Positions 1 through 64,000 of a DNA stretch of 64,000 bases are shown in pieces. How positions within the stretch are numbered: the first letter of the stretch is position 1; every line of letters starts with the position of its first letter. The DNA comes from Candidatus Hadarchaeota archaeon. GTDB taxonomy: Archaea > CAYQAE01 > CAYVLA01. The notes below the pieces were generated by a model. That model was not told the DNA's origin and ran no database searches. It saw only the letters and a program-made list of their open reading frames with translations. The DNA lies in assembly GCA_964621445.1 (NCBI GenBank), contig CAZUNO010000005.1, forward strand, positions 89,338-153,337. The letters are read 5' to 3'. A program made the position numbers and the translations under genes.

Positions 1-10
1 TTGGCGGAGA

Positions 11-38
11 ACCTTTCTCTGAGAAGGTCCTTTTTTTT
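11..38 (+). terminator. Hairpin followed by T8 tract; probable terminator of a + strand transcript from left of the window
   Basis: acct-ttctc-t-gagaa-ggt imperfect stem, then tttttttt. Confidence 0.4.
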
Positions 39-108
39 CAACCGACACACTCCGTGAACTAGCCCAAACCAGGGCCTCTACCGAATTCAACTACCAGATG
101 GTTCAAAT

Positions 109-420
109 CTAACCAAACAGAGCGCCAAGTCCAGCAAGATCTTCCTCTTCCTCCCCTTCCTCCTCGGCCTCTTCTTCCTCTTCGGCCTCTTCCTCCGGCT
201 CTTCAGCCGGTCCGGCCTCAGCCGGTGCTGGGGTAGGAGCAACGGCAATCGACTTAGAGATTGCCTCCTCGATGTCAACCCCTTCCAGGGTCGCCACGAG
301 GGCCTTCACTCTTGCTTCTTCGACTTCCACATCTGCTGATTTCAGTACGGCAGATACAGCTTCCTCGGTAATGTCCTTTCCTGCCGAGTTCAGAAGTAGT
401 GCCGCGTAGATGTATTGCAT
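109..420 (-). CDS. rpl12: 50S ribosomal stalk protein L12 (aP1)
   Basis: [11 protein letters not shown]-terminus, acidic hinge, GLGALFG C-terminus. Confidence 0.97.
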
Positions 421-443
421 TTACCTAACACCTCCATTTAGAC

Positions 444-1463
444 TCACGCGAAAAGAGCACCCAAACCGGCGCCCTCCTCCTCTTCTTCTTCCGGAGCTTC
501 ATCCTCTGCCTCTGCCTCTGCTTCTTCTTCCTCTTCCTGTTCGCTTTCCTGTTGCTCCTCCTCCTGGGGAGGAGGGGTGGAGGACAGAAACTCCCTTAGA
601 TCCTCGCCAACCGCCTCAGGGTTGGAGTTCAAGACAACGCTAGCAAGGGCCAGCATCTCCTGATGACCCATGGACAGTATCTCCCCGGCCGTTTGTTGAG
701 TAAGCACCCGGGCATTAACCGAAAGCGACCTGGCCTTTGTGTAGCAATCCTGAATCATGGGTACTATGGTCAGATCGGTGTAGTATCCCGCGTTAAATGA
801 CAGGTTGAAGGCTTGTTGGGCTGCCAAAGACAACTGACCCTTCATCTCCTCCCTGTCCACGTCCAGAACGGACCTGCCAAAAAGCATGCCTTCTTCATAT
901 ATTACTTTGACATCGAGTCCTATCCTAATGGGATTTATCTCCAGGCGAGACAGTATGTCCGCCTTGGCCTTACTTATGGCCTCACCGGCCTCCACAAATA
1001 GGGTATCTTCAAGTATCACTACCTTTCCTCTCTCTATCCGGGCCGGTATTCCAACCTTCTGAAGCTCGCTGACTATTGGCCCGGGAGGGAATGAGGTCTT
1101 ACCCGATTCGACCCACACGTCCTCGGTGGGCACGTGACCGGGCTTTGCCGGCGCGTTTACCTTGTTTTCCTCTAAATATCTGAAAAGTTTGAAGGGGTTC
1201 ATCCCCGTGAATATAAGCGCAACCTGTCCTTCCAACCTGGGCTCCAGCTGGTCGACCTCCTCACTTTCGCATTTCTCAAATGCCCTGGTTATTAAGGTCT
1301 TTTTGGCAACCTTGATCTCCGCCTGACCTCTCATGTCACGGCGGATGGCCTGGAATTCCTTGGCAGGTATCTCGTGAATTGAGGCCACCCCGATTACCGG
1401 GTACTCATCGGCCAGATTTGCGAGTCTCTCCACCTCAGCTTTCTTCCAGTCCAGGCTCTTCAT
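444..1463 (-). CDS. rplP0: 50S ribosomal protein L10/P0
   Basis: WKKAEV N-terminus, GKTSFPPGP motif, acidic tail ending GLGALFA; operon context. Confidence 0.97.
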   Translation of the reverse strand: MKSLDWKKAEVERLANLADEYPVIGVASIHEIPAKEFQAIRRDMRGQAEIKVAKKTLITRAFEKCESEEVDQLEPRLEGQVALIFTGMNPFKLFRYLEENKVNAPAKPGHVPTEDVWVESGKTSFPPGPIVSELQKVGIPARIERGKVVILEDTLFVEAGEAISKAKADILSRLEINPIRIGLDVKVIYEEGMLFGRSVLDVDREEMKGQLSLAAQQAFNLSFNAGYYTDLTIVPMIQDCYTKARSLSVNARVLTQQTAGEILSMGHQEMLALASVVLNSNPEAVGEDLREFLSSTPPPQEEEQQESEQEEEEEAEAEAEDEAPEEEEEEGAGLGALFA

Positions 1464-2110
1464 CTTGCCACCTCGACCGGTTTACCCATGGTGGTCTTAA
1501 CCTTGACTGACCTGACGTTCTCGTGACCGCGGGGGAGGTTTCGCTCAACGGCTTCAACGACTGCATTTAGGTTCTGGACCAGGTCCTCGTTGCTCATTTC
1601 CTCTGTCCCTATACAGGAATTGATAATTGGCTGGCTTCTCTGGGTGCGGATGGATATGGTATTTGAAAGCCTGCCCACCACATCATCCAGATCCGCATTG
1701 GGAGCCACCGGCGTGGGCATCTTTCCACGTGGACCCAGAACGCTACCCAGGCTGCGTCCCACCTGGGGCATCATGTTTGTCTGAGCAACGAAGGAATCGT
1801 ACTCATCGGCCAGCTTCTTAACCTCCTTCCTGTCGTCGGAAAGGGATTCCAGATCATCCTTGGTTAATACCTTTAGACCTGCTTCCTTGGCCTGTAGAAC
1901 CAGGTCACCCTCACCTATGATACAGATCTTGGCCTCCCTGCCCATGCCGTTGGGCAGGAATACATCGGCCGATATCCTGTTCTGCTGATCCTTTACGTCG
2001 AATTCCCTCAGATTGATTATGGCATCCACCGACTGCTGGAAATTCCTATCCCCGCTTTTCTCCTTCGCTTCCTCTATTGATTGTTTTGCAGATTCGATGT
2101 CAATTGGCAT
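1460..2110 (-). CDS. rpl1: 50S ribosomal protein L1
   Basis: RNFQQSVD, LGPRGKMP and VKTTMG motifs. Confidence 0.97.
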   Translation of the reverse strand: MPIDIESAKQSIEEAKEKSGDRNFQQSVDAIINLREFDVKDQQNRISADVFLPNGMGREAKICIIGEGDLVLQAKEAGLKVLTKDDLESLSDDRKEVKKLADEYDSFVAQTNMMPQVGRSLGSVLGPRGKMPTPVAPNADLDDVVGRLSNTISIRTQRSQPIINSCIGTEEMSNEDLVQNLNAVVEAVERNLPRGHENVRSVKVKTTMGKPVEVAR

Positions 2111-2122
2111 GAAAAAACCTCC

Positions 2123-2602
2123 CTATGATAGAAGATCGCTATATTCTCCCTCATCAATCGCTTTCTGTATTTCCTTCGGGTGCTCTCCCTCCACGGTGAC
2201 GCCCATGCTCACGCAGGTTCCTAGGACTTCTTTCACCTTGTCGGCCTTTTCGTAGGACAGCATTGATTCCCCTTTGCCATCGGCTATCTTGACGATCTCC
2301 TCCAGGGAAATGTCCCCTACCGTCTCGCTCCCAGGGTTTTCCGCACCCTTCTCTATCGATGCCCGTTTCTTAATAAGAGCGCTAACGGGCGGAGAGCCGA
2401 TCTCTATCTCGAATTCCTTTGTCTCCGAGTCGGCAATGACCTTTACAGGTACATCCATGCCCGAATAATCCGCCGTTTTCTTATTTATCTCGCCGACTAC
2501 TTCCATTAGATTGAGTCCTAGAGGACCTAGCGCTGGCCCTAGCGGCGGCCCAGGGGTGGCTTTCCCTCCACTTACAAGTATCTCCACGGTTTGTTTCGCC
2601 AT
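2123..2602 (-). CDS. rpl11: 50S ribosomal protein L11
   Basis: GGKATPGPPLGPALGPLG and GTCVSMG motifs. Confidence 0.97.
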   Translation of the reverse strand: MAKQTVEILVSGGKATPGPPLGPALGPLGLNLMEVVGEINKKTADYSGMDVPVKVIADSETKEFEIEIGSPPVSALIKKRASIEKGAENPGSETVGDISLEEIVKIADGKGESMLSYEKADKVKEVLGTCVSMGVTVEGEHPKEIQKAIDEGEYSDLLS

Positions 2603-2617
2603 TTTTGAAACACCAGC

Positions 2618-3091
2618 CTAATCTTCCTCCGATTCCTCCTTTTCCACTATCCTGAGTGAAGTACCTGGAACCGTCACTGGTATGGGCACCGATGCCTCCA
2701 GAAGCTCCAGGGTAGCCTCCTCCTTACTCTCATCAATTCGGATTATCTTGGCTTTTTCTCCCTTGAAGGGCCCCGAAATAAGCTCCACCTTGTCCCCAAC
2801 ATCGATATCCAGAACAATTGAACGGGGCACAAGCAAATGCTCGATCTCGCTCATATCCACAACCCCGTCAAGAACCCCGCGGATGTGGGGAACACCTCTG
2901 CAAAGGTCTTCCACATTCTTGAGGCTGGGAGATTCTACCATGATGTAACCCTTGAGGGAATCGGAGACCATAACGGAATACACCCCGCTTTCCTCGTCGG
3001 CCTTAGCCTCCAGAATCCTCAGGGAGGTCTTTTCTTGACCCACGGTGGTTCTAATTGCAAACAGTTTCATATCTGCCAAAGAGTCAGCCAC
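2618..3091 (-). CDS. spt5: Transcription elongation factor Spt5/NusG
   Basis: FAIRTTVGQE NGN domain, KOW motif GDKVELISGPFKGEKA; start may be the ATG at 3070. Confidence 0.95.
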   Translation of the reverse strand: MADSLADMKLFAIRTTVGQEKTSLRILEAKADEESGVYSVMVSDSLKGYIMVESPSLKNVEDLCRGVPHIRGVLDGVVDMSEIEHLLVPRSIVLDIDVGDKVELISGPFKGEKAKIIRIDESKEEATLELLEASVPIPVTVPGTSLRIVEKEESEED

Positions 3092-3105
3092 CCTAAGTTC
3101 CTAGA

Positions 3106-3270
3106 TCATCTCCAGGACTGTAGTGCCAGCCAGATCAGGAAACCTACCAGTCCTATCAGAAATATTCCTAATCCCGTGATCTTTGCAGTCTGCTTGTACT
3201 CGTCACCAGACGGTTTTGTGGCAACGACAAAGACCCTTTTGCACTGTGATAGGAATTTTCTTATTTCCAT
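3106..3270 (-). CDS. secE: Protein translocase subunit SecE/Sec61-gamma (54 aa, below the ORF-track cutoff)
   Basis: Manual translation MEIRKFLSQCKRVFVVATKPSGDEYKQTAKITGLGIFLIGLVGFLIWLALQSWR; canonical position between ftsZ and spt5. Confidence 0.93.
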   Translation of the reverse strand: MEIRKFLSQCKRVFVVATKPSGDEYKQTAKITGLGIFLIGLVGFLIWLALQSWR

Positions 3271-3380
3271 CAATAGGACCTTAATTCCTCGACAGGTCGG
3301 GAACCTGCATAATAAATATTATCGTTTCCATAGAGGAATGTACAACCGGCCTTATGCGCCCTAAAGGGCTGCATTAGGTT

Positions 3381-4544
3381 CTATACGGAGGATATCCCCA
3401 GATCTTCAAGTCTCAGCTTGCCTATATCTTCCTCTTCCTCTTCTTCGCCCAGTTCAAGTTCCGGGCTCTCCTCGGCCGCCTTCCCCACTATATAGGGTGA
3501 ACTTACGCCGGAAATGATCACCAATACCCTCATGGTGCTCTTCAGTTCCTCATCGATCTGAGCTCCCCATATAATCTGGGCATCGGAACTCAGCTTGGCC
3601 GAAACCATCTCCACGACCTTTTCAACTTCCTGAAGTTCGACGTCGGCACCGGCCACTATATTGATCAGGGCACCGGTTGCCCCGCCTATATCTACATCTA
3701 GAAGCGGACTGTTCAGGGCGTCCTCTGCAGCTTCAACCGACCTATTATCGGTATCACTCTCACCGAGGCCTATCATGGCCACTCCGCCATTCCTCATGAC
3801 GGTTCTAACATCGGCGAAGTCCAGGTTAACAAGCCCTGGTTTATTTATCAGCTCGGTTATACCCATAACCGCTCCCATAAGGGTCTCGTCCGATACCTTG
3901 AAGGCCGCATTTATGGGTAGCCCGGGGGCAAGCTCCAGAAGCTTATCATTCGGAATAACTATGACCGTGTCAGAGGCTTCCTTCAATTTCTCGAGTCCAA
4001 GCCTGGCGTTTTGCATCCTTACCTGGCCCTCGACGGTGAAAGGCAAGGTGACAACCGATATGGTAAGCGCCCCTCCTTTCTTGGCCAAATCTGCGCACAC
4101 GGAGGACCCTCCAGTTCCGGTTCCTCCGCCCAGACCACAGGTAACGAAAACCAGGTCGACATCGGTAACCAGGTCCTTTATCTCGGCCTCGCTCTCTCGG
4201 GCAGCCTCCTCTCCAACCGTGGGATCATTACCCGCACCTAGGCCGCCGGTTACTCCACGGCCGAGAAGGACTTTCTTGTGAGCCTGACTGTATAGCAAAT
4301 CCTGGGCATCGGTGTTTAGAGCCGAGACAGTGCATCCACTCACGCCAACTTCCATGAGGCGCTCCACGGTATTGCAGCCTGCTCCACCACAGCCAAGGAC
4401 AACGATTCTGGCCTTGGCTTCTCTGAGTATCTCCTCAAGTTCCTCGTCGATTACCCTCTCAACGCTGTCCGTATCGGCAGATGTTTCATCTTCCTTTATC
4501 TTGTCTAATACGTCCTCGACGCTGCTCAAATCTACGACCTCCAA
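3381..4544 (-). CDS. ftsZ: Cell division protein FtsZ (FtsZ1-type by context)
   Basis: GCGGAGCN, tubulin signature GLGGGTGTG, T7 loop NLDFAD. Confidence 0.97.
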   Translation of the reverse strand: MEVVDLSSVEDVLDKIKEDETSADTDSVERVIDEELEEILREAKARIVVLGCGGAGCNTVERLMEVGVSGCTVSALNTDAQDLLYSQAHKKVLLGRGVTGGLGAGNDPTVGEEAARESEAEIKDLVTDVDLVFVTCGLGGGTGTGGSSVCADLAKKGGALTISVVTLPFTVEGQVRMQNARLGLEKLKEASDTVIVIPNDKLLELAPGLPINAAFKVSDETLMGAVMGITELINKPGLVNLDFADVRTVMRNGGVAMIGLGESDTDNRSVEAAEDALNSPLLDVDIGGATGALINIVAGADVELQEVEKVVEMVSAKLSSDAQIIWGAQIDEELKSTMRVLVIISGVSSPYIVGKAAEESPELELGEEEEEEDIGKLRLEDLGISSV

Positions 4545-4703
4545 TAATCATAACCTAATACGCGGTCGACTTCAGGTCTGCCAGTTTTTCTAACTTTTTC
4601 ATTAATATATGTGACGGCACTTCAGGGGCGAAAATCTCAATAAAAAAGCACTTGGATATGTATGGAGAAGTTCAACGGCCCCAAATCACCGTACAATGCC
4701 TGA

Positions 4704-5507
4704 TTAGCCTCCCCTGAGACAATCCCGTAAGCGCCGATATTCCAGACCCCATTCATCAAGGGAACGGATCGCCCCTTCCCTCTGGGAACCGTTCATTCCC
4801 TTCCATTCCATAACCGCCATTTGTGGTCTCGGCCTACTCGCCTCCATTAGCTCCTCAAGAATCCGGTCGTTGAAATCCCCCATTGCATACTTGGCCACTA
4901 TATGAGAGACCGAGTACCTTGTCTCAAGCATGAGCTTTGTGAACCTTCGGGAGTAATGGGGCCCTCCCAGTCCAAGAACCACGATCCCTCCCTCCACCCT
5001 CTTGCCAATAGCCCCCATGATCGAACGGGCAATGACCTCACCCGCATCTTGATCACCCCACCGGTCCGGCCTGCTGCCTATTTCGATGAAGAAGCAGGGG
5101 ACCTGGGTGAAGGGACCGTGGTGCGTGGCCTCCATGGTAATCTCGTAGGGCAGATCTGAACCATATTCGGCTAGATATCGAAGTGCGGCCCCCATGTAGT
5201 GTGGGGCTGAGACCGATGGCTTTCCGGGCATTCCCCCCAGGTCGGCCGACCCGAAATTCCCTGGAGGATGAACCGTGAGACAGGGACGACCCGACTTACT
5301 CTCATGCCTCGAGGCGAATATCGCCATGTCCGGTCGGGGTTCCAGCTGGTCAGGAAATCTTTCAGCGTACACTATCTCCTGCCCGACCGTTTTCACCTGA
5401 ACCTCAAGGGGAAGCGATGCCTCATCAAGCATGGGCTCCAGATGTTTGATTATATTCATTCCCGCCTTATCCCTCTCGGAGGCCACCACCGCAATTCTTC
5501 TAGGCAT
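4704..5507 (-). CDS. dtdA: D-aminoacyl-tRNA deacylase (DTD2/DtdA family)
   Basis: SRHES, LTVHPPGN, EATHHGP, FIEIGS and GGPHY motifs. Confidence 0.92.
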   Translation of the reverse strand: MPRRIAVVASERDKAGMNIIKHLEPMLDEASLPLEVQVKTVGQEIVYAERFPDQLEPRPDMAIFASRHESKSGRPCLTVHPPGNFGSADLGGMPGKPSVSAPHYMGAALRYLAEYGSDLPYEITMEATHHGPFTQVPCFFIEIGSRPDRWGDQDAGEVIARSIMGAIGKRVEGGIVVLGLGGPHYSRRFTKLMLETRYSVSHIVAKYAMGDFNDRILEELMEASRPRPQMAVMEWKGMNGSQREGAIRSLDEWGLEYRRLRDCLRGG

Positions 5508-5617
5508 CCACTAAGCTTGATGAATGGCCAACTTAATAGTTTCGGGGAGAAAAAACCCCCGCGGGCGCAGCCTCTATTTTAATATACTTAAATTGAGTGG
5601 GGTAACCGCTGCAGGGC

Positions 5618-7207
5618 TTGATCCGGTTGAATATGAAAAAGAGGGCACAGATCGCCAAAGGTCTGATTCTTCTTCTCGTAGGAGGCATAATTGGCTTCTA
5701 CCCGGTCCTAAAGTACGGTCAACCGCGGAGCTCTGAATCTTGGTCCCACCTCGAGAACCTGAAAGCGATCCCGGATCCCTTGAGCGCCCTCAACTTTCCA
5801 AGGATGATCGAGCTCTTTGACTACAAACAACACTACGCAAAGTATCCCCTGTTCTACTTTCTTGCCAAGGCGGTTTCGGTGGATTCTCCGTGGGAGGCAG
5901 CGGTTTTTAGCGCCGTCGTTTTTTCTACCCTCCCCCTTCTTTCCTTCCTGGTCGCTAGAAATCAGCTCGATGACCTGGAATCAATGGTCGTGGGGCTCGT
6001 AATAGCCATAACCCCCGCCTTCGTGTACACCACCAACTTCTTTTCGGGTGGAGAGCCCCTTGCTCTGGCCCTTTTCCTGCTGGGGCTGTACCTTCATCTG
6101 GAACGGCGGTCGCTATTAGCCCTCCCGGTATTCGTCTCGGTGGTATTTCTTCATCCGGTCACCGCGGTTTTCCTTTGGTTGTTCCTGCTGGTTTTCCCGC
6201 TGCTGGATGGGGAACAGGTGGATACCGGGAAAAACCTGATGTTTACAGGGACCTATTCCGCTATATTCCTGGCCTGGGTCATGGCCCAGATCTCATGGGG
6301 GCTCCCCCTCGGTAGCTACGTCACATCCAGCATTTCCCCGAGCATTATGGTTCTCGCCTTCATCTCCATAACCCTGCTTGGAGTCCTACCCCTCCTGCTT
6401 ATGGGCCGGGGACAATCCCGAATTATACCGAAAATAAGGAAGGCTTCCGAGGTTCTGGGCGCGAATTTGCCCAGGATAATCGTCATCATGGAACTCGCTT
6501 TGCTCATAGTTTTCCTTTCTTTCGGCATCCCAGGAACGGAAAAGGAGCTCGAACCGGTTCATTTGGTCTTCTATTCCCCCCTCCTCCTGGCCATCGCTCT
6601 GCCTCTGGCCAACGGTAAACGCGTCCCCCCCTTCACACTGGCGCTAGCCGGGTGCTTCCTATTGCTTCTGGCCTCCGGATTGACGATAACTCCCAGGGGA
6701 GTTCCCGTGTACCGCCTTGCTCCCTACGGGGCTCTTACCCTGGCATTCCTCATCGCTCCTCTTGTCCGTGCGCGGCGCCTCAGGTGGTCGTTACCCATAT
6801 TACTTGCCGGGCTTGCGGCAACCACGTATCCGGGTCCGGAATTCTATTTCGGTTTTGATGAGCAGTACTACCCGGCAGAGATCGATGCAGTGAGCTCTCT
6901 GGAGGAGTTCTCCCTGAACGGAGAAATCCTCACTGATACCAGGATGGAGGACCTAGTGGGTTTCAAAACCGGTAAGCCGGTAACCGCCCATGGTGGGCAG
7001 CCGGTGATAATGGAGGTAAATGACCTGGCTCTCACCACCAGAAATATGATGGTTCATGGGCTTTACCCACCCGGTTCCCAATGGTATCGCCGACCTTTCA
7101 GGCTAGACCTCTCGAAACTTGAATCAGATTCCCTCAGGATCTATGACAATGGTTGGTCAAGAATCAATATTGCCGCCGGGAGCGAGATCCCGTTGAGGGT
7201 TGAATGA
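5618..7207 (+). CDS. Multi-pass membrane protein, GT-C-like (possible glycosyltransferase/polymerase)
   Basis: About 10-12 hydrophobic segments, YPLFYFL early loop, soluble C-terminal domain ending RIYDNG; overlaps the GT2 start. Confidence 0.5.
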   Translation: MIRLNMKKRAQIAKGLILLLVGGIIGFYPVLKYGQPRSSESWSHLENLKAIPDPLSALNFPRMIELFDYKQHYAKYPLFYFLAKAVSVDSPWEAAVFSAVVFSTLPLLSFLVARNQLDDLESMVVGLVIAITPAFVYTTNFFSGGEPLALALFLLGLYLHLERRSLLALPVFVSVVFLHPVTAVFLWLFLLVFPLLDGEQVDTGKNLMFTGTYSAIFLAWVMAQISWGLPLGSYVTSSISPSIMVLAFISITLLGVLPLLLMGRGQSRIIPKIRKASEVLGANLPRIIVIMELALLIVFLSFGIPGTEKELEPVHLVFYSPLLLAIALPLANGKRVPPFTLALAGCFLLLLASGLTITPRGVPVYRLAPYGALTLAFLIAPLVRARRLRWSLPILLAGLAATTYPGPEFYFGFDEQYYPAEIDAVSSLEEFSLNGEILTDTRMEDLVGFKTGKPVTAHGGQPVIMEVNDLALTTRNMMVHGLYPPGSQWYRRPFRLDLSKLESDSLRIYDNGWSRINIAAGSEIPLRVE

Positions 7208-8274
7208 TGATCGACCTGGTATTCCAGATCATAAGTTTGTCAGTAGTGATCTTCTATACTGCCATCCTCCTCCTTTCAAGGGAGGGCGGGGGGGAAAGGG
7301 AAGCTGTAAGGGAGGAGGTTAAGGTGTTGGTTCCAACCCACAATGAGGTGGATACCATAGAGGACTGTCTGAGGTCCCTGCTGTCCATGAAAACCAGGAT
7401 ACCGCATTCAATATATGTCCTCGATGATAACTCAACCGACGGGACCCTGGACATAGTATCCGGTTACACCCCCCGGGTATCACTCGTCCGCAGAGATGTT
7501 CGAAAATCCAAGGCAGATGCCCTGAATGAGGCCGTCAGTAACCTGGATGGAGAGCTATTTGCGGTGGTGGATGCCGATTGCACCGTGGCTGAGGACTGGC
7601 TCCCCAATATGGTTCTGGGGTTCGGGGATCCCTCCCTGGGGATCCGGACCGGACCGGTCCTGGTCGGGAATAGGTCCGACTCCCCACTGACCCGTATCCA
7701 GAGCTGCGAAATGGCATTCCTCTGCCACCAGCTCCTAAAGCCGGTGGAAAAGGTGGGGATGCTGTATTCAATTAACGGAAATAATTTCGCCTTTACTAGA
7801 ACCTGCTGGGAGAAGGTTGGGGGTTTCGACACCTCAAAACTGACCGAGGATACCGATTTCGCGGTCCGCACCCGTCTTGCCGGTATGGATATAGAGGTAG
7901 CCAACGCCAAGGTGTTCACAAATGCCCCTAGCCGTCTGGGGAACCTGCTCAGGCAGAGGAGACGATGGTACATAGGATGGTACCAGGACCTGTCCACCAT
8001 TAGCCTACTGGGAGGTGCCCTGTTCATACTGCTTTTCTACTACGCGTTCATATTCTTCCTGGTAGCCTCTTCGCCTCTCTCCCTAACCTGCTTCCTGGCT
8101 TATTACCTTCAGCTGGCATTCACCTATAGAAGGTCCTACCGGTCGACCAGCCTGGTCAATCCTCTCCTCTTTATCGTATCTGCCCCCATAATCACCACCA
8201 CAACCATACTTATGGCCCTTCCCAGCGTGATTAGGGGCAAAGGCCAGATAGATCTAAAGGATCACTGGCAATAG
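7204..8274 (+). CDS. Processive family 2 glycosyltransferase (cellulose-synthase-like)
   Basis: DDNSTD, DAD, TED and QRRRW motifs; N- and C-terminal TM helices. Confidence 0.88.
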   Translation: MMIDLVFQIISLSVVIFYTAILLLSREGGGEREAVREEVKVLVPTHNEVDTIEDCLRSLLSMKTRIPHSIYVLDDNSTDGTLDIVSGYTPRVSLVRRDVRKSKADALNEAVSNLDGELFAVVDADCTVAEDWLPNMVLGFGDPSLGIRTGPVLVGNRSDSPLTRIQSCEMAFLCHQLLKPVEKVGMLYSINGNNFAFTRTCWEKVGGFDTSKLTEDTDFAVRTRLAGMDIEVANAKVFTNAPSRLGNLLRQRRRWYIGWYQDLSTISLLGGALFILLFYYAFIFFLVASSPLSLTCFLAYYLQLAFTYRRSYRSTSLVNPLLFIVSAPIITTTTILMALPSVIRGKGQIDLKDHWQ

Positions 8275-8413
8275 ACCCCCTGCCTTATTGAAATCCCCTG
8301 TCAAATTAAAGGCTCATCGGCGTTACATATTTAATTCATTTCACAAGTAATAATATACAGTATAGAGGCCTTAATCCCCCCTCTATTTCCCCTCCGCGAA
8401 GAGGTCGATTACC

Positions 8414-8968
8414 ATGGAATACGTAAAGATCCCCCTAGATAGGGTAGCGGTTTTGATCGGTAAGGACGGTTCTATAAAGAGGGAACTAGAAAAATCCACC
8501 GGCACGGAGATTGACCTGGACAGTAAATCCGGGAAGGCGGTGGTGACCAAGGTGGAGGAGACGGAGGACCCCCTGGCATCCTGGGTCGCACGGGACATAA
8601 TAAAGGCCATAGGCCGCGGTTTCTCTCCGGAAAAGGCCTGGCGTCTCTTACGGGAGAACCAGATGCTCAGGGTGATCAACCTCAGGTCCAGGATTGGAAA
8701 ATCTCCCAAGGCCCTTCATAGACACAAGTCCAGACTTATAGGTAGGAATGGAAGGACCAGGGAGATAATGGAAAACACGACCCGGACCGACATCTGCGTG
8801 AAGGGAAAGACGGTGGCGGTGATAGGTGACGAGGTCCAGGTTTCCTACGCTCAGGAGGCGATATCAATGATCCTCAGGGGCGTGCCCCACAAATTCGTAT
8901 ACAGATTCCTGGAAAGGAAGAGCCGGGAGCTAAAGGACAGGGAAACCGAGATCTGGCGCGAAGCATAA
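8414..8968 (+). CDS. KH-domain rRNA processing protein (Dim2/Pno1/Krr1 family)
   Basis: Two GxxG KH motifs (LIGKDG, LIGRNG), AIGRGFSPE; usual neighbour of top6B. Confidence 0.92.
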   Translation: MEYVKIPLDRVAVLIGKDGSIKRELEKSTGTEIDLDSKSGKAVVTKVEETEDPLASWVARDIIKAIGRGFSPEKAWRLLRENQMLRVINLRSRIGKSPKALHRHKSRLIGRNGRTREIMENTTRTDICVKGKTVAVIGDEVQVSYAQEAISMILRGVPHKFVYRFLERKSRELKDRETEIWREA

Positions 8969-8983
8969 CCAGGTTGATAGTAA

Positions 8984-10711
8984 ATGGCATTAACGAAGGC
9001 AGAACAGGAGCAGTTGAGTGATCAATTCACCCATGCAGATGAGATATTCAAGGATTTTAAGTCCCTCAGCTTATCCGAATTCTTCCGAAAGAATCCGGCC
9101 ATGCTGGGACTGACCGGAAAGATCAAGTCGTTCTCCATGATAGTGCACGAGGGTGTGACAAATTCCCTCGACGCCGCTGAAGAGGCCGGGGTTCTACCGG
9201 ACATCTACGTCTACATCGACCAGATGGATGAGGATTATCACTATAAGCTGACCATAGAGGACAATGGCTCGGGGATACCGGAGGACTTCATAACCGACGT
9301 GTTCGGCAAGATGCTGGCCGGAACAAAGCACAAGTTTGTGCAAAGGAGGGGTCAGCAGGGCATAGGCATTTCCGGGGCAACCATGTTCGCCCAGATGACC
9401 AGCGGGAAGCCCATACATATCTACACCAGCACCGGCGATGAGATAATCAGCGGTGACCTCAAGATAGACGTGAAGAAAAACAAGGGCCAGCTTTTCGATA
9501 AGGAGAAATACGAGAATGACGAATTCAGGGGGACCAGGATAGAGTTCAACCTCAAGAACGTGCTCTTCAACAAGGGGAAACAGGCCCCCCTAGGGTACCT
9601 GAAGATGTCGGCGATTGCAAATCCCCATGCCAATATCACCTTCATTTCCCCCGACGGCGAGGTATATCGATGGCAGAGGAGCTCGGAAAAGCTACCAACA
9701 AAGCCCAAGGAGATAAGGCCCCATCCCTATGGAATAGGTGCTGACGATCTTCTGAACCTGGCCAAGGGGGCCGAAAACCGTACCATCTCGGGGATGCTTT
9801 CCGACTGCCTGTGCAGGGTTTCATCATCGAGGTTAAAGCGTATTCAGAAGGCACTGGCCTTTGCGGCACTATTGAAGAGATACGACAATTACGTAACCCA
9901 GAACCTCAGATCCAAGATAACTGAAGCCAAGAACCTCAAGGCCAGGATCAAGATAGTGGGAAAGATTCTCTCGCGAAACAGCCTAAAATGGAAAAAGGCG
10001 CTGAAAAGCGAGGAGAAAAAGGCCGGTAAACTGCTGGGAAAAAGGCCATCATCCCTGAGATTCGAGGAGGCCGAGGAAATCGTCAACGCCTTCCGCTATG
10101 TGAAGTTCATGTCACCTCCCACCTCTGGCCTCTCCCCCATAGGGAAGGAGAACATAATGAAGGGCATGAACCAGATTCTAAGGCCCGAATTCGTATATGC
10201 CACCACCCGGAAGCCAACCACCTACCGCGGGGGCATACCTTTCATAGTTGAGGTGGGAATGGCCTACGGCGGGTACTGTCCCCCCGGCATCGACGTCTAC
10301 CGTTTCGCTAACCGCGCGCCTCTGATGTTCGACGCCGGTGGATGCGTGATAACCGAGGCCGCCAAGAGCATTGACTGGAAACGCTACGGGGTAAAGGACG
10401 ATGAGAAGGCCCCGCTGGCCATCTTCGTCAACATCGTTTCCACCTTCGTTCCATACACCTCCACAGGAAAGCAGGCCGTGGCCAGAGAGGCAGAGGTGCT
10501 AGATGAGATTCGCATGGGCATAATGAGCGTGGCCCGGAACCTGAAGAGACACCTCACCCACAAGAGGAGGATCTTTGAACGGGCATCTCGCAGAAGCTCA
10601 CTGCTAAGGTACATTGACGAGACCTCAGAGGCCATAGCCAGGCTATCCGAAGAGGACCAATCGGAGATTAAGGAGAATCTGCAGAAACTGGTCGACGATA
10701 AATTCACCTAG
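8984..10711 (+). CDS. top6B: DNA topoisomerase VI subunit B
   Basis: GHKL motifs [26 protein letters not shown]; transducer RFANRAPL and VPYTSTGK. Confidence 0.96.
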
Positions 10712-12561
10712 CCCCTGAAAACGGGTCTCCTGGAGAGGAGCCTGGGGAGGGGCAGCGATCTTTTTGGAAAACCCTCCACCTCAGCGGATATCCTTGACAC
10801 CAATTTCTCCAGGGACATATCCTCGATCTCCCCGGAGTTTCTAACCCTAACCGGCAACAAGCCGGAACTCCGCTCATCGTCGCCAACCACCACTATGTAG
10901 GGTACCCATTCCCGCTCGGCGTCCCTCACCTTTCTGCCCACGGACTGAGATCTGTCGTCGATGTCCACCCTGATCTTACTGGACTCCACCCGTTCCGCAA
11001 GCTTTTCCGCGAAACCAAGGTGGTCATCACTTACCGGACATATCCTAAGCTGGGTGGGAGAGAGCCAGAGAGGGAGGGATGCCGTCCTTCCATTCTTCTG
11101 GTCGAGATGTGCCTTTTCCAGAAGGGCGTAGACGGTCCTGTCTATCCCACCGCTTATGCTGGCATGCAACATAAGGGGAAATCTTTCCTCGCCCTCGCTA
11201 TCCACGTACTTAATGTCGAATCTCTTGGTGTTCTCGGTATCTATCTGGACCGTGGATAGGGCGGAGGCCTTGTCCAGGGCATCGATAAAGTTAAACTCGA
11301 ACTTCATTACGAAATAGAAACTCCTCTCGTCCCACATCTCTATGAGCACCGGCTTGTCCACCATACTGGCCAGCTTATTAGGCAGATCCCGATTTTCATC
11401 GAAGAAGTCGCGAACGAACCTTATTCCCACCTGATAATCTATGCCCAGGTCCCTCATCCAGCCCATGCACAGCTGGTACTGTTTCACGAACTCCTCTATG
11501 GCCTGATCCATATCCTGGGCCAGGGTATGCATATCAGGCATGGTAAAAGCCCTGAGCCTTCTAAGACCCACGACCTCCCCCCGCTGCTCCCGCCTGAAGC
11601 TGTAATGTGTTAGCTCATATAATCTAAGGGGCAGATTTCTATAGGAGATGGACATGTCGTGCTTCATCAAATACTGGCCGAAGCAGGCCGCAAACCTAAG
11701 GAAAAGATTCCTTCGGTCGGACTCGAGGGTGTACTGCCTGGCCGGGAACCGGTCTATATAGGCCTTAAGATTGGGGTGGGACCTATCGTACATTATGGGT
11801 GTTTCAACCTCCATGCCCCCATTTGCGCGGGCTATGTCGGTGACGTGCTCCTCAAGGAGCCTCTTTACCAGGGCGCCTTTTGGATACCACCTCAAATTGC
11901 CAATATCGCTCCCTGGTTCGTAATCGGCCAATTCAAGCCTCTGCATGAGCTTAACGTGGGGGGGAACCTTATCAACGGCCCTGGCCTTGGTCCTTTCGTA
12001 CTGAAGAAACTTCTGCAGGTCGGGATATTCCTCGAAATCGAAGTTACCGGGTTCCACGAGATCGCCCTCGGGGGTCAGTATGTACCACGAGGACTCTATC
12101 TTTTCCTCCCTTTCAAGGGCCTGTGAATCGCGCTGGCCGCCCTCCAACTTGATATCTCGGCTCAGCTCGGAAAGCGGATGTCCCTTGCAGCTTATTTCGA
12201 AGGCCTTATAATAACCAAATGGGGCCCTCCTCACCTCAAGACCGGAGTCAAGCTCCGATTCCAGGCCCCTCAAAACCTCCACCGCGGTTTCAGGAGAGGA
12301 TAGTTGCGATGAAAGATGTGCATAGGGGTAAATCAGGACTTTCTCGACCCCGACCTGCCCCGCCACGTCCTGTATCTCCCCGGCCGCTCTTTGAACCACC
12401 TGCTGGGGATCATCCTCATCCGGAGATTCAACAGCGGTGAAAACCACGAGGACTTCATCCATCTTATCGCCGGTGAAATCTTCCGGCAGATCCTCGGCGT
12501 GTCTCGTCTTCTTCTTAATGTCGTATTGCATGGAGTCGGCATGGATGAGAAGCATTCTCAT
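10708..12561 (-). CDS. thrS: Threonyl-tRNA synthetase, archaeal type with N-terminal editing domain
   Basis: MRMLLIHAD, YPYAHLSS, CKGHPLSELSR, FAACFG, RLRAFTMPDMH. Confidence 0.97.
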   Translation of the reverse strand: MRMLLIHADSMQYDIKKKTRHAEDLPEDFTGDKMDEVLVVFTAVESPDEDDPQQVVQRAAGEIQDVAGQVGVEKVLIYPYAHLSSQLSSPETAVEVLRGLESELDSGLEVRRAPFGYYKAFEISCKGHPLSELSRDIKLEGGQRDSQALEREEKIESSWYILTPEGDLVEPGNFDFEEYPDLQKFLQYERTKARAVDKVPPHVKLMQRLELADYEPGSDIGNLRWYPKGALVKRLLEEHVTDIARANGGMEVETPIMYDRSHPNLKAYIDRFPARQYTLESDRRNLFLRFAACFGQYLMKHDMSISYRNLPLRLYELTHYSFRREQRGEVVGLRRLRAFTMPDMHTLAQDMDQAIEEFVKQYQLCMGWMRDLGIDYQVGIRFVRDFFDENRDLPNKLASMVDKPVLIEMWDERSFYFVMKFEFNFIDALDKASALSTVQIDTENTKRFDIKYVDSEGEERFPLMLHASISGGIDRTVYALLEKAHLDQKNGRTASLPLWLSPTQLRICPVSDDHLGFAEKLAERVESSKIRVDIDDRSQSVGRKVRDAEREWVPYIVVVGDDERSSGLLPVRVRNSGEIEDMSLEKLVSRISAEVEGFPKRSLPLPRLLSRRPVFRG

Positions 12562-12615
12562 GGTCGGCCACTACCATGCAACGACCTGAATAAGAGCTAA
12601 TAAATGGTGCCGGAG

Positions 12616-15600
12616 CTAAATGAAGTCCCCAAGGCTCATCTGAGGGGCTTCCCGGGTCTCAATCGAATTGAAATTGGCCCTTATCATTGAAACCTGCAGA
12701 TTTGATTCCCCTCGGTCCATCTCCAGCGGCGAGGTTTCAACCAGATCCAATAGGGACGCAACATCGACCTCGATGGAACAGGGCACTACCTGACCCGAGC
12801 AGTCGCAGGTACCGCTGAGGGGAATTCTCCTATAGGTTTTCCCACACTTACCACACACGAACTCCCTGGTGCCTCCCCTCATGGCCGCAGTTTTGGCCAG
12901 CTCCGTTACCTCCAGGACCACGCTCCTGCAGATCTCCACCTCCAGATCCTGCCCGCAGTCCGGACAGCTGAAGTCCCTAAGATCCATGATGGTAAATGAT
13001 CGACCACAGCTCCCGCATACGTACTCCTCTAGTTCGTGCCCTAGAACGGGGTAGCTCTTGAGTTTCGGTTTTGGCTTTGGTTTGGGTTTTGGCTCCTTCT
13101 TGGACTTCCCTCCTCCTAGGGCATCCAGCAGGGTAAGCTGGGAGGAATCGGCGACTAGCTCATCGATGTCAAGCTCGAGAGCATCGAATATTCTACGAAC
13201 CGGGGGAAGTATCTGTCGCCTTATGTAATACTCGTGATCCAGGTTTATATCATGCTCTCGTACGTAGGTCGGGTCCTCTGACCTCTCAACCAGCAGGCCA
13301 TTCCCATGGGTTATCACAAAGGGAACTCTACTGCCCACCTCGGGAGCACTGGCTGGATCCCTTCTTCTCATCCTCTCACAGAGCTCCGCATGAGGCTGTC
13401 TTCCCTTGTATTCGCTGGGGCTCTTGCTCAGGGTTCTGGTTTGGATAAGCTTTTCCAGGGGTATTCTGTCCTCCCTGAGATCCTCGATAAGAGATTTCAT
13501 GTACTTCGATGCTTCCTCAATTTCACCCTTTCTGAGCAGGAGGTCAAGGACCTTCTTCATGGCCTCGGTGGCCTGGTTGCACCACTCTCTTCGAACCGTT
13601 TCCAGGCCCTTGACCTTCATGGGCGGTTCCTTGCCCTCCATGAACAGGGCGTACCTCTTCTTGGTAACGAATAATGCCCTCTGTGAAAAGGCCTCGTATT
13701 GCAGCTCCATGGGCTCAGGTAACGAGTCGCTGAGGATCTCCCCCATACGAGCTCCAAGGGAGGCCGCATCCTCTACAGGAATCCCTTTCCTATCAGTACC
13801 GACCGGGTTCATCTTAACGAAAACGCTGTCGGTGTCCCCGTAAACAACCTCCAGCTCCACCTCGGTCAGGCCCTCCCTATCCTCCACCTCATCTTCCAGG
13901 AAGGCCTTTCCATTTCCCAGGTATGCTCTCATCAATTCGGACTCGATGATCCTCTTAGTCTCGGTAATGGTCTCCCTACCGGTTCTGGTAACGGTGTTTG
14001 CTATGGTCAGCTCGTACATGCGAGACCGAATGTATCCAAAATAACCGTAGAAGCTGTTGAGGAGTATCTTTACAGCCAGCTGTGTCATGTCCAGGATCCT
14101 GTACTGGTCCCCCTTTTCGACCTTCTTGAGCTCCCCCTTTAGGAGGAGTCTCTTTTCCAGGAGCTCCTCCAGGATCCTGGGCACGATACCCTTGTACTTG
14201 TCCTTACTTACGAACTTCCCCTTATCCAAGGTCGAGAAGCAAATATTATTTGCGATCATGATCGTTGGATACAGGGATTTGTAATCCATCACGATTACGT
14301 TCTCCTGGAGGCCGCTCCTGGGCTCCAGAACATGACCTCCCTTCAGCCCCTCTTCCTTTCTAACCCGACGCCTCTTGGCGGTCTCCTCATCATCGGGCTT
14401 ACAGGGCATGACCCTCTCGTAACGACCAAGCTCTCTCAGGAGTAGATTATCAATCATGATGGACTGACCAGCCTCCACCAGGTCCTGCAAAAGGGTTCCG
14501 CTCACCTGGGCCAAGGCCACATGCTTGTCAAGAAGTCCCTTGGATAGGAGTATATCCAGGGGCAATATCGCGTCCTTTCTGGAATATCTAACCAGCTTTT
14601 CAAGCCCTTTGCCCTGGCTCTTCCAAAGGGTCGGTATCTCGGTATGGTGGACATCGACCTTGTCCTGACCCAGAATCTCCTTTGAAACCGCTCCCAGCCC
14701 GTAGCGCTTGAATGCGAAATCGCTCCTGACCAGGGGGAGAACATCCACAACCACCCGTCCGGTTATGCTGATGCTGGTCCTGTTCCCGAAACTACGATAA
14801 TAGCTATTCTTATCCGCCCTTCCCATCTTGGGTTTCACGCCCAGCTGCCTCATGCGGTCGATTATATAGGGAAAGTCGAACTGATTGGAGTTGTAGCCCA
14901 GGAGAACATCGGGGTCAAATCTCCTGAGTATATCAAGGAACCTCCCCAACATTTCCTCCTCGTTTTCAAAACCCTGAGCGCCGTCAATTGATACCGGGCG
15001 GCTGACCAGCACTAGATCCTCTCTGCCCTCAAAAGAGGGGTTGAAGGCCAGGCTGATCATGATGATGGGGTCCATCTCGGGCTTTGGCATCCCATCGCCG
15101 CTCTCGGCCAGGCACTCTATATCCAGGCAGAGGTACCTTAGGTCCGGGTGCTCCTCTATATCGCTGGAACCAAGGTTATTTGATATGGTCTCCAACTTGA
15201 TTTTGGTGTTGACCGTCTTAGTTCTAGTGGGGCGGTAGTTCTCAACCCGTATCCAGCTATTGGGCTTGAGGCCGGTGTCTATTAGAAACCTATTCTTGAA
15301 CAGGATGTCGGCCTCGTATATGGTTCCGTACTCCTTTACGGACTCCCTGAGATCCCTCACATTCTTGGGCTCCTGGGCCACGATGAGAAGCATCTGCTTC
15401 TTCTGCTTCTGGTATCCGAAAGGAGTGTACCTCTCCACGATCCTAACATCATTTATCTTCTTGAATCTCTGCTTGAGCTCCTCGCTCAGGGCCCCCAGCG
15501 AATCCCGGGAGTCCAGGCCGGGGTTTAAATAGAAATAGGGCTTGAAACCCCTGACGAAGACCGTGGTGCTCCGGTCGCTTTCATCCTTGCAGAATAGACG

Positions 15601-15672
15601 AATCACCGGGTCTCCGCTGCTTTCATATGAATAATCGGCCCCAAGCAGATAAAGGGGAATGGCATTAGTCAT
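12616..15672 (-). CDS. polB: Family B DNA polymerase with C-terminal double Cys4 extension
   Basis: Exo motifs DIE, YNSNQFD, YSRKD; pol motifs DYKSLYP, KILLNSFYG, YGDTDS; no intein; extra ~150-aa Cys-rich C-terminus ending in PIP-like QMSLGDFI. Confidence 0.96.
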   Translation of the reverse strand: MTNAIPLYLLGADYSYESSGDPVIRLFCKDESDRSTTVFVRGFKPYFYLNPGLDSRDSLGALSEELKQRFKKINDVRIVERYTPFGYQKQKKQMLLIVAQEPKNVRDLRESVKEYGTIYEADILFKNRFLIDTGLKPNSWIRVENYRPTRTKTVNTKIKLETISNNLGSSDIEEHPDLRYLCLDIECLAESGDGMPKPEMDPIIMISLAFNPSFEGREDLVLVSRPVSIDGAQGFENEEEMLGRFLDILRRFDPDVLLGYNSNQFDFPYIIDRMRQLGVKPKMGRADKNSYYRSFGNRTSISITGRVVVDVLPLVRSDFAFKRYGLGAVSKEILGQDKVDVHHTEIPTLWKSQGKGLEKLVRYSRKDAILPLDILLSKGLLDKHVALAQVSGTLLQDLVEAGQSIMIDNLLLRELGRYERVMPCKPDDEETAKRRRVRKEEGLKGGHVLEPRSGLQENVIVMDYKSLYPTIMIANNICFSTLDKGKFVSKDKYKGIVPRILEELLEKRLLLKGELKKVEKGDQYRILDMTQLAVKILLNSFYGYFGYIRSRMYELTIANTVTRTGRETITETKRIIESELMRAYLGNGKAFLEDEVEDREGLTEVELEVVYGDTDSVFVKMNPVGTDRKGIPVEDAASLGARMGEILSDSLPEPMELQYEAFSQRALFVTKKRYALFMEGKEPPMKVKGLETVRREWCNQATEAMKKVLDLLLRKGEIEEASKYMKSLIEDLREDRIPLEKLIQTRTLSKSPSEYKGRQPHAELCERMRRRDPASAPEVGSRVPFVITHGNGLLVERSEDPTYVREHDINLDHEYYIRRQILPPVRRIFDALELDIDELVADSSQLTLLDALGGGKSKKEPKPKPKPKPKLKSYPVLGHELEEYVCGSCGRSFTIMDLRDFSCPDCGQDLEVEICRSVVLEVTELAKTAAMRGGTREFVCGKCGKTYRRIPLSGTCDCSGQVVPCSIEVDVASLLDLVETSPLEMDRGESNLQVSMIRANFNSIETREAPQMSLGDFI

Positions 15673-15739
15673 CTAGATTCCTCTAAACAAAAGGGGAATA
15701 AAGATTCTTTTACCTATAGTATGGGGCAAGGAAGAAGGG

Positions 15740-16252
15740 TCACTGTTCCTGGGGCGAGGCCTCCTCTGCCTCGACCTCCTCCTCATCCAATTCAAATTCC
15801 CCCTCTTCCCATTCCATTTCCTCTCCTCCACCACGCTTGTCCTTAACGTAGAAAAGTCCTGCAATTACGAACATGATAATCCCAACCCAAAGCATCCACC
15901 TGAGCATGATCACTTCCTCGTTCTGTGATGGCTCCTCCCCGTATCTCATAAGGTCCCTGTACCATAATTCGGTGTACAGGCCGACCACTAGAAACACGGC
16001 GGCCAGGATTACCACGGCCTTGATGAACCCGAAAGAACCCTCGGCTCCCTCCGAGACAACGTCGGTGTCTGGAAGCCCGGATATGGCCTGTTTGACATGC
16101 TCCTTCTCCACCATATCGGCTTCCGACATCTCGGCTGCCTTTTCGGAGTCCTTCTCTATCCTCCTAAGGACCTTATCGATCTCCGCCGCGTTTCCGGGGA
16201 TTTTCTCCCTCCTCGATTCCAAAAATTCCTTAGCTCCAGTACTCCATTCCAT
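15740..16252 (-). CDS. Two-TM membrane protein with PCP_red-like N-terminal helical domain and acidic tail
   Basis: MEWSTGAKEFL...KIP...E..A...VEKEHVKQA pattern; two hydrophobic helices; Glu-rich C-terminus. Confidence 0.6.
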   Translation of the reverse strand: MEWSTGAKEFLESRREKIPGNAAEIDKVLRRIEKDSEKAAEMSEADMVEKEHVKQAISGLPDTDVVSEGAEGSFGFIKAVVILAAVFLVVGLYTELWYRDLMRYGEEPSQNEEVIMLRWMLWVGIIMFVIAGLFYVKDKRGGGEEMEWEEGEFELDEEEVEAEEASPQEQ

Positions 16253-16342
16253 GGATGGTTCCCCGCATTCAGGTTACTTGAACAAAGCAGACTCGACCCC
16301 CAACCCATATAAATCTATTACGGGGAAATGAGTTTTTCGGAC

Positions 16343-19060
16343 CTAGGCCTCTGCCCGCTGGGTATCATCCACTTCCCTTTCCGCCCCATCTCGGATCACC
16401 ATTGAACCCAACATGAGTTCATCAATCTCCGATACGAAAACCGGTGAAAGGTCTTTCATATCCCTCACGAAGAAAATACGACCCCCTCCTATGTCGGCGA
16501 TCTGTTGGGCCAGCCGCGGATTATACCACTTTGACTCCCCATCCTCGTCCACATCCCCGATACATACCACGGAGATGGTTATCCCGTACTTGGCGGTCAT
16601 CCTGGCACATCTGCGTGCATACTCGGCGGCGAATCTTTTCGGCTTAGGATGAGTGGCATCGCCATCCGTTAGCAGTATGACCTGCTTCCTACGTTCCGAA
16701 ACGACTTCCGGGTCATTGGAGCCCGGCTCCATATCCTTAAGGTCGCCAACCAATAGGTCCAGTGACCTCCTCAACCCGGCAGCGATGTTGGTTCCACCCT
16801 TTGGTAGCAAATTCGCCACCTCGGCAAGGGTCGTGTTTCGATCGGACCCCAAATCTGTGACCTCGGTGGAAAGGTCCCTGAAACCAACCACACCTACCCG
16901 ATTACCGTATCTCTCCGCTATAAGATTAAGCACCACTATGGCCTGTTTCGCGTACCATAGCTTATCTCCGTAGGCCATGCTCCCTGAGAGGTCCAGCACC
17001 ACCACTATATCCACGTCCCCCTCTGCCATGAGTTCACGCTTTTCCGGTTCCCTTTCGTAGACATAGAGGTTATCCCTTTGGACATCATCCCGACCATCAC
17101 GTATGGCATCCCTGATGGTTTCTCGAATGGCTATGTCCTTGTAGGAATCCCCTCTCCTATACTTTCGAACGTCCTTGATCTCCGAGCTGGGCAAGGGAGG
17201 AAGCTCCTGGTAGGAGACTCCGCGAAGCGCTGCATCAATCCTTTTCATAATCTGGTCATCGACATCGGACACCAGGAACCTCGATATCCTATGGGTAAAT
17301 GAGATTTTATCCTCTGAGCCATTGATCAGCCCCTCCCTCTCCAGATGCTTCCTCAAAGCACCCACGGGATCACCCTTTCCCTGTTTCGGTTCCGGTCTGT
17401 TTAGAATAGAGGCCAGTGCCGGGTACTGATCGGTCTTTTCCTTTGCTAGATCGGCGATATCCTCAAGAGATGCTCTGGTTCCCGATCTTTCCGCGTAAAG
17501 CTCGTCCCTTGCAGTCGAAATCTCCTTTACGGCCCTGCCTAGGTCATCGCCCTCTAATTCGCCGGAAAGCAACGAGGATTTCTCCGAGATATTGTTATAG
17601 AGACTGGTCAGGGGTTCCCAATCGATGCCAAACCTCTCTCTAATGCTTGACATCACCCTTGAATCCCTGATCCAACCACCCATATCCAGGTAATCAAACA
17701 CAAAGGTAGCTAGAAAGGTCATCGCCCCAAAAAGGCCCACCAGAAAAAAAGGCGATATGTTGTCGAAGGCGTGAGGAGGATCCATACCATTACCGGGTCC
17801 CGCGGAACCTTCCCCGGTCTGGCCTAGAACCCTTCCAGTGTAATTCTCGACCACCCAGGTTCGATTCTCATCCTGGACATAGAGACTGTCCGTATCCCCG
17901 TCATATGTTATCGTCGCGTTACTGCCCGGGTCGACCCCGGTCTCCTCGCTTATCTCACCCATTATGGAGTCCGGTATGTCGGTAACCTCCGTTCCCCCAC
18001 TGACATTGGTACCATCCGCGACCTCCCTCAAGTCGTCGGATAGATTGGGCATGTCCTCGTCGATATTGCCGGGATTTGCATTGTCTACTATTAGAAAGGC
18101 CACCAGGCCAAACACCAGTATGGCGCAGGCCACCATGATCGGGGTTCTATACCGTAAGGACCCGCCTGGTCGCTTTGATGAGGACTCCTTCTCCTCCTTG
18201 GCTCCTAGGAAAACATCCTGGAGAAGATTTCTAGCCACTTCCCGGTTACTCTTCCAGGAAAAGGGGTTGACCTTTATGGAATGGGACAGGGATGAATTAC
18301 ACGAGTTATACAGGTCTCTCTCCTCCGGTTCCCGTCCCGAGAGCTCGCTGCTGGCTGACACGTTTTCCACAAACCTCACGCCGGCCCTGGTGCTTGCTCC
18401 CTGTTCTAGATCGGGATGCCTTCTGCTTCTTTCCAGAAATCTCGAGGCGATATCGGGAACGTAATCCGGAACTGGAGCCAGAGTTTGGGACTTGGATCGT
18501 ATGTATTCCTTTTCGAGATCACGGTCCTCTGGATAGGAAACGGTCACTACCTGGAAATGATCCAATAGTTTGGGATCGATTTGATCTGATGTGGCCAGGG
18601 CAATGATCCTTGCATCCACATCAACCTTATACTGGAAGATCTCAATCATCCCGGTGTCCAAGAAATCCGCCAGGGCCATCGTTAGCTTCCGTGGCATGTT
18701 GTCGATATCCCTGAACAGTATCGCTCCCCCGTCGCTCTTCTCGATAATTCCGGGTATGTAGGATCTATCGTCCGAGAATCCGTATTCCTTGAGGGCCAGG
18801 GGATCAACATCTCCAAACAAGTCCACATTTCTCAGATTGGACGAGCAGTTAACCCTATCTGTATCTAGATCCAGCACTTCCAGGATAATGGAGGCCACGT
18901 TCTCCTTATCCACTCCCCGGGGACCGATGATCAGGATTGGTCTTCCAGTTAGGACGGATGATATGAGGTCAGCCTTCTCCCTTTCCGAAAGCAAGGTCTC
19001 GGATAGCTTCTCCTCCATCTCTCTGATCAGGGTCCTATTATCCTTCACCTGAGATACCAA
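16343..19060 (-). CDS. Fusion of degenerate AAA+ domain, TM, external loop, TM and vWA domain
   Basis: Altered Walker A GPRGVDKE and Walker B LFRDID; two TM helices; vWA MIDAS DLSGS, GGTNIAAGL, LLTDG. Confidence 0.88.
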   Translation of the reverse strand: MVSQVKDNRTLIREMEEKLSETLLSEREKADLISSVLTGRPILIIGPRGVDKENVASIILEVLDLDTDRVNCSSNLRNVDLFGDVDPLALKEYGFSDDRSYIPGIIEKSDGGAILFRDIDNMPRKLTMALADFLDTGMIEIFQYKVDVDARIIALATSDQIDPKLLDHFQVVTVSYPEDRDLEKEYIRSKSQTLAPVPDYVPDIASRFLERSRRHPDLEQGASTRAGVRFVENVSASSELSGREPEERDLYNSCNSSLSHSIKVNPFSWKSNREVARNLLQDVFLGAKEEKESSSKRPGGSLRYRTPIMVACAILVFGLVAFLIVDNANPGNIDEDMPNLSDDLREVADGTNVSGGTEVTDIPDSIMGEISEETGVDPGSNATITYDGDTDSLYVQDENRTWVVENYTGRVLGQTGEGSAGPGNGMDPPHAFDNISPFFLVGLFGAMTFLATFVFDYLDMGGWIRDSRVMSSIRERFGIDWEPLTSLYNNISEKSSLLSGELEGDDLGRAVKEISTARDELYAERSGTRASLEDIADLAKEKTDQYPALASILNRPEPKQGKGDPVGALRKHLEREGLINGSEDKISFTHRISRFLVSDVDDQIMKRIDAALRGVSYQELPPLPSSEIKDVRKYRRGDSYKDIAIRETIRDAIRDGRDDVQRDNLYVYEREPEKRELMAEGDVDIVVVLDLSGSMAYGDKLWYAKQAIVVLNLIAERYGNRVGVVGFRDLSTEVTDLGSDRNTTLAEVANLLPKGGTNIAAGLRRSLDLLVGDLKDMEPGSNDPEVVSERRKQVILLTDGDATHPKPKRFAAEYARRCARMTAKYGITISVVCIGDVDEDGESKWYNPRLAQQIADIGGGRIFFVRDMKDLSPVFVSEIDELMLGSMVIRDGAEREVDDTQRAEA

Positions 19061-20073
19061 CCATAATCATGTAGAACTTCGAGGGCCTGTTTCTTTACCT
19101 CCGAATGGGGGGCTCCGGTAGCCGCGGGGAGAACCGAACAAAGGGCATCATATAGATCCTTAACCTGGGCAGAGCCGTTTCCGGAGATAAGCGAGTAGGC
19201 CTGGGTCTTCTCGAAGATCTTTATGCTCGCCCTCACGCTGGCCGGTTGGAAATTTGTGTTATTACCCCTTGTTTTTTGGGTTGAGGATGCAATAGCTTCC
19301 ATCATCTCCTCACCCACCTTAACTCCAAGATCCTTTGCCTCATTCTTTATTATCGTTGCCTCGTCCTGGATCCTATTGGGATAGGACATCTCTATAACGT
19401 CAACTCTATCAAGTAGTACGTCGATGAGGGGAACATCGCCAGACTCGGCGGAAAGATTGGATGTGGCTATCATAAGGAAATCCGCCGGGTAGTCCAGATC
19501 GTAACCCGAGATGGTGGCCTTCCCTTCATCAAGGACCTGCAAAAAGGCCCCCTGCAACCTCTGGGGCATCTTCGCAATCTCGTCGCAGAAGACTATCCCG
19601 TTATTGCCCTTGAGCAGTTTTCCCGGAGTGAAAGCCCGATAATCATCGGGGGAGTATTTGAAAGCCGCAACTGGATCTATGTCTCCAAGGAGGTCCTGGA
19701 CGGTTAGGTCAGGGCTTCCCTGAATTCTCACGAATCTCTCGAGGCCACTGACATTTCTTGTAGGGGCTCTCTCCGGGTCCATTTCCGAATCGCCGTATCG
19801 GCTCCTACAAACTGGACACGCAATCTGATCGGGCTGACAGTTGAACTCGCATCCCTCTATCACATTGATAGGACCCAGCATCTTTGCCATCTCCTTGGCT
19901 AGCGTGGTCTTTCCACAACCCCTTGGCCCCTTGAGGATGACATCGTGTCCGGCCACAATTGAGGCCAGGAACTGCTTCTTCGCTTCCCTCTGTCCAATTA
20001 TCCGGGATAGCGGATCCTTTCCCTCTCTCACCGACTTGATTAGGATTTCTCGGATCTCGGTTTTGACATCCAT
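19045..20073 (-). CDS. ChlI/MoxR-like AAA+ ATPase with Cys4 insertion
   Basis: IIGQ, Walker A GPRGCGKT, Walker B VFCDE, LLDR Arg finger, SVR sensor 2; CEFNC...CPVC insert. Confidence 0.92.
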   Translation of the reverse strand: MDVKTEIREILIKSVREGKDPLSRIIGQREAKKQFLASIVAGHDVILKGPRGCGKTTLAKEMAKMLGPINVIEGCEFNCQPDQIACPVCRSRYGDSEMDPERAPTRNVSGLERFVRIQGSPDLTVQDLLGDIDPVAAFKYSPDDYRAFTPGKLLKGNNGIVFCDEIAKMPQRLQGAFLQVLDEGKATISGYDLDYPADFLMIATSNLSAESGDVPLIDVLLDRVDVIEMSYPNRIQDEATIIKNEAKDLGVKVGEEMMEAIASSTQKTRGNNTNFQPASVRASIKIFEKTQAYSLISGNGSAQVKDLYDALCSVLPAATGAPHSEVKKQALEVLHDYGWYLR

Positions 20074-20123
20074 GACCTCAACACACCCCTTCGTGTTAGT
20101 CTTCCTACCGTTTAACTCTATTC

Positions 20124-20140
20124 TATTTCATTCTGAAATA
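20124..20140. promoter_or_regulatory. Palindromic candidate operator in an AT-rich divergent promoter region
   Basis: tatttca-ttc-tgaaata perfect 7-bp inverted repeat ~50 bp upstream of the AAA gene. Confidence 0.35.
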
Positions 20141-20332
20141 ACTGAAAGGCGAAATAATGGGGCTTCAAATGTCTAGGATTTCCCTTTTCTTATTTAATAA
20201 CATTTTATGAAAATTGGTATGTCATAATTACTGCAATATAATAATACTAATTATATATTCCACCATTACCTTGACCGTGAAACGGCGTTTTTCGCCTACA
20301 TAAGATTAATAAGGTAAATCATCAGCGCTCCA

Positions 20333-21154
20333 ATGCTCACAATTCAGGGAAATCCAGGGGGCAACGCAGGCTTGGATGAATATATATTATTCTCGAAAAA
20401 CGGAGAGGACTCCTTCGAGGTCAAGATTCCCTTTTCTTCCGACTCCTTGAACCAGGTCTCGGATCTACTGACCAAGCAAGGATTCCTAGTGGAAAGAAAG
20501 GAGATGGATAGGCTTCAGACCGAATTAGTCGAACTCAAGTCCATGCTAAGTGAAGTAAGGGAAGAAAACGAAAGCCTCGGTCGACTTCTCCAAGATATCC
20601 TCAAAGGACTGGACAGCACCAAGTCCCAAGGCGCTAACCGGGAGACCAAATCGGGACTGACCGATACGGGAACTGAGAAGATGAGAATCCCGGATGATAA
20701 GATCTCCATGCTCCCCTCCCCGGATACAAAGGCATTCAAGCTCATAAGCAAGCTGGCAAAGGAGCACATGGATGAGAAATTTACCACCTCCGGCCTAAGC
20801 CTGTACGAAAAGCGAGTTTTCTCCCTTCTAGTCAAGAGATATGAGTTCGCGAGAAGGGTGGGTAAGAAGGGTCGCAGCGTCGTATATACCTTCCACCCTC
20901 CGGCCCTTGAATCCCTATGCAAGGAGCTCGGCGGAAGGGCCATGATCTCAGTTCGTTCCCGGGTGAGATCGAAATCGGTGGTGGACTTCCTGGAAAAGAT
21001 GAAGGATAGATATCCCCATTTCTGTTACAGAGAGGTTCCCAGCCAAACCGGGTACAAGCAACATGAGCTTCTCTTCTCCGACAAGTCGGTCAGAAAATCG
21101 GTGATGGGCAACCTGACCCGGACCTTCGGGCCGAACAGCGTCAAGATCCTGTAG
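20333..21154 (+). CDS. Hypothetical protein: coiled coil, probable winged helix and basic C-terminal domain
   Basis: Heptad segment LQTELVELKSMLSEVREENESL; wing-like RVGKKGRSVVYTF. Confidence 0.6.
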   Translation: MLTIQGNPGGNAGLDEYILFSKNGEDSFEVKIPFSSDSLNQVSDLLTKQGFLVERKEMDRLQTELVELKSMLSEVREENESLGRLLQDILKGLDSTKSQGANRETKSGLTDTGTEKMRIPDDKISMLPSPDTKAFKLISKLAKEHMDEKFTTSGLSLYEKRVFSLLVKRYEFARRVGKKGRSVVYTFHPPALESLCKELGGRAMISVRSRVRSKSVVDFLEKMKDRYPHFCYREVPSQTGYKQHELLFSDKSVRKSVMGNLTRTFGPNSVKIL

Positions 21155-22064
21155 AGTTTAGGTCCCCGGAATCCAGGCCCATAACCACCCCGTAAATGAC
21201 GTCCCCCACAGCCTTGAGGCTATCGGCATCTATCTTGTCCAGGTCGTCCTTCTCAGTATGCCAGTATGAATTCAGGGGGCCATATTCGAAATCGATGAGC
21301 ACACATGATGGGACCCCAGCAGACATGAAAGGCACGTGATCGTCCAGCACCATTATCTGTGATTGGCCGAAATGTTCATTATACCCCATCTCATCGGCCT
21401 TAGCCCATATATAATTCAACAGCTCCCTGTCCGAGTTACCATCCCTTTGAATCATAAGCTTTCTGTCCCCGATCATATCCGGTACAATGAGCCAGGAGGG
21501 TAAACTCTCCTCCTCTTCCAGCAGCTCAACAAGGTGGCGACTCCCGTAGAACATTGTCTCCGGATCATCCCCCGTGTCCTCACCGTCGAAGAATATCAAC
21601 CACACCGTATGCTCCAGGGCCTGCTCAACCAGCACTTCTCCCAGCTCCAACAGCAGTCCGGCACTGGACCCGCCATCATTGGCCCCGGGAATATCCTTGG
21701 TATCGTAGTGGCCCCCAACCGCTATTATCCCCCTCCCTCCACTTCCTGGTATGATCCCTATGATATTTTCCATATCATAATCAGTACCCTCATAGGTGGC
21801 CACGAAGGGGTCACACCTGACCTTCAATCCCATCACCCGTAGCTGACCTTTGATGTACTCCCTGGCCTGGGCAATCGAATCAGATCCTATGGACCGAGGA
21901 CCCAGGGACACCAGGTGTTCCACCTGTGAAAGGGCCCTTTCACCGGATACGGGGGTCATATCGCCATCCCCGATGGAAACCTCATTACCGTGGTCCAGGA
22001 TGAAGAGCATGGAGAGGAGGGCTCCGAGAAGCAAAATTATGGAAATAGTAAGCTTTCGGTCCAT
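21141..22064 (-). CDS. Membrane-anchored M28 metallopeptidase / glutaminyl cyclase-like protein
   Basis: GHYDTK, GANDGGS, FFDGED, DMIGD, DDHVPF, YWHT motifs; N-terminal hydrophobic helix. Confidence 0.9.
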   Translation of the reverse strand: MDRKLTISIILLLGALLSMLFILDHGNEVSIGDGDMTPVSGERALSQVEHLVSLGPRSIGSDSIAQAREYIKGQLRVMGLKVRCDPFVATYEGTDYDMENIIGIIPGSGGRGIIAVGGHYDTKDIPGANDGGSSAGLLLELGEVLVEQALEHTVWLIFFDGEDTGDDPETMFYGSRHLVELLEEEESLPSWLIVPDMIGDRKLMIQRDGNSDRELLNYIWAKADEMGYNEHFGQSQIMVLDDHVPFMSAGVPSCVLIDFEYGPLNSYWHTEKDDLDKIDADSLKAVGDVIYGVVMGLDSGDLNSTGS

Positions 22065-22121
22065 GATAAAAGATTAATAAGCAAATCAGAGGCTTATTAA
22101 CGTTCCCTAAGAGGTCGCAAG

Positions 22122-23609
22122 TTGAGAAGAACCCTTCCCATACTGCTCTTGATCCTTATATTCTCCCCGATTTCGGTCTTTTCTTTCGCCGAAGTTGAGA
22201 GAATGCCCTACTTCGTCAAATCCCAAGGCGGGAAGACGATTTACTGGAACGAATCCTATAGGATCCTCGCCGGCGACCTGGAACTCCAGCTGGTAACCGG
22301 TACAGCACGGGTATCCGACCAGTTTGGTGACCGGATGCTGGAATGGGATCCGGAAATAATATCCATAAAGGTCGAAGACGAGGAGGTAATGCGTAGAAAG
22401 ACGCTTGAATTCATCTCCGACGATCCCCTCCTCAACATGCCTTTCCTGGGGATAGGCGGCGTGGTGTCCCCAACAAATGAGATAATGGGACTAACCCCTT
22501 CGGGGGCACCCGCATCCAATTTGGAGTGGGGAGAGAAAGGAGAGGAAGGTGTTGTGTCCTGGTCTACCTCGTATCAATACAAGGCCGGGGATAGAATATC
22601 ATGGCTTAATAGGTCCTTCCTGCTGAATGCGAGCCTTAAGATCGATTGTGAATTCACGGTTGTGGATGCATATCAGGCCATGGAACAGAAGGTAATGGTC
22701 ACCAACGGGGACGAATCCCAGTCCCTTCCCTTCCCCCTGGAGACCGCGTTCTGCCTGGGCTCCTCATTTGAGGAAAAGGCCTTGAGCCTGCCAAATATGA
22801 CCCTTGAACCCGACAGGTACTTCACCTATCCGGCCACCGACCTTCCCGTCCAGTGGTATGACCCCGCCTCAGATTCCTACAGCCTGCCGGGATCCATGTG
22901 GTCGGAGGATGATCTTCCCGGACTTCTATATACCGAGTTTGATCTTCAAAACCGCGACTGGTTCGGCGCAGTAACCGAAACCCAGATATCCTATCAAATG
23001 CAGGGAGGCGCGGGGGTGAGGGTGCTTTCAAGCCAGGGATTTGAAGATTTCCGCCCCTATTCCATGTTCATCTCCGGCGAGGATGACCACATGGTATTCG
23101 GGTTCAAACCGTACAGCCAAGCCGGGAGTTACGATGATTTCACACCCATGACCGTTGATCCGGGTGAACAAGCATCACTTGAACTCCTTTGGTTTTTCCC
23201 GGAGTCCGAGGGGGAAACCATGGGACTGTCCGACCTCGAGGAGTTCGCCAACCAGTCCATCTCAGTTTCGCAATTCGTCCAATCGGAGAAGGACGCGGAA
23301 GAGCTCTTCAAGGAGGCTAATTCCCTGGCCGCTGATGGCCAGATGGTCCAAGCGGTCGACAAGGCCACCTCGGCCTTCCTCACCTACCAGAATCTGGGAA
23401 AGATTTCTGACACCATGCTGGAGGAGAGCCGCAACATCAATACCACGATAACAACCTGGAGGAACTCAGCATCCGACCCCGAACCCCACCCAGAAAAGGG
23501 GGATAGGAGCGCCATGTTCATCACCCTGGGGATCTTCCTGGTTCTATTAATCTCGATTTCGTTCTGGGTCTATGTCATCAAGCCACGCCGTGCACAGGGA
23601 AATGATTAA
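22122..23609 (+). CDS. Secreted, C-terminally membrane-anchored hypothetical protein
   Basis: Signal peptide, several N-x-S/T sequons, helical stalk, C-terminal TM followed by KPRR. Confidence 0.7.
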   Translation: MRRTLPILLLILIFSPISVFSFAEVERMPYFVKSQGGKTIYWNESYRILAGDLELQLVTGTARVSDQFGDRMLEWDPEIISIKVEDEEVMRRKTLEFISDDPLLNMPFLGIGGVVSPTNEIMGLTPSGAPASNLEWGEKGEEGVVSWSTSYQYKAGDRISWLNRSFLLNASLKIDCEFTVVDAYQAMEQKVMVTNGDESQSLPFPLETAFCLGSSFEEKALSLPNMTLEPDRYFTYPATDLPVQWYDPASDSYSLPGSMWSEDDLPGLLYTEFDLQNRDWFGAVTETQISYQMQGGAGVRVLSSQGFEDFRPYSMFISGEDDHMVFGFKPYSQAGSYDDFTPMTVDPGEQASLELLWFFPESEGETMGLSDLEEFANQSISVSQFVQSEKDAEELFKEANSLAADGQMVQAVDKATSAFLTYQNLGKISDTMLEESRNINTTITTWRNSASDPEPHPEKGDRSAMFITLGIFLVLLISISFWVYVIKPRRAQGND

Positions 23610-24100
23610 CCATCATCCATCCGGTAGGTCATCTTGATTGCATCCTCTCCATCCCTGTAATACCCAGGTACCAATCTATCGGTCTCGTACCCCAGTGAAC
23701 GGTAGAGTTCTATGGCCGAGGTATTGCTTTTCCTAACCTCAAGTTTCACCCGGTCAGCCCCTGCTTCCTCCAGCTTTCTGTCCACATTCCTGATAAGCAG
23801 TCGGGCTATCCCCCTTCTTCGTTTCTCCGGACGGACGGCTATCGATATGATGTGGCCCTCCCTTTCATTCCTGATATCGGCTATAACATAGCCAAGCAGA
23901 CGATCATCTGCCTCAGCCACCAGAAATGTTGATCTATTCTTGTTGGCCAAAAACCTTAGGTACCCCATTGGGTAAGGACTAGGGAAGGATTTTTCCTCTA
24001 GGTCGAGTATCCTCTCCAAGTCCTCGCGGCGTACCTCCCTGATCCCGATTTCCGCAGCGCCTTCCAGGTGACTTCCCCCTTGACCTTTCAGCAAACCCAA
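23606..24100 (-). CDS. rimI: RimI/Ard1-like N-terminal acetyltransferase (GNAT)
   Basis: GHIISIAV, RRRGIA, LEVRKSN, YYRDGEDA. Confidence 0.9.
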   Translation of the reverse strand: MGLLKGQGGSHLEGAAEIGIREVRREDLERILDLEEKSFPSPYPMGYLRFLANKNRSTFLVAEADDRLLGYVIADIRNEREGHIISIAVRPEKRRRGIARLLIRNVDRKLEEAGADRVKLEVRKSNTSAIELYRSLGYETDRLVPGYYRDGEDAIKMTYRMDDG

Positions 24101-24238
24101 ATCATGGCCTAATATATTTGAGCCAGGGTCCGAGCCCTTCCATTACCCAATATGCAGTTCAGATTCTCCAAATTTTCCCTTAATCCATGGTCATACATAT
24201 TAGTCATTTCAGTCAATTTTCCTCAAGGCGTGTAGAAC

Positions 24239-24643
24239 TTGAGCAACAGGAGACGTGGCATAAACTACGAAAGGAAGTTGGTGGACCTACTTCATGAAAT
24301 GGGCTATGCTGCGGTTAGGGTGGCCGGGAGCGGAGCCAAAGCCCTGCCTTGCCCCGACGTCGTTGCCTGTCATAAAGGGGACATACTGGCCATAGAGGTC
24401 AAGACCACGCGCAAGAACCAGGTCTACCTGTCGGACAACCAGGTCGATGATCTAAAGATCTATTCCAGGAATGCCGGGGCCAAGCCGCTGGTAGCCGTAA
24501 AATTCACCCATCTCGACTGGTATTTTCTAGAGCCATCCGAGATTCCCAGGACCGATGGAAGCGTATTGGTGGTCTCCAGGGATATGGCCACCCAGGAAGG
24601 GTTAACCTCCCTGGACATCAAGCCCATGACCGAGAAGGTGTAG
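24239..24643 (+). CDS. hjc: Holliday junction resolvase Hjc
   Basis: G-x-x-YERKL, RVAGSG, PDVVA and IEVK PD-(D/E)xK motifs. Confidence 0.94.
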   Translation: MSNRRRGINYERKLVDLLHEMGYAAVRVAGSGAKALPCPDVVACHKGDILAIEVKTTRKNQVYLSDNQVDDLKIYSRNAGAKPLVAVKFTHLDWYFLEPSEIPRTDGSVLVVSRDMATQEGLTSLDIKPMTEKV

Positions 24644-24645
24644 GT

Positions 24646-25716
24646 TTGCAGATCCTCAAATTGGATCTGAAGAATAACACGGTAAAGCTGAAAATCGATG
24701 ATATCGATGACCTTTGGGTCGTATACAACACCATCGAGCAGGGCGATCGTGTCCGCGCCAGGACCTTCAGAAGGGAAAAACTGGATAACCAGGACTCCCG
24801 TCCGGAGAGGCCCCAGAAGAAACCCGTATTCCTGACCATCCAGGTCGAGAAGGTGGAATTACACAAATACGTTAACATGGTCCGCCTCATAGGGAGGATA
24901 ATTGATGGTGTGGACGTTGGCAGTTATCACAGCATAAACGTTAGAGAGGGCACCGTATTCTCCATTGTGAGGGATTGGACAAGGAGCGAGATCGGGAATC
25001 TAAAGGAGGCGGTCAAGGACAGCAAGAGACCCTCCGTCCTGGTTGTGGCTCTGGAAGAGGGAGAGGCTACATTCGGACTGGTGAGGCAGAGGGGAATTGA
25101 CTTAATGGGCGATATATCGCATAACATCCCCGGGAAACGTGAGAAGGGTTCCCGCGAATCATCCCGGAAAGAGTTCTTTTCCCAGTTAGTCAATGGAATT
25201 CAAGATTTTGTCGAGTCCAGGAATACAGAATACGTGCTGATAGTTGGGCCCGAGCTAACCCGTACCGGATTCAGTAAATATGTACAGGAAAAGGGGCTAC
25301 TGGATGATGTTAACCTATCCTATGAGACCTGTTTTTCCCCCGGTGAGCCTGGGATATACGAGGCCATTCGAAGAGGTGCCGTCGATAGACTTGTAAAGAC
25401 CAGCCGGGTGTCCCAGGAGATGTCCTGGATGGAGGACCTGTTGGAGGAGATAGCAAAGGAGGGCAAGGCTACCTACGGTGCAGATCAGGTCGAAAACGCG
25501 GTAATGGCTGGGGCGGTGGACACCCTTCTGATTACCGATGAGTTTTTCCGTAAGCGGAGACGACGATCGGAGCGGCTTATGAACAAGGTCGAGGATTATT
25601 CGGGCCAGCACGTGTTGATAAGCACCGACCATCAGGGCGGTAAAAAGCTCCAATCTCTGGGAGGGGTGGCCGCAATCCTGAGGTACCAACTCCCCGACAC
25701 GGGGATAGGTTCCTAA
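24646..25716 (+). CDS. pelA: Pelota mRNA surveillance protein
   Basis: DDLW, IPGK, ATYG and LGGVAAILRY motifs. Confidence 0.95.
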   Translation: MQILKLDLKNNTVKLKIDDIDDLWVVYNTIEQGDRVRARTFRREKLDNQDSRPERPQKKPVFLTIQVEKVELHKYVNMVRLIGRIIDGVDVGSYHSINVREGTVFSIVRDWTRSEIGNLKEAVKDSKRPSVLVVALEEGEATFGLVRQRGIDLMGDISHNIPGKREKGSRESSRKEFFSQLVNGIQDFVESRNTEYVLIVGPELTRTGFSKYVQEKGLLDDVNLSYETCFSPGEPGIYEAIRRGAVDRLVKTSRVSQEMSWMEDLLEEIAKEGKATYGADQVENAVMAGAVDTLLITDEFFRKRRRRSERLMNKVEDYSGQHVLISTDHQGGKKLQSLGGVAAILRYQLPDTGIGS

Positions 25717-25831
25717 AAACCTGTCAGGGAAAATACGAAACAAACTTAAATAACCAGATAAGGTCAAATCTTCCGGGACATGGTCCCGCTATCACGTCAA
25801 GAGACGGAGACATTTGCACGGAGGTACAAAG

Positions 25832-26143
25832 ATGAAAGAAAACACAGTGTATATCGGAAAAAAGAAATTGATGAACTATGTACTGGCCATCGTTACGCAG
25901 TTCAACTCGGCGAACGCGGACGAAGTTGTAGTAAAGGCCAGAGGGAGAGCCATAAGTACTGCAGTTGATACATGCGAGGTTACCAAAAACCGTTTCCTTC
26001 CCGACCTGGTCTACAAGGACATTAAGTTGTCAACGGAGACAGCGAAGAGAGACGACGGAAGTGAGCTCAACGTTTCGTCGTTCGAGGCCATCCTGAGCCG
26101 GGGTAATCCGGAATCCAAGAAAAAGGAAAACGACTCCGAATAA
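25832..26143 (+). CDS. albA: Chromatin protein Alba
   Basis: VYIGKK, MNYVLA, KARGRAISTAVD; ATG at 25832 after GGAGGT. Confidence 0.95.
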   Translation: MKENTVYIGKKKLMNYVLAIVTQFNSANADEVVVKARGRAISTAVDTCEVTKNRFLPDLVYKDIKLSTETAKRDDGSELNVSSFEAILSRGNPESKKKENDSE

Positions 26144-26221
26144 TTTCCCGATTAGTTTTCCTTCACAGGTACCGCTTGATCTGAGTAATAGATAATAGAG
26201 CTTGGCGGTTCCGGCCTATTA

Positions 26222-27403
26222 ATGAGGGTACTTATCGTCACCTGGGTCTTCCCAACCCACGGTGGGGTGTTCAACTTCCTGGAGAAGGTCATATCCGGCC
26301 TTTCCGGGGGAGAACACGAGTTCGAAGTGGTGGCCGTGGAGCCAAGTCCCGAAGCACGTAGGGAGTGCAACTATCTACCCGAACACCAGATACACACGGT
26401 TTCCCAGGTAGCCCTCCCAAGTCCCCTTTCCTTCCCTCTCATCGGAATGATCTTGACCGTCGTGGGAATCGCCAGGAGGGGGAATTTCGATGTTATCTTC
26501 TGCCAGGACCCCATGTTTGCGGGCATCCCATCCCTAATCGCGTCCGGGATAACTGGCATCCCCCTGCTGGTGGCCGACCACGGGCTGGTCAAGAATTTCA
26601 AGAAGGAGGAATATTGGAGAAATTTCGGTTTTCAACTCATCATCATATGGAGGATAATATCCCTAATGGTGATGAAACCGGTGTTTAAGATCTCGTCTGG
26701 GATCTATGCCCCCGGCGAAGATGTGGCCAACGCCGTTCGCGGGCTATTCGGGAGGGAACTAACGGGGAAGATCACGGTCTTTCCAATAGGCATCGATACG
26801 GAGCGCTATCAGCCCGAAGCTGACCTTGGAAGTGAGATTAGACGGGGTCTATCCATCAAAAAAGGTCCTGTGGCCACTTTTGTAGGACGCCTACACATCG
26901 AAAGTGGGCTAGATACACTGATAGAGGCCGCCTCCGGGTTTGATGAAGATACCCTACCCATTTTTCTGATCGTGGGGGACGGGAATCTAAAAACGGGCTA
27001 TGAACGGCTGGCCAGGGAGAAAAGCGGCGGTAATTTCATCTTCCTGGGATACAGAGAGGATGTAAACCCATACCTGGCGGCCTCGGACATCTTCGTTTTC
27101 CCCAAGATCTTCGCAGGGGGTCACTCCGTTGCCCTCAGGGAGGCTATGGCAGCATCTCTGCCCTGTATAGCAACTTCAGGAGTCGATTCACACGATGAGA
27201 TAATCGATGACGGTAAGAACGGAATTCTGGTCAGCCCCGGCGCGAGCTGGGAACTCCATAAGGCCCTTAAGGACCTCCTTGATAATCCATCCCTCAGGGC
27301 CAAACTGGGAACCGCCGCCAGGAACTACGTAATTGAGAGGTACGGCATGAAGATCTTCCTGGACAACGTGAAGCGTCTATTGTCATCACTCGAGGAGAGA
27401 TGA
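26222..27403 (+). CDS. GT4 glycosyltransferase
   Basis: FVGRL, VGDG, FLGYR, EAMAA motifs. Confidence 0.9.
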   Translation: MRVLIVTWVFPTHGGVFNFLEKVISGLSGGEHEFEVVAVEPSPEARRECNYLPEHQIHTVSQVALPSPLSFPLIGMILTVVGIARRGNFDVIFCQDPMFAGIPSLIASGITGIPLLVADHGLVKNFKKEEYWRNFGFQLIIIWRIISLMVMKPVFKISSGIYAPGEDVANAVRGLFGRELTGKITVFPIGIDTERYQPEADLGSEIRRGLSIKKGPVATFVGRLHIESGLDTLIEAASGFDEDTLPIFLIVGDGNLKTGYERLAREKSGGNFIFLGYREDVNPYLAASDIFVFPKIFAGGHSVALREAMAASLPCIATSGVDSHDEIIDDGKNGILVSPGASWELHKALKDLLDNPSLRAKLGTAARNYVIERYGMKIFLDNVKRLLSSLEER

Positions 27404-28579
27404 ATACCCATCCACTAGTCTTCCGGCCATTTTTCTCCAGTTATACCTGTTTTGGGCATCCAAGGCAGCCCGGCTCATCCTATCGTAGATATCATCATCC
27501 ATAATGGTTCTAATCGAGTCGGCCACCTCCTCCACTTTCTCCGGGTCCACTGCGAGGCCATTTCCCTCCGCTTTTACTATCCTGCTTTTCTCCCCCAGGT
27601 CGGAGACCAGAATTGGTTTTCCGGCCGCAATCGACTCGAAAAGCTTGTTGGGAACGGTTAGCACGTTATTAGGATCGTTCCCCTTGTATAGAGCAAACAG
27701 AAGATCGCTGGCCAGATCATAGGCGGGAACCAGGGTGGGATCGATCTCTCCTCCAAATATGACCCGGTCATCGACCTCAAGCTTCCCTACCATGCTCCGT
27801 AATTTCCCCTCGATGGGGCCATATCCCCCTATAAACAAGTTAACTCCCTCCAGCATTGAAACCGCCCGGACGGCCTCCTCCAAGCCCCGGTTGGGAAACA
27901 GACCACCGATGTAAACCATTAGAAACTCCTCGTCAGATGCCAGTGATTCGCGAAGCCCCTCTACCTCCTCCTCCGGACATGAGAAGGGCTCGAAACAATT
28001 CATCACCGTTATCACCCTCTTACCCCCGCTCTCCCGGGCAATACCGGCTATGGGCGTGCTGGTGGCCAGAACCATGTCCGCCCTCCTGATGAGAAACGGC
28101 TCCAGGAGCCTCAGTATGCGGACCAGAGGTCGGGGAGCGAAGGTTGATATGAAATCCGGGTAGGACTCGTGCATATCGTAGACCAGCCTGATGGATTTCA
28201 ATCTTGTAACGATTAGTCCGGGGACCATGGTGTCCATGTCGTGGCAGTGAACCGCATCCAGGTCGCTTCCAAGGCCAGCAAGGATCAGGTGGATATAGAA
28301 AAGAATAAAGCCGGGTACCAGTGACAGAAACTCCCCGTAGTCAGCCCGGATCGGGTGACGAATGACCCTCACCCCATCAAATTCCTCCTCAAGGGGCAGC
28401 TTGCATTCCCTATCCCAGGCCTGAACGCATACCTGGTGACCGTTATCAACTAGGCTCCTTGCTTCCCGGAGGACCCTGAGGTCGGGCTTAAACGGATTGG
28501 CCAGGAACATCGATATCCTAGACACTGGGAAATAGTGAAATGGCCACAAGGTAAAAGCTTTCCCCCAGGCAGAGATCAT
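27386..28579 (-). CDS. GT4 glycosyltransferase
   Basis: PDLRVLREA, HCHD, YDMHE, PNKLFE..AAGKP; true start may lie slightly downstream. Confidence 0.9.
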   Translation of the reverse strand: MISAWGKAFTLWPFHYFPVSRISMFLANPFKPDLRVLREARSLVDNGHQVCVQAWDRECKLPLEEEFDGVRVIRHPIRADYGEFLSLVPGFILFYIHLILAGLGSDLDAVHCHDMDTMVPGLIVTRLKSIRLVYDMHESYPDFISTFAPRPLVRILRLLEPFLIRRADMVLATSTPIAGIARESGGKRVITVMNCFEPFSCPEEEVEGLRESLASDEEFLMVYIGGLFPNRGLEEAVRAVSMLEGVNLFIGGYGPIEGKLRSMVGKLEVDDRVIFGGEIDPTLVPAYDLASDLLFALYKGNDPNNVLTVPNKLFESIAAGKPILVSDLGEKSRIVKAEGNGLAVDPEKVEEVADSIRTIMDDDIYDRMSRAALDAQNRYNWRKMAGRLVDGYSSLLE

Positions 28580-28632
28580 TTATCATGGAGGACCTTATTG
28601 TCTTTCCTCTAGCAGCCATGAAGTGTTCGTGA

Positions 28633-29778
28633 ATGAAGATTCTCATCGTGCCGGCCATTGATTGGTTTACGGCCCTGGAGAACAGGGTTCACCACCTAGT
28701 TAGATGCTGGCAGGAGAATCACGAGATACACGTCGTGCACCTGCCCCTGGGAGGGGAACCGCTTAGAGAGCCTGGTGGAGAGGTCATGCATACCTTCTCG
28801 ACGGCCAGGACCAGCAGCCTGCTAACCTATTACATTATGAACTTCATTCCCCAGGTGCTTCAGATAGTCCGGCTAATCAGGTCCAACAACATAGACCTGG
28901 TGGTTACCACCAACCTATCAGCCGGCACCGCGGCCATACTTGCGGCAAGGATATGTAATGTGCCCTCGATATTCGACTACTGTGATTACCTCCCGGCATT
29001 CTCTCATTATGCCGGCGTGTCATCAATCCTGCAACCCATATTGGGGTTCATCGGCGAACTGCTGACCATACTCAACTTCAGGCTCTCGGAGGTTACCGTG
29101 GTCATCGGTAAAAGGCTGATGGAGCATGCCCAGGACTACTCCGACGCCGTTCTCGAGGTCCCGAACGGGGTCGATGAGCGGAGATTTAGGGTCAAAGAGG
29201 AGTGGCGCCCAGGGGATAACCCGGTTCTGGGATATGTAGGAATACTTGAATTCTTCGTTAACCTGGGAACGGTCATCGACGCGCTCAAGTACCTTGATCG
29301 TTTTCGCCTGGTGGTAGTGGGCTCAGGTCGGGAGATGGGTAACCTGGTAGAATACGCCCAAAGGAGCGGGGTGAAGGAGAGGGTAAAGTTCGTGGGAAGG
29401 GTTCCTTACCAGAGGGTAGGGCGTTGGATCCAATCCATGGACGCGTGTCTGCTCCCTTTCTCCAGTAGCGACCTGACGGAATCCGCCCTGCCCCTGAAGG
29501 TACACGAGTACGCAGTTTGTCGCAGGCCGGTCATTGCCTCACCCCTTTTCGAGGTGGTTAGGATGTTTGGCGAGCTCCTACTATACGCCCGGGGACCCAG
29601 GGAGATCGCTTCGAAGGTGCAAAATCTTCTAAGCAATAGGACTGAAACTAGAAGAAGGATAAGGAGGGCCTACATCCGAGCTGCCGTCACCTACAGATGG
29701 AGCCGGTTCGGATCCCGATACGAAAAAGCATTTTCCAGGGCCCTGGGCGGGGGTGAGGCGTATAGACATGAACATTAA
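28633..29778 (+). CDS. GT4 glycosyltransferase
   Basis: VPNGVD, GYVG, PLKVHEY motifs. Confidence 0.88.
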   Translation: MKILIVPAIDWFTALENRVHHLVRCWQENHEIHVVHLPLGGEPLREPGGEVMHTFSTARTSSLLTYYIMNFIPQVLQIVRLIRSNNIDLVVTTNLSAGTAAILAARICNVPSIFDYCDYLPAFSHYAGVSSILQPILGFIGELLTILNFRLSEVTVVIGKRLMEHAQDYSDAVLEVPNGVDERRFRVKEEWRPGDNPVLGYVGILEFFVNLGTVIDALKYLDRFRLVVVGSGREMGNLVEYAQRSGVKERVKFVGRVPYQRVGRWIQSMDACLLPFSSSDLTESALPLKVHEYAVCRRPVIASPLFEVVRMFGELLLYARGPREIASKVQNLLSNRTETRRRIRRAYIRAAVTYRWSRFGSRYEKAFSRALGGGEAYRHEH

Positions 29779-31561
29779 TCCTGTTCGGGGAAATGGCCTA
29801 AGCCTAGGGCTGCTCCTAATACTGATATTGGCCCTCTCGGCAACTACCAGGCTTTACTTTCTCACCACCTGGGATCAAATTCCCACCAGTGACCCTTATC
29901 ACTTCATCGGATGGACCTCGGGCGTTGACCAATCAAGTCATCTTGATTTCCCTGGATCCGAGGACAGGGCCTACGGACAATATCCGGACGGTTACCCAAT
30001 TCTACTTCAATTTCTCTCCACCACGGGCGATATCTCGCTGGTCCCCCTATCCAAGTTCCTTCCGGTCATCGTCGGATCGATGTGCACCCTGCCCGTCTTC
30101 CTCGTGTTCCGGAAATTGACGCGGAGGTCCCTCTATCAGCTCGCCGGGACGGTGATGGTGGTCTTCTCCCTGGCATTTCTCAAATACACATCGGTCTCGA
30201 TCCCCAATATGATGGGCCTCTATCTTTTCTGTCTCGCCGCATGGATTGCCCTCAGATTGGATAGGCAGGGAAAGAGGATGTTAGCCATGCTCGGCTTCTT
30301 GGTGCTAGCGGTATCACGCATTCATTACCTTTCCCTGGTCTGTATCGGGGTCCTCCTGGCCATAGTCATTTCCAGGAAGCTGATGGTCAGGGCATCCGGG
30401 CAGGAGTTCGACCCCCGACGTATGGCCTTTATTCTCATAGTGGCCCTTGTGGCGGGAATCTTGGCCTGGACCGCCGCGTACCGAGTGATGTACATGCTCT
30501 ACGGAATAGACATCACCAGCCAGCCGCCGGCCAGGTTGAGCCTGGTTCTAAGCTTCCTGGGCTATCCCTTGATATTCGGGGTTTTACAGATACTTTTCGT
30601 ACCCCTGGGCTTAATTCACCTGGCAAAGGACTATATCTCCAGGCACTTCACGAGCGAGGATGGAAATCTCAACCTCGATCCAGTTCTGATCTTGGCCCTG
30701 TTTTTGGTGTTCCTCCTATTTGCCTCTGGTTTCCTGAAGGTGGAGTACTACCCCTTTAGATTCAATTGCTTTCTGATCCTTCCCCTGGTCATGGTATCGA
30801 TCCTTGGCCTTCTGTTGGCCAGGGGGCTCTTGATGGATTCTCCGCTCCGTGCTTTTGCGTGGATGGTGATCCCCCTCACCGTTTTGATGGTCATCATTCA
30901 GCCCCTGGCGGCCTCGATCATTCCATTTGACGATGGAGAACCCTTCCTGCCCTGGGAACAGGAATACGGTGAAACCGAGATGCCGGCATTGAGAAGCTGG
31001 ATGGAGGAAAAGCTGCTTTGCACGGAGTTCAATCGGAGCGGTGGCCCTGAGTCTAAATCCCTTCCCCGCCGGGAGATGGTCATGGCCGATTGGGTTCGGT
31101 CAAGGGCCCTGAACGCCTTCGGGTTCGACAGCGTCCACATACACTGGTGGTTTTTCCAGGGTTGGTACGACCTCCAGAGGGAGCCCTTCAGGTATAGAAG
31201 CCTTGACATCTATGCCGGGAACTCAAGTCAAGCTCTGGATAGACTCGCCGGGCTTTACCTGAGGAAGGCCACCGGGAGCACCGGTGACTGGTATTATCAT
31301 TACAAGTACATATACACCAGCAAGTGGCTGGGCGAGGTCATGGTCAATGACTTCGGTCTACAGCCTAACTTCACCAAGTTCGACAACTATGATGGCTCGC
31401 TACTCTATGACTGGAGGCGTAGCTCTTCCCAGGGTGACAGGGTTATCGCCGAAAGCGAAAGGGCTCTTGGAGCACCTTACATGCTGCCACCATTCGACCG
31501 GCTTTACTCCTCACCAGGGGTCGGGATTTACCTATTCCCGGATTTGAAAAGGGTCATCTAG
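29753..31561 (+). CDS. Multi-pass membrane protein, GT-C-like
   Basis: SDPYH after TM1, YPDGY, ~11 TM helices, PFRF, soluble C-terminal domain; lies in the GT cluster. Confidence 0.55.
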   Translation: MRRIDMNINPVRGNGLSLGLLLILILALSATTRLYFLTTWDQIPTSDPYHFIGWTSGVDQSSHLDFPGSEDRAYGQYPDGYPILLQFLSTTGDISLVPLSKFLPVIVGSMCTLPVFLVFRKLTRRSLYQLAGTVMVVFSLAFLKYTSVSIPNMMGLYLFCLAAWIALRLDRQGKRMLAMLGFLVLAVSRIHYLSLVCIGVLLAIVISRKLMVRASGQEFDPRRMAFILIVALVAGILAWTAAYRVMYMLYGIDITSQPPARLSLVLSFLGYPLIFGVLQILFVPLGLIHLAKDYISRHFTSEDGNLNLDPVLILALFLVFLLFASGFLKVEYYPFRFNCFLILPLVMVSILGLLLARGLLMDSPLRAFAWMVIPLTVLMVIIQPLAASIIPFDDGEPFLPWEQEYGETEMPALRSWMEEKLLCTEFNRSGGPESKSLPRREMVMADWVRSRALNAFGFDSVHIHWWFFQGWYDLQREPFRYRSLDIYAGNSSQALDRLAGLYLRKATGSTGDWYYHYKYIYTSKWLGEVMVNDFGLQPNFTKFDNYDGSLLYDWRRSSSQGDRVIAESERALGAPYMLPPFDRLYSSPGVGIYLFPDLKRVI

Positions 31562-31565
31562 AAAC

Positions 31566-32558
31566 TTAACGGAGGTCCATAGCCAACAGTCCCTTAAACG
31601 CCCCCGTGATAAGGAAAAATACCGGTAATAAGAGATCCTTGAACCAGGAAAGCTCCACCACCTCTATCCTCCATAGTCGGACTCTCCCTCCCCCATTTTC
31701 CACCGAAGCCAGCAGCTTTCCGTCCTTTGAGAAGGCCATGTCATATGGATCGTCAAATCCCGCTTCTCCCGGCACGCCGCTAAATCCCCCCAGGTGATCC
31801 CCATTTGAGTTGAAGAAATATATCCTGTCGGCTCCAAAATCTGCGACCGCCACCATGCCATTTTCTGACACATCTATGCCCACTGGTCGGGTAAATCTAA
31901 GCCTGCTCTGTATATCCCATATGGTGGAGTTGAAGGAGAAATCGGGATTGAAAATTTGAACCCTCCTCACATATCCCTCGGGTTCCAGATATGCGTCAAC
32001 CACCAGAAGCCGGCCGTGGGAATCGAAGGACAGGTCCATAGGGCCATCGAAATCCCCTGCCTCGGTTCCCCATTGGCCGAATTCCTTTATGAAGCAGGGG
32101 CACGGTCCCAGGATCTGGATTCTCCTGTTCATGGAGTCGGCAACCGCAGTAAGACCACCCTTCACGTCTATCCCCCAGGGAACCCTAAACTCGGCTTCAC
32201 CCGAACCCTCCAAGCCCAGGGTTCCATATTCATCCAGCTCCGCGTCAAGGATCAGCACCCTGTGATTCCCTGTATCGGCTACCCAGATTCTGCCCTGATC
32301 ATCAATGTCAATGCCGCGTGGATGTCTCAGGCCCCCCGAATAGCTTGAATTCAATGAAAGGTCCTGATTGAGTATTATCACCCGGTCATTTCCGGTATCG
32401 GACACTACCCAGAGCCCATCCGGGTGATTGGTGATGCAGGTCGGTGAATTGAGAACGATTTCAGAGGTGGCAACCGGAACTAGGGTAAAATTCATCGTAC
32501 CTGAAACGGTGGCCAAAAACCCCAGTGATATCAGGGCCAAGAGCAGATATCTAGTCAT
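31566..32558 (-). CDS. Secreted NHL-repeat beta-propeller with C-terminal hydrophobic anchor
   Basis: Repeated P-x-G-I-D...V-A-D-T-G-N-x-R-V units; signal peptide. Confidence 0.88.
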   Translation of the reverse strand: MTRYLLLALISLGFLATVSGTMNFTLVPVATSEIVLNSPTCITNHPDGLWVVSDTGNDRVIILNQDLSLNSSYSGGLRHPRGIDIDDQGRIWVADTGNHRVLILDAELDEYGTLGLEGSGEAEFRVPWGIDVKGGLTAVADSMNRRIQILGPCPCFIKEFGQWGTEAGDFDGPMDLSFDSHGRLLVVDAYLEPEGYVRRVQIFNPDFSFNSTIWDIQSRLRFTRPVGIDVSENGMVAVADFGADRIYFFNSNGDHLGGFSGVPGEAGFDDPYDMAFSKDGKLLASVENGGGRVRLWRIEVVELSWFKDLLLPVFFLITGAFKGLLAMDLR

Positions 32559-34248
32559 CCTTACCCATCATCTCCCAAATTTCTCTCTGGGTGTTCCAGA
32601 TATCCTCTACCTGGAGCTGGTCCCCATTCTCAACCAGGGAAGAGGAGAAGGAATGAGGATAGCTCCACCAGAGCAAGGTGCTCACGGGGTATTTCCGAGC
32701 CACCTGGTAGTATAGAAGGGTCTCCTCTTGATTCGGCAGCAGTAGTGACCAGTCCCTCTCCACCTCCAGGTCGTCGACCCAGAGGGAGCCCGAACCCTCC
32801 AATGCGGTAAGTGTAACTCGATTGAAGGTCCCGGGAAGGACGGCGTTTGGCAATCGGGTTTGGATATCCCCATCAAAACGGAAAACCCATCTATTTGCAT
32901 CAACGTTCGCATCCAAGGTCAGGGTATGCCAGCGTCCGGGAGCCACATCGATGGAGCAGTTGACTATTTCCGCATCCCTCCCGGTGTGAACAAGTAGGTC
33001 ACGGCCCTGAATTCCCAGCCTTACCGGGGATGAGTTGGTATCTCCCAGGGTTATCCACACCGCGGGGGAGGATGAAGAGGTGATGAAACGGAATTTGACC
33101 CTAATGCTGTGAACCGTTGGGTAGGAAAATACGGCCGTGGAGATGCCATCGCCTCCCTCCAAGAGCAACGAGCGGTTCCCACGGTATTTTCTGGCCCCCG
33201 TTACCCCAGTACCCCCGCCGAACTCCCATTCCTCAGCAATTCCACCGTCCTCGAATCCCTCATCCAGGTATAGACGGGGGTCCCTGTTATCACTATCGAA
33301 GAACACATCCGCCCCGGGATCATATGCCTGGCCCACAACCACTACCGGTTTCCCGAATGACGAGGCCCAGGAAACATCACTCTCCACTATGGATTTATCC
33401 CCTGTATGCCTGAAATCATCGGGCTCTTCATCATGATAGGCATAGAAGTAGGGATCAACGCCGATTAAGTCCAATTTTTGGGGGAAATCGCCCACCCATT
33501 GATCGTATCTAATCAAACTCCCGTTCTTGGACCTGTATGAGTAGTTATTCCCCTGACGATGAAACATCACCAGAACCGGCTTGTCCCAGAAAACATCCCT
33601 GGCCGCATCCACCATGGAATCGAGCATTTCCTGGGTGACGTTGTTGGGACGGACCCATGGTTCATCGTATACATAGACCGCCATGATGTCCTCCCTGTAC
33701 CTTCGAAAGAGCTTCTCGTAGACCCGGAATTCCTCCATTAAGAGTTCCGTGGCCTCCGGGACCGAACAAGGCCTGGGATCAAGAAAATATACGTACTTGG
33801 ATATTCCATGAACTAGCAGTATCATCTTAAGGTCATTTTCACGACAGGATTCGAGGTATTCGGGATCATATAGATACCCCCGGGAATTGGTCACCGAGTG
33901 AGGGACCACAACTACATTTGACTGCTGACCGGCATTTTCCAGGTGTACCAGGTTCCTGCTCCAGTCCCTTCCCGATAGTTTTGGATCGGAAGCCAGATTT
34001 TCATAAAATTCCATTGAGATGAATCTATCATATACCTGAAAATAACCATGGTATTGAAGGCTGGTCTCGTTCCCGGTCAAATTATCTGAACTTCCCCTGG
34101 CCACCTGTTCCGAGGGCTCTAATAGCATACTGGGGAGGAGCAGTGCGATCAGGAAGAACGATATCGAGACGATGAAAACCACCAGCACTTCCTGCCGATC
34201 CATCGGGATGTCCTCCTTGAACTTCTTATCAAGGTCCATTATTATCAT
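32551..34248 (-). CDS. Membrane-anchored glycoside-hydrolase-like TIM barrel with inserted beta-sandwich
   Basis: YVYDEPW, DLIGVDPY and GKPVVVVGQA strands; LamG-like insert EGFEDG...GRWHTL...LWVDDL. Confidence 0.55.
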   Translation of the reverse strand: MIIMDLDKKFKEDIPMDRQEVLVVFIVSISFFLIALLLPSMLLEPSEQVARGSSDNLTGNETSLQYHGYFQVYDRFISMEFYENLASDPKLSGRDWSRNLVHLENAGQQSNVVVVPHSVTNSRGYLYDPEYLESCRENDLKMILLVHGISKYVYFLDPRPCSVPEATELLMEEFRVYEKLFRRYREDIMAVYVYDEPWVRPNNVTQEMLDSMVDAARDVFWDKPVLVMFHRQGNNYSYRSKNGSLIRYDQWVGDFPQKLDLIGVDPYFYAYHDEEPDDFRHTGDKSIVESDVSWASSFGKPVVVVGQAYDPGADVFFDSDNRDPRLYLDEGFEDGGIAEEWEFGGGTGVTGARKYRGNRSLLLEGGDGISTAVFSYPTVHSIRVKFRFITSSSSPAVWITLGDTNSSPVRLGIQGRDLLVHTGRDAEIVNCSIDVAPGRWHTLTLDANVDANRWVFRFDGDIQTRLPNAVLPGTFNRVTLTALEGSGSLWVDDLEVERDWSLLLPNQEETLLYYQVARKYPVSTLLWWSYPHSFSSSLVENGDQLQVEDIWNTQREIWEMMGKDD

Positions 34249-34327
34249 TTCCCATCATCAAACGGGCTTGATCGAAAACCGCTGCTAAGTATTTAAGAGG
34301 AAACCAACAATCGGGCCTGCAACGCTC

Positions 34328-35569
34328 ATGATCACCACCATCAAGCGTGCCGTCATCGTATACACCGGTACGGCGATAGCCAGTCTAGTCATGCTAGCGG
34401 CAAAGGTGTTCATCGATCGGGAGCTGGGTACGGCGGTCCTGGGCCAATATGAGCTGGGCCTATCGGTTATTCTGATGGTTTCCGTCTTCGCCATGTTCGG
34501 CTTTCACACCTCAATTGCAAGGACGGTTGCTAAAAAGGGGCTGGAGGCATACCCACTGGTCCGGAAGGCCTTCATTTGGGTGGCCGTCGTGTGCGGAATT
34601 GTCATCCTGCTTGCAAATCCCATAGTCAATAGGATTTACGAGGGCAAGGTCGACCCCAACTTCGTCCTGTATCTCTCCCTCTTCCTGTATGCGGTTTGCC
34701 TCCTTAACCTAAACATGGCCTTCTATCAGGGTAAACAGGAGATGGAAAAGGTCTCCAAGATCATGGCCCTGGACTCATTTGCCAGAGGAGCAGCGGTTCT
34801 CGTAGCCCTGAGACTGGCCTTCGATGCCCGCTCCCTGCTACTAATGATAGGGGTTTTCGCCCTGGTATTCGAACTTGTGGTCACCAGTAGGATACTCAAA
34901 AGGGTGGCCTCCGTGGTGGAGGAGACCATACCCTTTAGGGAGCTGGCCCATCTATCCTTCTTCATATTCCTAATCGCTGCCTCGGGCGCGGTCTCCACCA
35001 GGGTTAGCGCATTTGTAATTGCTTATAGCCTGGACTCCCTTAACCTGGGCTGGTTCGGACAGGCAACCCTATTCATACTCCCCCTCTCCCTGCTGGGAAA
35101 GACTATCGAAACCGTCCTCCTGCCCAGAGCTTCATCAAAGGAGGATTTCCAGCTCAGGAAATTTGCCGTGGTTGCCCTGGGAATGGCAATTTTCATGATA
35201 CTGGCCTACCAAGCGATGTCAGGGTTCCTGGTGGAATTCCTTTTTGGTCCCGGAAACGACCCGGCCATCAAGGCGCTCAATATCCTTTCCCTTGGATATG
35301 CCGCGATCATAGTTTATTCGGTCTTCTCCGGCTTCGTCTTCGGAAGGGCGCAAAGGGATTTCCTGGGAAAACTGGTCACCGTGACCTTTTTACAGGCCTT
35401 GATACTATCACCGACACTGAACGCTTACCTCGTGAATATGATGGGCCTTTCCGGTGCAGCCTGGGCTACCAGCATTTCCCTTATAGCTCAGGCAGGACTT
35501 TGGGTGACGGCAGGATTAATTCTAGAAAGAAGCGAGAATCTTCAGAAATCTAAAAAGATATCTTCTTGA
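34328..35569 (+). CDS. Polysaccharide flippase (Wzx/MOP family)
   Basis: About 12 TM helices, RELG...LGQY, GLSGAAWAT. Confidence 0.85.
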   Translation: MITTIKRAVIVYTGTAIASLVMLAAKVFIDRELGTAVLGQYELGLSVILMVSVFAMFGFHTSIARTVAKKGLEAYPLVRKAFIWVAVVCGIVILLANPIVNRIYEGKVDPNFVLYLSLFLYAVCLLNLNMAFYQGKQEMEKVSKIMALDSFARGAAVLVALRLAFDARSLLLMIGVFALVFELVVTSRILKRVASVVEETIPFRELAHLSFFIFLIAASGAVSTRVSAFVIAYSLDSLNLGWFGQATLFILPLSLLGKTIETVLLPRASSKEDFQLRKFAVVALGMAIFMILAYQAMSGFLVEFLFGPGNDPAIKALNILSLGYAAIIVYSVFSGFVFGRAQRDFLGKLVTVTFLQALILSPTLNAYLVNMMGLSGAAWATSISLIAQAGLWVTAGLILERSENLQKSKKISS

Positions 35570-35705
35570 CCTCGGTAAGTCCCTTCGCCTTTCTGTATGC
35601 GTCGCATTCCCGCTTATTGCAGTCGACGACATATTTCTTTGTCAGGATACAATAAGTTAGCTTTTGATATCCCTTCTCTCTCATATACTCGCAGGAGCGT
35701 ATCAT
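35550..35705 (-). CDS. Small Cys4 protein (51 aa, not in the ORF track)
   Basis: Manual translation MIRSCEYMREKGYQKLTYCILTKKYVVDCNKRECDAYRKAKGLTEVKKISF; upstream ggaagga and tttttaag on the minus strand. Confidence 0.55.
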   Translation of the reverse strand: MIRSCEYMREKGYQKLTYCILTKKYVVDCNKRECDAYRKAKGLTEVKKISF

Positions 35706-35788
35706 CTAGATCCTTCCCAGGCAATGGTTAAAGGAGCACAGTGACTTAAAAATGCCATCGGTTTTGGCCCCTGGAGAATAGGGGCAGG

Positions 35789-37810
35789 TTAGAGCCTGTA
35801 GCGGTGCCTACTCAGCAGTTCCTCTATCAGACCGGTATTCCATCCCCCGATGTCCTCCTGGATGCCAACCCGGCCTATCCGACCCCCCTTCCGAGAAATC
35901 CAGTCTACATGTTTGGATTGGCATGATGAGCATCGGGAATGAAGACCATCAACGATGCTTCCGCATTTCAGGCACAGGGAAAGGTCCTGGGTATATGTGA
36001 ATAATGGAACGCCGCTCTTCGCTATCCTAGCCGTCTCTCTCCAAAGGACCTCCCTAGGAGGCCTGCCAACCAGATTCACATTGAAAATTGCTCCTCCCGA
36101 AAGTAGGGAGCAAAGAGGCTGTTCGAAATTCAATCTTTCCTCAAGGCCGATTTCCGCTGAAGCCCTGATCTGAGCTCCTTGGGTGTAGTATACGGAGCCC
36201 TCGGAGGATTTGCCCTGCGCCACATACCTTGATCGGAATCTCTTCCCGTCTATCTGAGCCAGCCTGTTATTGGAATCGTATGAGGGGGACTGACAGATGT
36301 GAAAATCCGATTCACTTTCTGCCGAGAACTCCCTGGTTGTTTCTTTCATTCTTTCCAGGACCTTATTGGCAAAATCCCTAGCATTCCGGTTCTGGTGTAA
36401 TTCGGATTCGGTCATGATCTTAACGGCCTCGTTGAGTCCCAAAATGCCAATCATCATCCTCTGCTCGTCCAGTCTCAGGTATTTCGACCTCCCGAAACTC
36501 TGATCAGCAAAGCGTAATGAACCCTCATCCATTCGCATCGCCAGGACCTTCTTCTTCAGCGAAATCAGGTCCCGTACTAATTCCATTCTGGAAACCAGCA
36601 TCTCAAAGAACCTGCTCACATTTCCCTGGCTATCAAGGGCCACCCTGGGCAGATTTACGGTGGCTTCCTGAATTATACCCCCTCGAAAATCGGGGTAGTA
36701 ATCGCCCGTTCCCTCAACAATTAGACCGGGCTCCACGCAACAATTCAGAGACGAGATTCCATCAGCCATCCCGTTAAGGAACAGGGGGGAACCAAAGCGA
36801 GAGGCCAGACCACATGCCAGGAGGTATTCTTCCTCGGAATCCTTCATGAATTCTGGATCCAACTTTATCTCTATGGCCGGGAAGGGAAACGGCTTTCCCG
36901 TGTAGTCCCCTGAAAGGAGAACCTCTAAGAGCTGACGGAAGATTTTAACAGCTTCATCATGGTACTCCGAATATGTCTCCGGCCCGATCATGCCTCCCGG
37001 CTTTACGGCCTCCACATCTTCAAGGACCTCCGGGATTCCCGGAATCAATCCTACGGAGCTAAGTACCATCTGCCCACCTCTAGCCACATATTGCTGGCTC
37101 ATCTCGTATATGAACATCTGGCACAACTGCCTGATTTCGGTCCCGTTCTTTCCCTCAACATAAGGAGCCATGATCACATTGAAGTGATTGAAGGAGTGAC
37201 CTCCTGACCAGAAAACCTGGGAAGCGGCGAGGGCCTTGGCGGCATGAAAGATGGCAACCTCGGCGTGCTTGGCAGGCCCGGCCACCGCGGTATCCCTGCC
37301 CGAACCATCAACTCTCAATCCCTTTCTGAGAAAGAATCTAAGATCGTGGGCAAAGCAGTATGGCCGGGTTACGAAGTACTCCAGGTCGTGTATGTGTATC
37401 AGCCCTCTCCTGTGGGCATCGGCGATCTCGGGTGGGATAACGGCAGAAAGAGCGTAATGGCGTGCAATTACATCTCCCATGTGCTTGTGTATCGATTCCG
37501 GGTTGAAGGCAGTACTGCTATCCATTCGGTGCCCACTGGTCAGGATCCGGTTAACGTCGTAGATGGGGAGCCCTAGTCTCTGGTGGTAGGCTGCTAGGTC
37601 ATCGAAACCGTATTCCAGAAGCTTGGCATTTACCATTTCACGTATCATGGTAGTGGTAGGGGATACCCCTATCCGGCTCAGGTAGCTTTCGACCTCATCC
37701 GCGATCTTCTCGGCCACCCTAACCGGGGCATTGGCCTCGTTCACCAACGCATTAACGATCTTGCTCTTGCTGAAATCCTCAATGGTATCATGGGATGTTC
37801 TGACCTTCAA
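35789..37810 (-). CDS. Divergent class III (anaerobic) ribonucleotide reductase-like protein with ATP cone
   Basis: ATP-cone N-terminus, HIHDLEY, RPYC, NCC, TVNLPR, CxxC-CxxC; glycyl motif altered to SRKGGR. Confidence 0.85.
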   Translation of the reverse strand: MKVRTSHDTIEDFSKSKIVNALVNEANAPVRVAEKIADEVESYLSRIGVSPTTTMIREMVNAKLLEYGFDDLAAYHQRLGLPIYDVNRILTSGHRMDSSTAFNPESIHKHMGDVIARHYALSAVIPPEIADAHRRGLIHIHDLEYFVTRPYCFAHDLRFFLRKGLRVDGSGRDTAVAGPAKHAEVAIFHAAKALAASQVFWSGGHSFNHFNVIMAPYVEGKNGTEIRQLCQMFIYEMSQQYVARGGQMVLSSVGLIPGIPEVLEDVEAVKPGGMIGPETYSEYHDEAVKIFRQLLEVLLSGDYTGKPFPFPAIEIKLDPEFMKDSEEEYLLACGLASRFGSPLFLNGMADGISSLNCCVEPGLIVEGTGDYYPDFRGGIIQEATVNLPRVALDSQGNVSRFFEMLVSRMELVRDLISLKKKVLAMRMDEGSLRFADQSFGRSKYLRLDEQRMMIGILGLNEAVKIMTESELHQNRNARDFANKVLERMKETTREFSAESESDFHICQSPSYDSNNRLAQIDGKRFRSRYVAQGKSSEGSVYYTQGAQIRASAEIGLEERLNFEQPLCSLLSGGAIFNVNLVGRPPREVLWRETARIAKSGVPLFTYTQDLSLCLKCGSIVDGLHSRCSSCQSKHVDWISRKGGRIGRVGIQEDIGGWNTGLIEELLSRHRYRL

Positions 37811-37916
37811 CTAGGTTCCCCTGCTTACGATCATTTCGACATGCGCGGTAACGATTGTAAGTAACAATATATAAAAGACCCCCTTTATAAACTAAACGTG
37901 TCAACCAGGTGAAGTC

Positions 37917-38390
37917 ATGCTCTCCAGGGCCGATATCCAGCTCCTTCTTTCGCTTCGCGGATCCTTCAAGACCCGAAAGGAGCTGGACTCGGATAACCCG
38001 GTTCACCGGGACACACTCTCCAAATCCCTGCGCAGTATGGAGAAAATGGGATTTATCCTGAAGACACCCAGGGAGATGGATGGTAGGTATACGGCCGAGT
38101 TCAACCTCACCAGAAGGGGAAGGGATATCACCTCAAACCTGGAAAAGGCCCAACTTGACGAAATCCCGGAAACCGGTCTAACCGACCTCAGGTTGAGAAT
38201 CATGCGCTACTGCCTCCAGGGACGGAGGTTCGGCGAGGTACGTGAAGAACTGGATATAGCGGAACCAAACGTGGATCGTCATTTAAAGATCCTCCTCAAT
38301 ACCGGTCTTGTGGAGAAGAGCGATGATCTCTATCTAACCACCGATATTGGTCGAAGGCTGATCGAGTCCCTCGAGGAAGCCGGCGGGTAG
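37917..38390 (+). CDS. Tandem winged-helix transcription regulator
   Basis: Two wHTH repeats (TLSKSLRSMEKMGFI...LTRRG; VDRHLKILLNTGLV...TTDIG). Confidence 0.8.
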   Translation: MLSRADIQLLLSLRGSFKTRKELDSDNPVHRDTLSKSLRSMEKMGFILKTPREMDGRYTAEFNLTRRGRDITSNLEKAQLDEIPETGLTDLRLRIMRYCLQGRRFGEVREELDIAEPNVDRHLKILLNTGLVEKSDDLYLTTDIGRRLIESLEEAGG

Positions 38391-38972
38391 GTGATTGACT
38401 TGACGGATGAAATCAGATCATTCATCGCCGTTGATATTCCCGAGGGAATAGTGGCCAGCTTGAGACCCATTCGTTACGATCTATCCAGCCTAGCCCCCAA
38501 TCTTCGCATGGTGGATGAGGAGAATCTCCATTTCACCCTCAAGTTCCTGGGCAACATAGGAAGGGAAATGATCGGGACCATAGGGGGATGCATGAAATCA
38601 ACGCGATCCCTCCTCGGTTTCGACATCAAGGTAAGGGGTTTGGGAGCCTTTCCCAGCGCGGGCAGAGCCCGGGTAGTCTGGGCTGGAGTTTCCGAAGGAC
38701 GTGAAAAGATGATTAAACTTACCGAGGCCCTGGACTCAACTCTGTCCGGTCTCAAATTCAAAAAGGAAAAGGGGAATATCCCACATCTAACCGTTGCCAG
38801 GGCCGGTCGAGGTTCCCGGAGACCGGATCTATCCAAGTTCATAGAAGCCACCAGGGAACGGGAGATCGGTAATATGCACGTGGACAGCATTAAGCTGAAG
38901 AGATCAAAACTAACGCCTCAGGGTCCCATATACAATGACATTCTGGAGGTACAAGCGGGGGATTCAAACTGA
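38391..38972 (+). CDS. thpR: RNA 2',3'-cyclic phosphodiesterase (2H family)
   Basis: RSFIAVD, two HxT motifs (LHFTLKF, PHLTVAR), GPIY. Confidence 0.93.
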   Translation: MIDLTDEIRSFIAVDIPEGIVASLRPIRYDLSSLAPNLRMVDEENLHFTLKFLGNIGREMIGTIGGCMKSTRSLLGFDIKVRGLGAFPSAGRARVVWAGVSEGREKMIKLTEALDSTLSGLKFKKEKGNIPHLTVARAGRGSRRPDLSKFIEATREREIGNMHVDSIKLKRSKLTPQGPIYNDILEVQAGDSN

Positions 38973-40375
38973 TGGAGCACAAAGCCCTTTTATCCGAGAT
39001 ACGGGAACTGATAAGGCCCTCCGAGGATACCAGGAGGAGAATTAGGGAAATAACAGGCAGGATCAAGGAGGGAATCTCCCGCAAGGCCCATGGCATATGT
39101 CCCCAATGCCGGGTGGAGGTAGAGGGATCTGTTGCAAAGGGCACCTTTCTTGAAGGACAACACGACATCGACATATTCGTCTTCTTCCCGCCCTGTACCC
39201 CGAGGAAGGACCTCGAGGAGCTGATCCTGGACCTGGGAAAGGAATGGGCGGAGGACCAGGGACTAGAATATGAGATAGCATATGCGGAACACCCCTATGT
39301 TACGGTTAAATTCGCCCTTGACAAGGATACCTGTGAGGTGGACATCGTTGGTGCATATGATGTTGATTCCACCCGGGATATGAAGTCCGCCGTGGACCGG
39401 ACCAAGTTCCATACCCAATATGTCAGGCAGAACCTCGACCCACAGCTGAGGGACCAGGTTCTCCTGACCAAGCAGTTCATGTCGGGAATCGGGACCTATG
39501 GATCGGAGATTAGGATAGGAGGCTTTTCCGGTCTCCTTTGTGAGGTCCTGATAATAGCCCACGGCTCATTCCTGAATCTTCTAAGGGCGGCTGCGAACTG
39601 GGAAAAAGGACACATCATAGATGTGGAAAACCTAGGCGGGGAACACCCCGATTTCCGGGAACCCCTGGTGGTAATTGACCCCACTGATGGACAGCGCAAT
39701 GCCGCTGCTGCGGTTACCGAGCAGAAATTTAGCCTGTTTATCCACGCGGCCAGAAGCTTCATCAAACGGCCGAGGAGGACCTTCTTCCTGCCCCGGGAAA
39801 TTGAGCCGATGGGCAAGGATGAACTGTTGAAGAAGATCCAGGATAGAGGAACCCAGCTGGTAATCTTCAGGTTCAAAAGGCCGGAGGTCATAGATGACAT
39901 CATCTTCCCCCAGGTAGGCAGGCTGGTAAGCTCCATGAGTCGACGACTGGCGGACCACGGATTTACCTTGGTAGGACCATCCACCGATCTGGTTCGCCAG
40001 GAGGGGGATCAGATTAACGTTCTCTTTGAACTGGGTGTACACTCGCTACCCAGGATCGAGAAAAGGTATGGACCACGCATAGACCGTGCCGAGGACTGTG
40101 AAAAATTTCTGGAAAAACATCGGGAGAGCCATCCCTACATCGAGGGGGATAAGTGGTGTGTGGACACCGAAAGAAAATTCTGGGAAGCCAACTCCCTGAT
40201 CTGGCATGTGCTGTCAAATAACCCCCAGGGCATCATTCCCAACTACGTGGCCGGAGGTATGGAAAAGGGGTGGAGCCTGGCCAGGGACGAGAAAGCCATT
40301 GATAGCGCCGGTCCACGGGTGAGGGAGATGTTAACCCAACACTTCCGCCGTGTATTGCCATGGGAAGCAACCTGA
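38972..40375 (+). CDS. cca: CCA-adding enzyme, class I
   Basis: GSVAKGT, DIDIF, YAEHPY, SAVDRT, GFSG motifs. Confidence 0.95.
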   Translation: MEHKALLSEIRELIRPSEDTRRRIREITGRIKEGISRKAHGICPQCRVEVEGSVAKGTFLEGQHDIDIFVFFPPCTPRKDLEELILDLGKEWAEDQGLEYEIAYAEHPYVTVKFALDKDTCEVDIVGAYDVDSTRDMKSAVDRTKFHTQYVRQNLDPQLRDQVLLTKQFMSGIGTYGSEIRIGGFSGLLCEVLIIAHGSFLNLLRAAANWEKGHIIDVENLGGEHPDFREPLVVIDPTDGQRNAAAAVTEQKFSLFIHAARSFIKRPRRTFFLPREIEPMGKDELLKKIQDRGTQLVIFRFKRPEVIDDIIFPQVGRLVSSMSRRLADHGFTLVGPSTDLVRQEGDQINVLFELGVHSLPRIEKRYGPRIDRAEDCEKFLEKHRESHPYIEGDKWCVDTERKFWEANSLIWHVLSNNPQGIIPNYVAGGMEKGWSLARDEKAIDSAGPRVREMLTQHFRRVLPWEAT

Positions 40376-40407
40376 GGCCCTTATGATAATTTCGGGGTAC
40401 CATCGAA

Positions 40408-40420
40408 ACTTTTATAAGTT
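40408..40420 (+). promoter_or_regulatory. TATA box of the nrdD transcription unit
   Basis: cgaaacttttataagtt, BRE/TATA-like, ~210 nt upstream of the nrdD start. Confidence 0.5.
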
Positions 40421-40439
40421 AGTTATCACTAAATACAGG

Positions 40440-40630
40440 TCACCGTTTTCCTCTCAGCGGTGAAACCGAAATGCGATCAATAGCCTTGGTTCTGGATTCG
40501 GGAAGCATGTACCCCTTTCGGTCCAGTATCAGTCCTAAGACCATTTCGTTCGCCAGGGATATGACCCGGAAGACCGGGGACCCAACGGAGGAAGACGACC
40601 GTAAGCCACTCATCCAAATGAAAGGGCTTG
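40440..40630 (+). ncRNA. Candidate structured 5' leader RNA of nrdD
   Basis: Consecutive stems: tcaccgt/gcggtga, cgaaatg/catttcg enclosing ctgga/tccag, ccgg/ccgg, acgg/ccgt, aagcc/ggctt. Confidence 0.35.
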
Positions 40631-42742
40631 TCAGAGGTTATAGAATTGTTGATAAAGAAACGTGACGGCAGGAAAGAGGAATTTAAACCATCAAGAATCG
40701 AGGCCGCGGTTTTCAAGGCCTTCTCTGCTACCGGGGAGGGAACGAAAAAGGACGCTAAGAAAGTCACCGCTGAGGTCGTCGAACGGGCCGACCAGGAAAA
40801 CGGGGTTCCAACCGTCGAAGGGATACAGGATCGTGTCGAGGAAACGCTGATGAGGATGGGCTACTTCCGAACTTCGAAGGCCTATATAATCTATCGTCAG
40901 CAGCACACCGATCTCAGAGATGTGAAACGCATCGTGGAGGACCCCCAGGTTATTGAGTCCTACCTTAATCGCAGCGACTGGAAGGTCAAAGAGAACTCCA
41001 ACATGACCTACTCCCTTCAGGGCCTGAACTGCTACCTTTCATCAAAGGTGGTCTCCAATTATTGGCTCAGGAAGATCTATCCGCCGGGGATAAGGGAACA
41101 CCACCTGGCGGCGGATTTCCATCTTCATGACCTTGGTACCCTGGGCCCATATTGCGTGGGATGGGACATAAAGGACGTGCTCCTGCGCGGCTTCAGTGGC
41201 GTGCCGGGCAAAGTAACCTGCACACCGGCCAAGCATTTCAAGGTGGCACTGGGCCAGGTAGTCAACTTCCTGTACACCCTGCAGGGGGAGGCCGCCGGAG
41301 CCCAGGCCTTCAGCAACGTGGATACCTACCTGGCACCTTTCATACGCTATGATGGCCTGAGCTATAAACAGGTTCAACAGGCCATGCAGGAGTTCATATA
41401 CAACTTGAACGTGCCCACCAGGGTTGGTTTCCAGACGCCTTTCGTCAACTTCACCCTGGATCTCAAACCACCCTCCTTCGCCAAGGACGAGCCCGCCATT
41501 GTCGGGGGCCAGGCCAAGAATGAGCCAATCGGCGATTTCCAGGATGAGATGGACATGTTCAACCGGGCCTTTGGCGAGGTAATGACCGCCGGAGATGGAG
41601 ATGGAAGACCATTCACCTTCCCCATACCTACCATAAATATCACCAAGGATTTTGATTGGGATAATGAGAACTACTGGCCCCTGTGGCAGATGACTTCCAG
41701 GTACGGGATACCCTACTTCTCCAATTTCGTGAACTCCGATATGAGCCCTGACGATGTAAGGAGCATGTGTTGTAGGCTCCGGCTGGACAAGCGGGAGCTC
41801 CAGAAGAGAGGAGGCGGGCTATTTGGCGCCAACCCGCTTACCGGATCCATCGGGGTCGTCACCTTGAACCTACCCAGGCTTGGATACCTCTCCGGGGACG
41901 AGAACGAATTCTACGAGAGGCTGGATGAGCTGATGGATAAGGCAAAGGATTCCCTGGAGATAAAGAGAAACGTCATAAACAACTTCACCGATAACGGTCT
42001 CTATCCCTACTCCAAGGTCTATCTCCAAGGTATCAAGGAAAGATACGATAGCTATTGGCAGAATCACTTCTCGACCATCGGCATAATCGGGATGAATGAA
42101 TGTCTGAGGAACCTGATCAACACCTCGTTGGTCACCACCGAGGGACGGGACTTCGCCCTGGATGTCATGGACCACATGAGAGAAAGGATATCACAATATC
42201 AGGAGGAAACCGGAGACATATTCAACCTTGAAGCGACCCCTGCAGAGGGGGCTAGCCATCGCTTGGCGAGAATAGACAATGCCGAGTTCCCGGATATAGT
42301 GACCGCCAACCGCGGCGGTGGAGAGTTCTATACCAATTCAACCCACCTGCCAGTGGACTACACGGGTAACCTTTTCGAGGCTCTGAGCCTCCAGGACGAT
42401 CTCCAATGCAAATACACCGGTGGCACCGTTTTCCACGTCTTCCTCGGGGAAAGTGGACCTCACCCGGAGTCCCTGAAGAGATTGGTGGACAAGGTGACGA
42501 GCTCGTTCTCCCTCCCGTACTTCACCATAACGCCTACATTCAGCGTGTGCCAGGAACATGGGTATATGGCCGGAGAGCACCAAGAGTGCCCCAAGTGCCA
42601 CAGGAGCTGTGAGGTATATTCCAGATCGGTTGGGTACCTGAGACCGGTATCGCAATGGAATGAGGGCAAGTCATCGGAATTCTTCCAGCGACGGACCTTT
42701 GACCGCAAGGCCGAGAAGCCGGTGGCCAAAGTAGTGGCCTAA
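40628..42742 (+). CDS. nrdD: Anaerobic ribonucleoside-triphosphate reductase (class III) with ATP cone
   Basis: KKRDG ATP cone, HLHDL, PYC, RSMCCRL finger loop, EATPAEG, YTNSTH, CxxH-CxxC, glycyl motif YSRSVGYL. Confidence 0.96.
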   Translation: MSEVIELLIKKRDGRKEEFKPSRIEAAVFKAFSATGEGTKKDAKKVTAEVVERADQENGVPTVEGIQDRVEETLMRMGYFRTSKAYIIYRQQHTDLRDVKRIVEDPQVIESYLNRSDWKVKENSNMTYSLQGLNCYLSSKVVSNYWLRKIYPPGIREHHLAADFHLHDLGTLGPYCVGWDIKDVLLRGFSGVPGKVTCTPAKHFKVALGQVVNFLYTLQGEAAGAQAFSNVDTYLAPFIRYDGLSYKQVQQAMQEFIYNLNVPTRVGFQTPFVNFTLDLKPPSFAKDEPAIVGGQAKNEPIGDFQDEMDMFNRAFGEVMTAGDGDGRPFTFPIPTINITKDFDWDNENYWPLWQMTSRYGIPYFSNFVNSDMSPDDVRSMCCRLRLDKRELQKRGGGLFGANPLTGSIGVVTLNLPRLGYLSGDENEFYERLDELMDKAKDSLEIKRNVINNFTDNGLYPYSKVYLQGIKERYDSYWQNHFSTIGIIGMNECLRNLINTSLVTTEGRDFALDVMDHMRERISQYQEETGDIFNLEATPAEGASHRLARIDNAEFPDIVTANRGGGEFYTNSTHLPVDYTGNLFEALSLQDDLQCKYTGGTVFHVFLGESGPHPESLKRLVDKVTSSFSLPYFTITPTFSVCQEHGYMAGEHQECPKCHRSCEVYSRSVGYLRPVSQWNEGKSSEFFQRRTFDRKAEKPVAKVVA

Positions 42743-42802
42743 AAGAAAAAAAGGCAACGGTAATGGGCCCATTTAAGAGGACATGGGAGCACCCATTACC
42801 AC

Positions 42803-43240
42803 ATGCCCCCGAGCCGCAGGGTCGTCATCCTTTGCATCTCAATGGTGGTTTTGTCAGCCGGCTGCCTTAACTCCAGTTCCCCGGGGAACGAGACAAATCA
42901 GACGCCGGGAGGGGAGCAGACAGAGGATCCGGGTAAGCCGATCTATTACTTCTTCTATTCGAATGGGTGTGGTGCTTGCGACCAGATGAAGGATACCACG
43001 TTGTCAAATCAAACGATCCTCCAGGCCCTTGAAAAGAACTACACCTTCAAGAGTCTGAACACAGGAAAGAATAGGCAACTAGCCGCTAGGTACGGGGTCA
43101 GGTACGTACCAACCAATGTTTTTGCCTATCCAAATGGGACGGTTATAGGAACTAAGGTTGGGGCCGTTGATCCTAATACATTCATGGAGATGCTGAGAGT
43201 TGTCAGCGAATTCTACGTTGAGAACCCTCCTCTATCCTAG
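42803..43240 (+). CDS. Thioredoxin-fold lipoprotein
   Basis: Lipobox LSAGC, CGAC redox motif, cis-Pro motif VPT. Confidence 0.85.
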   Translation: MPPSRRVVILCISMVVLSAGCLNSSSPGNETNQTPGGEQTEDPGKPIYYFFYSNGCGACDQMKDTTLSNQTILQALEKNYTFKSLNTGKNRQLAARYGVRYVPTNVFAYPNGTVIGTKVGAVDPNTFMEMLRVVSEFYVENPPLS

Positions 43241-44329
43241 TTAAGACAGGCTTTCCCAGTAGGGGGTAAGGAGTTCCTTCAGGTCCTTCGCCACCTGCTC
43301 GGTGGACTCGAGTCTTTCCTGGTCATCAACCTCGTCCGGTACCTCCTCGTCCGGTACATCCCTATCCATGCCAAGGGTCCCGGTCATCATTGATAGCCAG
43401 CAGCTGGGAATGGATTTCACGTCGTACCCGCTTCCCATTATATCAAGGTATTCGGCGCCCAGCTCGCGGCGTAGATCCCGAATCCAACCCCCCAGGGTGT
43501 GGAAGTCCCTCTTCTTGAGGCCAAGATAGGTCGGATACCCAAGATTGGTGAGGTCATTCACATAGGGGTCCGATCCGCCGTTCCTGATGATGATTTCGGG
43601 TGAGAATTCCCGGGCCGCTGGTTTCAGAATTTGGTCCCTAAATATCTGGTAGCATTCAATTCCCGCGAACGGTGGCATTGGGAAATTTATGCAAAACCCC
43701 TCCCCGTCCCCCTTTCCAATCTCATTCTTGAAACCCCGCCCGGGATAAAAGTCGGTAGGATCATGATGAACGGAGACCGTAAGGACCGAGGGATCGTCAT
43801 AAAAGATATCCATGGTTCCATCCCCCGCATGGGCATCGGTATCCAGAATCATTACCTTTCCCCTGAACACATTCCTGGCGTGGCGGGCCGCGGCGGCCAC
43901 ATCATTCAGAACGCAGAACCCTCCACCTCTAGAGGGCCCTGCATGATGGAGCCCCCCAAAGGTATATACCGGGTTTTCCCTTTCCCTGGCCAGTTCCACG
44001 CCCATCATTGCTCCCCCAACGATCAGCTTGTTGGCCTCCAACATCTCCCTCTTTACCTGGGTGTCAGGGGTGAGATAGGTCGTAAAAGATCCCGGGACCT
44101 CGTTGGCCAACTCCTCCACGTAATCCAGATACTCCTTGGTGTGAACCAACATCAGATCCTCACGAGAGGCCTTCTTGGGTTTCATGACCTCGTATGAATC
44201 TGCGGGCAGCTCCGATGATAGGTAATCGTAGAAGTCCCGAAATCTCCGGCCGGAAAATGAATAACTTGGAGGCACATCGTATTTCGTGAAACCGTCATCG
44301 TATATTAGCAGGAAAATGATGTCCTTCAC
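43241..44329 (-). CDS. Zn-dependent histone deacetylase/AcuC family protein
   Basis: LVHTKEY, GGLHHA, GFCVLND, DTDAHAGDG, GSD, GSGY; probable GTG start overlapping the upstream stop (track ORF extends to 44506). Confidence 0.9.
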   Translation of the reverse strand: MKDIIFLLIYDDGFTKYDVPPSYSFSGRRFRDFYDYLSSELPADSYEVMKPKKASREDLMLVHTKEYLDYVEELANEVPGSFTTYLTPDTQVKREMLEANKLIVGGAMMGVELARERENPVYTFGGLHHAGPSRGGGFCVLNDVAAAARHARNVFRGKVMILDTDAHAGDGTMDIFYDDPSVLTVSVHHDPTDFYPGRGFKNEIGKGDGEGFCINFPMPPFAGIECYQIFRDQILKPAAREFSPEIIIRNGGSDPYVNDLTNLGYPTYLGLKKRDFHTLGGWIRDLRRELGAEYLDIMGSGYDVKSIPSCWLSMMTGTLGMDRDVPDEEVPDEVDDQERLESTEQVAKDLKELLTPYWESLS

Positions 44330-46101
44330 AGCGTCCAACCTCGCAGGATTATGAATATCAGGAAGCAGAGGGCTATAACACCTATCATGAGCACGGCGGT
44401 GAATCCCTTTCCCATGGAGATCATGGAATTCAAAGTAGTTACTATCTCCGAGATCTTTCCGGGGCCAAACACGCTGATGTCCTCTATCATCCTCATATCC
44501 AGACATACTTCCGCGTCATCCAGATTATCCAAGGCCTCTTGGGTGGCCGACACCACATCGGAAATCAGGCCTTCCACCGAAATCCCCACCGGATTGAAGC
44601 CTCCCCGCACTAGATTCACAGAGTGATTATCGGAGGTCATCACCTCGCACTCGTCAACCAGGGAGGAGAGCCTGCTCATGATCTGTTCTCTCAGCCCGGC
44701 CTCAAGATTATTTCCATCTACAACCACGTATGCTACCTTCTGGTCCTCTATCTGCATTACACATACCCGGATGCCCAGAGGGCCTATCGCCTCATCCTCC
44801 CTTTCACTGATGCCAAAACCCACCTTAACGGGATAGGTTGGAGACCGCGAGAGCTTCCTGGCTAAAATGGATACCCCCTCAATAAGGTCATAGCCCGAAG
44901 GGTCACCGGCGTGGTAGGATTTGGCGGTCTCCGTGAAGCAGTTATGGGCGTCCACAAAGGCCACATCTTGGGCTCCCGCTTCCCTTCCAGCATGCATCAC
45001 CGCCAGTCCTAGACCCAGATCTATATCCTCGGTTGGCTTGGGAGAGAAACTGTTTATGGCTAATAGACGCCCGCCAATCATCTGACCACAAACCTTCGCA
45101 TCACCCACCTCTACCCTGGCAAACTTCGTTGCTTCAACCCCGGTTGTCCGGCCGCTGTCAAGGACCTTCTTTGCAACCTGGGCCAGCTTCGAGGTTTCCT
45201 CGGCAGAGGTGGGGTTCAAATCGTGGGTCGAAGGACCATGGACCACCATGAGGCACTTCATCTCCGATGATAGGGCATCATCCAGGATCCTGGTAACGTT
45301 TGAGGCTCCGAGATTTCCAAGGGGACCAGGATGCACGTAGGGAATTAGCATCATGCCCTTGACATCCCCGTCATCTGTCTCCCTGAAAATCAGATGCCCT
45401 GAAGGCACGGTAACCGTTTCCCCTATGGTCTTGAAGAACCGTTCCATGGACAGGGAGTTACTAGTGATATGCTCGAAAAAGGAACTGATGAGATCAAATA
45501 TGCTGAACCCGTAGGCATGCCTAAATGGAGCCTCGATTACCTTCATGTATGTGAATACCGCCCCGATTATGACCCCAAAAACGGCCAATACTACAATGGG
45601 ATTAAAGGTCTCGGGGAGAGGATACAAACCAGGCATGAACCTATCAAGGGCCATTAGAACCGAGATTTGCAGAAGGGGTTGTGTACTGGCTGGTATGACG
45701 CAGATGATCCTATTTATGTTCGTAATTGAGAGAATGGCGAAGTAACTAAGGGCGAATGCCAGTGCCTGTCCAAATATGAGGGAATCAAGGAGCAACATAC
45801 CATTCTCTGGCATGAAAACATATGGTAGGAAGAAGAAAGCGGAGATGATCAGCATGGAGATGAGTGAAAGGAACATGGACCTCCTTATCAGAAAGCTCTT
45901 GCTCCAGGGTCTGGTAACCGAAGTGGCCAATAGGGAGGAGAGAAGCGCGGGCAGCCCGAATACTAGGAAACCGGTTATCATCTGCCCTTCAAGGAAGAAC
46001 CCTAGTCCCAGCGAAATGAGACCTATGGCGATTGCACTGGCATAATAGCGAGGAACGCTGAAGATATATTTAGTGAGGGACCGTAATCTCGTAACATCCA
46101 T
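44326..46101 (-). CDS. DUF2070 family membrane protein
   Basis: N-terminal TM bundle, HPGP, HGPSTHDLNP, DAHN, DGNN, TSDNH; likely ATG at 46101. Confidence 0.85.
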   Translation of the reverse strand: MDVTRLRSLTKYIFSVPRYYASAIAIGLISLGLGFFLEGQMITGFLVFGLPALLSSLLATSVTRPWSKSFLIRRSMFLSLISMLIISAFFFLPYVFMPENGMLLLDSLIFGQALAFALSYFAILSITNINRIICVIPASTQPLLQISVLMALDRFMPGLYPLPETFNPIVVLAVFGVIIGAVFTYMKVIEAPFRHAYGFSIFDLISSFFEHITSNSLSMERFFKTIGETVTVPSGHLIFRETDDGDVKGMMLIPYVHPGPLGNLGASNVTRILDDALSSEMKCLMVVHGPSTHDLNPTSAEETSKLAQVAKKVLDSGRTTGVEATKFARVEVGDAKVCGQMIGGRLLAINSFSPKPTEDIDLGLGLAVMHAGREAGAQDVAFVDAHNCFTETAKSYHAGDPSGYDLIEGVSILARKLSRSPTYPVKVGFGISEREDEAIGPLGIRVCVMQIEDQKVAYVVVDGNNLEAGLREQIMSRLSSLVDECEVMTSDNHSVNLVRGGFNPVGISVEGLISDVVSATQEALDNLDDAEVCLDMRMIEDISVFGPGKISEIVTTLNSMISMGKGFTAVLMIGVIALCFLIFIILRGWTL

Positions 46102-46169
46102 GCTAGAGGTCCTCTTTTTCTTAGAACCCTCTTGAAAGAGATATAAATGCAATCGAATTACCAAGGGTT

Positions 46170-46688
46170 ATGGGGGAATTGACCGAGCCGGATCTTTACG
46201 TATATGACCTACGCCAGTGCGACCCCAAGAAATGCACCGGCCATAAATTGAGCAGGCATGGGTTAGTGGAACTCTCCACTCGACTAAGACACCGGTCCTT
46301 ATTACTGGACCCCTTTTCCAGGATCACGATAAGCATCGCTGACGCTGGTCTGGCGTCAAAGAACGGCATCTCTGCCCTGGATTGTTCCTGGAAGAAGGCT
46401 CAAGTAATATTTAAGAAACGAAGGAGGGCAAGATATGGACGAAGGATACCATTCCTGGTGGCAGCAAATCCCATCAACTATGGGAAGCCCTTCGAACTCA
46501 GCACCGTTGAGGCGCTGTCAGCTGCCCTGTTCATACTCGGATTCAAGCAAAAGTCAGCCGAGGTCCTGAATAAGTTCAAATGGGGTCCTCACTTCATCGA
46601 TCTCAACCGGGATCGACTCGAAATATATCATGAAGCAAAAACGCCCGAAGAGGCAGCTGAAACTGAAAATCAAATATTAGGTGAATAA
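46170..46688 (+). CDS. tsr3: 16S rRNA aminocarboxypropyltransferase Tsr3
   Basis: [35 protein letters not shown]. Confidence 0.94.
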
Positions 46689-46689
46689 A

Positions 46690-46836
46690 ATGCCAAGATT
46701 CGAGGAAGCCGATGCTAGGCTCTTCAATAAGAAAATATGCATGAAATGCAACGCACGAAACCCTCCTAGAGCCCGGAAGTGCAGGAAGTGCGGCTACAAG
46801 GGGCTCCGCCCCAAAACCAAGGAGATAAGAGGTTAG
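46690..46836 (+). CDS. rpl40e: 50S ribosomal protein L40e (48 aa, not in the ORF track)
   Basis: Manual translation [48 protein letters not shown]. Confidence 0.95.
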
Positions 46837-47768
46837 CCATATACGGCGGTAATCCAGTCCAAGTGGTCCTCATTTTTGCCCATCACGGCATCGAAGTAGA
46901 TATTCTGAATATCCCTGGTTACCGGGCCGCATCGCCCGTCGCCGATACGGGTCTCACCGATACGGGTTATGGGCGTGACCTCCCCTGCCGTACCAACCAT
47001 GAAGACCTCCTCCATCCCCAGTAGCTGGGAACGCGTTAGGTCCGTCTCGGTTACCTCAATCCCTGATTCGCCGAACAGTTGTATCACGCTGTCCCTAGTT
47101 ATCCCTGGAAGTATGGAAGCCGTGAGTGGAGGGGTGAACACCTCTCCTCCCTTGACTCCGAATACGTTTTCGCCGCTACCCTCGCTCACAAAGCCCCGAG
47201 AGTCGAGGAATATCGCTTCGTCGAAACCCCTCTGAACCGCCTCCATCTTGGCAAGAACTGAATTTATGTACTGTCCACAGGCCTTGACCTCAGGTGGCAG
47301 GGCCCGGGGAGAAATACGCTCCCAGGATGTGAACATGACCTTAACTCCCTTTTCAAGGGCGTCCTCTCCCAGATAGCGACCGAAGGGCAGTGCGTATATG
47401 AATACTTGAACGGGATTGTCAAATGGATTAAGGCCGAAGGGACCGGCACCCCTGTAAACAACCGGCCGTATATAACAGGTGTCCCTTATCTCGTTCTTGG
47501 ATATTATGCGGGAACAGATTTCAACCAGCTGCTTCCAGGTGTATGGAATCTCCATCCCATAGACCTTGGATGAGTAGAAGAGCCTGGATATGTGGTCATC
47601 AACCCTGAACAGGAAAACATTCTCCTCATCTTCGTTCCAGTACCCCCTTATGCCCTCGAAGACCCCGGTCCCATAATGAAGAGCATGGGTCGTAACGTGC
47701 ACGTTTGACTCACTCCAAGGGACGAATTCTCCATCCATCCAGACATATTTGGCCTTCATCTCCTCCAC
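46833..47768 (-). CDS. ilvE: Branched-chain amino acid aminotransferase
   Basis: [35 protein letters not shown]. Confidence 0.95.
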
Positions 47769-47834
47769 GAGAACAACTCCTTAAACGAGATGAGACATTT
47801 TTCAAAGTGCTTTTTTATCTTACCCAATAGTAGT

Positions 47835-47921
47835 GCTCCAGTAGTGTAGCGGCCAATCGGAACGGGCTATGCATCAAGGACTCTCGATCCTTGGTCCCGG
47901 GTTCAAATCCCGGCTGGAGCA
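47835..47921 (+). tRNA. tRNA-Glu(CTC) with a 14-nt D-loop intron (47857-47870)
   Basis: Acceptor GCTCCAG/CTGGAGC+A, anticodon arm AAGGA-CTCTCGA-TCCTT, T arm CCGGG-TTCAAAT-CCCGG; extra sequence in the D-loop; CCA not encoded. Confidence 0.93.
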
Positions 47922-48113
47922 TCTCTTTTTCCCAAGTCTAAAAACGGTCAGGGGCAGGAAAATCGCATCACGGCTTGAGGGGAGGCCGGACCCCCTATTC
48001 TCCACTTGCGATATCCCTTTTTCAAAATTTCCAAAAATGCACCAGTTAAGGTTTTCCTTTACTTCAGAGTAGAAGTTCCATCTCACGGGACATACGACCC
48101 GAGGGGTGAACCT

Positions 48114-48719
48114 ATGAAAATCAAGATTCTTATTCTGTTGCTGGTCCTCACAACGGGCCTCCAGCAGGGGCTCTGTTACGACCAGATATTCGGCAGCCCC
48201 AGCTACTCCTATTCACAGGTACTGAGCAGATGGGGAAATGTTGCCACCATATCGAATTCCCAGAAAGGCGAACTCCACCAAGCTGCGTATGCGGCGGTGA
48301 GCGGAGGTGCCCACATCCGTGGTTGGCTACACAGGAGCTTCGTCTGGAACGGCGATTCCGGAGCTGGAAAGGCCAGATTTGATTTCGCTCTCTGCGCCGA
48401 AATAGCCACCGGCACCTCCCACTCCAGCGTTGAGATAAGGGTGAGGGGCTTCCTACGTGATGTATCCACCGGAGGCTACCCAATACGTACCTCCCTTTAC
48501 AAGTACTATCGATCAACCCCTGGATATAGGCTCTTCCTCCACGGGGACGTAATTGATAGGGATGTTGACCTGGTTAAAGGACACAAGTACACCATTGGTT
48601 ACACGGTTGACGTCTCTGCCAACTGTTACCCGCGTTCTTACTGCCCAATGGCAGGTGCCAACATGGGGGAAAAGGGATGTTCGTTCTGGTGGCAACCCAC
48701 AGGCGTCTTTGAGGGATGA
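48114..48719 (+). CDS. Secreted beta-rich hypothetical protein
   Basis: ATG after GGGGTGA; signal peptide MKIKILILLLVLTT. Confidence 0.65.
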   Translation: MKIKILILLLVLTTGLQQGLCYDQIFGSPSYSYSQVLSRWGNVATISNSQKGELHQAAYAAVSGGAHIRGWLHRSFVWNGDSGAGKARFDFALCAEIATGTSHSSVEIRVRGFLRDVSTGGYPIRTSLYKYYRSTPGYRLFLHGDVIDRDVDLVKGHKYTIGYTVDVSANCYPRSYCPMAGANMGEKGCSFWWQPTGVFEG

Positions 48720-48723
48720 GGAA

Positions 48724-49173
48724 ATGAAATCAGCTCTCGTTCTCCTCCCCTCATTTTTCTTTTTGTCAGCATTTGTACTCGTCGGGAATCTTCATTCTGG
48801 AAGCATAGCCCGGCTGGAGGCCGAGGCCAACGGCATCTCTCTTCAGATGAACGCTCTTTCCACCAACATGTCCCACGCAATGCAGATGATGGCCTCCAAC
48901 GCTGAGATGAACGTCTCCCAGGACGACTATCTGGAAAAGGCCAATCAACGTATGGATTCTCTAAGAAGGAGACTTGAGACCACCTGGTCGGTAATGGACC
49001 GGGAAAAAATCGCCAAGGCCCGATGTGAAGCCCTAGCCATCCTCCTCAGGCAGGTGGGAATAGTATCTGCCGCAGGGGGATTCCTCTTCATATGGCACGC
49101 GAGAAGGGAAATGGGTCCCTACTGCCTAATCTCATTAGCTTTGCTAATAGCCATAGGAGCGGTTGCAATTTGA
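48724..49173 (+). CDS. Membrane protein with coiled-coil loop
   Basis: N-terminal TM, helical segment, two C-terminal TMs; ATG 5 nt after the previous stop. Confidence 0.6.
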   Translation: MKSALVLLPSFFFLSAFVLVGNLHSGSIARLEAEANGISLQMNALSTNMSHAMQMMASNAEMNVSQDDYLEKANQRMDSLRRRLETTWSVMDREKIAKARCEALAILLRQVGIVSAAGGFLFIWHARREMGPYCLISLALLIAIGAVAI

Positions 49174-49802
49174 GATCTCGATATGTCGTCCTGATGATGA
49201 TACTGCTTCCAATATCGGTAACCAATGCCGCTCGAATAGAGGAGTCCATCATACTCCATTCCCCTCAGGATGCCACCGTTAACCTGAAACTTATCGGGTT
49301 TACCAATCAAAGCCTGGCCCTGAACTGGCCTCTGTCTCGCTCCCAGATTATTTCCCTGGAGGGAAATGGAATACTTATCCCGGATGCGGAGAAGGTGCGC
49401 ATGGTATTCTCGGGTCTGGGAGAGGAAACGGTAGTGAACCATTCCTTCCGAATTAGATTAACCCAGGGCCAAGGAAGCAGGGTGTTACTTCCAGTGGCCA
49501 AGCCTAACTTGACCACCTCCAGAAATAGCCTTGAGGCGGTTCTGCCCCCTAACTGGACCGCCATATGCCTTGATAACCAATGTGAAAAGAGTTACCAACA
49601 GGAATCGGATAGGATCGTTCTCATCTGGGAAGATGTGCAGGTGGACCAATGCACGGTGAAACTAGTAAAGCCCGGACCTGATAATTCAGAGCTTGTTTCC
49701 AGGATGAGCTGGATGCTTCTAAGAGGCTACCTTTTCCTGATCATGGCGGCTGCTCTAATAATTGCGGGCTCAATCATGGGGTGGCGATTAGTCACCGAAT
49801 AA
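49170..49802 (+). CDS. Secreted beta-sandwich protein with C-terminal TM anchor
   Basis: TTG overlapping the previous TGA; signal peptide, sequons NQS/NHS/NLT/NWT, C-terminal TM. Confidence 0.6.
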   Translation: MRSRYVVLMMILLPISVTNAARIEESIILHSPQDATVNLKLIGFTNQSLALNWPLSRSQIISLEGNGILIPDAEKVRMVFSGLGEETVVNHSFRIRLTQGQGSRVLLPVAKPNLTTSRNSLEAVLPPNWTAICLDNQCEKSYQQESDRIVLIWEDVQVDQCTVKLVKPGPDNSELVSRMSWMLLRGYLFLIMAAALIIAGSIMGWRLVTE

Positions 49803-49863
49803 GCCCTAAACTCCACCAAGTTCCATTGCCCGCCCGGACGGGAACCGAAAAGCCTTATATTCA

Positions 49864-51231
49864 ATGAACTCAGGATCGCTCCTGATCTCATTGGCGGAAA
49901 AAACAAACCTCCTTCTTATCGGCATCGATAGCTTGAGGGCGGACCATATGAGCTGCTACGGATATGACCGCCTTACAACCCCACATCTCGACGACCTGGC
50001 ATCCAAAGGGGTTCTTTTCGAAAACGCCTACAGTCCCTACATCCCGACCACCCCCGGGTATACCACGATGCTCACCGGCACGGATGTGATGCGCCATGAG
50101 ATGGTGAGCCTATCACCCAAGGGAAAAATAGATCCCAAAATCAAACTTCTACCAGAGATACTCCGGGAAGAGGGGTACAAATCCGCCTGTATAGGTTTTG
50201 ACACCGAGTTCTACCGGGGTTTCGACACCTATGAGGGCTATGATTCCTGGATGTCATGGGAGGGGGCGCCGGGACACAAGGCGGAGGCACTGAACGAGAA
50301 GGCCATACCCCTTCTCGAGAAACTGTCGGATGGCCCCTTCATGCTCTTTCTTAGACACATGGACCCTCACGCACCCTATCTCCCGCCGCCCCCCTTCGAC
50401 TCCATGTTCTATGACCGGGACCCGTGCGGGGCTTCGGAGAACACCATGAAGCATGTCTTTGATTTTGAACCTTTCGCCGACTTCTTCAAATCCTGGATGC
50501 CGCCGGGCATAAGGGACATAGAATGGGTAGTCGCCCATTACGATTCCTCCCTGGCCTACATGGACGCCTGCATACGGATTATTCTCACCCGACTGGAGGA
50601 GCTAGGAATCGCGGATAGAACCCTCACGGTCATTACTGCGGACCACGGGGAGACGCTTACCGAACATGACATCTACTTCGATCATCACGGTCTCTACGAA
50701 CCCACGATTCACATTCCATTGATCTATCACCTGCCCGACAAGTTGCCCATGGGGAGAAGGATAGAGGGATACGTCCTACAACAGGACCTGACCCCGACAG
50801 TTCTTGAGATAATGGGATTTGACGAGAAAAAGGCCGGGACTAATTTCGATGGTAAGAGCGTAATGCCCCTGGTGCGGGGAAATAGAAAAACCAATTATTC
50901 CGAATTCTATATCACGGAGTGCACCTGGATGAGGAAACGGGGTTGGAGGACACCTCACTACAAGCTGATAGAAGCATTGGAACCGGACTTTCATGGAAAG
51001 CCTGAACTCGAACTCTATGACCTGGTTGAGGACCCAGGAGAAAACAGGAACATTGCATCTGAGAGTCCCCAAGTGGTATCGATGCTTAGGGAAAGAATGA
51101 ACTTATGGAGGAAAAAGAGGATGGAGGAAACGGGCAAGCCGGACCCCATCGAGGGTTATGAAATAGGGCTTGACCGGCGAATTGGCTCTATAAGCAAGGC
51201 CAGGGACCTCCAGGCCGCTGGAGATGAATGA
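49864..51231 (+). CDS. Sulfatase-like (AlkP superfamily) hydrolase
   Basis: IDSLRADH, TPHLD, DPHAPY, ADHGE, ELYDLVEDPGE; nucleophile motif PTTPGY. Confidence 0.9.
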   Translation: MNSGSLLISLAEKTNLLLIGIDSLRADHMSCYGYDRLTTPHLDDLASKGVLFENAYSPYIPTTPGYTTMLTGTDVMRHEMVSLSPKGKIDPKIKLLPEILREEGYKSACIGFDTEFYRGFDTYEGYDSWMSWEGAPGHKAEALNEKAIPLLEKLSDGPFMLFLRHMDPHAPYLPPPPFDSMFYDRDPCGASENTMKHVFDFEPFADFFKSWMPPGIRDIEWVVAHYDSSLAYMDACIRIILTRLEELGIADRTLTVITADHGETLTEHDIYFDHHGLYEPTIHIPLIYHLPDKLPMGRRIEGYVLQQDLTPTVLEIMGFDEKKAGTNFDGKSVMPLVRGNRKTNYSEFYITECTWMRKRGWRTPHYKLIEALEPDFHGKPELELYDLVEDPGENRNIASESPQVVSMLRERMNLWRKKRMEETGKPDPIEGYEIGLDRRIGSISKARDLQAAGDE

Positions 51232-51285
51232 AACCCAGGTAACAGATAAGTACCAGTTTGGCGGCGAAATGCTGGCGAGGTTAAA

Positions 51286-52407
51286 ATGGAACTCTGGATG
51301 CACGGCATCTCATCCGAAAGCCCCCAGGATTGTCTTAGTCGGCTTAGGGAACTTGAATTCTCGGCGGTGGTACTTGGAGCCAATAAACCAAATATCGAGG
51401 CCTCGAAACAAGCGGGTCTCGATACCTACGTGTGCACCGGCACCTTCTCCCGCTCAGAGGATTTCAAGGATGAGAGATATCTGGCGCACGACGTGGAGGG
51501 GAAGCCAAGGGAATGGTTCGGGTCAACCTGTCCAAACGTTGCAGGAGTGAGGGAGGAAAACATCTCCAAGATAGAAAAGGTCCTCGGTGAGACCAAGGCG
51601 GATGGTCTCATGCTGGATGGCTGCCGGTTCGCATCCCCGGCATCGGGGCTGGGGGCACTGTTCACCTGTTTCTGCCCCCGCTGCCGCAGGAAATCGGAGG
51701 ATATGGGCTTTCATTTCTCGCGTATGAGAGATGATGCCAGGAAGCTTTACAGAACCCTTGCCGACGGGCGTCTGGGGGAAGCACCCCGCCTAAACCCCTT
51801 CTCACTGCTTTCGGAGATAAGCCATCTGCCCGGAATCGCGGATTGGATGGCTTTTAGGAGGATGTGTGTGATTGAGCACTTCCAAAACGTCGCTGATATA
51901 GTGCACGAGATGGGTGCCGAAATGGGAGGGTACATCTTCACCCCCTGCCTTTCACCAATTGTCGGCCAGGATTACGCCGATTTGGGCAGCATATTGGATA
52001 TCGCCTCGCCCATGATTTACAGGAACTACCCCCAGGACCCAGGCCCCGCCTGCCTGAATAAGGAGACCGCCGCACTGGTCACCTACCTTCAAAGAGGCGG
52101 CCTACCCGATGAGGAAGCTTCCGATTTCATAAACCGGTTCCTGGGTCTCGAGGAGCACGGTAAATTGACCCGGGAAATTGCCGATTCGACCACGCTTAAA
52201 TCCGTGGAAAAGGAATTGGAACGGTCATCTCAACTGCTAGAGGGAGTCCGAAAACGAATTCCCATACTCTACCTTGGCGACGAGCAGGTAGAGAAATCAA
52301 TCAAGACCGCCAGCAACTTGGACCTGGAGGGCGTGGACTTTTTCGTCTATAAAGATGAATGGGACTCCACCGTGGAAAGGATTGGTACGAACTATTCCCA
52401 GAAATGA
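51286..52407 (+). CDS. Glycoside-hydrolase-like TIM-barrel protein
   Basis: DGLMLDGCRF, CFCPRC, GQDY, SPMIY pattern. Confidence 0.6.
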   Translation: MELWMHGISSESPQDCLSRLRELEFSAVVLGANKPNIEASKQAGLDTYVCTGTFSRSEDFKDERYLAHDVEGKPREWFGSTCPNVAGVREENISKIEKVLGETKADGLMLDGCRFASPASGLGALFTCFCPRCRRKSEDMGFHFSRMRDDARKLYRTLADGRLGEAPRLNPFSLLSEISHLPGIADWMAFRRMCVIEHFQNVADIVHEMGAEMGGYIFTPCLSPIVGQDYADLGSILDIASPMIYRNYPQDPGPACLNKETAALVTYLQRGGLPDEEASDFINRFLGLEEHGKLTREIADSTTLKSVEKELERSSQLLEGVRKRIPILYLGDEQVEKSIKTASNLDLEGVDFFVYKDEWDSTVERIGTNYSQK

Positions 52408-53659
52408 AACCCACGATGCTATCTTGAGATCATTAACTTGGGCCCATACACAGGCTTTTATCCTCCTGCTGTCCATCCTATTATTTTTGCTATCTCCGGT
52501 AGATTGCAAGGAATTGAAGAGGGACCCGGAGACCGGAATGATCCGCGTCCTCTACATAGGGGCACCCTTCATGACCAGTCCCTATCAAAATTTCAGGATG
52601 GACCCCCTTCTTATACCAACTCCCATACAGGCAAATCAGTACGCATTGCCCATGTCCTGGGTGAAGAAGGCCATGAGAGTATATATGCCCAGAACCCTGG
52701 AGTCCATGGTCTCTGAGTATGACGTGATCGGTATCGATGATGCAAGCTGGGCCGTATTCAGGTCAAAGACCATTTATTGGATGTCACAGGGATGCACTGA
52801 TGCAGGCATGGGCATGTTTATGGCGGGCGGTTTTGAGTCCTTTGGCGGAAACGTTGGCTTTCCCTCCTGGGGAGACACCGTGCTTAGCGAGGTAATGCCC
52901 GTGGAGTGCATAAGGGGTCAGTACCTTGAGTCCGGTCCCAATGTGGTTACCGACTTCGATGACCCCCTTATCAGCAGCCTTCCCTGGGATGATTACTCCA
53001 GGTACTCGGTGTTCTGTGGATACAATCTGCTAAGTACAAAGCAACAAGCCCACGAGATCTCGCATATACGCAAGAGCAGCGGCAACCATCCCTGTTGGGT
53101 CTGGTGGGATGTTGGAAAGGGGCGTTTCTTCGCCTCTGCCGGTGGATTTCGGGGCGTATCGGGTTGGTGCCAATTCTATAACTGGGATCACTACTCGGAC
53201 TTCGTATGCAACCTGCAGTATTTTCTTGCCGGGTTAACTCCTCCCTCAGATCTGGAACTACTTGATGCAACCAGAGCCGCCTTTGAGGATGTATACAATC
53301 AAAGACAAATTTTGATATCCACCCTAGATTTCATAGCCAAATTCAACGCAGATACCCGGAAGGCGGATCTCAAGGTCGAGGAAGCTCTCAATTCACTGGA
53401 AAAGGCCAGGGAAAGCTTTGCTGATCTTGAACTCTCCAGGAGCAAGGAGCTGGCCGAGATTTCATATGAAAAGCTAGAGGAGGCTTACCATCTCGCTCTT
53501 GGGGCCAAGGACGATGCCATTTTTTGGATATTCGTTACGGAATGGCTAGTGGTGTCCGGAACCAGCATGGTATGCGCATTCGTAATATGGACCCTCATGG
53601 TTCGCAGAAGACTTTACAAGGAGACTGGAATAACCAGAGGAGGGCACAGAATTGCCTGA
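52355..53659 (+). CDS. Secreted GATase-like-fold protein with helical stalk and C-terminal TM (paralog of 57661-58914)
   Basis: Signal peptide, GMFMAGGFESFGG...WGDT..EVMPV, C-terminal EWL..GTS...W.LMVRRRLYKE; true start probably further downstream. Confidence 0.7.
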   Translation: MNGTPPWKGLVRTIPRNETHDAILRSLTWAHTQAFILLLSILLFLLSPVDCKELKRDPETGMIRVLYIGAPFMTSPYQNFRMDPLLIPTPIQANQYALPMSWVKKAMRVYMPRTLESMVSEYDVIGIDDASWAVFRSKTIYWMSQGCTDAGMGMFMAGGFESFGGNVGFPSWGDTVLSEVMPVECIRGQYLESGPNVVTDFDDPLISSLPWDDYSRYSVFCGYNLLSTKQQAHEISHIRKSSGNHPCWVWWDVGKGRFFASAGGFRGVSGWCQFYNWDHYSDFVCNLQYFLAGLTPPSDLELLDATRAAFEDVYNQRQILISTLDFIAKFNADTRKADLKVEEALNSLEKARESFADLELSRSKELAEISYEKLEEAYHLALGAKDDAIFWIFVTEWLVVSGTSMVCAFVIWTLMVRRRLYKETGITRGGHRIA

Positions 53660-54479
53660 CCGGAGGCTCATCGGCCTTTTGGCCATCGCTCTGGTGGTGT
53701 CCACGATATTGGTAGGGGTAATGTTCAGTGTGGAACCAGAGGATGATATCCAGTTCCTGGCCTCAAGGATGCCCAAGGTTATTCGATGCTCTGAGCAGGC
53801 GGAGAGGACCCACTCAGTTGACTTCATGGTTACCAGGGAAACGCCACTGGCCATCGTACGCTGCATGATGTTGGTCAAACGCCCGGACCTACCCCGGGAG
53901 CAATCATGGACGGACATGGGATTGGAAGCCAGAGAAAAGATAGAGAGTTTCCTCACCCAGTTTGAGGAAAGACTTTCCATTTCTCCCATATACCGGCGCT
54001 ACTTGATAGAGGACGCCTCGGGTTTAAAGTACGAGGTTATGGATATCAGCAGGACACTGGAAGCTCTGGGAGGGAGCAACGCCTTGGGTAACTGCTTTTC
54101 CGTCTATGCCTTCCGGGAGGATGCAAATGGCGATATCTCCTTCTATCGTGGCAAGAGGGATTTCTTCTTCAATGGAGATAAGACCCTGAAAAAGATAGAA
54201 TACTCCTACTCTGGTAAAACCAGGACCTACGTCTCTGGTCTCGATAATGAAGGTACAGAAATGCCAATGGCCCAGGCCCCGCCTGGAAGGATCAAGATCG
54301 GGAATATGACATCGGGAGACCGATTCCACCTGGAGGTAGTATTTGACACCCAAAACTTCCCTCCCTACGCCATTATCTCCGAGACACCTTACTGTCATAA
54401 AGGCACAATGAGAATAATCACCATACAAACCGGCGAGGAGGATCCGGCGATAAAAATTGACTTCACCGAGCCAGATTAA
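53652..54479 (+). CDS. Membrane-anchored hypothetical protein
   Basis: N-terminal TM; overlaps neighbours in an operon-like run. Confidence 0.6.
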   Translation: MPDRRLIGLLAIALVVSTILVGVMFSVEPEDDIQFLASRMPKVIRCSEQAERTHSVDFMVTRETPLAIVRCMMLVKRPDLPREQSWTDMGLEAREKIESFLTQFEERLSISPIYRRYLIEDASGLKYEVMDISRTLEALGGSNALGNCFSVYAFREDANGDISFYRGKRDFFFNGDKTLKKIEYSYSGKTRTYVSGLDNEGTEMPMAQAPPGRIKIGNMTSGDRFHLEVVFDTQNFPPYAIISETPYCHKGTMRIITIQTGEEDPAIKIDFTEPD

Positions 54480-55722
54480 CCACAGGAGCGGCAAGGAAAT
54501 TCTCCCATATTGGAAATCAACCGAATACCTGATTCGGACGGGAATTATAGCATTGGTCCTTTTTCTAGCTGTCGAGGCTGCATCTGCCGCCGATAGTCAG
54601 GCCGTTTCCAGAGATCTATCATCTCAACTGCAAAGATATGGCCCAGGCAACCCCGAATCTGACCAGAGGAAGACGGCTTTGTTGAACCTTCACGGGTTCT
54701 TCATGAACGACACCCTAGAGGTCCCCAGGGAGATCACCAAGGGGTTCATATCCACCGCTCTATCCGAGATAGCAGGTTCCTCCACACCCACTCCTAGCGT
54801 GTGGTATATCTGGAATATGGGTTATGTGGTTAAGACCAGGAACTACATATTGGGATTTGATCTACCCGAGGTACTGCTACAACCTCTTAATGAAGAACAG
54901 ATAGGATTACTCGCCCAAAGTGTGGATTTCTTTTTCGTCTCTCATATGGATAAACCGCACAGGGACCTGGACATCGTATCGGAGATGAGATCCTCGTCCA
55001 GCGTGGTGTGTCCTCAGGAGGTGGTCGAGAGTTTTGACCTGGTGGCCGATCGGGAATGCGAGGTTATCGGCATGGAAGCTGGTGGAAAGCTGAACCTCCA
55101 AGGGGTCCAGATTAGTGCCTATCCCGGCGATGATGGGCGAGGAACCCCCATGCGCTGCTTCCTGGTTCAATGCGACGATCTACAGGTACTCCATCTTGGC
55201 GATCAGCATTATGTTGAGGATTGGATGCAGGGCTTGGCCCCCGACGTGCTGATGATAGGACCTCTTGAGGAGTTTTCCTGGGTCACCCAGGCGATCGAGG
55301 CGGTTAAGGCTGACTACATCCTTCCGGGAGGATTTTACGATATGTCACATCCAAAAAACACCTGGGATGGTTACCCTTATGCCTATGACCTCAGGAACTC
55401 CACCGATCTCGAAGTGATACCCCTCTTCTTTGGGGAGAGATTCAAGCCAGCCCGACCCAGTGGAGATGCACCATTCCCGTATTTAATTGGTTTCTTGGCG
55501 GTCATTTTGGTGGGTGGAATTGGTGGCCTCCTGATCTATCACAGATATCCCGGCGGTCAGCGGGAAGAGGGTAAGATGAAGAAAGAGGAGATGAAGAAAG
55601 AGGAAACGGCATCCTGCCAAAAGAGGTATGTTGAGAAGCTCTGCCTGACCTGCAAGCATTATTCGCTTAAGGGAGGCCGTCCATTCTGCAGGAAGTATGG
55701 ATTCTACCTCCAGGAGGACTAG
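54457..55722 (+). CDS. Secreted MBL-fold protein with TM and C-terminal Cys4 tail
   Basis: WYIWNMGYVVKT, FVSHMDKPH, LHLGD; TM; C..CLTC..C tail. Confidence 0.7.
   Translation: MTSPSQINHRSGKEILPYWKSTEYLIRTGIIALVLFLAVEAASAADSQAVSRDLSSQLQRYGPGNPESDQRKTALLNLHGFFMNDTLEVPREITKGFISTALSEIAGSSTPTPSVWYIWNMGYVVKTRNYILGFDLPEVLLQPLNEEQIGLLAQSVDFFFVSHMDKPHRDLDIVSEMRSSSSVVCPQEVVESFDLVADRECEVIGMEAGGKLNLQGVQISAYPGDDGRGTPMRCFLVQCDDLQVLHLGDQHYVEDWMQGLAPDVLMIGPLEEFSWVTQAIEAVKADYILPGGFYDMSHPKNTWDGYPYAYDLRNSTDLEVIPLFFGERFKPARPSGDAPFPYLIGFLAVILVGGIGGLLIYHRYPGGQREEGKMKKEEMKKEETASCQKRYVEKLCLTCKHYSLKGGRPFCRKYGFYLQED
55574..55603 (+). repeat. 15-bp in-frame tandem duplication
   Basis: agatgaagaaagagg x2, encoding MKKEE twice. 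Confidence 0.8.
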
Positions 55723-55738
55723 CGCTCTGGGAAGGGAA

Positions 55739-56776
55739 TCAAATCTCCTGGGCTGCCTGATTTAAAGCATTGTATATTGGGGCCACCTTTTCGATCTCAA
55801 AGGGATCAAACTTGGCTGAAGATGCCGCATATATCCAGACGTGTCGGTAGGCCTCGAAGAGCCGCTCGAATATGGGAACGAAATCGTCTGCCATCCTCCA
55901 GGGAGGATCGGGACCGGCGTAATCCCTCATCCAGCCATTTAACTCACCACAATCCCTATAGGGAGCCACGGTTCCGCCCAGCTGGAAGGCACCCTTGAAT
56001 CTATCCATCAGGGGGCGGGCCATGGTTTCCTGTTTTGCGATTTTATCTTCCAACTCACCTATGGACTCAAAATAATATCCTATTGCCGTTTCTCCCCCGT
56101 CAATCACCACAACGTCCATATCGTCCTCCAGAATTTTTTCCAGGAATCCTGGATTAACGTAGTTTACGGTTCTGGTCAGCCCCTTGCCTTCAGGTGTCCG
56201 GTATTTTTCCCGGTAGGGATCGAAGAAGAGCTGCCAGATCTTTGCCGCTGGATATTCCTCTCCAGTGATAACAGCCATCTCCCGACCCAGATCCCGTAGT
56301 GATGCCAGGACCGTCTCCAGGTCCTCGTTCCTCCTCTCGGCGACCCAGGCCGGGTTGTATGCATCTTTGTTGTTATATACCTCAAAATCCGCCACAATGC
56401 CAGGTGAGCCCATTTCCCTGGCCAGACGAAGTGCCAGTCTCCAGGTGGAAAGGAAATCGCTCCTAGTCCCCATCTGATCATCGAGGTCCGGACCTCTAAT
56501 ACCGGAGAAAAAGGGTCCTCCCTTTCCTCGTTTCTCCCCTCCCACCAACCTGTTGATAAATACCCAAGGCCAGATGTCGAGGTTGTCCTGGCCGATAACA
56601 TCGATCGTGGATGCGTATTCGCTGTATTCGGGTATCTCTTCCGTGGAGTAGGCGGAAATGATCGCCGATGCTGCTCCATCAAATGGAGTTTGCTCAATTT
56701 GGTGAACATCTTTCCTTTCCCAATCTGACAACAGAGGGTTTCTGAAACTCACCAATAGTAGATGCTCCGGTCGCAA
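55739..56776 (-). CDS. Hypothetical TIM-barrel-like protein
   Basis: PFDG, GIVADFEVY, IDGGE, YRHVWIY pattern. Confidence 0.55.
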   Translation of the reverse strand: MRPEHLLLVSFRNPLLSDWERKDVHQIEQTPFDGAASAIISAYSTEEIPEYSEYASTIDVIGQDNLDIWPWVFINRLVGGEKRGKGGPFFSGIRGPDLDDQMGTRSDFLSTWRLALRLAREMGSPGIVADFEVYNNKDAYNPAWVAERRNEDLETVLASLRDLGREMAVITGEEYPAAKIWQLFFDPYREKYRTPEGKGLTRTVNYVNPGFLEKILEDDMDVVVIDGGETAIGYYFESIGELEDKIAKQETMARPLMDRFKGAFQLGGTVAPYRDCGELNGWMRDYAGPDPPWRMADDFVPIFERLFEAYRHVWIYAASSAKFDPFEIEKVAPIYNALNQAAQEI

Positions 56777-56858
56777 GGTTTTACCCTCCGGAATTGTGGT
56801 TTTCTATCTCTAATCTATTATCCCTGACGCGATGATCAAAAATCGGAAGTTTTCGCCT

Positions 56859-57617
56859 TCATAGCCTTTCCTTTACCTTTTCCAAAGCGGAGAGGGCACT
56901 CCTTTCCATGAAAGATGCATCGTTATCGATTGCGCAGAACCTGAAACCTCTTCCTAGCGCATCGCATATGGTATCGTTAGTGCAGTGCATTCCGGGGGCT
57001 ATCCCGTTGCTCTCACAAACCTCAACCACACGGTCCAGAGTGCCCTGGAATTCGTCATCTTCCCATGGAGGAGGGGTGCCAAACCCCAGGTTCACGGATA
57101 GGTCCCAGGGGCCGATAAAACAGGCATCGATTCCGGGGACTGAGGCAATGGAATCGAGGTTCTTCAGTCCATATCGCGTCTCGATCATGACCACCACCAT
57201 TATCTCCTGGTTCGCGGTTTGGACGTAATCAGGGTCACGTAGTCTCGCCCTTCTTGGGCCGACTCCCCTTATGCCCTCCGGCGGGTACCGACAGGCCTTG
57301 ACCGCTTCCTCTGCCTCACTTCTCGATGATATCATGGGCACGATTATGCCATATGACCCAATATCCAGGATGCGTTTGATTAGCACCGGATCATTCCACC
57401 TCAGCCTTACTAGAGGCACGCATTCCGCTGAATATGACATGGCCTGCATCATGGTTTGAACCGTTTCAAGACTCATCGGGCTGTGCTCTATATCAAATGT
57501 CAACCAGTCAAACCCTAGATCGGCCAGCCTTTCAGATACATCTGGATGACCGATTCCAACCCAGGTACCCAGGGAGACCTTCCCAGAATTCAGCTTGGCC
57601 TTAACCGGGTTCCTCAT
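56859..57617 (-). CDS. HpcH/HpaI (2-keto-3-deoxy sugar acid) aldolase
   Basis: FDWLTFDIEHS, LDIGSYGIIVPMI, RYPPEGIRG, MIET, FIGPWDLS. Confidence 0.93.
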   Translation of the reverse strand: MRNPVKAKLNSGKVSLGTWVGIGHPDVSERLADLGFDWLTFDIEHSPMSLETVQTMMQAMSYSAECVPLVRLRWNDPVLIKRILDIGSYGIIVPMISSRSEAEEAVKACRYPPEGIRGVGPRRARLRDPDYVQTANQEIMVVVMIETRYGLKNLDSIASVPGIDACFIGPWDLSVNLGFGTPPPWEDDEFQGTLDRVVEVCESNGIAPGMHCTNDTICDALGRGFRFCAIDNDASFMERSALSALEKVKERL

Positions 57618-57660
57618 AGCAGGTGATAATTTGGAGCGGTCTTTTCAAGCTTTCCCTATC

Positions 57661-58914
57661 TCAGTAATCGGTTCTCTGACTTTCGCTTCTGGTTACTCCG
57701 GCCTCTCGGTACAACTTCCGCCTGATCATCAGGGCCCAGATAACTCCACCGGTTATGAGAGAGGTGGCTGCTACCGCAAGCCACTCGGCAACATAGACCC
57801 AGAGCAAAGCCTGGTCCTTCAGCTTCATGGCATCCTCGGCGAGCATATTTAGCTGCTGGATCACTGACTCCATCTGGGAATATGCCTGGTCAAACTCCGT
57901 TCTCATGTAGAGGTCGTCGGCCAGATCCTTTTCATCGTCCAACTCCTCCAACTTCTCGTATATATCTGCCGTGTTGGCCCCGAATTTCTCGGCGAAGTCA
58001 AAAACCGATATCACCGCTGACTTTTCCTGTTGATAATAAACAAGCCGGTCCCTCAAAACATGAACTTTCATTCCATCGTCGGGAAGCTTTCTATGGTCCC
58101 CTCTCCATATGACGTTGGTGATGATGTCTATGGCGAAGGGGTTCTCATTCGTTCGCCAGAAATCATCATAGACCATGTCCATGAAGGTAAAGGTGATAGC
58201 TTCACCGTACTCCCACTCAAATATATGGGGCGTGAAACCCGGTCGGGGGGACCCGATTTCCTTTAATCCACTCCTGATCCAGGTGTGAACCTTGGACCCG
58301 GGCTTAGGAATCGTGGGAAGCCCACCATAGCTCGGAAATAGCTTTTCCAGCTGTTCCTCGAAGGGCCATGCGACCGGAGGTAAGCTCTGATCGTCCTCAA
58401 CTACCAGGGGGCCACTGGGCCAGAAGGCCTGTTTTCCATAGACATCACACCTGGTGACCGCATATGCGTCATTGGGGAAGGCCTCGGAGAGAATGCTATC
58501 TGCCCAGGGCCCTGACCACCATGGTTGCATGCTCATAACGGATCGAGTATTCACCCCTCCAAGACCGTGCTCCTCCATTGCCTCGTACATCCATTCGGCC
58601 TTCTGATCGCTAATGAACTTCATATCGACCTGTGCCAGAAATAGAAAATCAAAGGTCAGAAGGCTATCAAAGGTCCTAGGAAAATAGACCCTCATAAGGC
58701 GCCTCACGTCACTGGGGGTCACGTCCCCGGAAGCTCGGGTAGGGACTATTAGGCCGTCGATGGAAGGCTCAATAAGAATCCAATTCTTAACATGGGGCAT
58801 ACCAGCGGCCTTCCCTGTCCCGATGATTTGAACCGGTTCCATGGGCTCCTGACCAGCACAAATAGGAAATAGTACCAGTATTATGACCGCTAGAACCTGC
58901 TTTTTATGCAACAT
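57661..58914 (-). CDS. Secreted protein with helical stalk and C-terminal TM (paralog of 52355-53659)
   Basis: Signal peptide, MRVYFPRT, FAEKFGANT, EWL..ATS...WALMIRRKLYRE. Confidence 0.7.
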   Translation of the reverse strand: MLHKKQVLAVIILVLFPICAGQEPMEPVQIIGTGKAAGMPHVKNWILIEPSIDGLIVPTRASGDVTPSDVRRLMRVYFPRTFDSLLTFDFLFLAQVDMKFISDQKAEWMYEAMEEHGLGGVNTRSVMSMQPWWSGPWADSILSEAFPNDAYAVTRCDVYGKQAFWPSGPLVVEDDQSLPPVAWPFEEQLEKLFPSYGGLPTIPKPGSKVHTWIRSGLKEIGSPRPGFTPHIFEWEYGEAITFTFMDMVYDDFWRTNENPFAIDIITNVIWRGDHRKLPDDGMKVHVLRDRLVYYQQEKSAVISVFDFAEKFGANTADIYEKLEELDDEKDLADDLYMRTEFDQAYSQMESVIQQLNMLAEDAMKLKDQALLWVYVAEWLAVAATSLITGGVIWALMIRRKLYREAGVTRSESQRTDY

Positions 58915-59017
58915 ATCGCCTCCTAATTGAGACTTAATATTTCTTGTGTCCTTATCCCTTACCTAGGGATCGGGGTTCAGGCGCTTACCGATTTGAGGGA
59001 TAGCCAGGTAGACATTT

Positions 59018-60055
59018 ATGTCTGGATGGAATTCTGAGAAGAGATCGATCGGAGGAGATTCGAAGTTGTTAGAGGTCGGAGTAGTTGGAATGGGTGGAAT
59101 CGGCAACACACATGCCGATGTCTACGCTGAAAACGAATCGGTAAATCTTACCGCAGTGTGTGACTTGGTCAAGGATAAGGCAGATTCTGCTGCCTCCCGA
59201 TTAGGGGTGACGGCATATTACGATCTGTCGGATATGCTGAACAAGGAGAGTCTCGATATTGTTAGCGTGACAACTGCGGGAGTGGAGAACGGTTCACATC
59301 ATTATGAGCCGGTTATGGATGCCCTGAGATCGGAGGTACATGTACTTTGCGAGAAGCCGCTGTCAAATGATCTGGAGAATGCAAGGGAAATGGTGCAGGA
59401 AGCCCGGAGCAGGGGTCTTTACCTGGGCACAAACCTTAATCACCGCTTCGTTCCCGCAGCGAGAAGGGCCAAGAAGTATGTGGAGGATGGAGAATTGGGG
59501 GACCTGCTGTTCATCAACATGGCGCTGTGGATAGATAATCCCAATGACACCACTCCTTTCTTCCACCTCAGGGCCCTCCATCCGCATTCCGTCGATGTAA
59601 TGAGGTATTTCTGTGGAGATGTGAAGAAGGTCCAGGCCTTCTTAACCAAGCCCTCCGAGAGGAAGAACTGGTCCAATGCCCAGATTAACATGCAATTCGC
59701 CAACGGCTGTATTGGACACCTCACCGGGAGCTATGACATGTCCGGAAACCATCCCATAGAGAGATGTGAAGTGGCAGGCACCGGCGGTAGATTCATCATT
59801 GAGAACGTCTTCGAGAGACTGATATTCATGCCCAGGCGGCGACCGGAGAGGATCGTTTACCCGAACAACATCTTTGGTGGAATAGGGGGCTTCCGGGACA
59901 CCTTCAAGAACAGAATAGACCGCTTCGTTGAGCAGGTAGAGAGTGGAGCTGACCCTGAGGATATCGAAGCCTCTGGAGCGGATGGACTGGCGGCGCAGAC
60001 GATAATCGAAGGTGCCATACGTTCATTCCAGGAAGAAACAATCGTAAGTATCTAG
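59018..60055 (+). CDS. Gfo/Idh/MocA family oxidoreductase
   Basis: GVVGMGGIG Rossmann motif, HVLCEKP, NHRF; start may be slightly downstream. Confidence 0.92.
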   Translation: MSGWNSEKRSIGGDSKLLEVGVVGMGGIGNTHADVYAENESVNLTAVCDLVKDKADSAASRLGVTAYYDLSDMLNKESLDIVSVTTAGVENGSHHYEPVMDALRSEVHVLCEKPLSNDLENAREMVQEARSRGLYLGTNLNHRFVPAARRAKKYVEDGELGDLLFINMALWIDNPNDTTPFFHLRALHPHSVDVMRYFCGDVKKVQAFLTKPSERKNWSNAQINMQFANGCIGHLTGSYDMSGNHPIERCEVAGTGGRFIIENVFERLIFMPRRRPERIVYPNNIFGGIGGFRDTFKNRIDRFVEQVESGADPEDIEASGADGLAAQTIIEGAIRSFQEETIVSI

Positions 60056-60061
60056 AGGGTT

Positions 60062-60925
60062 TTGGCCTTGAAGGATTGCAGGATCGCCGCGGTACAGATG
60101 AATGCCCCTCTTGGCAAGATAGAGGATAACCTGTCATCCATTGAGACCTGGGCAAGAAAGGCTCAGGAGCAAGATGTAGACTTAGTGGTCTTTCCCGAGC
60201 TATCAATCACAGGACACTGGTGTAGCGAGGACTCCTGGAAGGCATCCCAGCCTTTACCGGATGGAGATGCCTCAATGCGGATCGCGGATCTGGCCCAGGA
60301 ACTGGATATCTACATATCAGTGGGAATCGGCGAGCGCGAAAAGGGAGTACAATACAATACCCAGGCCCTATTTGGTCCCCAGGGCTATTTAGGTAAACAG
60401 AGGAAGCTCCATATGTCCCGGGACGAATACTTCTACTACAGGACCGGCACCAAGATGCCCGTCCTGGAAACCGAGAAATGCCGGCTGGGAACCGTGATAT
60501 GTTATGACAACGTGTTTCCCGAGGTTCCCAGGATCCTGGCAATAAAGGGGGCAGAGGTCATTCTCGCTCCGCATGCCTCCAGGTTTGGCAGATGGGACCA
60601 GATGAAACCCCAGCAAAGGGTTGCAGATCAAAAGGCATATTTCCGAAAGGCCTACACCTCCCGGGCCTTGGACAATGGGGTCTTCTATGTTGTGGTCAAC
60701 CAGGCCGGAAAAGCAGGCAAGGATACCAACCACGCCGGTGGAATAATGATAATTGACCCCCAGGGAGAGGTTATCGAGGAATCCAAGACGGACAAGATCG
60801 AACCCGAGATGGTTACCGTCGAATTGAAGGCGAGTGTATTTGAGAAAAGACGATGTAGCCGATGCTTTAACCTCTCAATCCGGAGGCCTGAAATATACGG
60901 ATGGTTGACTAAGAGCACGGATTGA
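60062..60925 (+). CDS. Nitrilase/carbon-nitrogen hydrolase
   Basis: Catalytic triad motifs FPEL, RKLH, ICYD. Confidence 0.92.
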   Translation: MALKDCRIAAVQMNAPLGKIEDNLSSIETWARKAQEQDVDLVVFPELSITGHWCSEDSWKASQPLPDGDASMRIADLAQELDIYISVGIGEREKGVQYNTQALFGPQGYLGKQRKLHMSRDEYFYYRTGTKMPVLETEKCRLGTVICYDNVFPEVPRILAIKGAEVILAPHASRFGRWDQMKPQQRVADQKAYFRKAYTSRALDNGVFYVVVNQAGKAGKDTNHAGGIMIIDPQGEVIEESKTDKIEPEMVTVELKASVFEKRRCSRCFNLSIRRPEIYGWLTKSTD

Positions 60926-60937
60926 GGAGATTCCCAT

Positions 60938-61672
60938 CTAGGCCGGGAAGAGTATCACCGATAAAATGCCGGTGATGAATATGCCGTCAAATGTCCCGGC
61001 TCCGCCAATGCTGACCATTGGGGCTCCAAGTGACCGTATTCTTCCGAGATTCATGAGGTCGGCGCCCGCGAGAACCCCTATTACCCCGGAGACATAGGCT
61101 ATGGCCGCTGCATCCGCAAGTGGGAGTCCGATCAATTGGGTTGAGAGATAGGCCGATACCGCAGCCAGGATGGGTGGAATCAATACCGGAATCGAAATAC
61201 CCATCCCGGGAATCGGTCTAGCAAGTTTGTTGCAGAGGAAGGCAACGAAAAAGGTGGCTCCAAAAAAACCAAGAATGGCCTCCGGAACCTTGAATACAAG
61301 GTAGAGACTTAGCAGGACGGGAACCACGCACCCGCCCAGATTCACCGCGATTTTCGTCTCCTGAATGACCTTCTCAACCGAGGGAACGGGGTATAGCATC
61401 CCCAAGATACCCGGTTTGAAGCGGACCTGTTCCACCTCGGATGTCACGGTGGTTAGAGGGATATTGACCATACTTCCCCCCAGAGACAGTAACAAAACGA
61501 GCATCACCCAGTGTGGCGGCAGCCCTAACTGCCTGAATGCGCCCCCGGCAGCCGTTAAAAGCAGGATGAAGAAAAGGAATAGTGAAATGAAGAAGAGTAT
61601 AATCATATAGGGAGCTACAACTGGCGGTTTCGCCATGGAAGGAAGCCGCAATTGATCTACATCCACCGTCAA
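60938..61672 (-). CDS. DUF1614 family membrane protein
   Basis: GSMVNIP, IAVNLGG, GADLMNL, SIGGAGTFDGIF. Confidence 0.85.
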   Translation of the reverse strand: MTVDVDQLRLPSMAKPPVVAPYMIILFFISLFLFFILLLTAAGGAFRQLGLPPHWVMLVLLLSLGGSMVNIPLTTVTSEVEQVRFKPGILGMLYPVPSVEKVIQETKIAVNLGGCVVPVLLSLYLVFKVPEAILGFFGATFFVAFLCNKLARPIPGMGISIPVLIPPILAAVSAYLSTQLIGLPLADAAAIAYVSGVIGVLAGADLMNLGRIRSLGAPMVSIGGAGTFDGIFITGILSVILFPA

Positions 61673-61794
61673 CCCACCATTTTCCCTTTCATAGATGTTA
61701 CCAAAAATTCAGGGAAATCCCATGAGACCCATGAAATCGATAAGATTTCGATAACCTTTTTCATCATGCATATTGAGTTCTTAACGGTGATTAC

Positions 61795-62817
61795 TTGAAA
61801 GCTGCAGTACTTCACGGGGTCGGCGACATCAGATACCAAGAGGTACCAAAACCGGAAATAGCGGAGAACGAGGTACTCCTGGAAGTTAAAGCCTGCGGGG
61901 TTTGTGGAACCGACATCCATTTTCTCCACGGCGAATGGACCGTTGACATGCCGTTGATACCGGGCCATGAATTTTCAGGAGAAATCGTCGAAACTGGAGA
62001 TCAGGTAACCACCATCTCAACCGGAGCCCGGGTATCCGTCGACCCCAATGTCGTTTGTGGGGTTTGTAAGAACTGCCGGAGGACGGAGAGAAATTATCTA
62101 TGTTCAAATATCAGCGCCATCGGCGTTGACGTAAACGGGGCATTCGCGGAATACGTAAAGGCCCCCGAGGAGGTGGTATATCGAATCCCGGACCATGTCG
62201 ACTTCCAGGTCGGGGCCATGAGCGAGCCGGTTGGATGTGCAATACGGGGATTTGATAACACCAAGACCACTCTGGGGGATACCGTTGTCATAATTGGGGC
62301 TGGGCCCATGGGGCTAATTCTGGAGCAGTTAGCTCTCATGCAGGGAGCGGCCAAGGTGATCATTATCGAAATAGTGGAAGGGAGAAGAAAGATGGCCGAG
62401 GAGCTCGGTGCCACACGTACCATAAACCCAAAGGAAGAAGATGTCTCCAAGGTCGTCTTTGAGGAAACGGCAGGGAACGGTCCAGAAGTCGTTTTCGAGG
62501 CGGTCGGTTCCTCCCAGACCATTGAAATGGCTTTGGACATCGTAGGACGGGGAGGAAGGGTGAATATCTTCGGAGTTGCCCCCGAATCCGATGTCATAAA
62601 TGTCAAACCCTTCATGCTCTATGAAAAGGAACTTGAGGTCTCCGCATCCTACAGGGATCCCTTCACCTTTGACAGGGCGATCCAGTTGCTTGCCAATGGG
62701 AGACTGGACGTGAAGTCATTGATAACCCACAGGTTTCCGTTGGACAGGATCGAGGAAGCCTTTCATACATTCCAGGAAAATAAAGAGGAAGCCGTGAAGT
62801 TGATGGTCATACCGTAA
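61795..62817 (+). CDS. Zn-dependent alcohol/polyol dehydrogenase (MDR family)
   Basis: CGTD, GHE, C..C..C...C structural Zn site, GAGPMG. Confidence 0.93.
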   Translation: MKAAVLHGVGDIRYQEVPKPEIAENEVLLEVKACGVCGTDIHFLHGEWTVDMPLIPGHEFSGEIVETGDQVTTISTGARVSVDPNVVCGVCKNCRRTERNYLCSNISAIGVDVNGAFAEYVKAPEEVVYRIPDHVDFQVGAMSEPVGCAIRGFDNTKTTLGDTVVIIGAGPMGLILEQLALMQGAAKVIIIEIVEGRRKMAEELGATRTINPKEEDVSKVVFEETAGNGPEVVFEAVGSSQTIEMALDIVGRGGRVNIFGVAPESDVINVKPFMLYEKELEVSASYRDPFTFDRAIQLLANGRLDVKSLITHRFPLDRIEEAFHTFQENKEEAVKLMVIP

Positions 62818-62909
62818 ACATCACAGGTCACAAGGACGATATGGATGTGAATACCATAAAATAATGGAAAAAGGTTTATTGCGGAGCATCATGCAGCAGA
62901 GAGCCAACG

Positions 62910-63857
62910 ATGTTTTTAGAATTGCTCATCATGGGCAGTGCCATATATCTGGGCTTTAACATCGGAGCGAACGATACCGCAAACACTATGGGAGCGTGTG
63001 TCGGGGGAGGTGCACTTGGGCTCAGAAAGGCAATAACCCTGGCCGCCATGTTCGTTTTCATTGGCGGTATCTTAGGGACGGAGGTAACTGAGACCATAGC
63101 CGTGGGAATAATGCCCCCCGCCGACCTGTCCCAGATCCTAGTAATGGTCTCTCTTTTTGCCTCCGGAAGCTTCGTTGCTCTGGCAACCATCCGCGGGTTA
63201 CCGGTGTCAACATCACACGCTCTTGTAATGAGCCTAGTTGGGGTAGGTCTGGGAATGGGCAGCGAGCTAAATCTAAGTCAGTTGCTCAAGCTGGCCTCGG
63301 CATGGGTGATCTTTCCACTGGCAACCATTCCCCTCGCTTTCATGGTAATTAGACTCATCAAACCCTTGCTTTCCCGAATAGAATCTCTGGTGGAGTTGGA
63401 GATCACTCTCAAATACCTCCTGATATTCAGTAGCATCTACGCCTCCTTCGCTCTTGGGGCCAGCCATGCAGGTTTGGTGGGAGGAATGCTTGAGGCATCC
63501 GGTCTCGCTGATCGGACGTTGGCCACTCTGGTTGGGTCCTTATCCATATCGTTGGGAGTGCTTCTGCTCAGTAAAAGGGTGATACAAACGGTTGGTCAAG
63601 GAGTGACGGCTCTTAGTCCAGTTCCCGCATTTGCCATGCAGCTTTCGATGGCAATCGGTCTTACCATATGTTCTCTCCTTGGATATCCGGTTTCCAGCTC
63701 ACAAGGGATAGTATCCGCGGCGGTTGGCGTCGGGCTGGCACAGGGCCAATCCAGGGTAAATAGGCGAAAGATCACCCAGATAATACTAGCGTGGGCATTA
63801 GTCCCCTCAGGGGCTCTAATCGTCACCTTTTCGCTGGTCAGGGTCTTTCTGACGTGA
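62910..63857 (+). CDS. PiT family inorganic phosphate transporter
   Basis: GANDTAN signature, PVSTSH, PVSSSQ; second signature divergent (GASH). Confidence 0.9.
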   Translation: MFLELLIMGSAIYLGFNIGANDTANTMGACVGGGALGLRKAITLAAMFVFIGGILGTEVTETIAVGIMPPADLSQILVMVSLFASGSFVALATIRGLPVSTSHALVMSLVGVGLGMGSELNLSQLLKLASAWVIFPLATIPLAFMVIRLIKPLLSRIESLVELEITLKYLLIFSSIYASFALGASHAGLVGGMLEASGLADRTLATLVGSLSISLGVLLLSKRVIQTVGQGVTALSPVPAFAMQLSMAIGLTICSLLGYPVSSSQGIVSAAVGVGLAQGQSRVNRRKITQIILAWALVPSGALIVTFSLVRVFLT

Positions 63858-63910
63858 AGAAAATCCAAAAGATTCTTCTTATTCAACCCCCAAGTTCCAG
63901 ATGTGATCTT

Positions 63911-64000
63911 TTGGTTGGCGGTAAAGAAAAGGAGGCCATGAACGAGATCAGAGGCCACATGGAATTGGTGACAAAATGCTGCAGGAACCTTCCAAAGGCC
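63911..64000 (+). CDS. DUF47/PhoU-like phosphate transport regulator, 5' fragment
   Basis: TTG start after atgtgat; MVGGKEKEAMNEIRGHMELVTKCC...; directly follows PiT; runs off the window. Confidence 0.55.
   Translation, partial: MVGGKEKEAMNEIRGHMELVTKCCRNLPKA

Follow-up and report, generated by a model that had tools for sequence, protein, structure and literature searches.

In the ChlI/ChlD (BchI/BchD) and CobS/CobT systems an active AAA+ ATPase is paired with a larger subunit in which a linker joins a degenerate AAA+ domain to a vWA domain with a MIDAS site at the C-terminus. One account describes the ChlD vWA domain as bridging the motor to ChlH (PMC6604950), and another has NorQ/NorD inserting FeB into cNOR, a process for which the vWA domain must be intact and carboxylates of the client are required (PMC9976466). 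In NorQ/NorD, as in CbbQ/CbbO and CoxD/CoxE, the vWA protein is soluble and lacks an AAA+ domain, and the client gene adjoins. Bat proteins, too, have no AAA+ domain, and their transmembrane (TM) helices are positioned at the termini.

The locus described here encodes a membrane-anchored ATPase/vWA pair that is real and undescribed, and that represents, within a wider soluble family, a variant confined to one lineage. It lies in a 64-kb window (the whole stretch of DNA analysed) from a Candidatus Hadarchaeota archaeon and comprises three co-oriented genes, the minus-strand open reading frames being found where an earlier note on this DNA had placed them. The features are as follows.

19045..20073, minus strand: gene 1 (P0001), AAA+ ATPase of ChlI-like/MoxR-clade type with intact catalytic motifs, 342 aa, from translation and Pfam
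16343..19060, minus strand: gene 2 (P0002), 905 aa, ChlD-like subunit with membrane hairpin
18191..18952, minus strand: gene 2 AAA+ domain, core plus lid (aa 37-290), degenerate; Walker A GPRGVDKE, Walker B Glu lost, Cys4 segment deleted
18068..18157, minus strand: gene 2 TM helix 1, aa 302-331; hydropathy 2.9; model helix 305-325; preceded by a K/R-rich stretch
17759..18067, minus strand: gene 2 loop, aa 332-434, predicted to lie outside the cell; net charge -20 (acidic), five N-x-S/T sequons
17687..17758, minus strand: gene 2 TM helix 2, aa 435-458; model helix 437-457; followed by a K/R-rich juxtamembrane stretch
17021..17686, minus strand: gene 2 cytoplasmic linker, aa 459-680; helical, mean column identity 0.73-0.78
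16406..17020, minus strand: gene 2 vWA domain, aa 681-885; intact MIDAS D690-x-S692-x-S694, T757, D799
15740..16252, minus strand: gene 3 (P0003), 170 aa, two TM helices
16253..16342, minus strand: spacer between genes 2 and 3, 90 nt with TATA-like TTTATATG, read directly; possible promoter
20074..20332, no strand: intergenic region upstream of gene 1, divergent and A+T-rich, read directly

Direct reading places GAGGT 3 nt ahead of the ATG of gene 1. Two starts fit gene 2: TTG 19060 gives 905 aa and overlaps gene 1 by 16 nt, and GTG 19048 gives the 901 aa of the database's call, its start and the stop of gene 1 overlapping in GTGA. Judged by this start/stop overlap in the sequence, genes 1 and 2 are translationally coupled, while gene 3 may have a promoter of its own, since the 90-nt gap and TATA-like element precede it. 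Genes 1 and 2 are separate, with an AAA+ domain apiece and no frameshift. Within the window the locus is surrounded by housekeeping genes (PolB, ThrRS, topoisomerase VI-B, an M28 peptidase, glycosyltransferases), which provide no functional hint. The whole region is syntenic across the family; the locus is single-copy, positioned within a conserved housekeeping block and shared by all four family genomes.

Gene 1 contains the full set of ATPase motifs, among them Walker A (GPRGCGKT) and Walker B (IVFCDE), and matches the Pfam families Mg_chelatase, AAA_3 and AAA_5 at 60.4, 50.2 and 46.9 bits, all above cut-off. Its closest solved relatives are ChlI structures (6l8d, 8osf and 1g8p; E around 1e-10). 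Motifs and domain matches thus bear out an intact AAA+ ATPase with four cysteines, these forming a CxxxC-x6-CxxC knuckle at aa 75-89, after the Walker A helix. Described in the earlier note as an insert, the Cys4 element is indeed present, but it is a hallmark of a wide archaeal and bacterial clade of ChlI-like ATPases and not specific to this locus.

Gene 2 encodes, in order, a degenerate AAA+ domain, a TM helix, an acidic, sequon-rich loop, a second TM helix, a conserved linker and a vWA domain. Walker A reads GPxGxxK[E/D] in all 10 aligned sequences, and another residue stands in for the Glu of Walker B. The AAA+ domain is modelled at a pLDDT of about 90 and is matched by Foldseek to NorQ/CbbQ (TMt 0.73-0.79). 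Both it and the vWA domain are confident in the AlphaFold2 model, which places two long helices at the hydrophobic segments and, in the linker, a helix-helix-helix-strand-strand element at about aa 565-633. The end of the linker resembles the N-terminal region of VWA_CoxE (PF05762, aa 627-767, E 1.1e-8). The vWA domain itself scores 52.6 bits against VWA_2 and 40.6 bits against VWA, bears the motif DLSGS...T757...D799, and is matched by Foldseek to the vWA domains of TEM8, BatB (3ibs and 4jdu) and NorD; D690, S692, T757 and D799 are invariant across 21 sequences. These motifs mark gene 2 as a paralogue that is dead as an ATPase yet keeps its vWA MIDAS intact, and the proposed layout of an active ChlI-like and an inactive ChlD-like AAA+-vWA subunit is upheld by motifs and domain matches alike. 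Counting against the reading favoured below, the window's own copy has His at the putative arginine finger (LLDHF, vs LLDRF in 9 of 10 homologues).

The 905-aa reading frame is not an assembly chimera: nine full-length homologues from other assemblies, 52-61% identical, retain the complete architecture. All nine keep the hairpin. Contigs from two Logan runs also tile the frame at 99% or better, one piece bridging the gene 1/gene 2 junction and reaching through TM helix 1 and a second spanning the loop, TM helix 2 and the vWA domain, although these runs possibly represent the source sample and hence do not lend independent support.

The TM-loop-TM arrangement between degenerate AAA+ and vWA domains, as first read from the sequence, agrees with hydropathy and with the helices of the model, and the architecture is kept in 10 of 10 sequences, TM helix 1 being present in every one. 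Sequons occur in the loop at 4.8 per 100 aa compared to 0.42 elsewhere, an 11-fold enrichment over the 10 sequences. From this enrichment and the K/R-rich flanks at both cytoplasmic ends of the hairpin we predict a topology in which the loop is external and both the AAA+ and the vWA domain are cytoplasmic. No part of the protein is less conserved than the loop, with a mean column identity of 0.49 vs 0.72-0.84 in the cytoplasmic domains; it varies from 96 to 123 aa and, save for a single Cys in one of the 10 sequences, is free of cysteine. A small α/β element is modelled at aa 345-411, its core having a pLDDT of 70-81, and the few conserved positions (D387, N399 and N406-Y-T) are mostly sequons. 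No known ligand-binding family matches the loop, which looks like a glycosylated spacer rather than a sensor.

Among 1.84 billion representatives the hairpin protein forms just one full-length cluster. The nearest relatives are soluble Cys4-AAA+/vWA proteins, present in 51 of 401 sampled archaeal genomes. Proteins of this kind, from archaea and some bacteria, come fused (around 700-850 aa), as split AAA and vWA genes or as AAA plus AAA-vWA pairs, and the only names given at source are 'AAA family ATPase', 'Mg-chelatase subunit ChlI' or 'hypothetical protein'. Common to them and the pair are the Cys4 ATPase, a GSPDL...GDIDP signature, the linker-plus-vWA layout and, in some (G011/G034), the two-gene I-like/D-like arrangement. 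Their D-like subunit, however, keeps Walker A and Cys4, both of which are lost in the gene 2 family, and a charged linker occupies the site of the hairpin. TM-grade segments were found in none of the 149 best representatives of these relatives, 49 further word-search matches and 45 full-length metagenome D-like genes, nor in the further loci inspected. On the sequences surveyed the hairpin is therefore a local invention of a small group of uncultured archaea. The earlier note saw here a strong candidate for an undescribed system; the hairpin pair is undescribed, but in view of this wider soluble family the wording was too strong. Likewise, its statement on the solubility of known versions is right for ChlD, CobT and NorD but overlooks the membrane-anchored vWA partners of MoxR ATPases, such as those of the BatA/BatB type.

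In trees built from quick searches only, gene 1 groups with the first-gene ATPase of the soluble two-gene systems (G011/G034) and both halves of gene 2 fall with the second-gene D-like AAA-vWA clade, with SH-aLRT values of 94-99. The vWA tree sets the gene 2 family on a long branch, as sister to the whole set of soluble D-like proteins and not nested among the CODH-linked ones. The closest soluble clade is often found beside a CooC-like ATPase and CODH/ACS-like genes: in metagenome loci, which are not mutually independent, 22 of the 33 with enough flank have a CxC-bearing CooC-like ATPase at most 3 genes upstream, and 15 of 29 have a CdhA-like gene at most 4 genes downstream. Other soluble members adjoin ferredoxin, SufC-like and ferritin-like genes, or PCP_red-CGGC, ScdA_N and FeS_assembly_P genes. 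The CODH/ACS context cannot be transferred directly, since CdhC was not found in this genome, which has a single Prismane-family gene (547 aa).

We favour, at about even chances, a two-subunit AAA+/vWA remodelling machine of the ChlI/ChlD type (MoxR clade) tethered to the inner face of the cytoplasmic membrane and serving in the maturation of a metal-centre client, and not a tetrapyrrole chelatase. By analogy with ChlI-ChlD, CobS-CobT, NorQ-NorD and CbbQ-CbbO, the gene 1 ATPase ring would dock onto the pseudo-AAA+/vWA subunit, the MIDAS site would grip a carboxylate of the client protein and ATP hydrolysis would remodel the client; the NorQ/CbbQ-like fold and the VWA_CoxE match of gene 2 are likenesses to NorQ/NorD, CbbQ/CbbO and CoxD/CoxE, whose mechanism would be the same (PMC9976466). 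An adaptor fixed in the membrane points most strongly to a client bound to or associated with the membrane, and the metal-centre contexts of the soluble relatives (CooC with CODH/ACS-like genes, ferredoxins, Suf-like, ferritin-like) make metal-centre insertion or maturation the most likely task. The client is thus probably membrane-associated and possibly metal-containing. Topology, glycosylation, complex formation and ATPase activity of the pair are predictions.

A true class I chelatase motor serving an unrecognised metal-chelating subunit, for instance for a nickel or cobalt tetrapyrrole, would explain why ChlI proteins are the best sequence matches of gene 1 and why TIGR02442 ('putative cobaltochelatase') is the top NCBIfam match of both genes. 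Those scores are, however, far under the equivalog cut-offs (72 vs 779, 59 vs 467 and 55 vs 500), relatives occur in many genomes of 0.6-1.3 Mb, and the 64-kb window contains no tetrapyrrole gene. The absence of a chelatase H subunit, first noted for the window, extends to the genome: PF02514 (CobN/ChlH) matches nothing in this genome, which is 96% complete, nor in the other three genomes of the family, while control genomes were matched. The pair differs further from ChlI/ChlD and CobS/CobT in the Cys4 knuckle of the ATPase and the hairpin in the D-like linker. Tetrapyrrole chelatase identity is largely refuted, and such a motor is highly improbable. MoxR-vWA modules reportedly occur in conflict systems, and gene 1 gives partial PADLOC AAA+ matches (e.g. 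DolB, E 2e-12); yet these are limited to the generic AAA+ core, genes 2 and 3 have no specific match, no effector domain is present, and a single-copy locus that lies in a conserved housekeeping block and is shared by all four family genomes leaves an anti-virus role scarcely credible.

Remodelling of the membrane or envelope in which no metal centre is involved is unlikely, though better placed. Here the tethered motor would assemble, extract or reorganise a membrane protein complex, for instance during secretion, division or the making of glycoproteins or the surface layer, in the manner of RavA-ViaA or the Bat-type MoxR/vWA systems at membranes. The anchor of gene 2, its BatB-like vWA fold (shared with an 'aerotolerance-related membrane protein'), a surface-glycan cluster in the window, a surface protein 2 kb away that has a signal peptide and a C-terminal anchor, and FtsZ at 12 kb all suit this idea, as does the published prediction (PMC5898192) that archaeal MoxR/vWA pairs belong to secretion or membrane-remodelling systems. 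Those neighbours, however, belong to the family-wide syntenic block and lie outside the operon, the closest soluble relatives indicate metal-enzyme contexts, and the match to NF047508 (BatA) reaches 23 bits where the cut-off is 380. A transmembrane sensor, in which the loop, alone or with gene 3, controls the cytoplasmic ATPase and MIDAS site in integrin-like fashion, draws on the union of an outside loop and cytoplasmic domains in one polypeptide and on the α/β core of the loop with its conserved residues. The variability of the loop, the sequons that account for most of those residues, the lack of a ligand-binding match and the absence of any output domain or signalling partner nearby in the window make it decidedly improbable. 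Of the membrane-tethered, repurposed motor first proposed, the remodelling machine with a hairpin tether is the favoured reading, and the signalling option, given a Cys-poor, sequon-packed and poorly conserved loop, has no support.

To the remodelling machine gene 3 may contribute as a membrane partner or adaptor of the gene 1/gene 2 pair, a role to which we give slightly under an even chance. That the third gene is conserved with the pair is seen in its presence in 4 of 4 family genomes, compared to 0 of 1 outside the family. Adjacency is weak evidence, because an FdhD gene lies between genes 2 and 3 in two of the four genomes and the region is syntenic family-wide. The predicted product has a cytoplasmic three-helix N-domain, TM segments at aa 69-98 and 112-138, and an acidic C-terminal tail. 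The N-domain is weakly PCP_red-like, PF08369 being matched in 3 of 4 members (best E 0.0063), and the gene 3 family amounts to 21 clusters among 5.8 billion proteins.

The earlier note had described three open reading frames on one strand, the first an intact AAA+ ATPase with a four-cysteine (Cys4) motif, and this description was borne out, all three genes lying on the minus strand:

gene 1: 19045-20073, minus strand, 342-aa AAA+ ATPase
gene 2: 16343-19060, minus strand, 905 aa when read from TTG 19060
gene 3: 15740-16252, minus strand, 170 aa, with a soluble N-domain, two transmembrane (TM) segments and an acidic tail

Translation of gene 1 reveals intact Walker A (GPRGCGKT) and Walker B (IVFCDE) sequences of a ChlI-type AAA+ protein. 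It scores 60.4 bits against PF01078 (Mg_chelatase; cut-off 20.3) and likewise exceeds the Pfam cut-offs for AAA_3 (50.2 against 27) and AAA_5 (46.9 against 22), and the closest solved structures found in a PDB search were ChlI proteins, with E values of around 1e-10. Its cysteines, arranged as CxxxC-x6-CxxC, align with a cysteine-free segment after the ChlI Walker A helix. The nearest relatives of the locus are a soluble Cys4-AAA+/vWA family, with which gene 1 shares both the Cys4 motif and a GSPDL...GDIDP signature (CEFNCQPDQIACPVC and RIQGSPDLTVQDLLGDIDP); the four cysteines are at least 90% conserved in an alignment of that family.

Gene 2 more likely starts at GTG 19048, where a GTGA overlaps the gene 1 stop codon, than at TTG 19060; the database's own call for the protein is 901 residues long. 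Its degenerate AAA+ domain is followed by two hydrophobic segments (residues 302-331 and 435-458) and then by a conserved linker leading to the vWA domain, whose MIDAS is intact (D690, S692, S694, T757 and D799). A word-index search of 5.8 billion proteins recovered, besides the window's own protein, nine full-length homologues of 894-921 residues and 52-61% identity. Across the ten aligned sequences the Walker A is degenerate, GPxGxxK[E/D], the Walker B glutamate is missing, and both TM segments and the MIDAS residues are retained. Logan contigs from two metagenome runs tile the stretch at no less than 99% identity, one piece spanning the gene 1/gene 2 junction through the first TM segment and another running from the loop through the second into the vWA domain; these runs may represent the source sample, the independent evidence being the homologues. 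An assembly chimera, which the earlier note had allowed for, is ruled out by these nine full-length homologues, which keep the full architecture, together with the Logan tiling. Nor is a programmed frameshift fusing genes 1 and 2 indicated, since each has its own AAA+ domain and start.

Lysine and arginine residues border the cytoplasmic ends of both TM segments of gene 2. The loop between them, 96-123 residues long across the homologues, bears a net charge of -7 to -20 in eight of the ten sequences (+2 in the remaining two), and over the ten sequences its N-x-S/T sequons number 4.8 per 100 residues, versus 0.42 in the rest of the protein. These basic flanks and the acidic, sequon-rich loop fit an N-in/C-in hairpin, in which the outer loop would be glycosylated and the AAA+ and vWA domains would both be cytoplasmic. 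The loop is also the least conserved region, with a mean column identity of 0.49 versus 0.72-0.84 in the cytoplasmic domains. In an AlphaFold2 model built on a 21-row alignment (mean pLDDT 76, pTM 0.46), the AAA+ domain (pLDDT about 90) and the vWA domain are confident, the linker is helical, helices are placed at residues 305-325 and 437-457, and a small alpha/beta element lies within the loop at residues 345-411 (pLDDT 70-81). Foldseek superposes the N-domain on NorQ and CbbQ (TMt 0.73-0.79), and the vWA domain on TEM8, BatB and NorD-type domains.

Only five species genomes make up the GTDB phylum of this uncultured archaeon; four of them form one family, each with the module, which the fifth lacks. 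Searched exhaustively by HMMER with the family profile, 1.84 billion representatives yielded one full-length match (1581 bits) and two fragments, followed by matches of at most 242 bits. The search for the AAA-TM-TM-vWA architecture proposed in the earlier note found it kept in the nine homologues, none of which lacks the TM segments. Outside the family, no version with the TM hairpin between AAA+ and vWA was encountered in 401 sampled archaeal genomes, in the phylum of genome G300, among the other 149 best representatives listed or in 49 further word-index matches, these last named in their sources only as 'AAA family ATPase', 'Mg-chelatase subunit ChlI' or 'hypothetical protein'.

The next-best matches are soluble proteins of 684-805 residues that join an intact AAA+ domain carrying Cys4 to a vWA domain through a long linker, charged or helical. 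A profile of this soluble family gave matches at E ≤1e-40 in 51 of the 401 sampled archaeal genomes, many of which measure 0.7-1.3 Mb. Three layouts occur: a single fused protein, adjacent genes for AAA and linker-vWA proteins, and an AAA gene preceding an AAA-vWA gene, as in the archaeal genomes G011 and G034. No TM-grade segment was seen in the soluble-family loci examined or in the 49 word-index matches. The D-like subunits, as we call the second-gene AAA-vWA proteins of these relatives, are soluble and keep their Walker A and Cys4 intact; in gene 2 both are lost and two TM helices have been gained. In quick maximum-likelihood trees, whose placements are all provisional, gene 1 clusters with the first-gene ATPase of G011 and G034 (SH-aLRT 94), the gene 2 pseudo-AAA+ domain falls on the same side as the D-like proteins (split support 95%) and its vWA domain joins the D-like clade at 99%, as a long-branched sister. 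From these placements the present family would, provisionally, be a derived form of the soluble two-gene I-like/D-like system, its D-like subunit having apparently lost the ATPase motifs and the Cys4 knuckle and acquired a membrane hairpin in the linker.

Some further variation was seen among the relatives. Two large genomes of another phylum have, at loci L045 (G300:C4) and L046 (G320:C29), a Cys4-AAA reading frame that ends ...REAKKKQA and overlaps a linker-vWA reading frame in another frame. Several Cys4-AAA+ proteins (P0198-P0203, P0210, P0211 and P0039; about 755-800 residues) carry the intein Pfam domains PF14890 and PF14528 inside the ATPase. About 20 representatives of 840-970 residues (a subset of P0045-P0154) lack a P-loop but have a closely related vWA domain, together with an unassigned N-domain of about 300 residues, an AAA-lid-like segment and a long coiled linker; this architecture is another undescribed form in the same vWA clade.

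Machines of the ChlI/ChlD and MoxR/vWA types are known as soluble chaperones, acting in the loading of metal centres or the remodelling of enzymes. As in the motor of class I chelatases (ChlI/ChlD, BchI/BchD, CobS/CobT), gene 1 is an I-type AAA+ protein with intact Walker A and B and gene 2, like the D subunit, has an AAA+-like N-domain, a linker and a C-terminal MIDAS vWA domain; unlike that of the D subunit, its linker holds a TM hairpin. Against the curated models for ChlI, ChlD and cobaltochelatase, both genes fall 7-18 times short of the cut-off: for gene 1, 58.8 bits against 466.95 (TIGR02030), 54.6 against 499.55 (TIGR02031) and 72 against 779.45 (TIGR02442), and for gene 2, 43.8 against 779.45 (TIGR02442). 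The lack of an H subunit, reported earlier for the window, extends to the whole genome: PF02514 (CobN/ChlH) had no match in this genome, which is 96.2% complete, or in the three other genomes of the family, while the control genomes (five known) were matched. The window also contains no tetrapyrrole gene. With no PF02514, no tetrapyrrole gene in the window and scores far under the curated cut-offs, the sequence evidence indicates that genes 1 and 2 are not a chelatase. With NorQ/NorD, CbbQ/CbbO and CoxD/CoxE they share the MoxR/ChlI-clade AAA+ fold of gene 1 and an adjacent gene with a MIDAS-intact vWA domain, the two genes overlapping here; unlike those systems, they have no client enzyme gene beside them, the neighbours encoding PolB, ThrRS, a 273-residue protein and an M28 peptidase. 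The literature covered, which lay largely outside subscription journals, describes no TM-bearing ChlD-like protein.

The neighbourhoods of the soluble relatives offer functional leads. The soluble D-like clade is found at 72 loci in metagenome contigs, 45 with a full-length gene, none of which encodes a TM-grade segment. Clustering of reading frames gave a recurrent order of Cys4-AAA, MinD/CooC-like ATPase, CdhC-like, AAA-vWA and CdhA-like genes, often with FwdB-like and FwdD-like genes. Where there was enough flank, the CooC-like ATPase lay no more than three genes upstream in 22 of 33 loci and the CdhA-like gene no more than four genes downstream in 15 of 29, these loci not being independent of each other. 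The CooC-like protein contains a G-x-G-C-x-C stretch, which we take to be the CooC metal site. At L070:4745-17222, and at about 30 further metagenome loci (L066-L121), the fuller order is Cys4-ChlI-like AAA, CooC-like, CdhC-like, AAA-vWA, CdhA-like, small proteins, FwdB-like, FwdD-like and a CdhE-N-terminal-like Fe-S protein. The CdhC-like protein scores 337 bits, slightly short of the 356 that TIGR00316 requires, the CdhA-like protein 489 against 781, and the FwdB-like protein 349, over its cut-off. The cluster resembles a divergent CODH/ACS-type enzyme accompanied by an AAA+/vWA maturation pair of its own; no AAA+/vWA factor in CODH/ACS clusters is described in the literature covered, again with most subscription journals outside it. 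Other soluble members adjoin genes for small ferredoxins, SufC-like and ferritin-like proteins, and those of G011 and G034 lie near PCP_red-CGGC, ScdA_N, FeS_assembly_P and COX1-like genes. The common theme of these neighbourhoods is metal-centre enzymes, in agreement with published work on NorQ/NorD (PMC9976466) and on the vWA domain of ChlD as a bridge (PMC6604950). The genome containing the window has no CdhC and only one Prismane-family gene, and any client of genes 1 and 2 would therefore be something other than CODH/ACS.

The locus is, then, a lineage-restricted, membrane-anchored variant of a widespread, unstudied Cys4-ChlI-like/vWA family. Judged from sequence, genes 1 and 2 most likely form a membrane-tethered remodelling chaperone, the putative client of which may contain metal. 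The module as observed in the earlier note is confirmed; its interpretation as a remodelling or signalling machine is only partly supported, the suggested signalling or sensor role of the loop drawing nothing in its favour beyond the architecture. We regard it as a long shot that the glycosylated outer loop and gene 3 couple the cell surface to the cytoplasmic AAA+ ring and MIDAS grip, making the hairpin more than an anchor; were this true, an archaeon would possess an integrin-like, ATP-powered transmembrane coupling device. A role in anti-phage defence, for which PADLOC models gave partial matches to gene 1 and none to gene 3, is unlikely because those matches are generic AAA+ cross-matches and because the locus is single-copy and stably placed within a housekeeping block. 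Elsewhere in the window lie genes for FtsZ, topoisomerase VI-B, an archaeal-type ThrRS, Hjc and Alba.

A membrane-built remodelling chaperone would extend the ChlI/ChlD and MoxR/vWA repertoire to membrane-bound clients. With a dead ATPase fused to the adaptor, a separately encoded active ATPase and translational coupling, the pair is a compact system for studying an AAA+ ring and vWA adaptor with one partner fixed in the bilayer. The soluble relatives, a broad and unstudied family of Cys4 ChlI-like ATPases with vWA partners, may matter more widely, and one branch, with a gene for a CooC-like nickel-insertion ATPase on one side and divergent CODH/ACS-like genes on the other, is a candidate for a new maturation factor of these enzymes.

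Gene 3 follows gene 2 after 90 nucleotides, is preceded by a TATA-like sequence (TTTATATG) and has a family B DNA polymerase gene downstream. Its retention with the pair holds in all four family genomes (it is not in the fifth genome of the phylum), yet synteny within the family extends over the whole region, so that adjacency carries no independent weight, and in two genomes an FdhD gene separates it from gene 2. FdhD as a hint of molybdo-enzyme maturation was dropped, because in the window's own genome FdhD lies on a different contig. We put functional partnership of gene 3 with genes 1 and 2 at somewhat short of an even chance. Among 5.8 billion proteins the gene 3 family forms 21 clusters, every one unnamed and 106-197 residues long, and a protein atlas search gave no usable match. 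The N-domain weakly resembles PCP_red: PF08369 matches three of the four family members, with a best E of 0.0063 and all under the 32.5-bit cut-off, the window's own protein being the one unmatched; hhalign against a true PCP_red-CGGC protein gave a probability of 9.4%; and Foldseek found nothing at E ≤0.001, with 2kru (TMt 0.61), 2l09 and 2ynm_D (PCP_red) in the non-significant top 50. Searches with local HMMs, one for the gene 3 N-domain and one for true PCP_red, found no recurrent PCP_red neighbour of the wider family in any of the neighbourhoods fetched, and the PCP_red-CGGC protein near the G011 and G034 pair is thus probably coincidental. Nothing relevant on PCP_red was found in the literature covered, subscription journals lying outside it.

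Several other features of the window deserve mention. The family B DNA polymerase (12616-15672, minus strand) carries two zinc-ribbon motifs, CxxC...CxxC, in a C-terminal extension of about 140 residues (Pfam CpXC, E 5e-6). The 273-residue protein (20333-21154, plus strand), divergent from gene 1, has no Pfam match and is kept in all four family loci. The product of 22122-23609 (plus strand; 495 residues) has a signal peptide and a large ectodomain bearing sequons, and is anchored by a C-terminal TM segment; it is probably a surface glycoprotein. The region 26222-35569, probably a surface-glycan locus, encodes three GT4-type glycosyltransferases, a flippase-like polysaccharide biosynthesis protein, an NHL-repeat protein and two large Pfam-less proteins. 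Two paralogues of NrdD (anaerobic ribonucleotide reductase), at 35789-37810 (minus strand) and 40628-42742 (plus strand), lie 3 kb apart; one of the two fits the Pfam model far better, at 650 bits versus 348.
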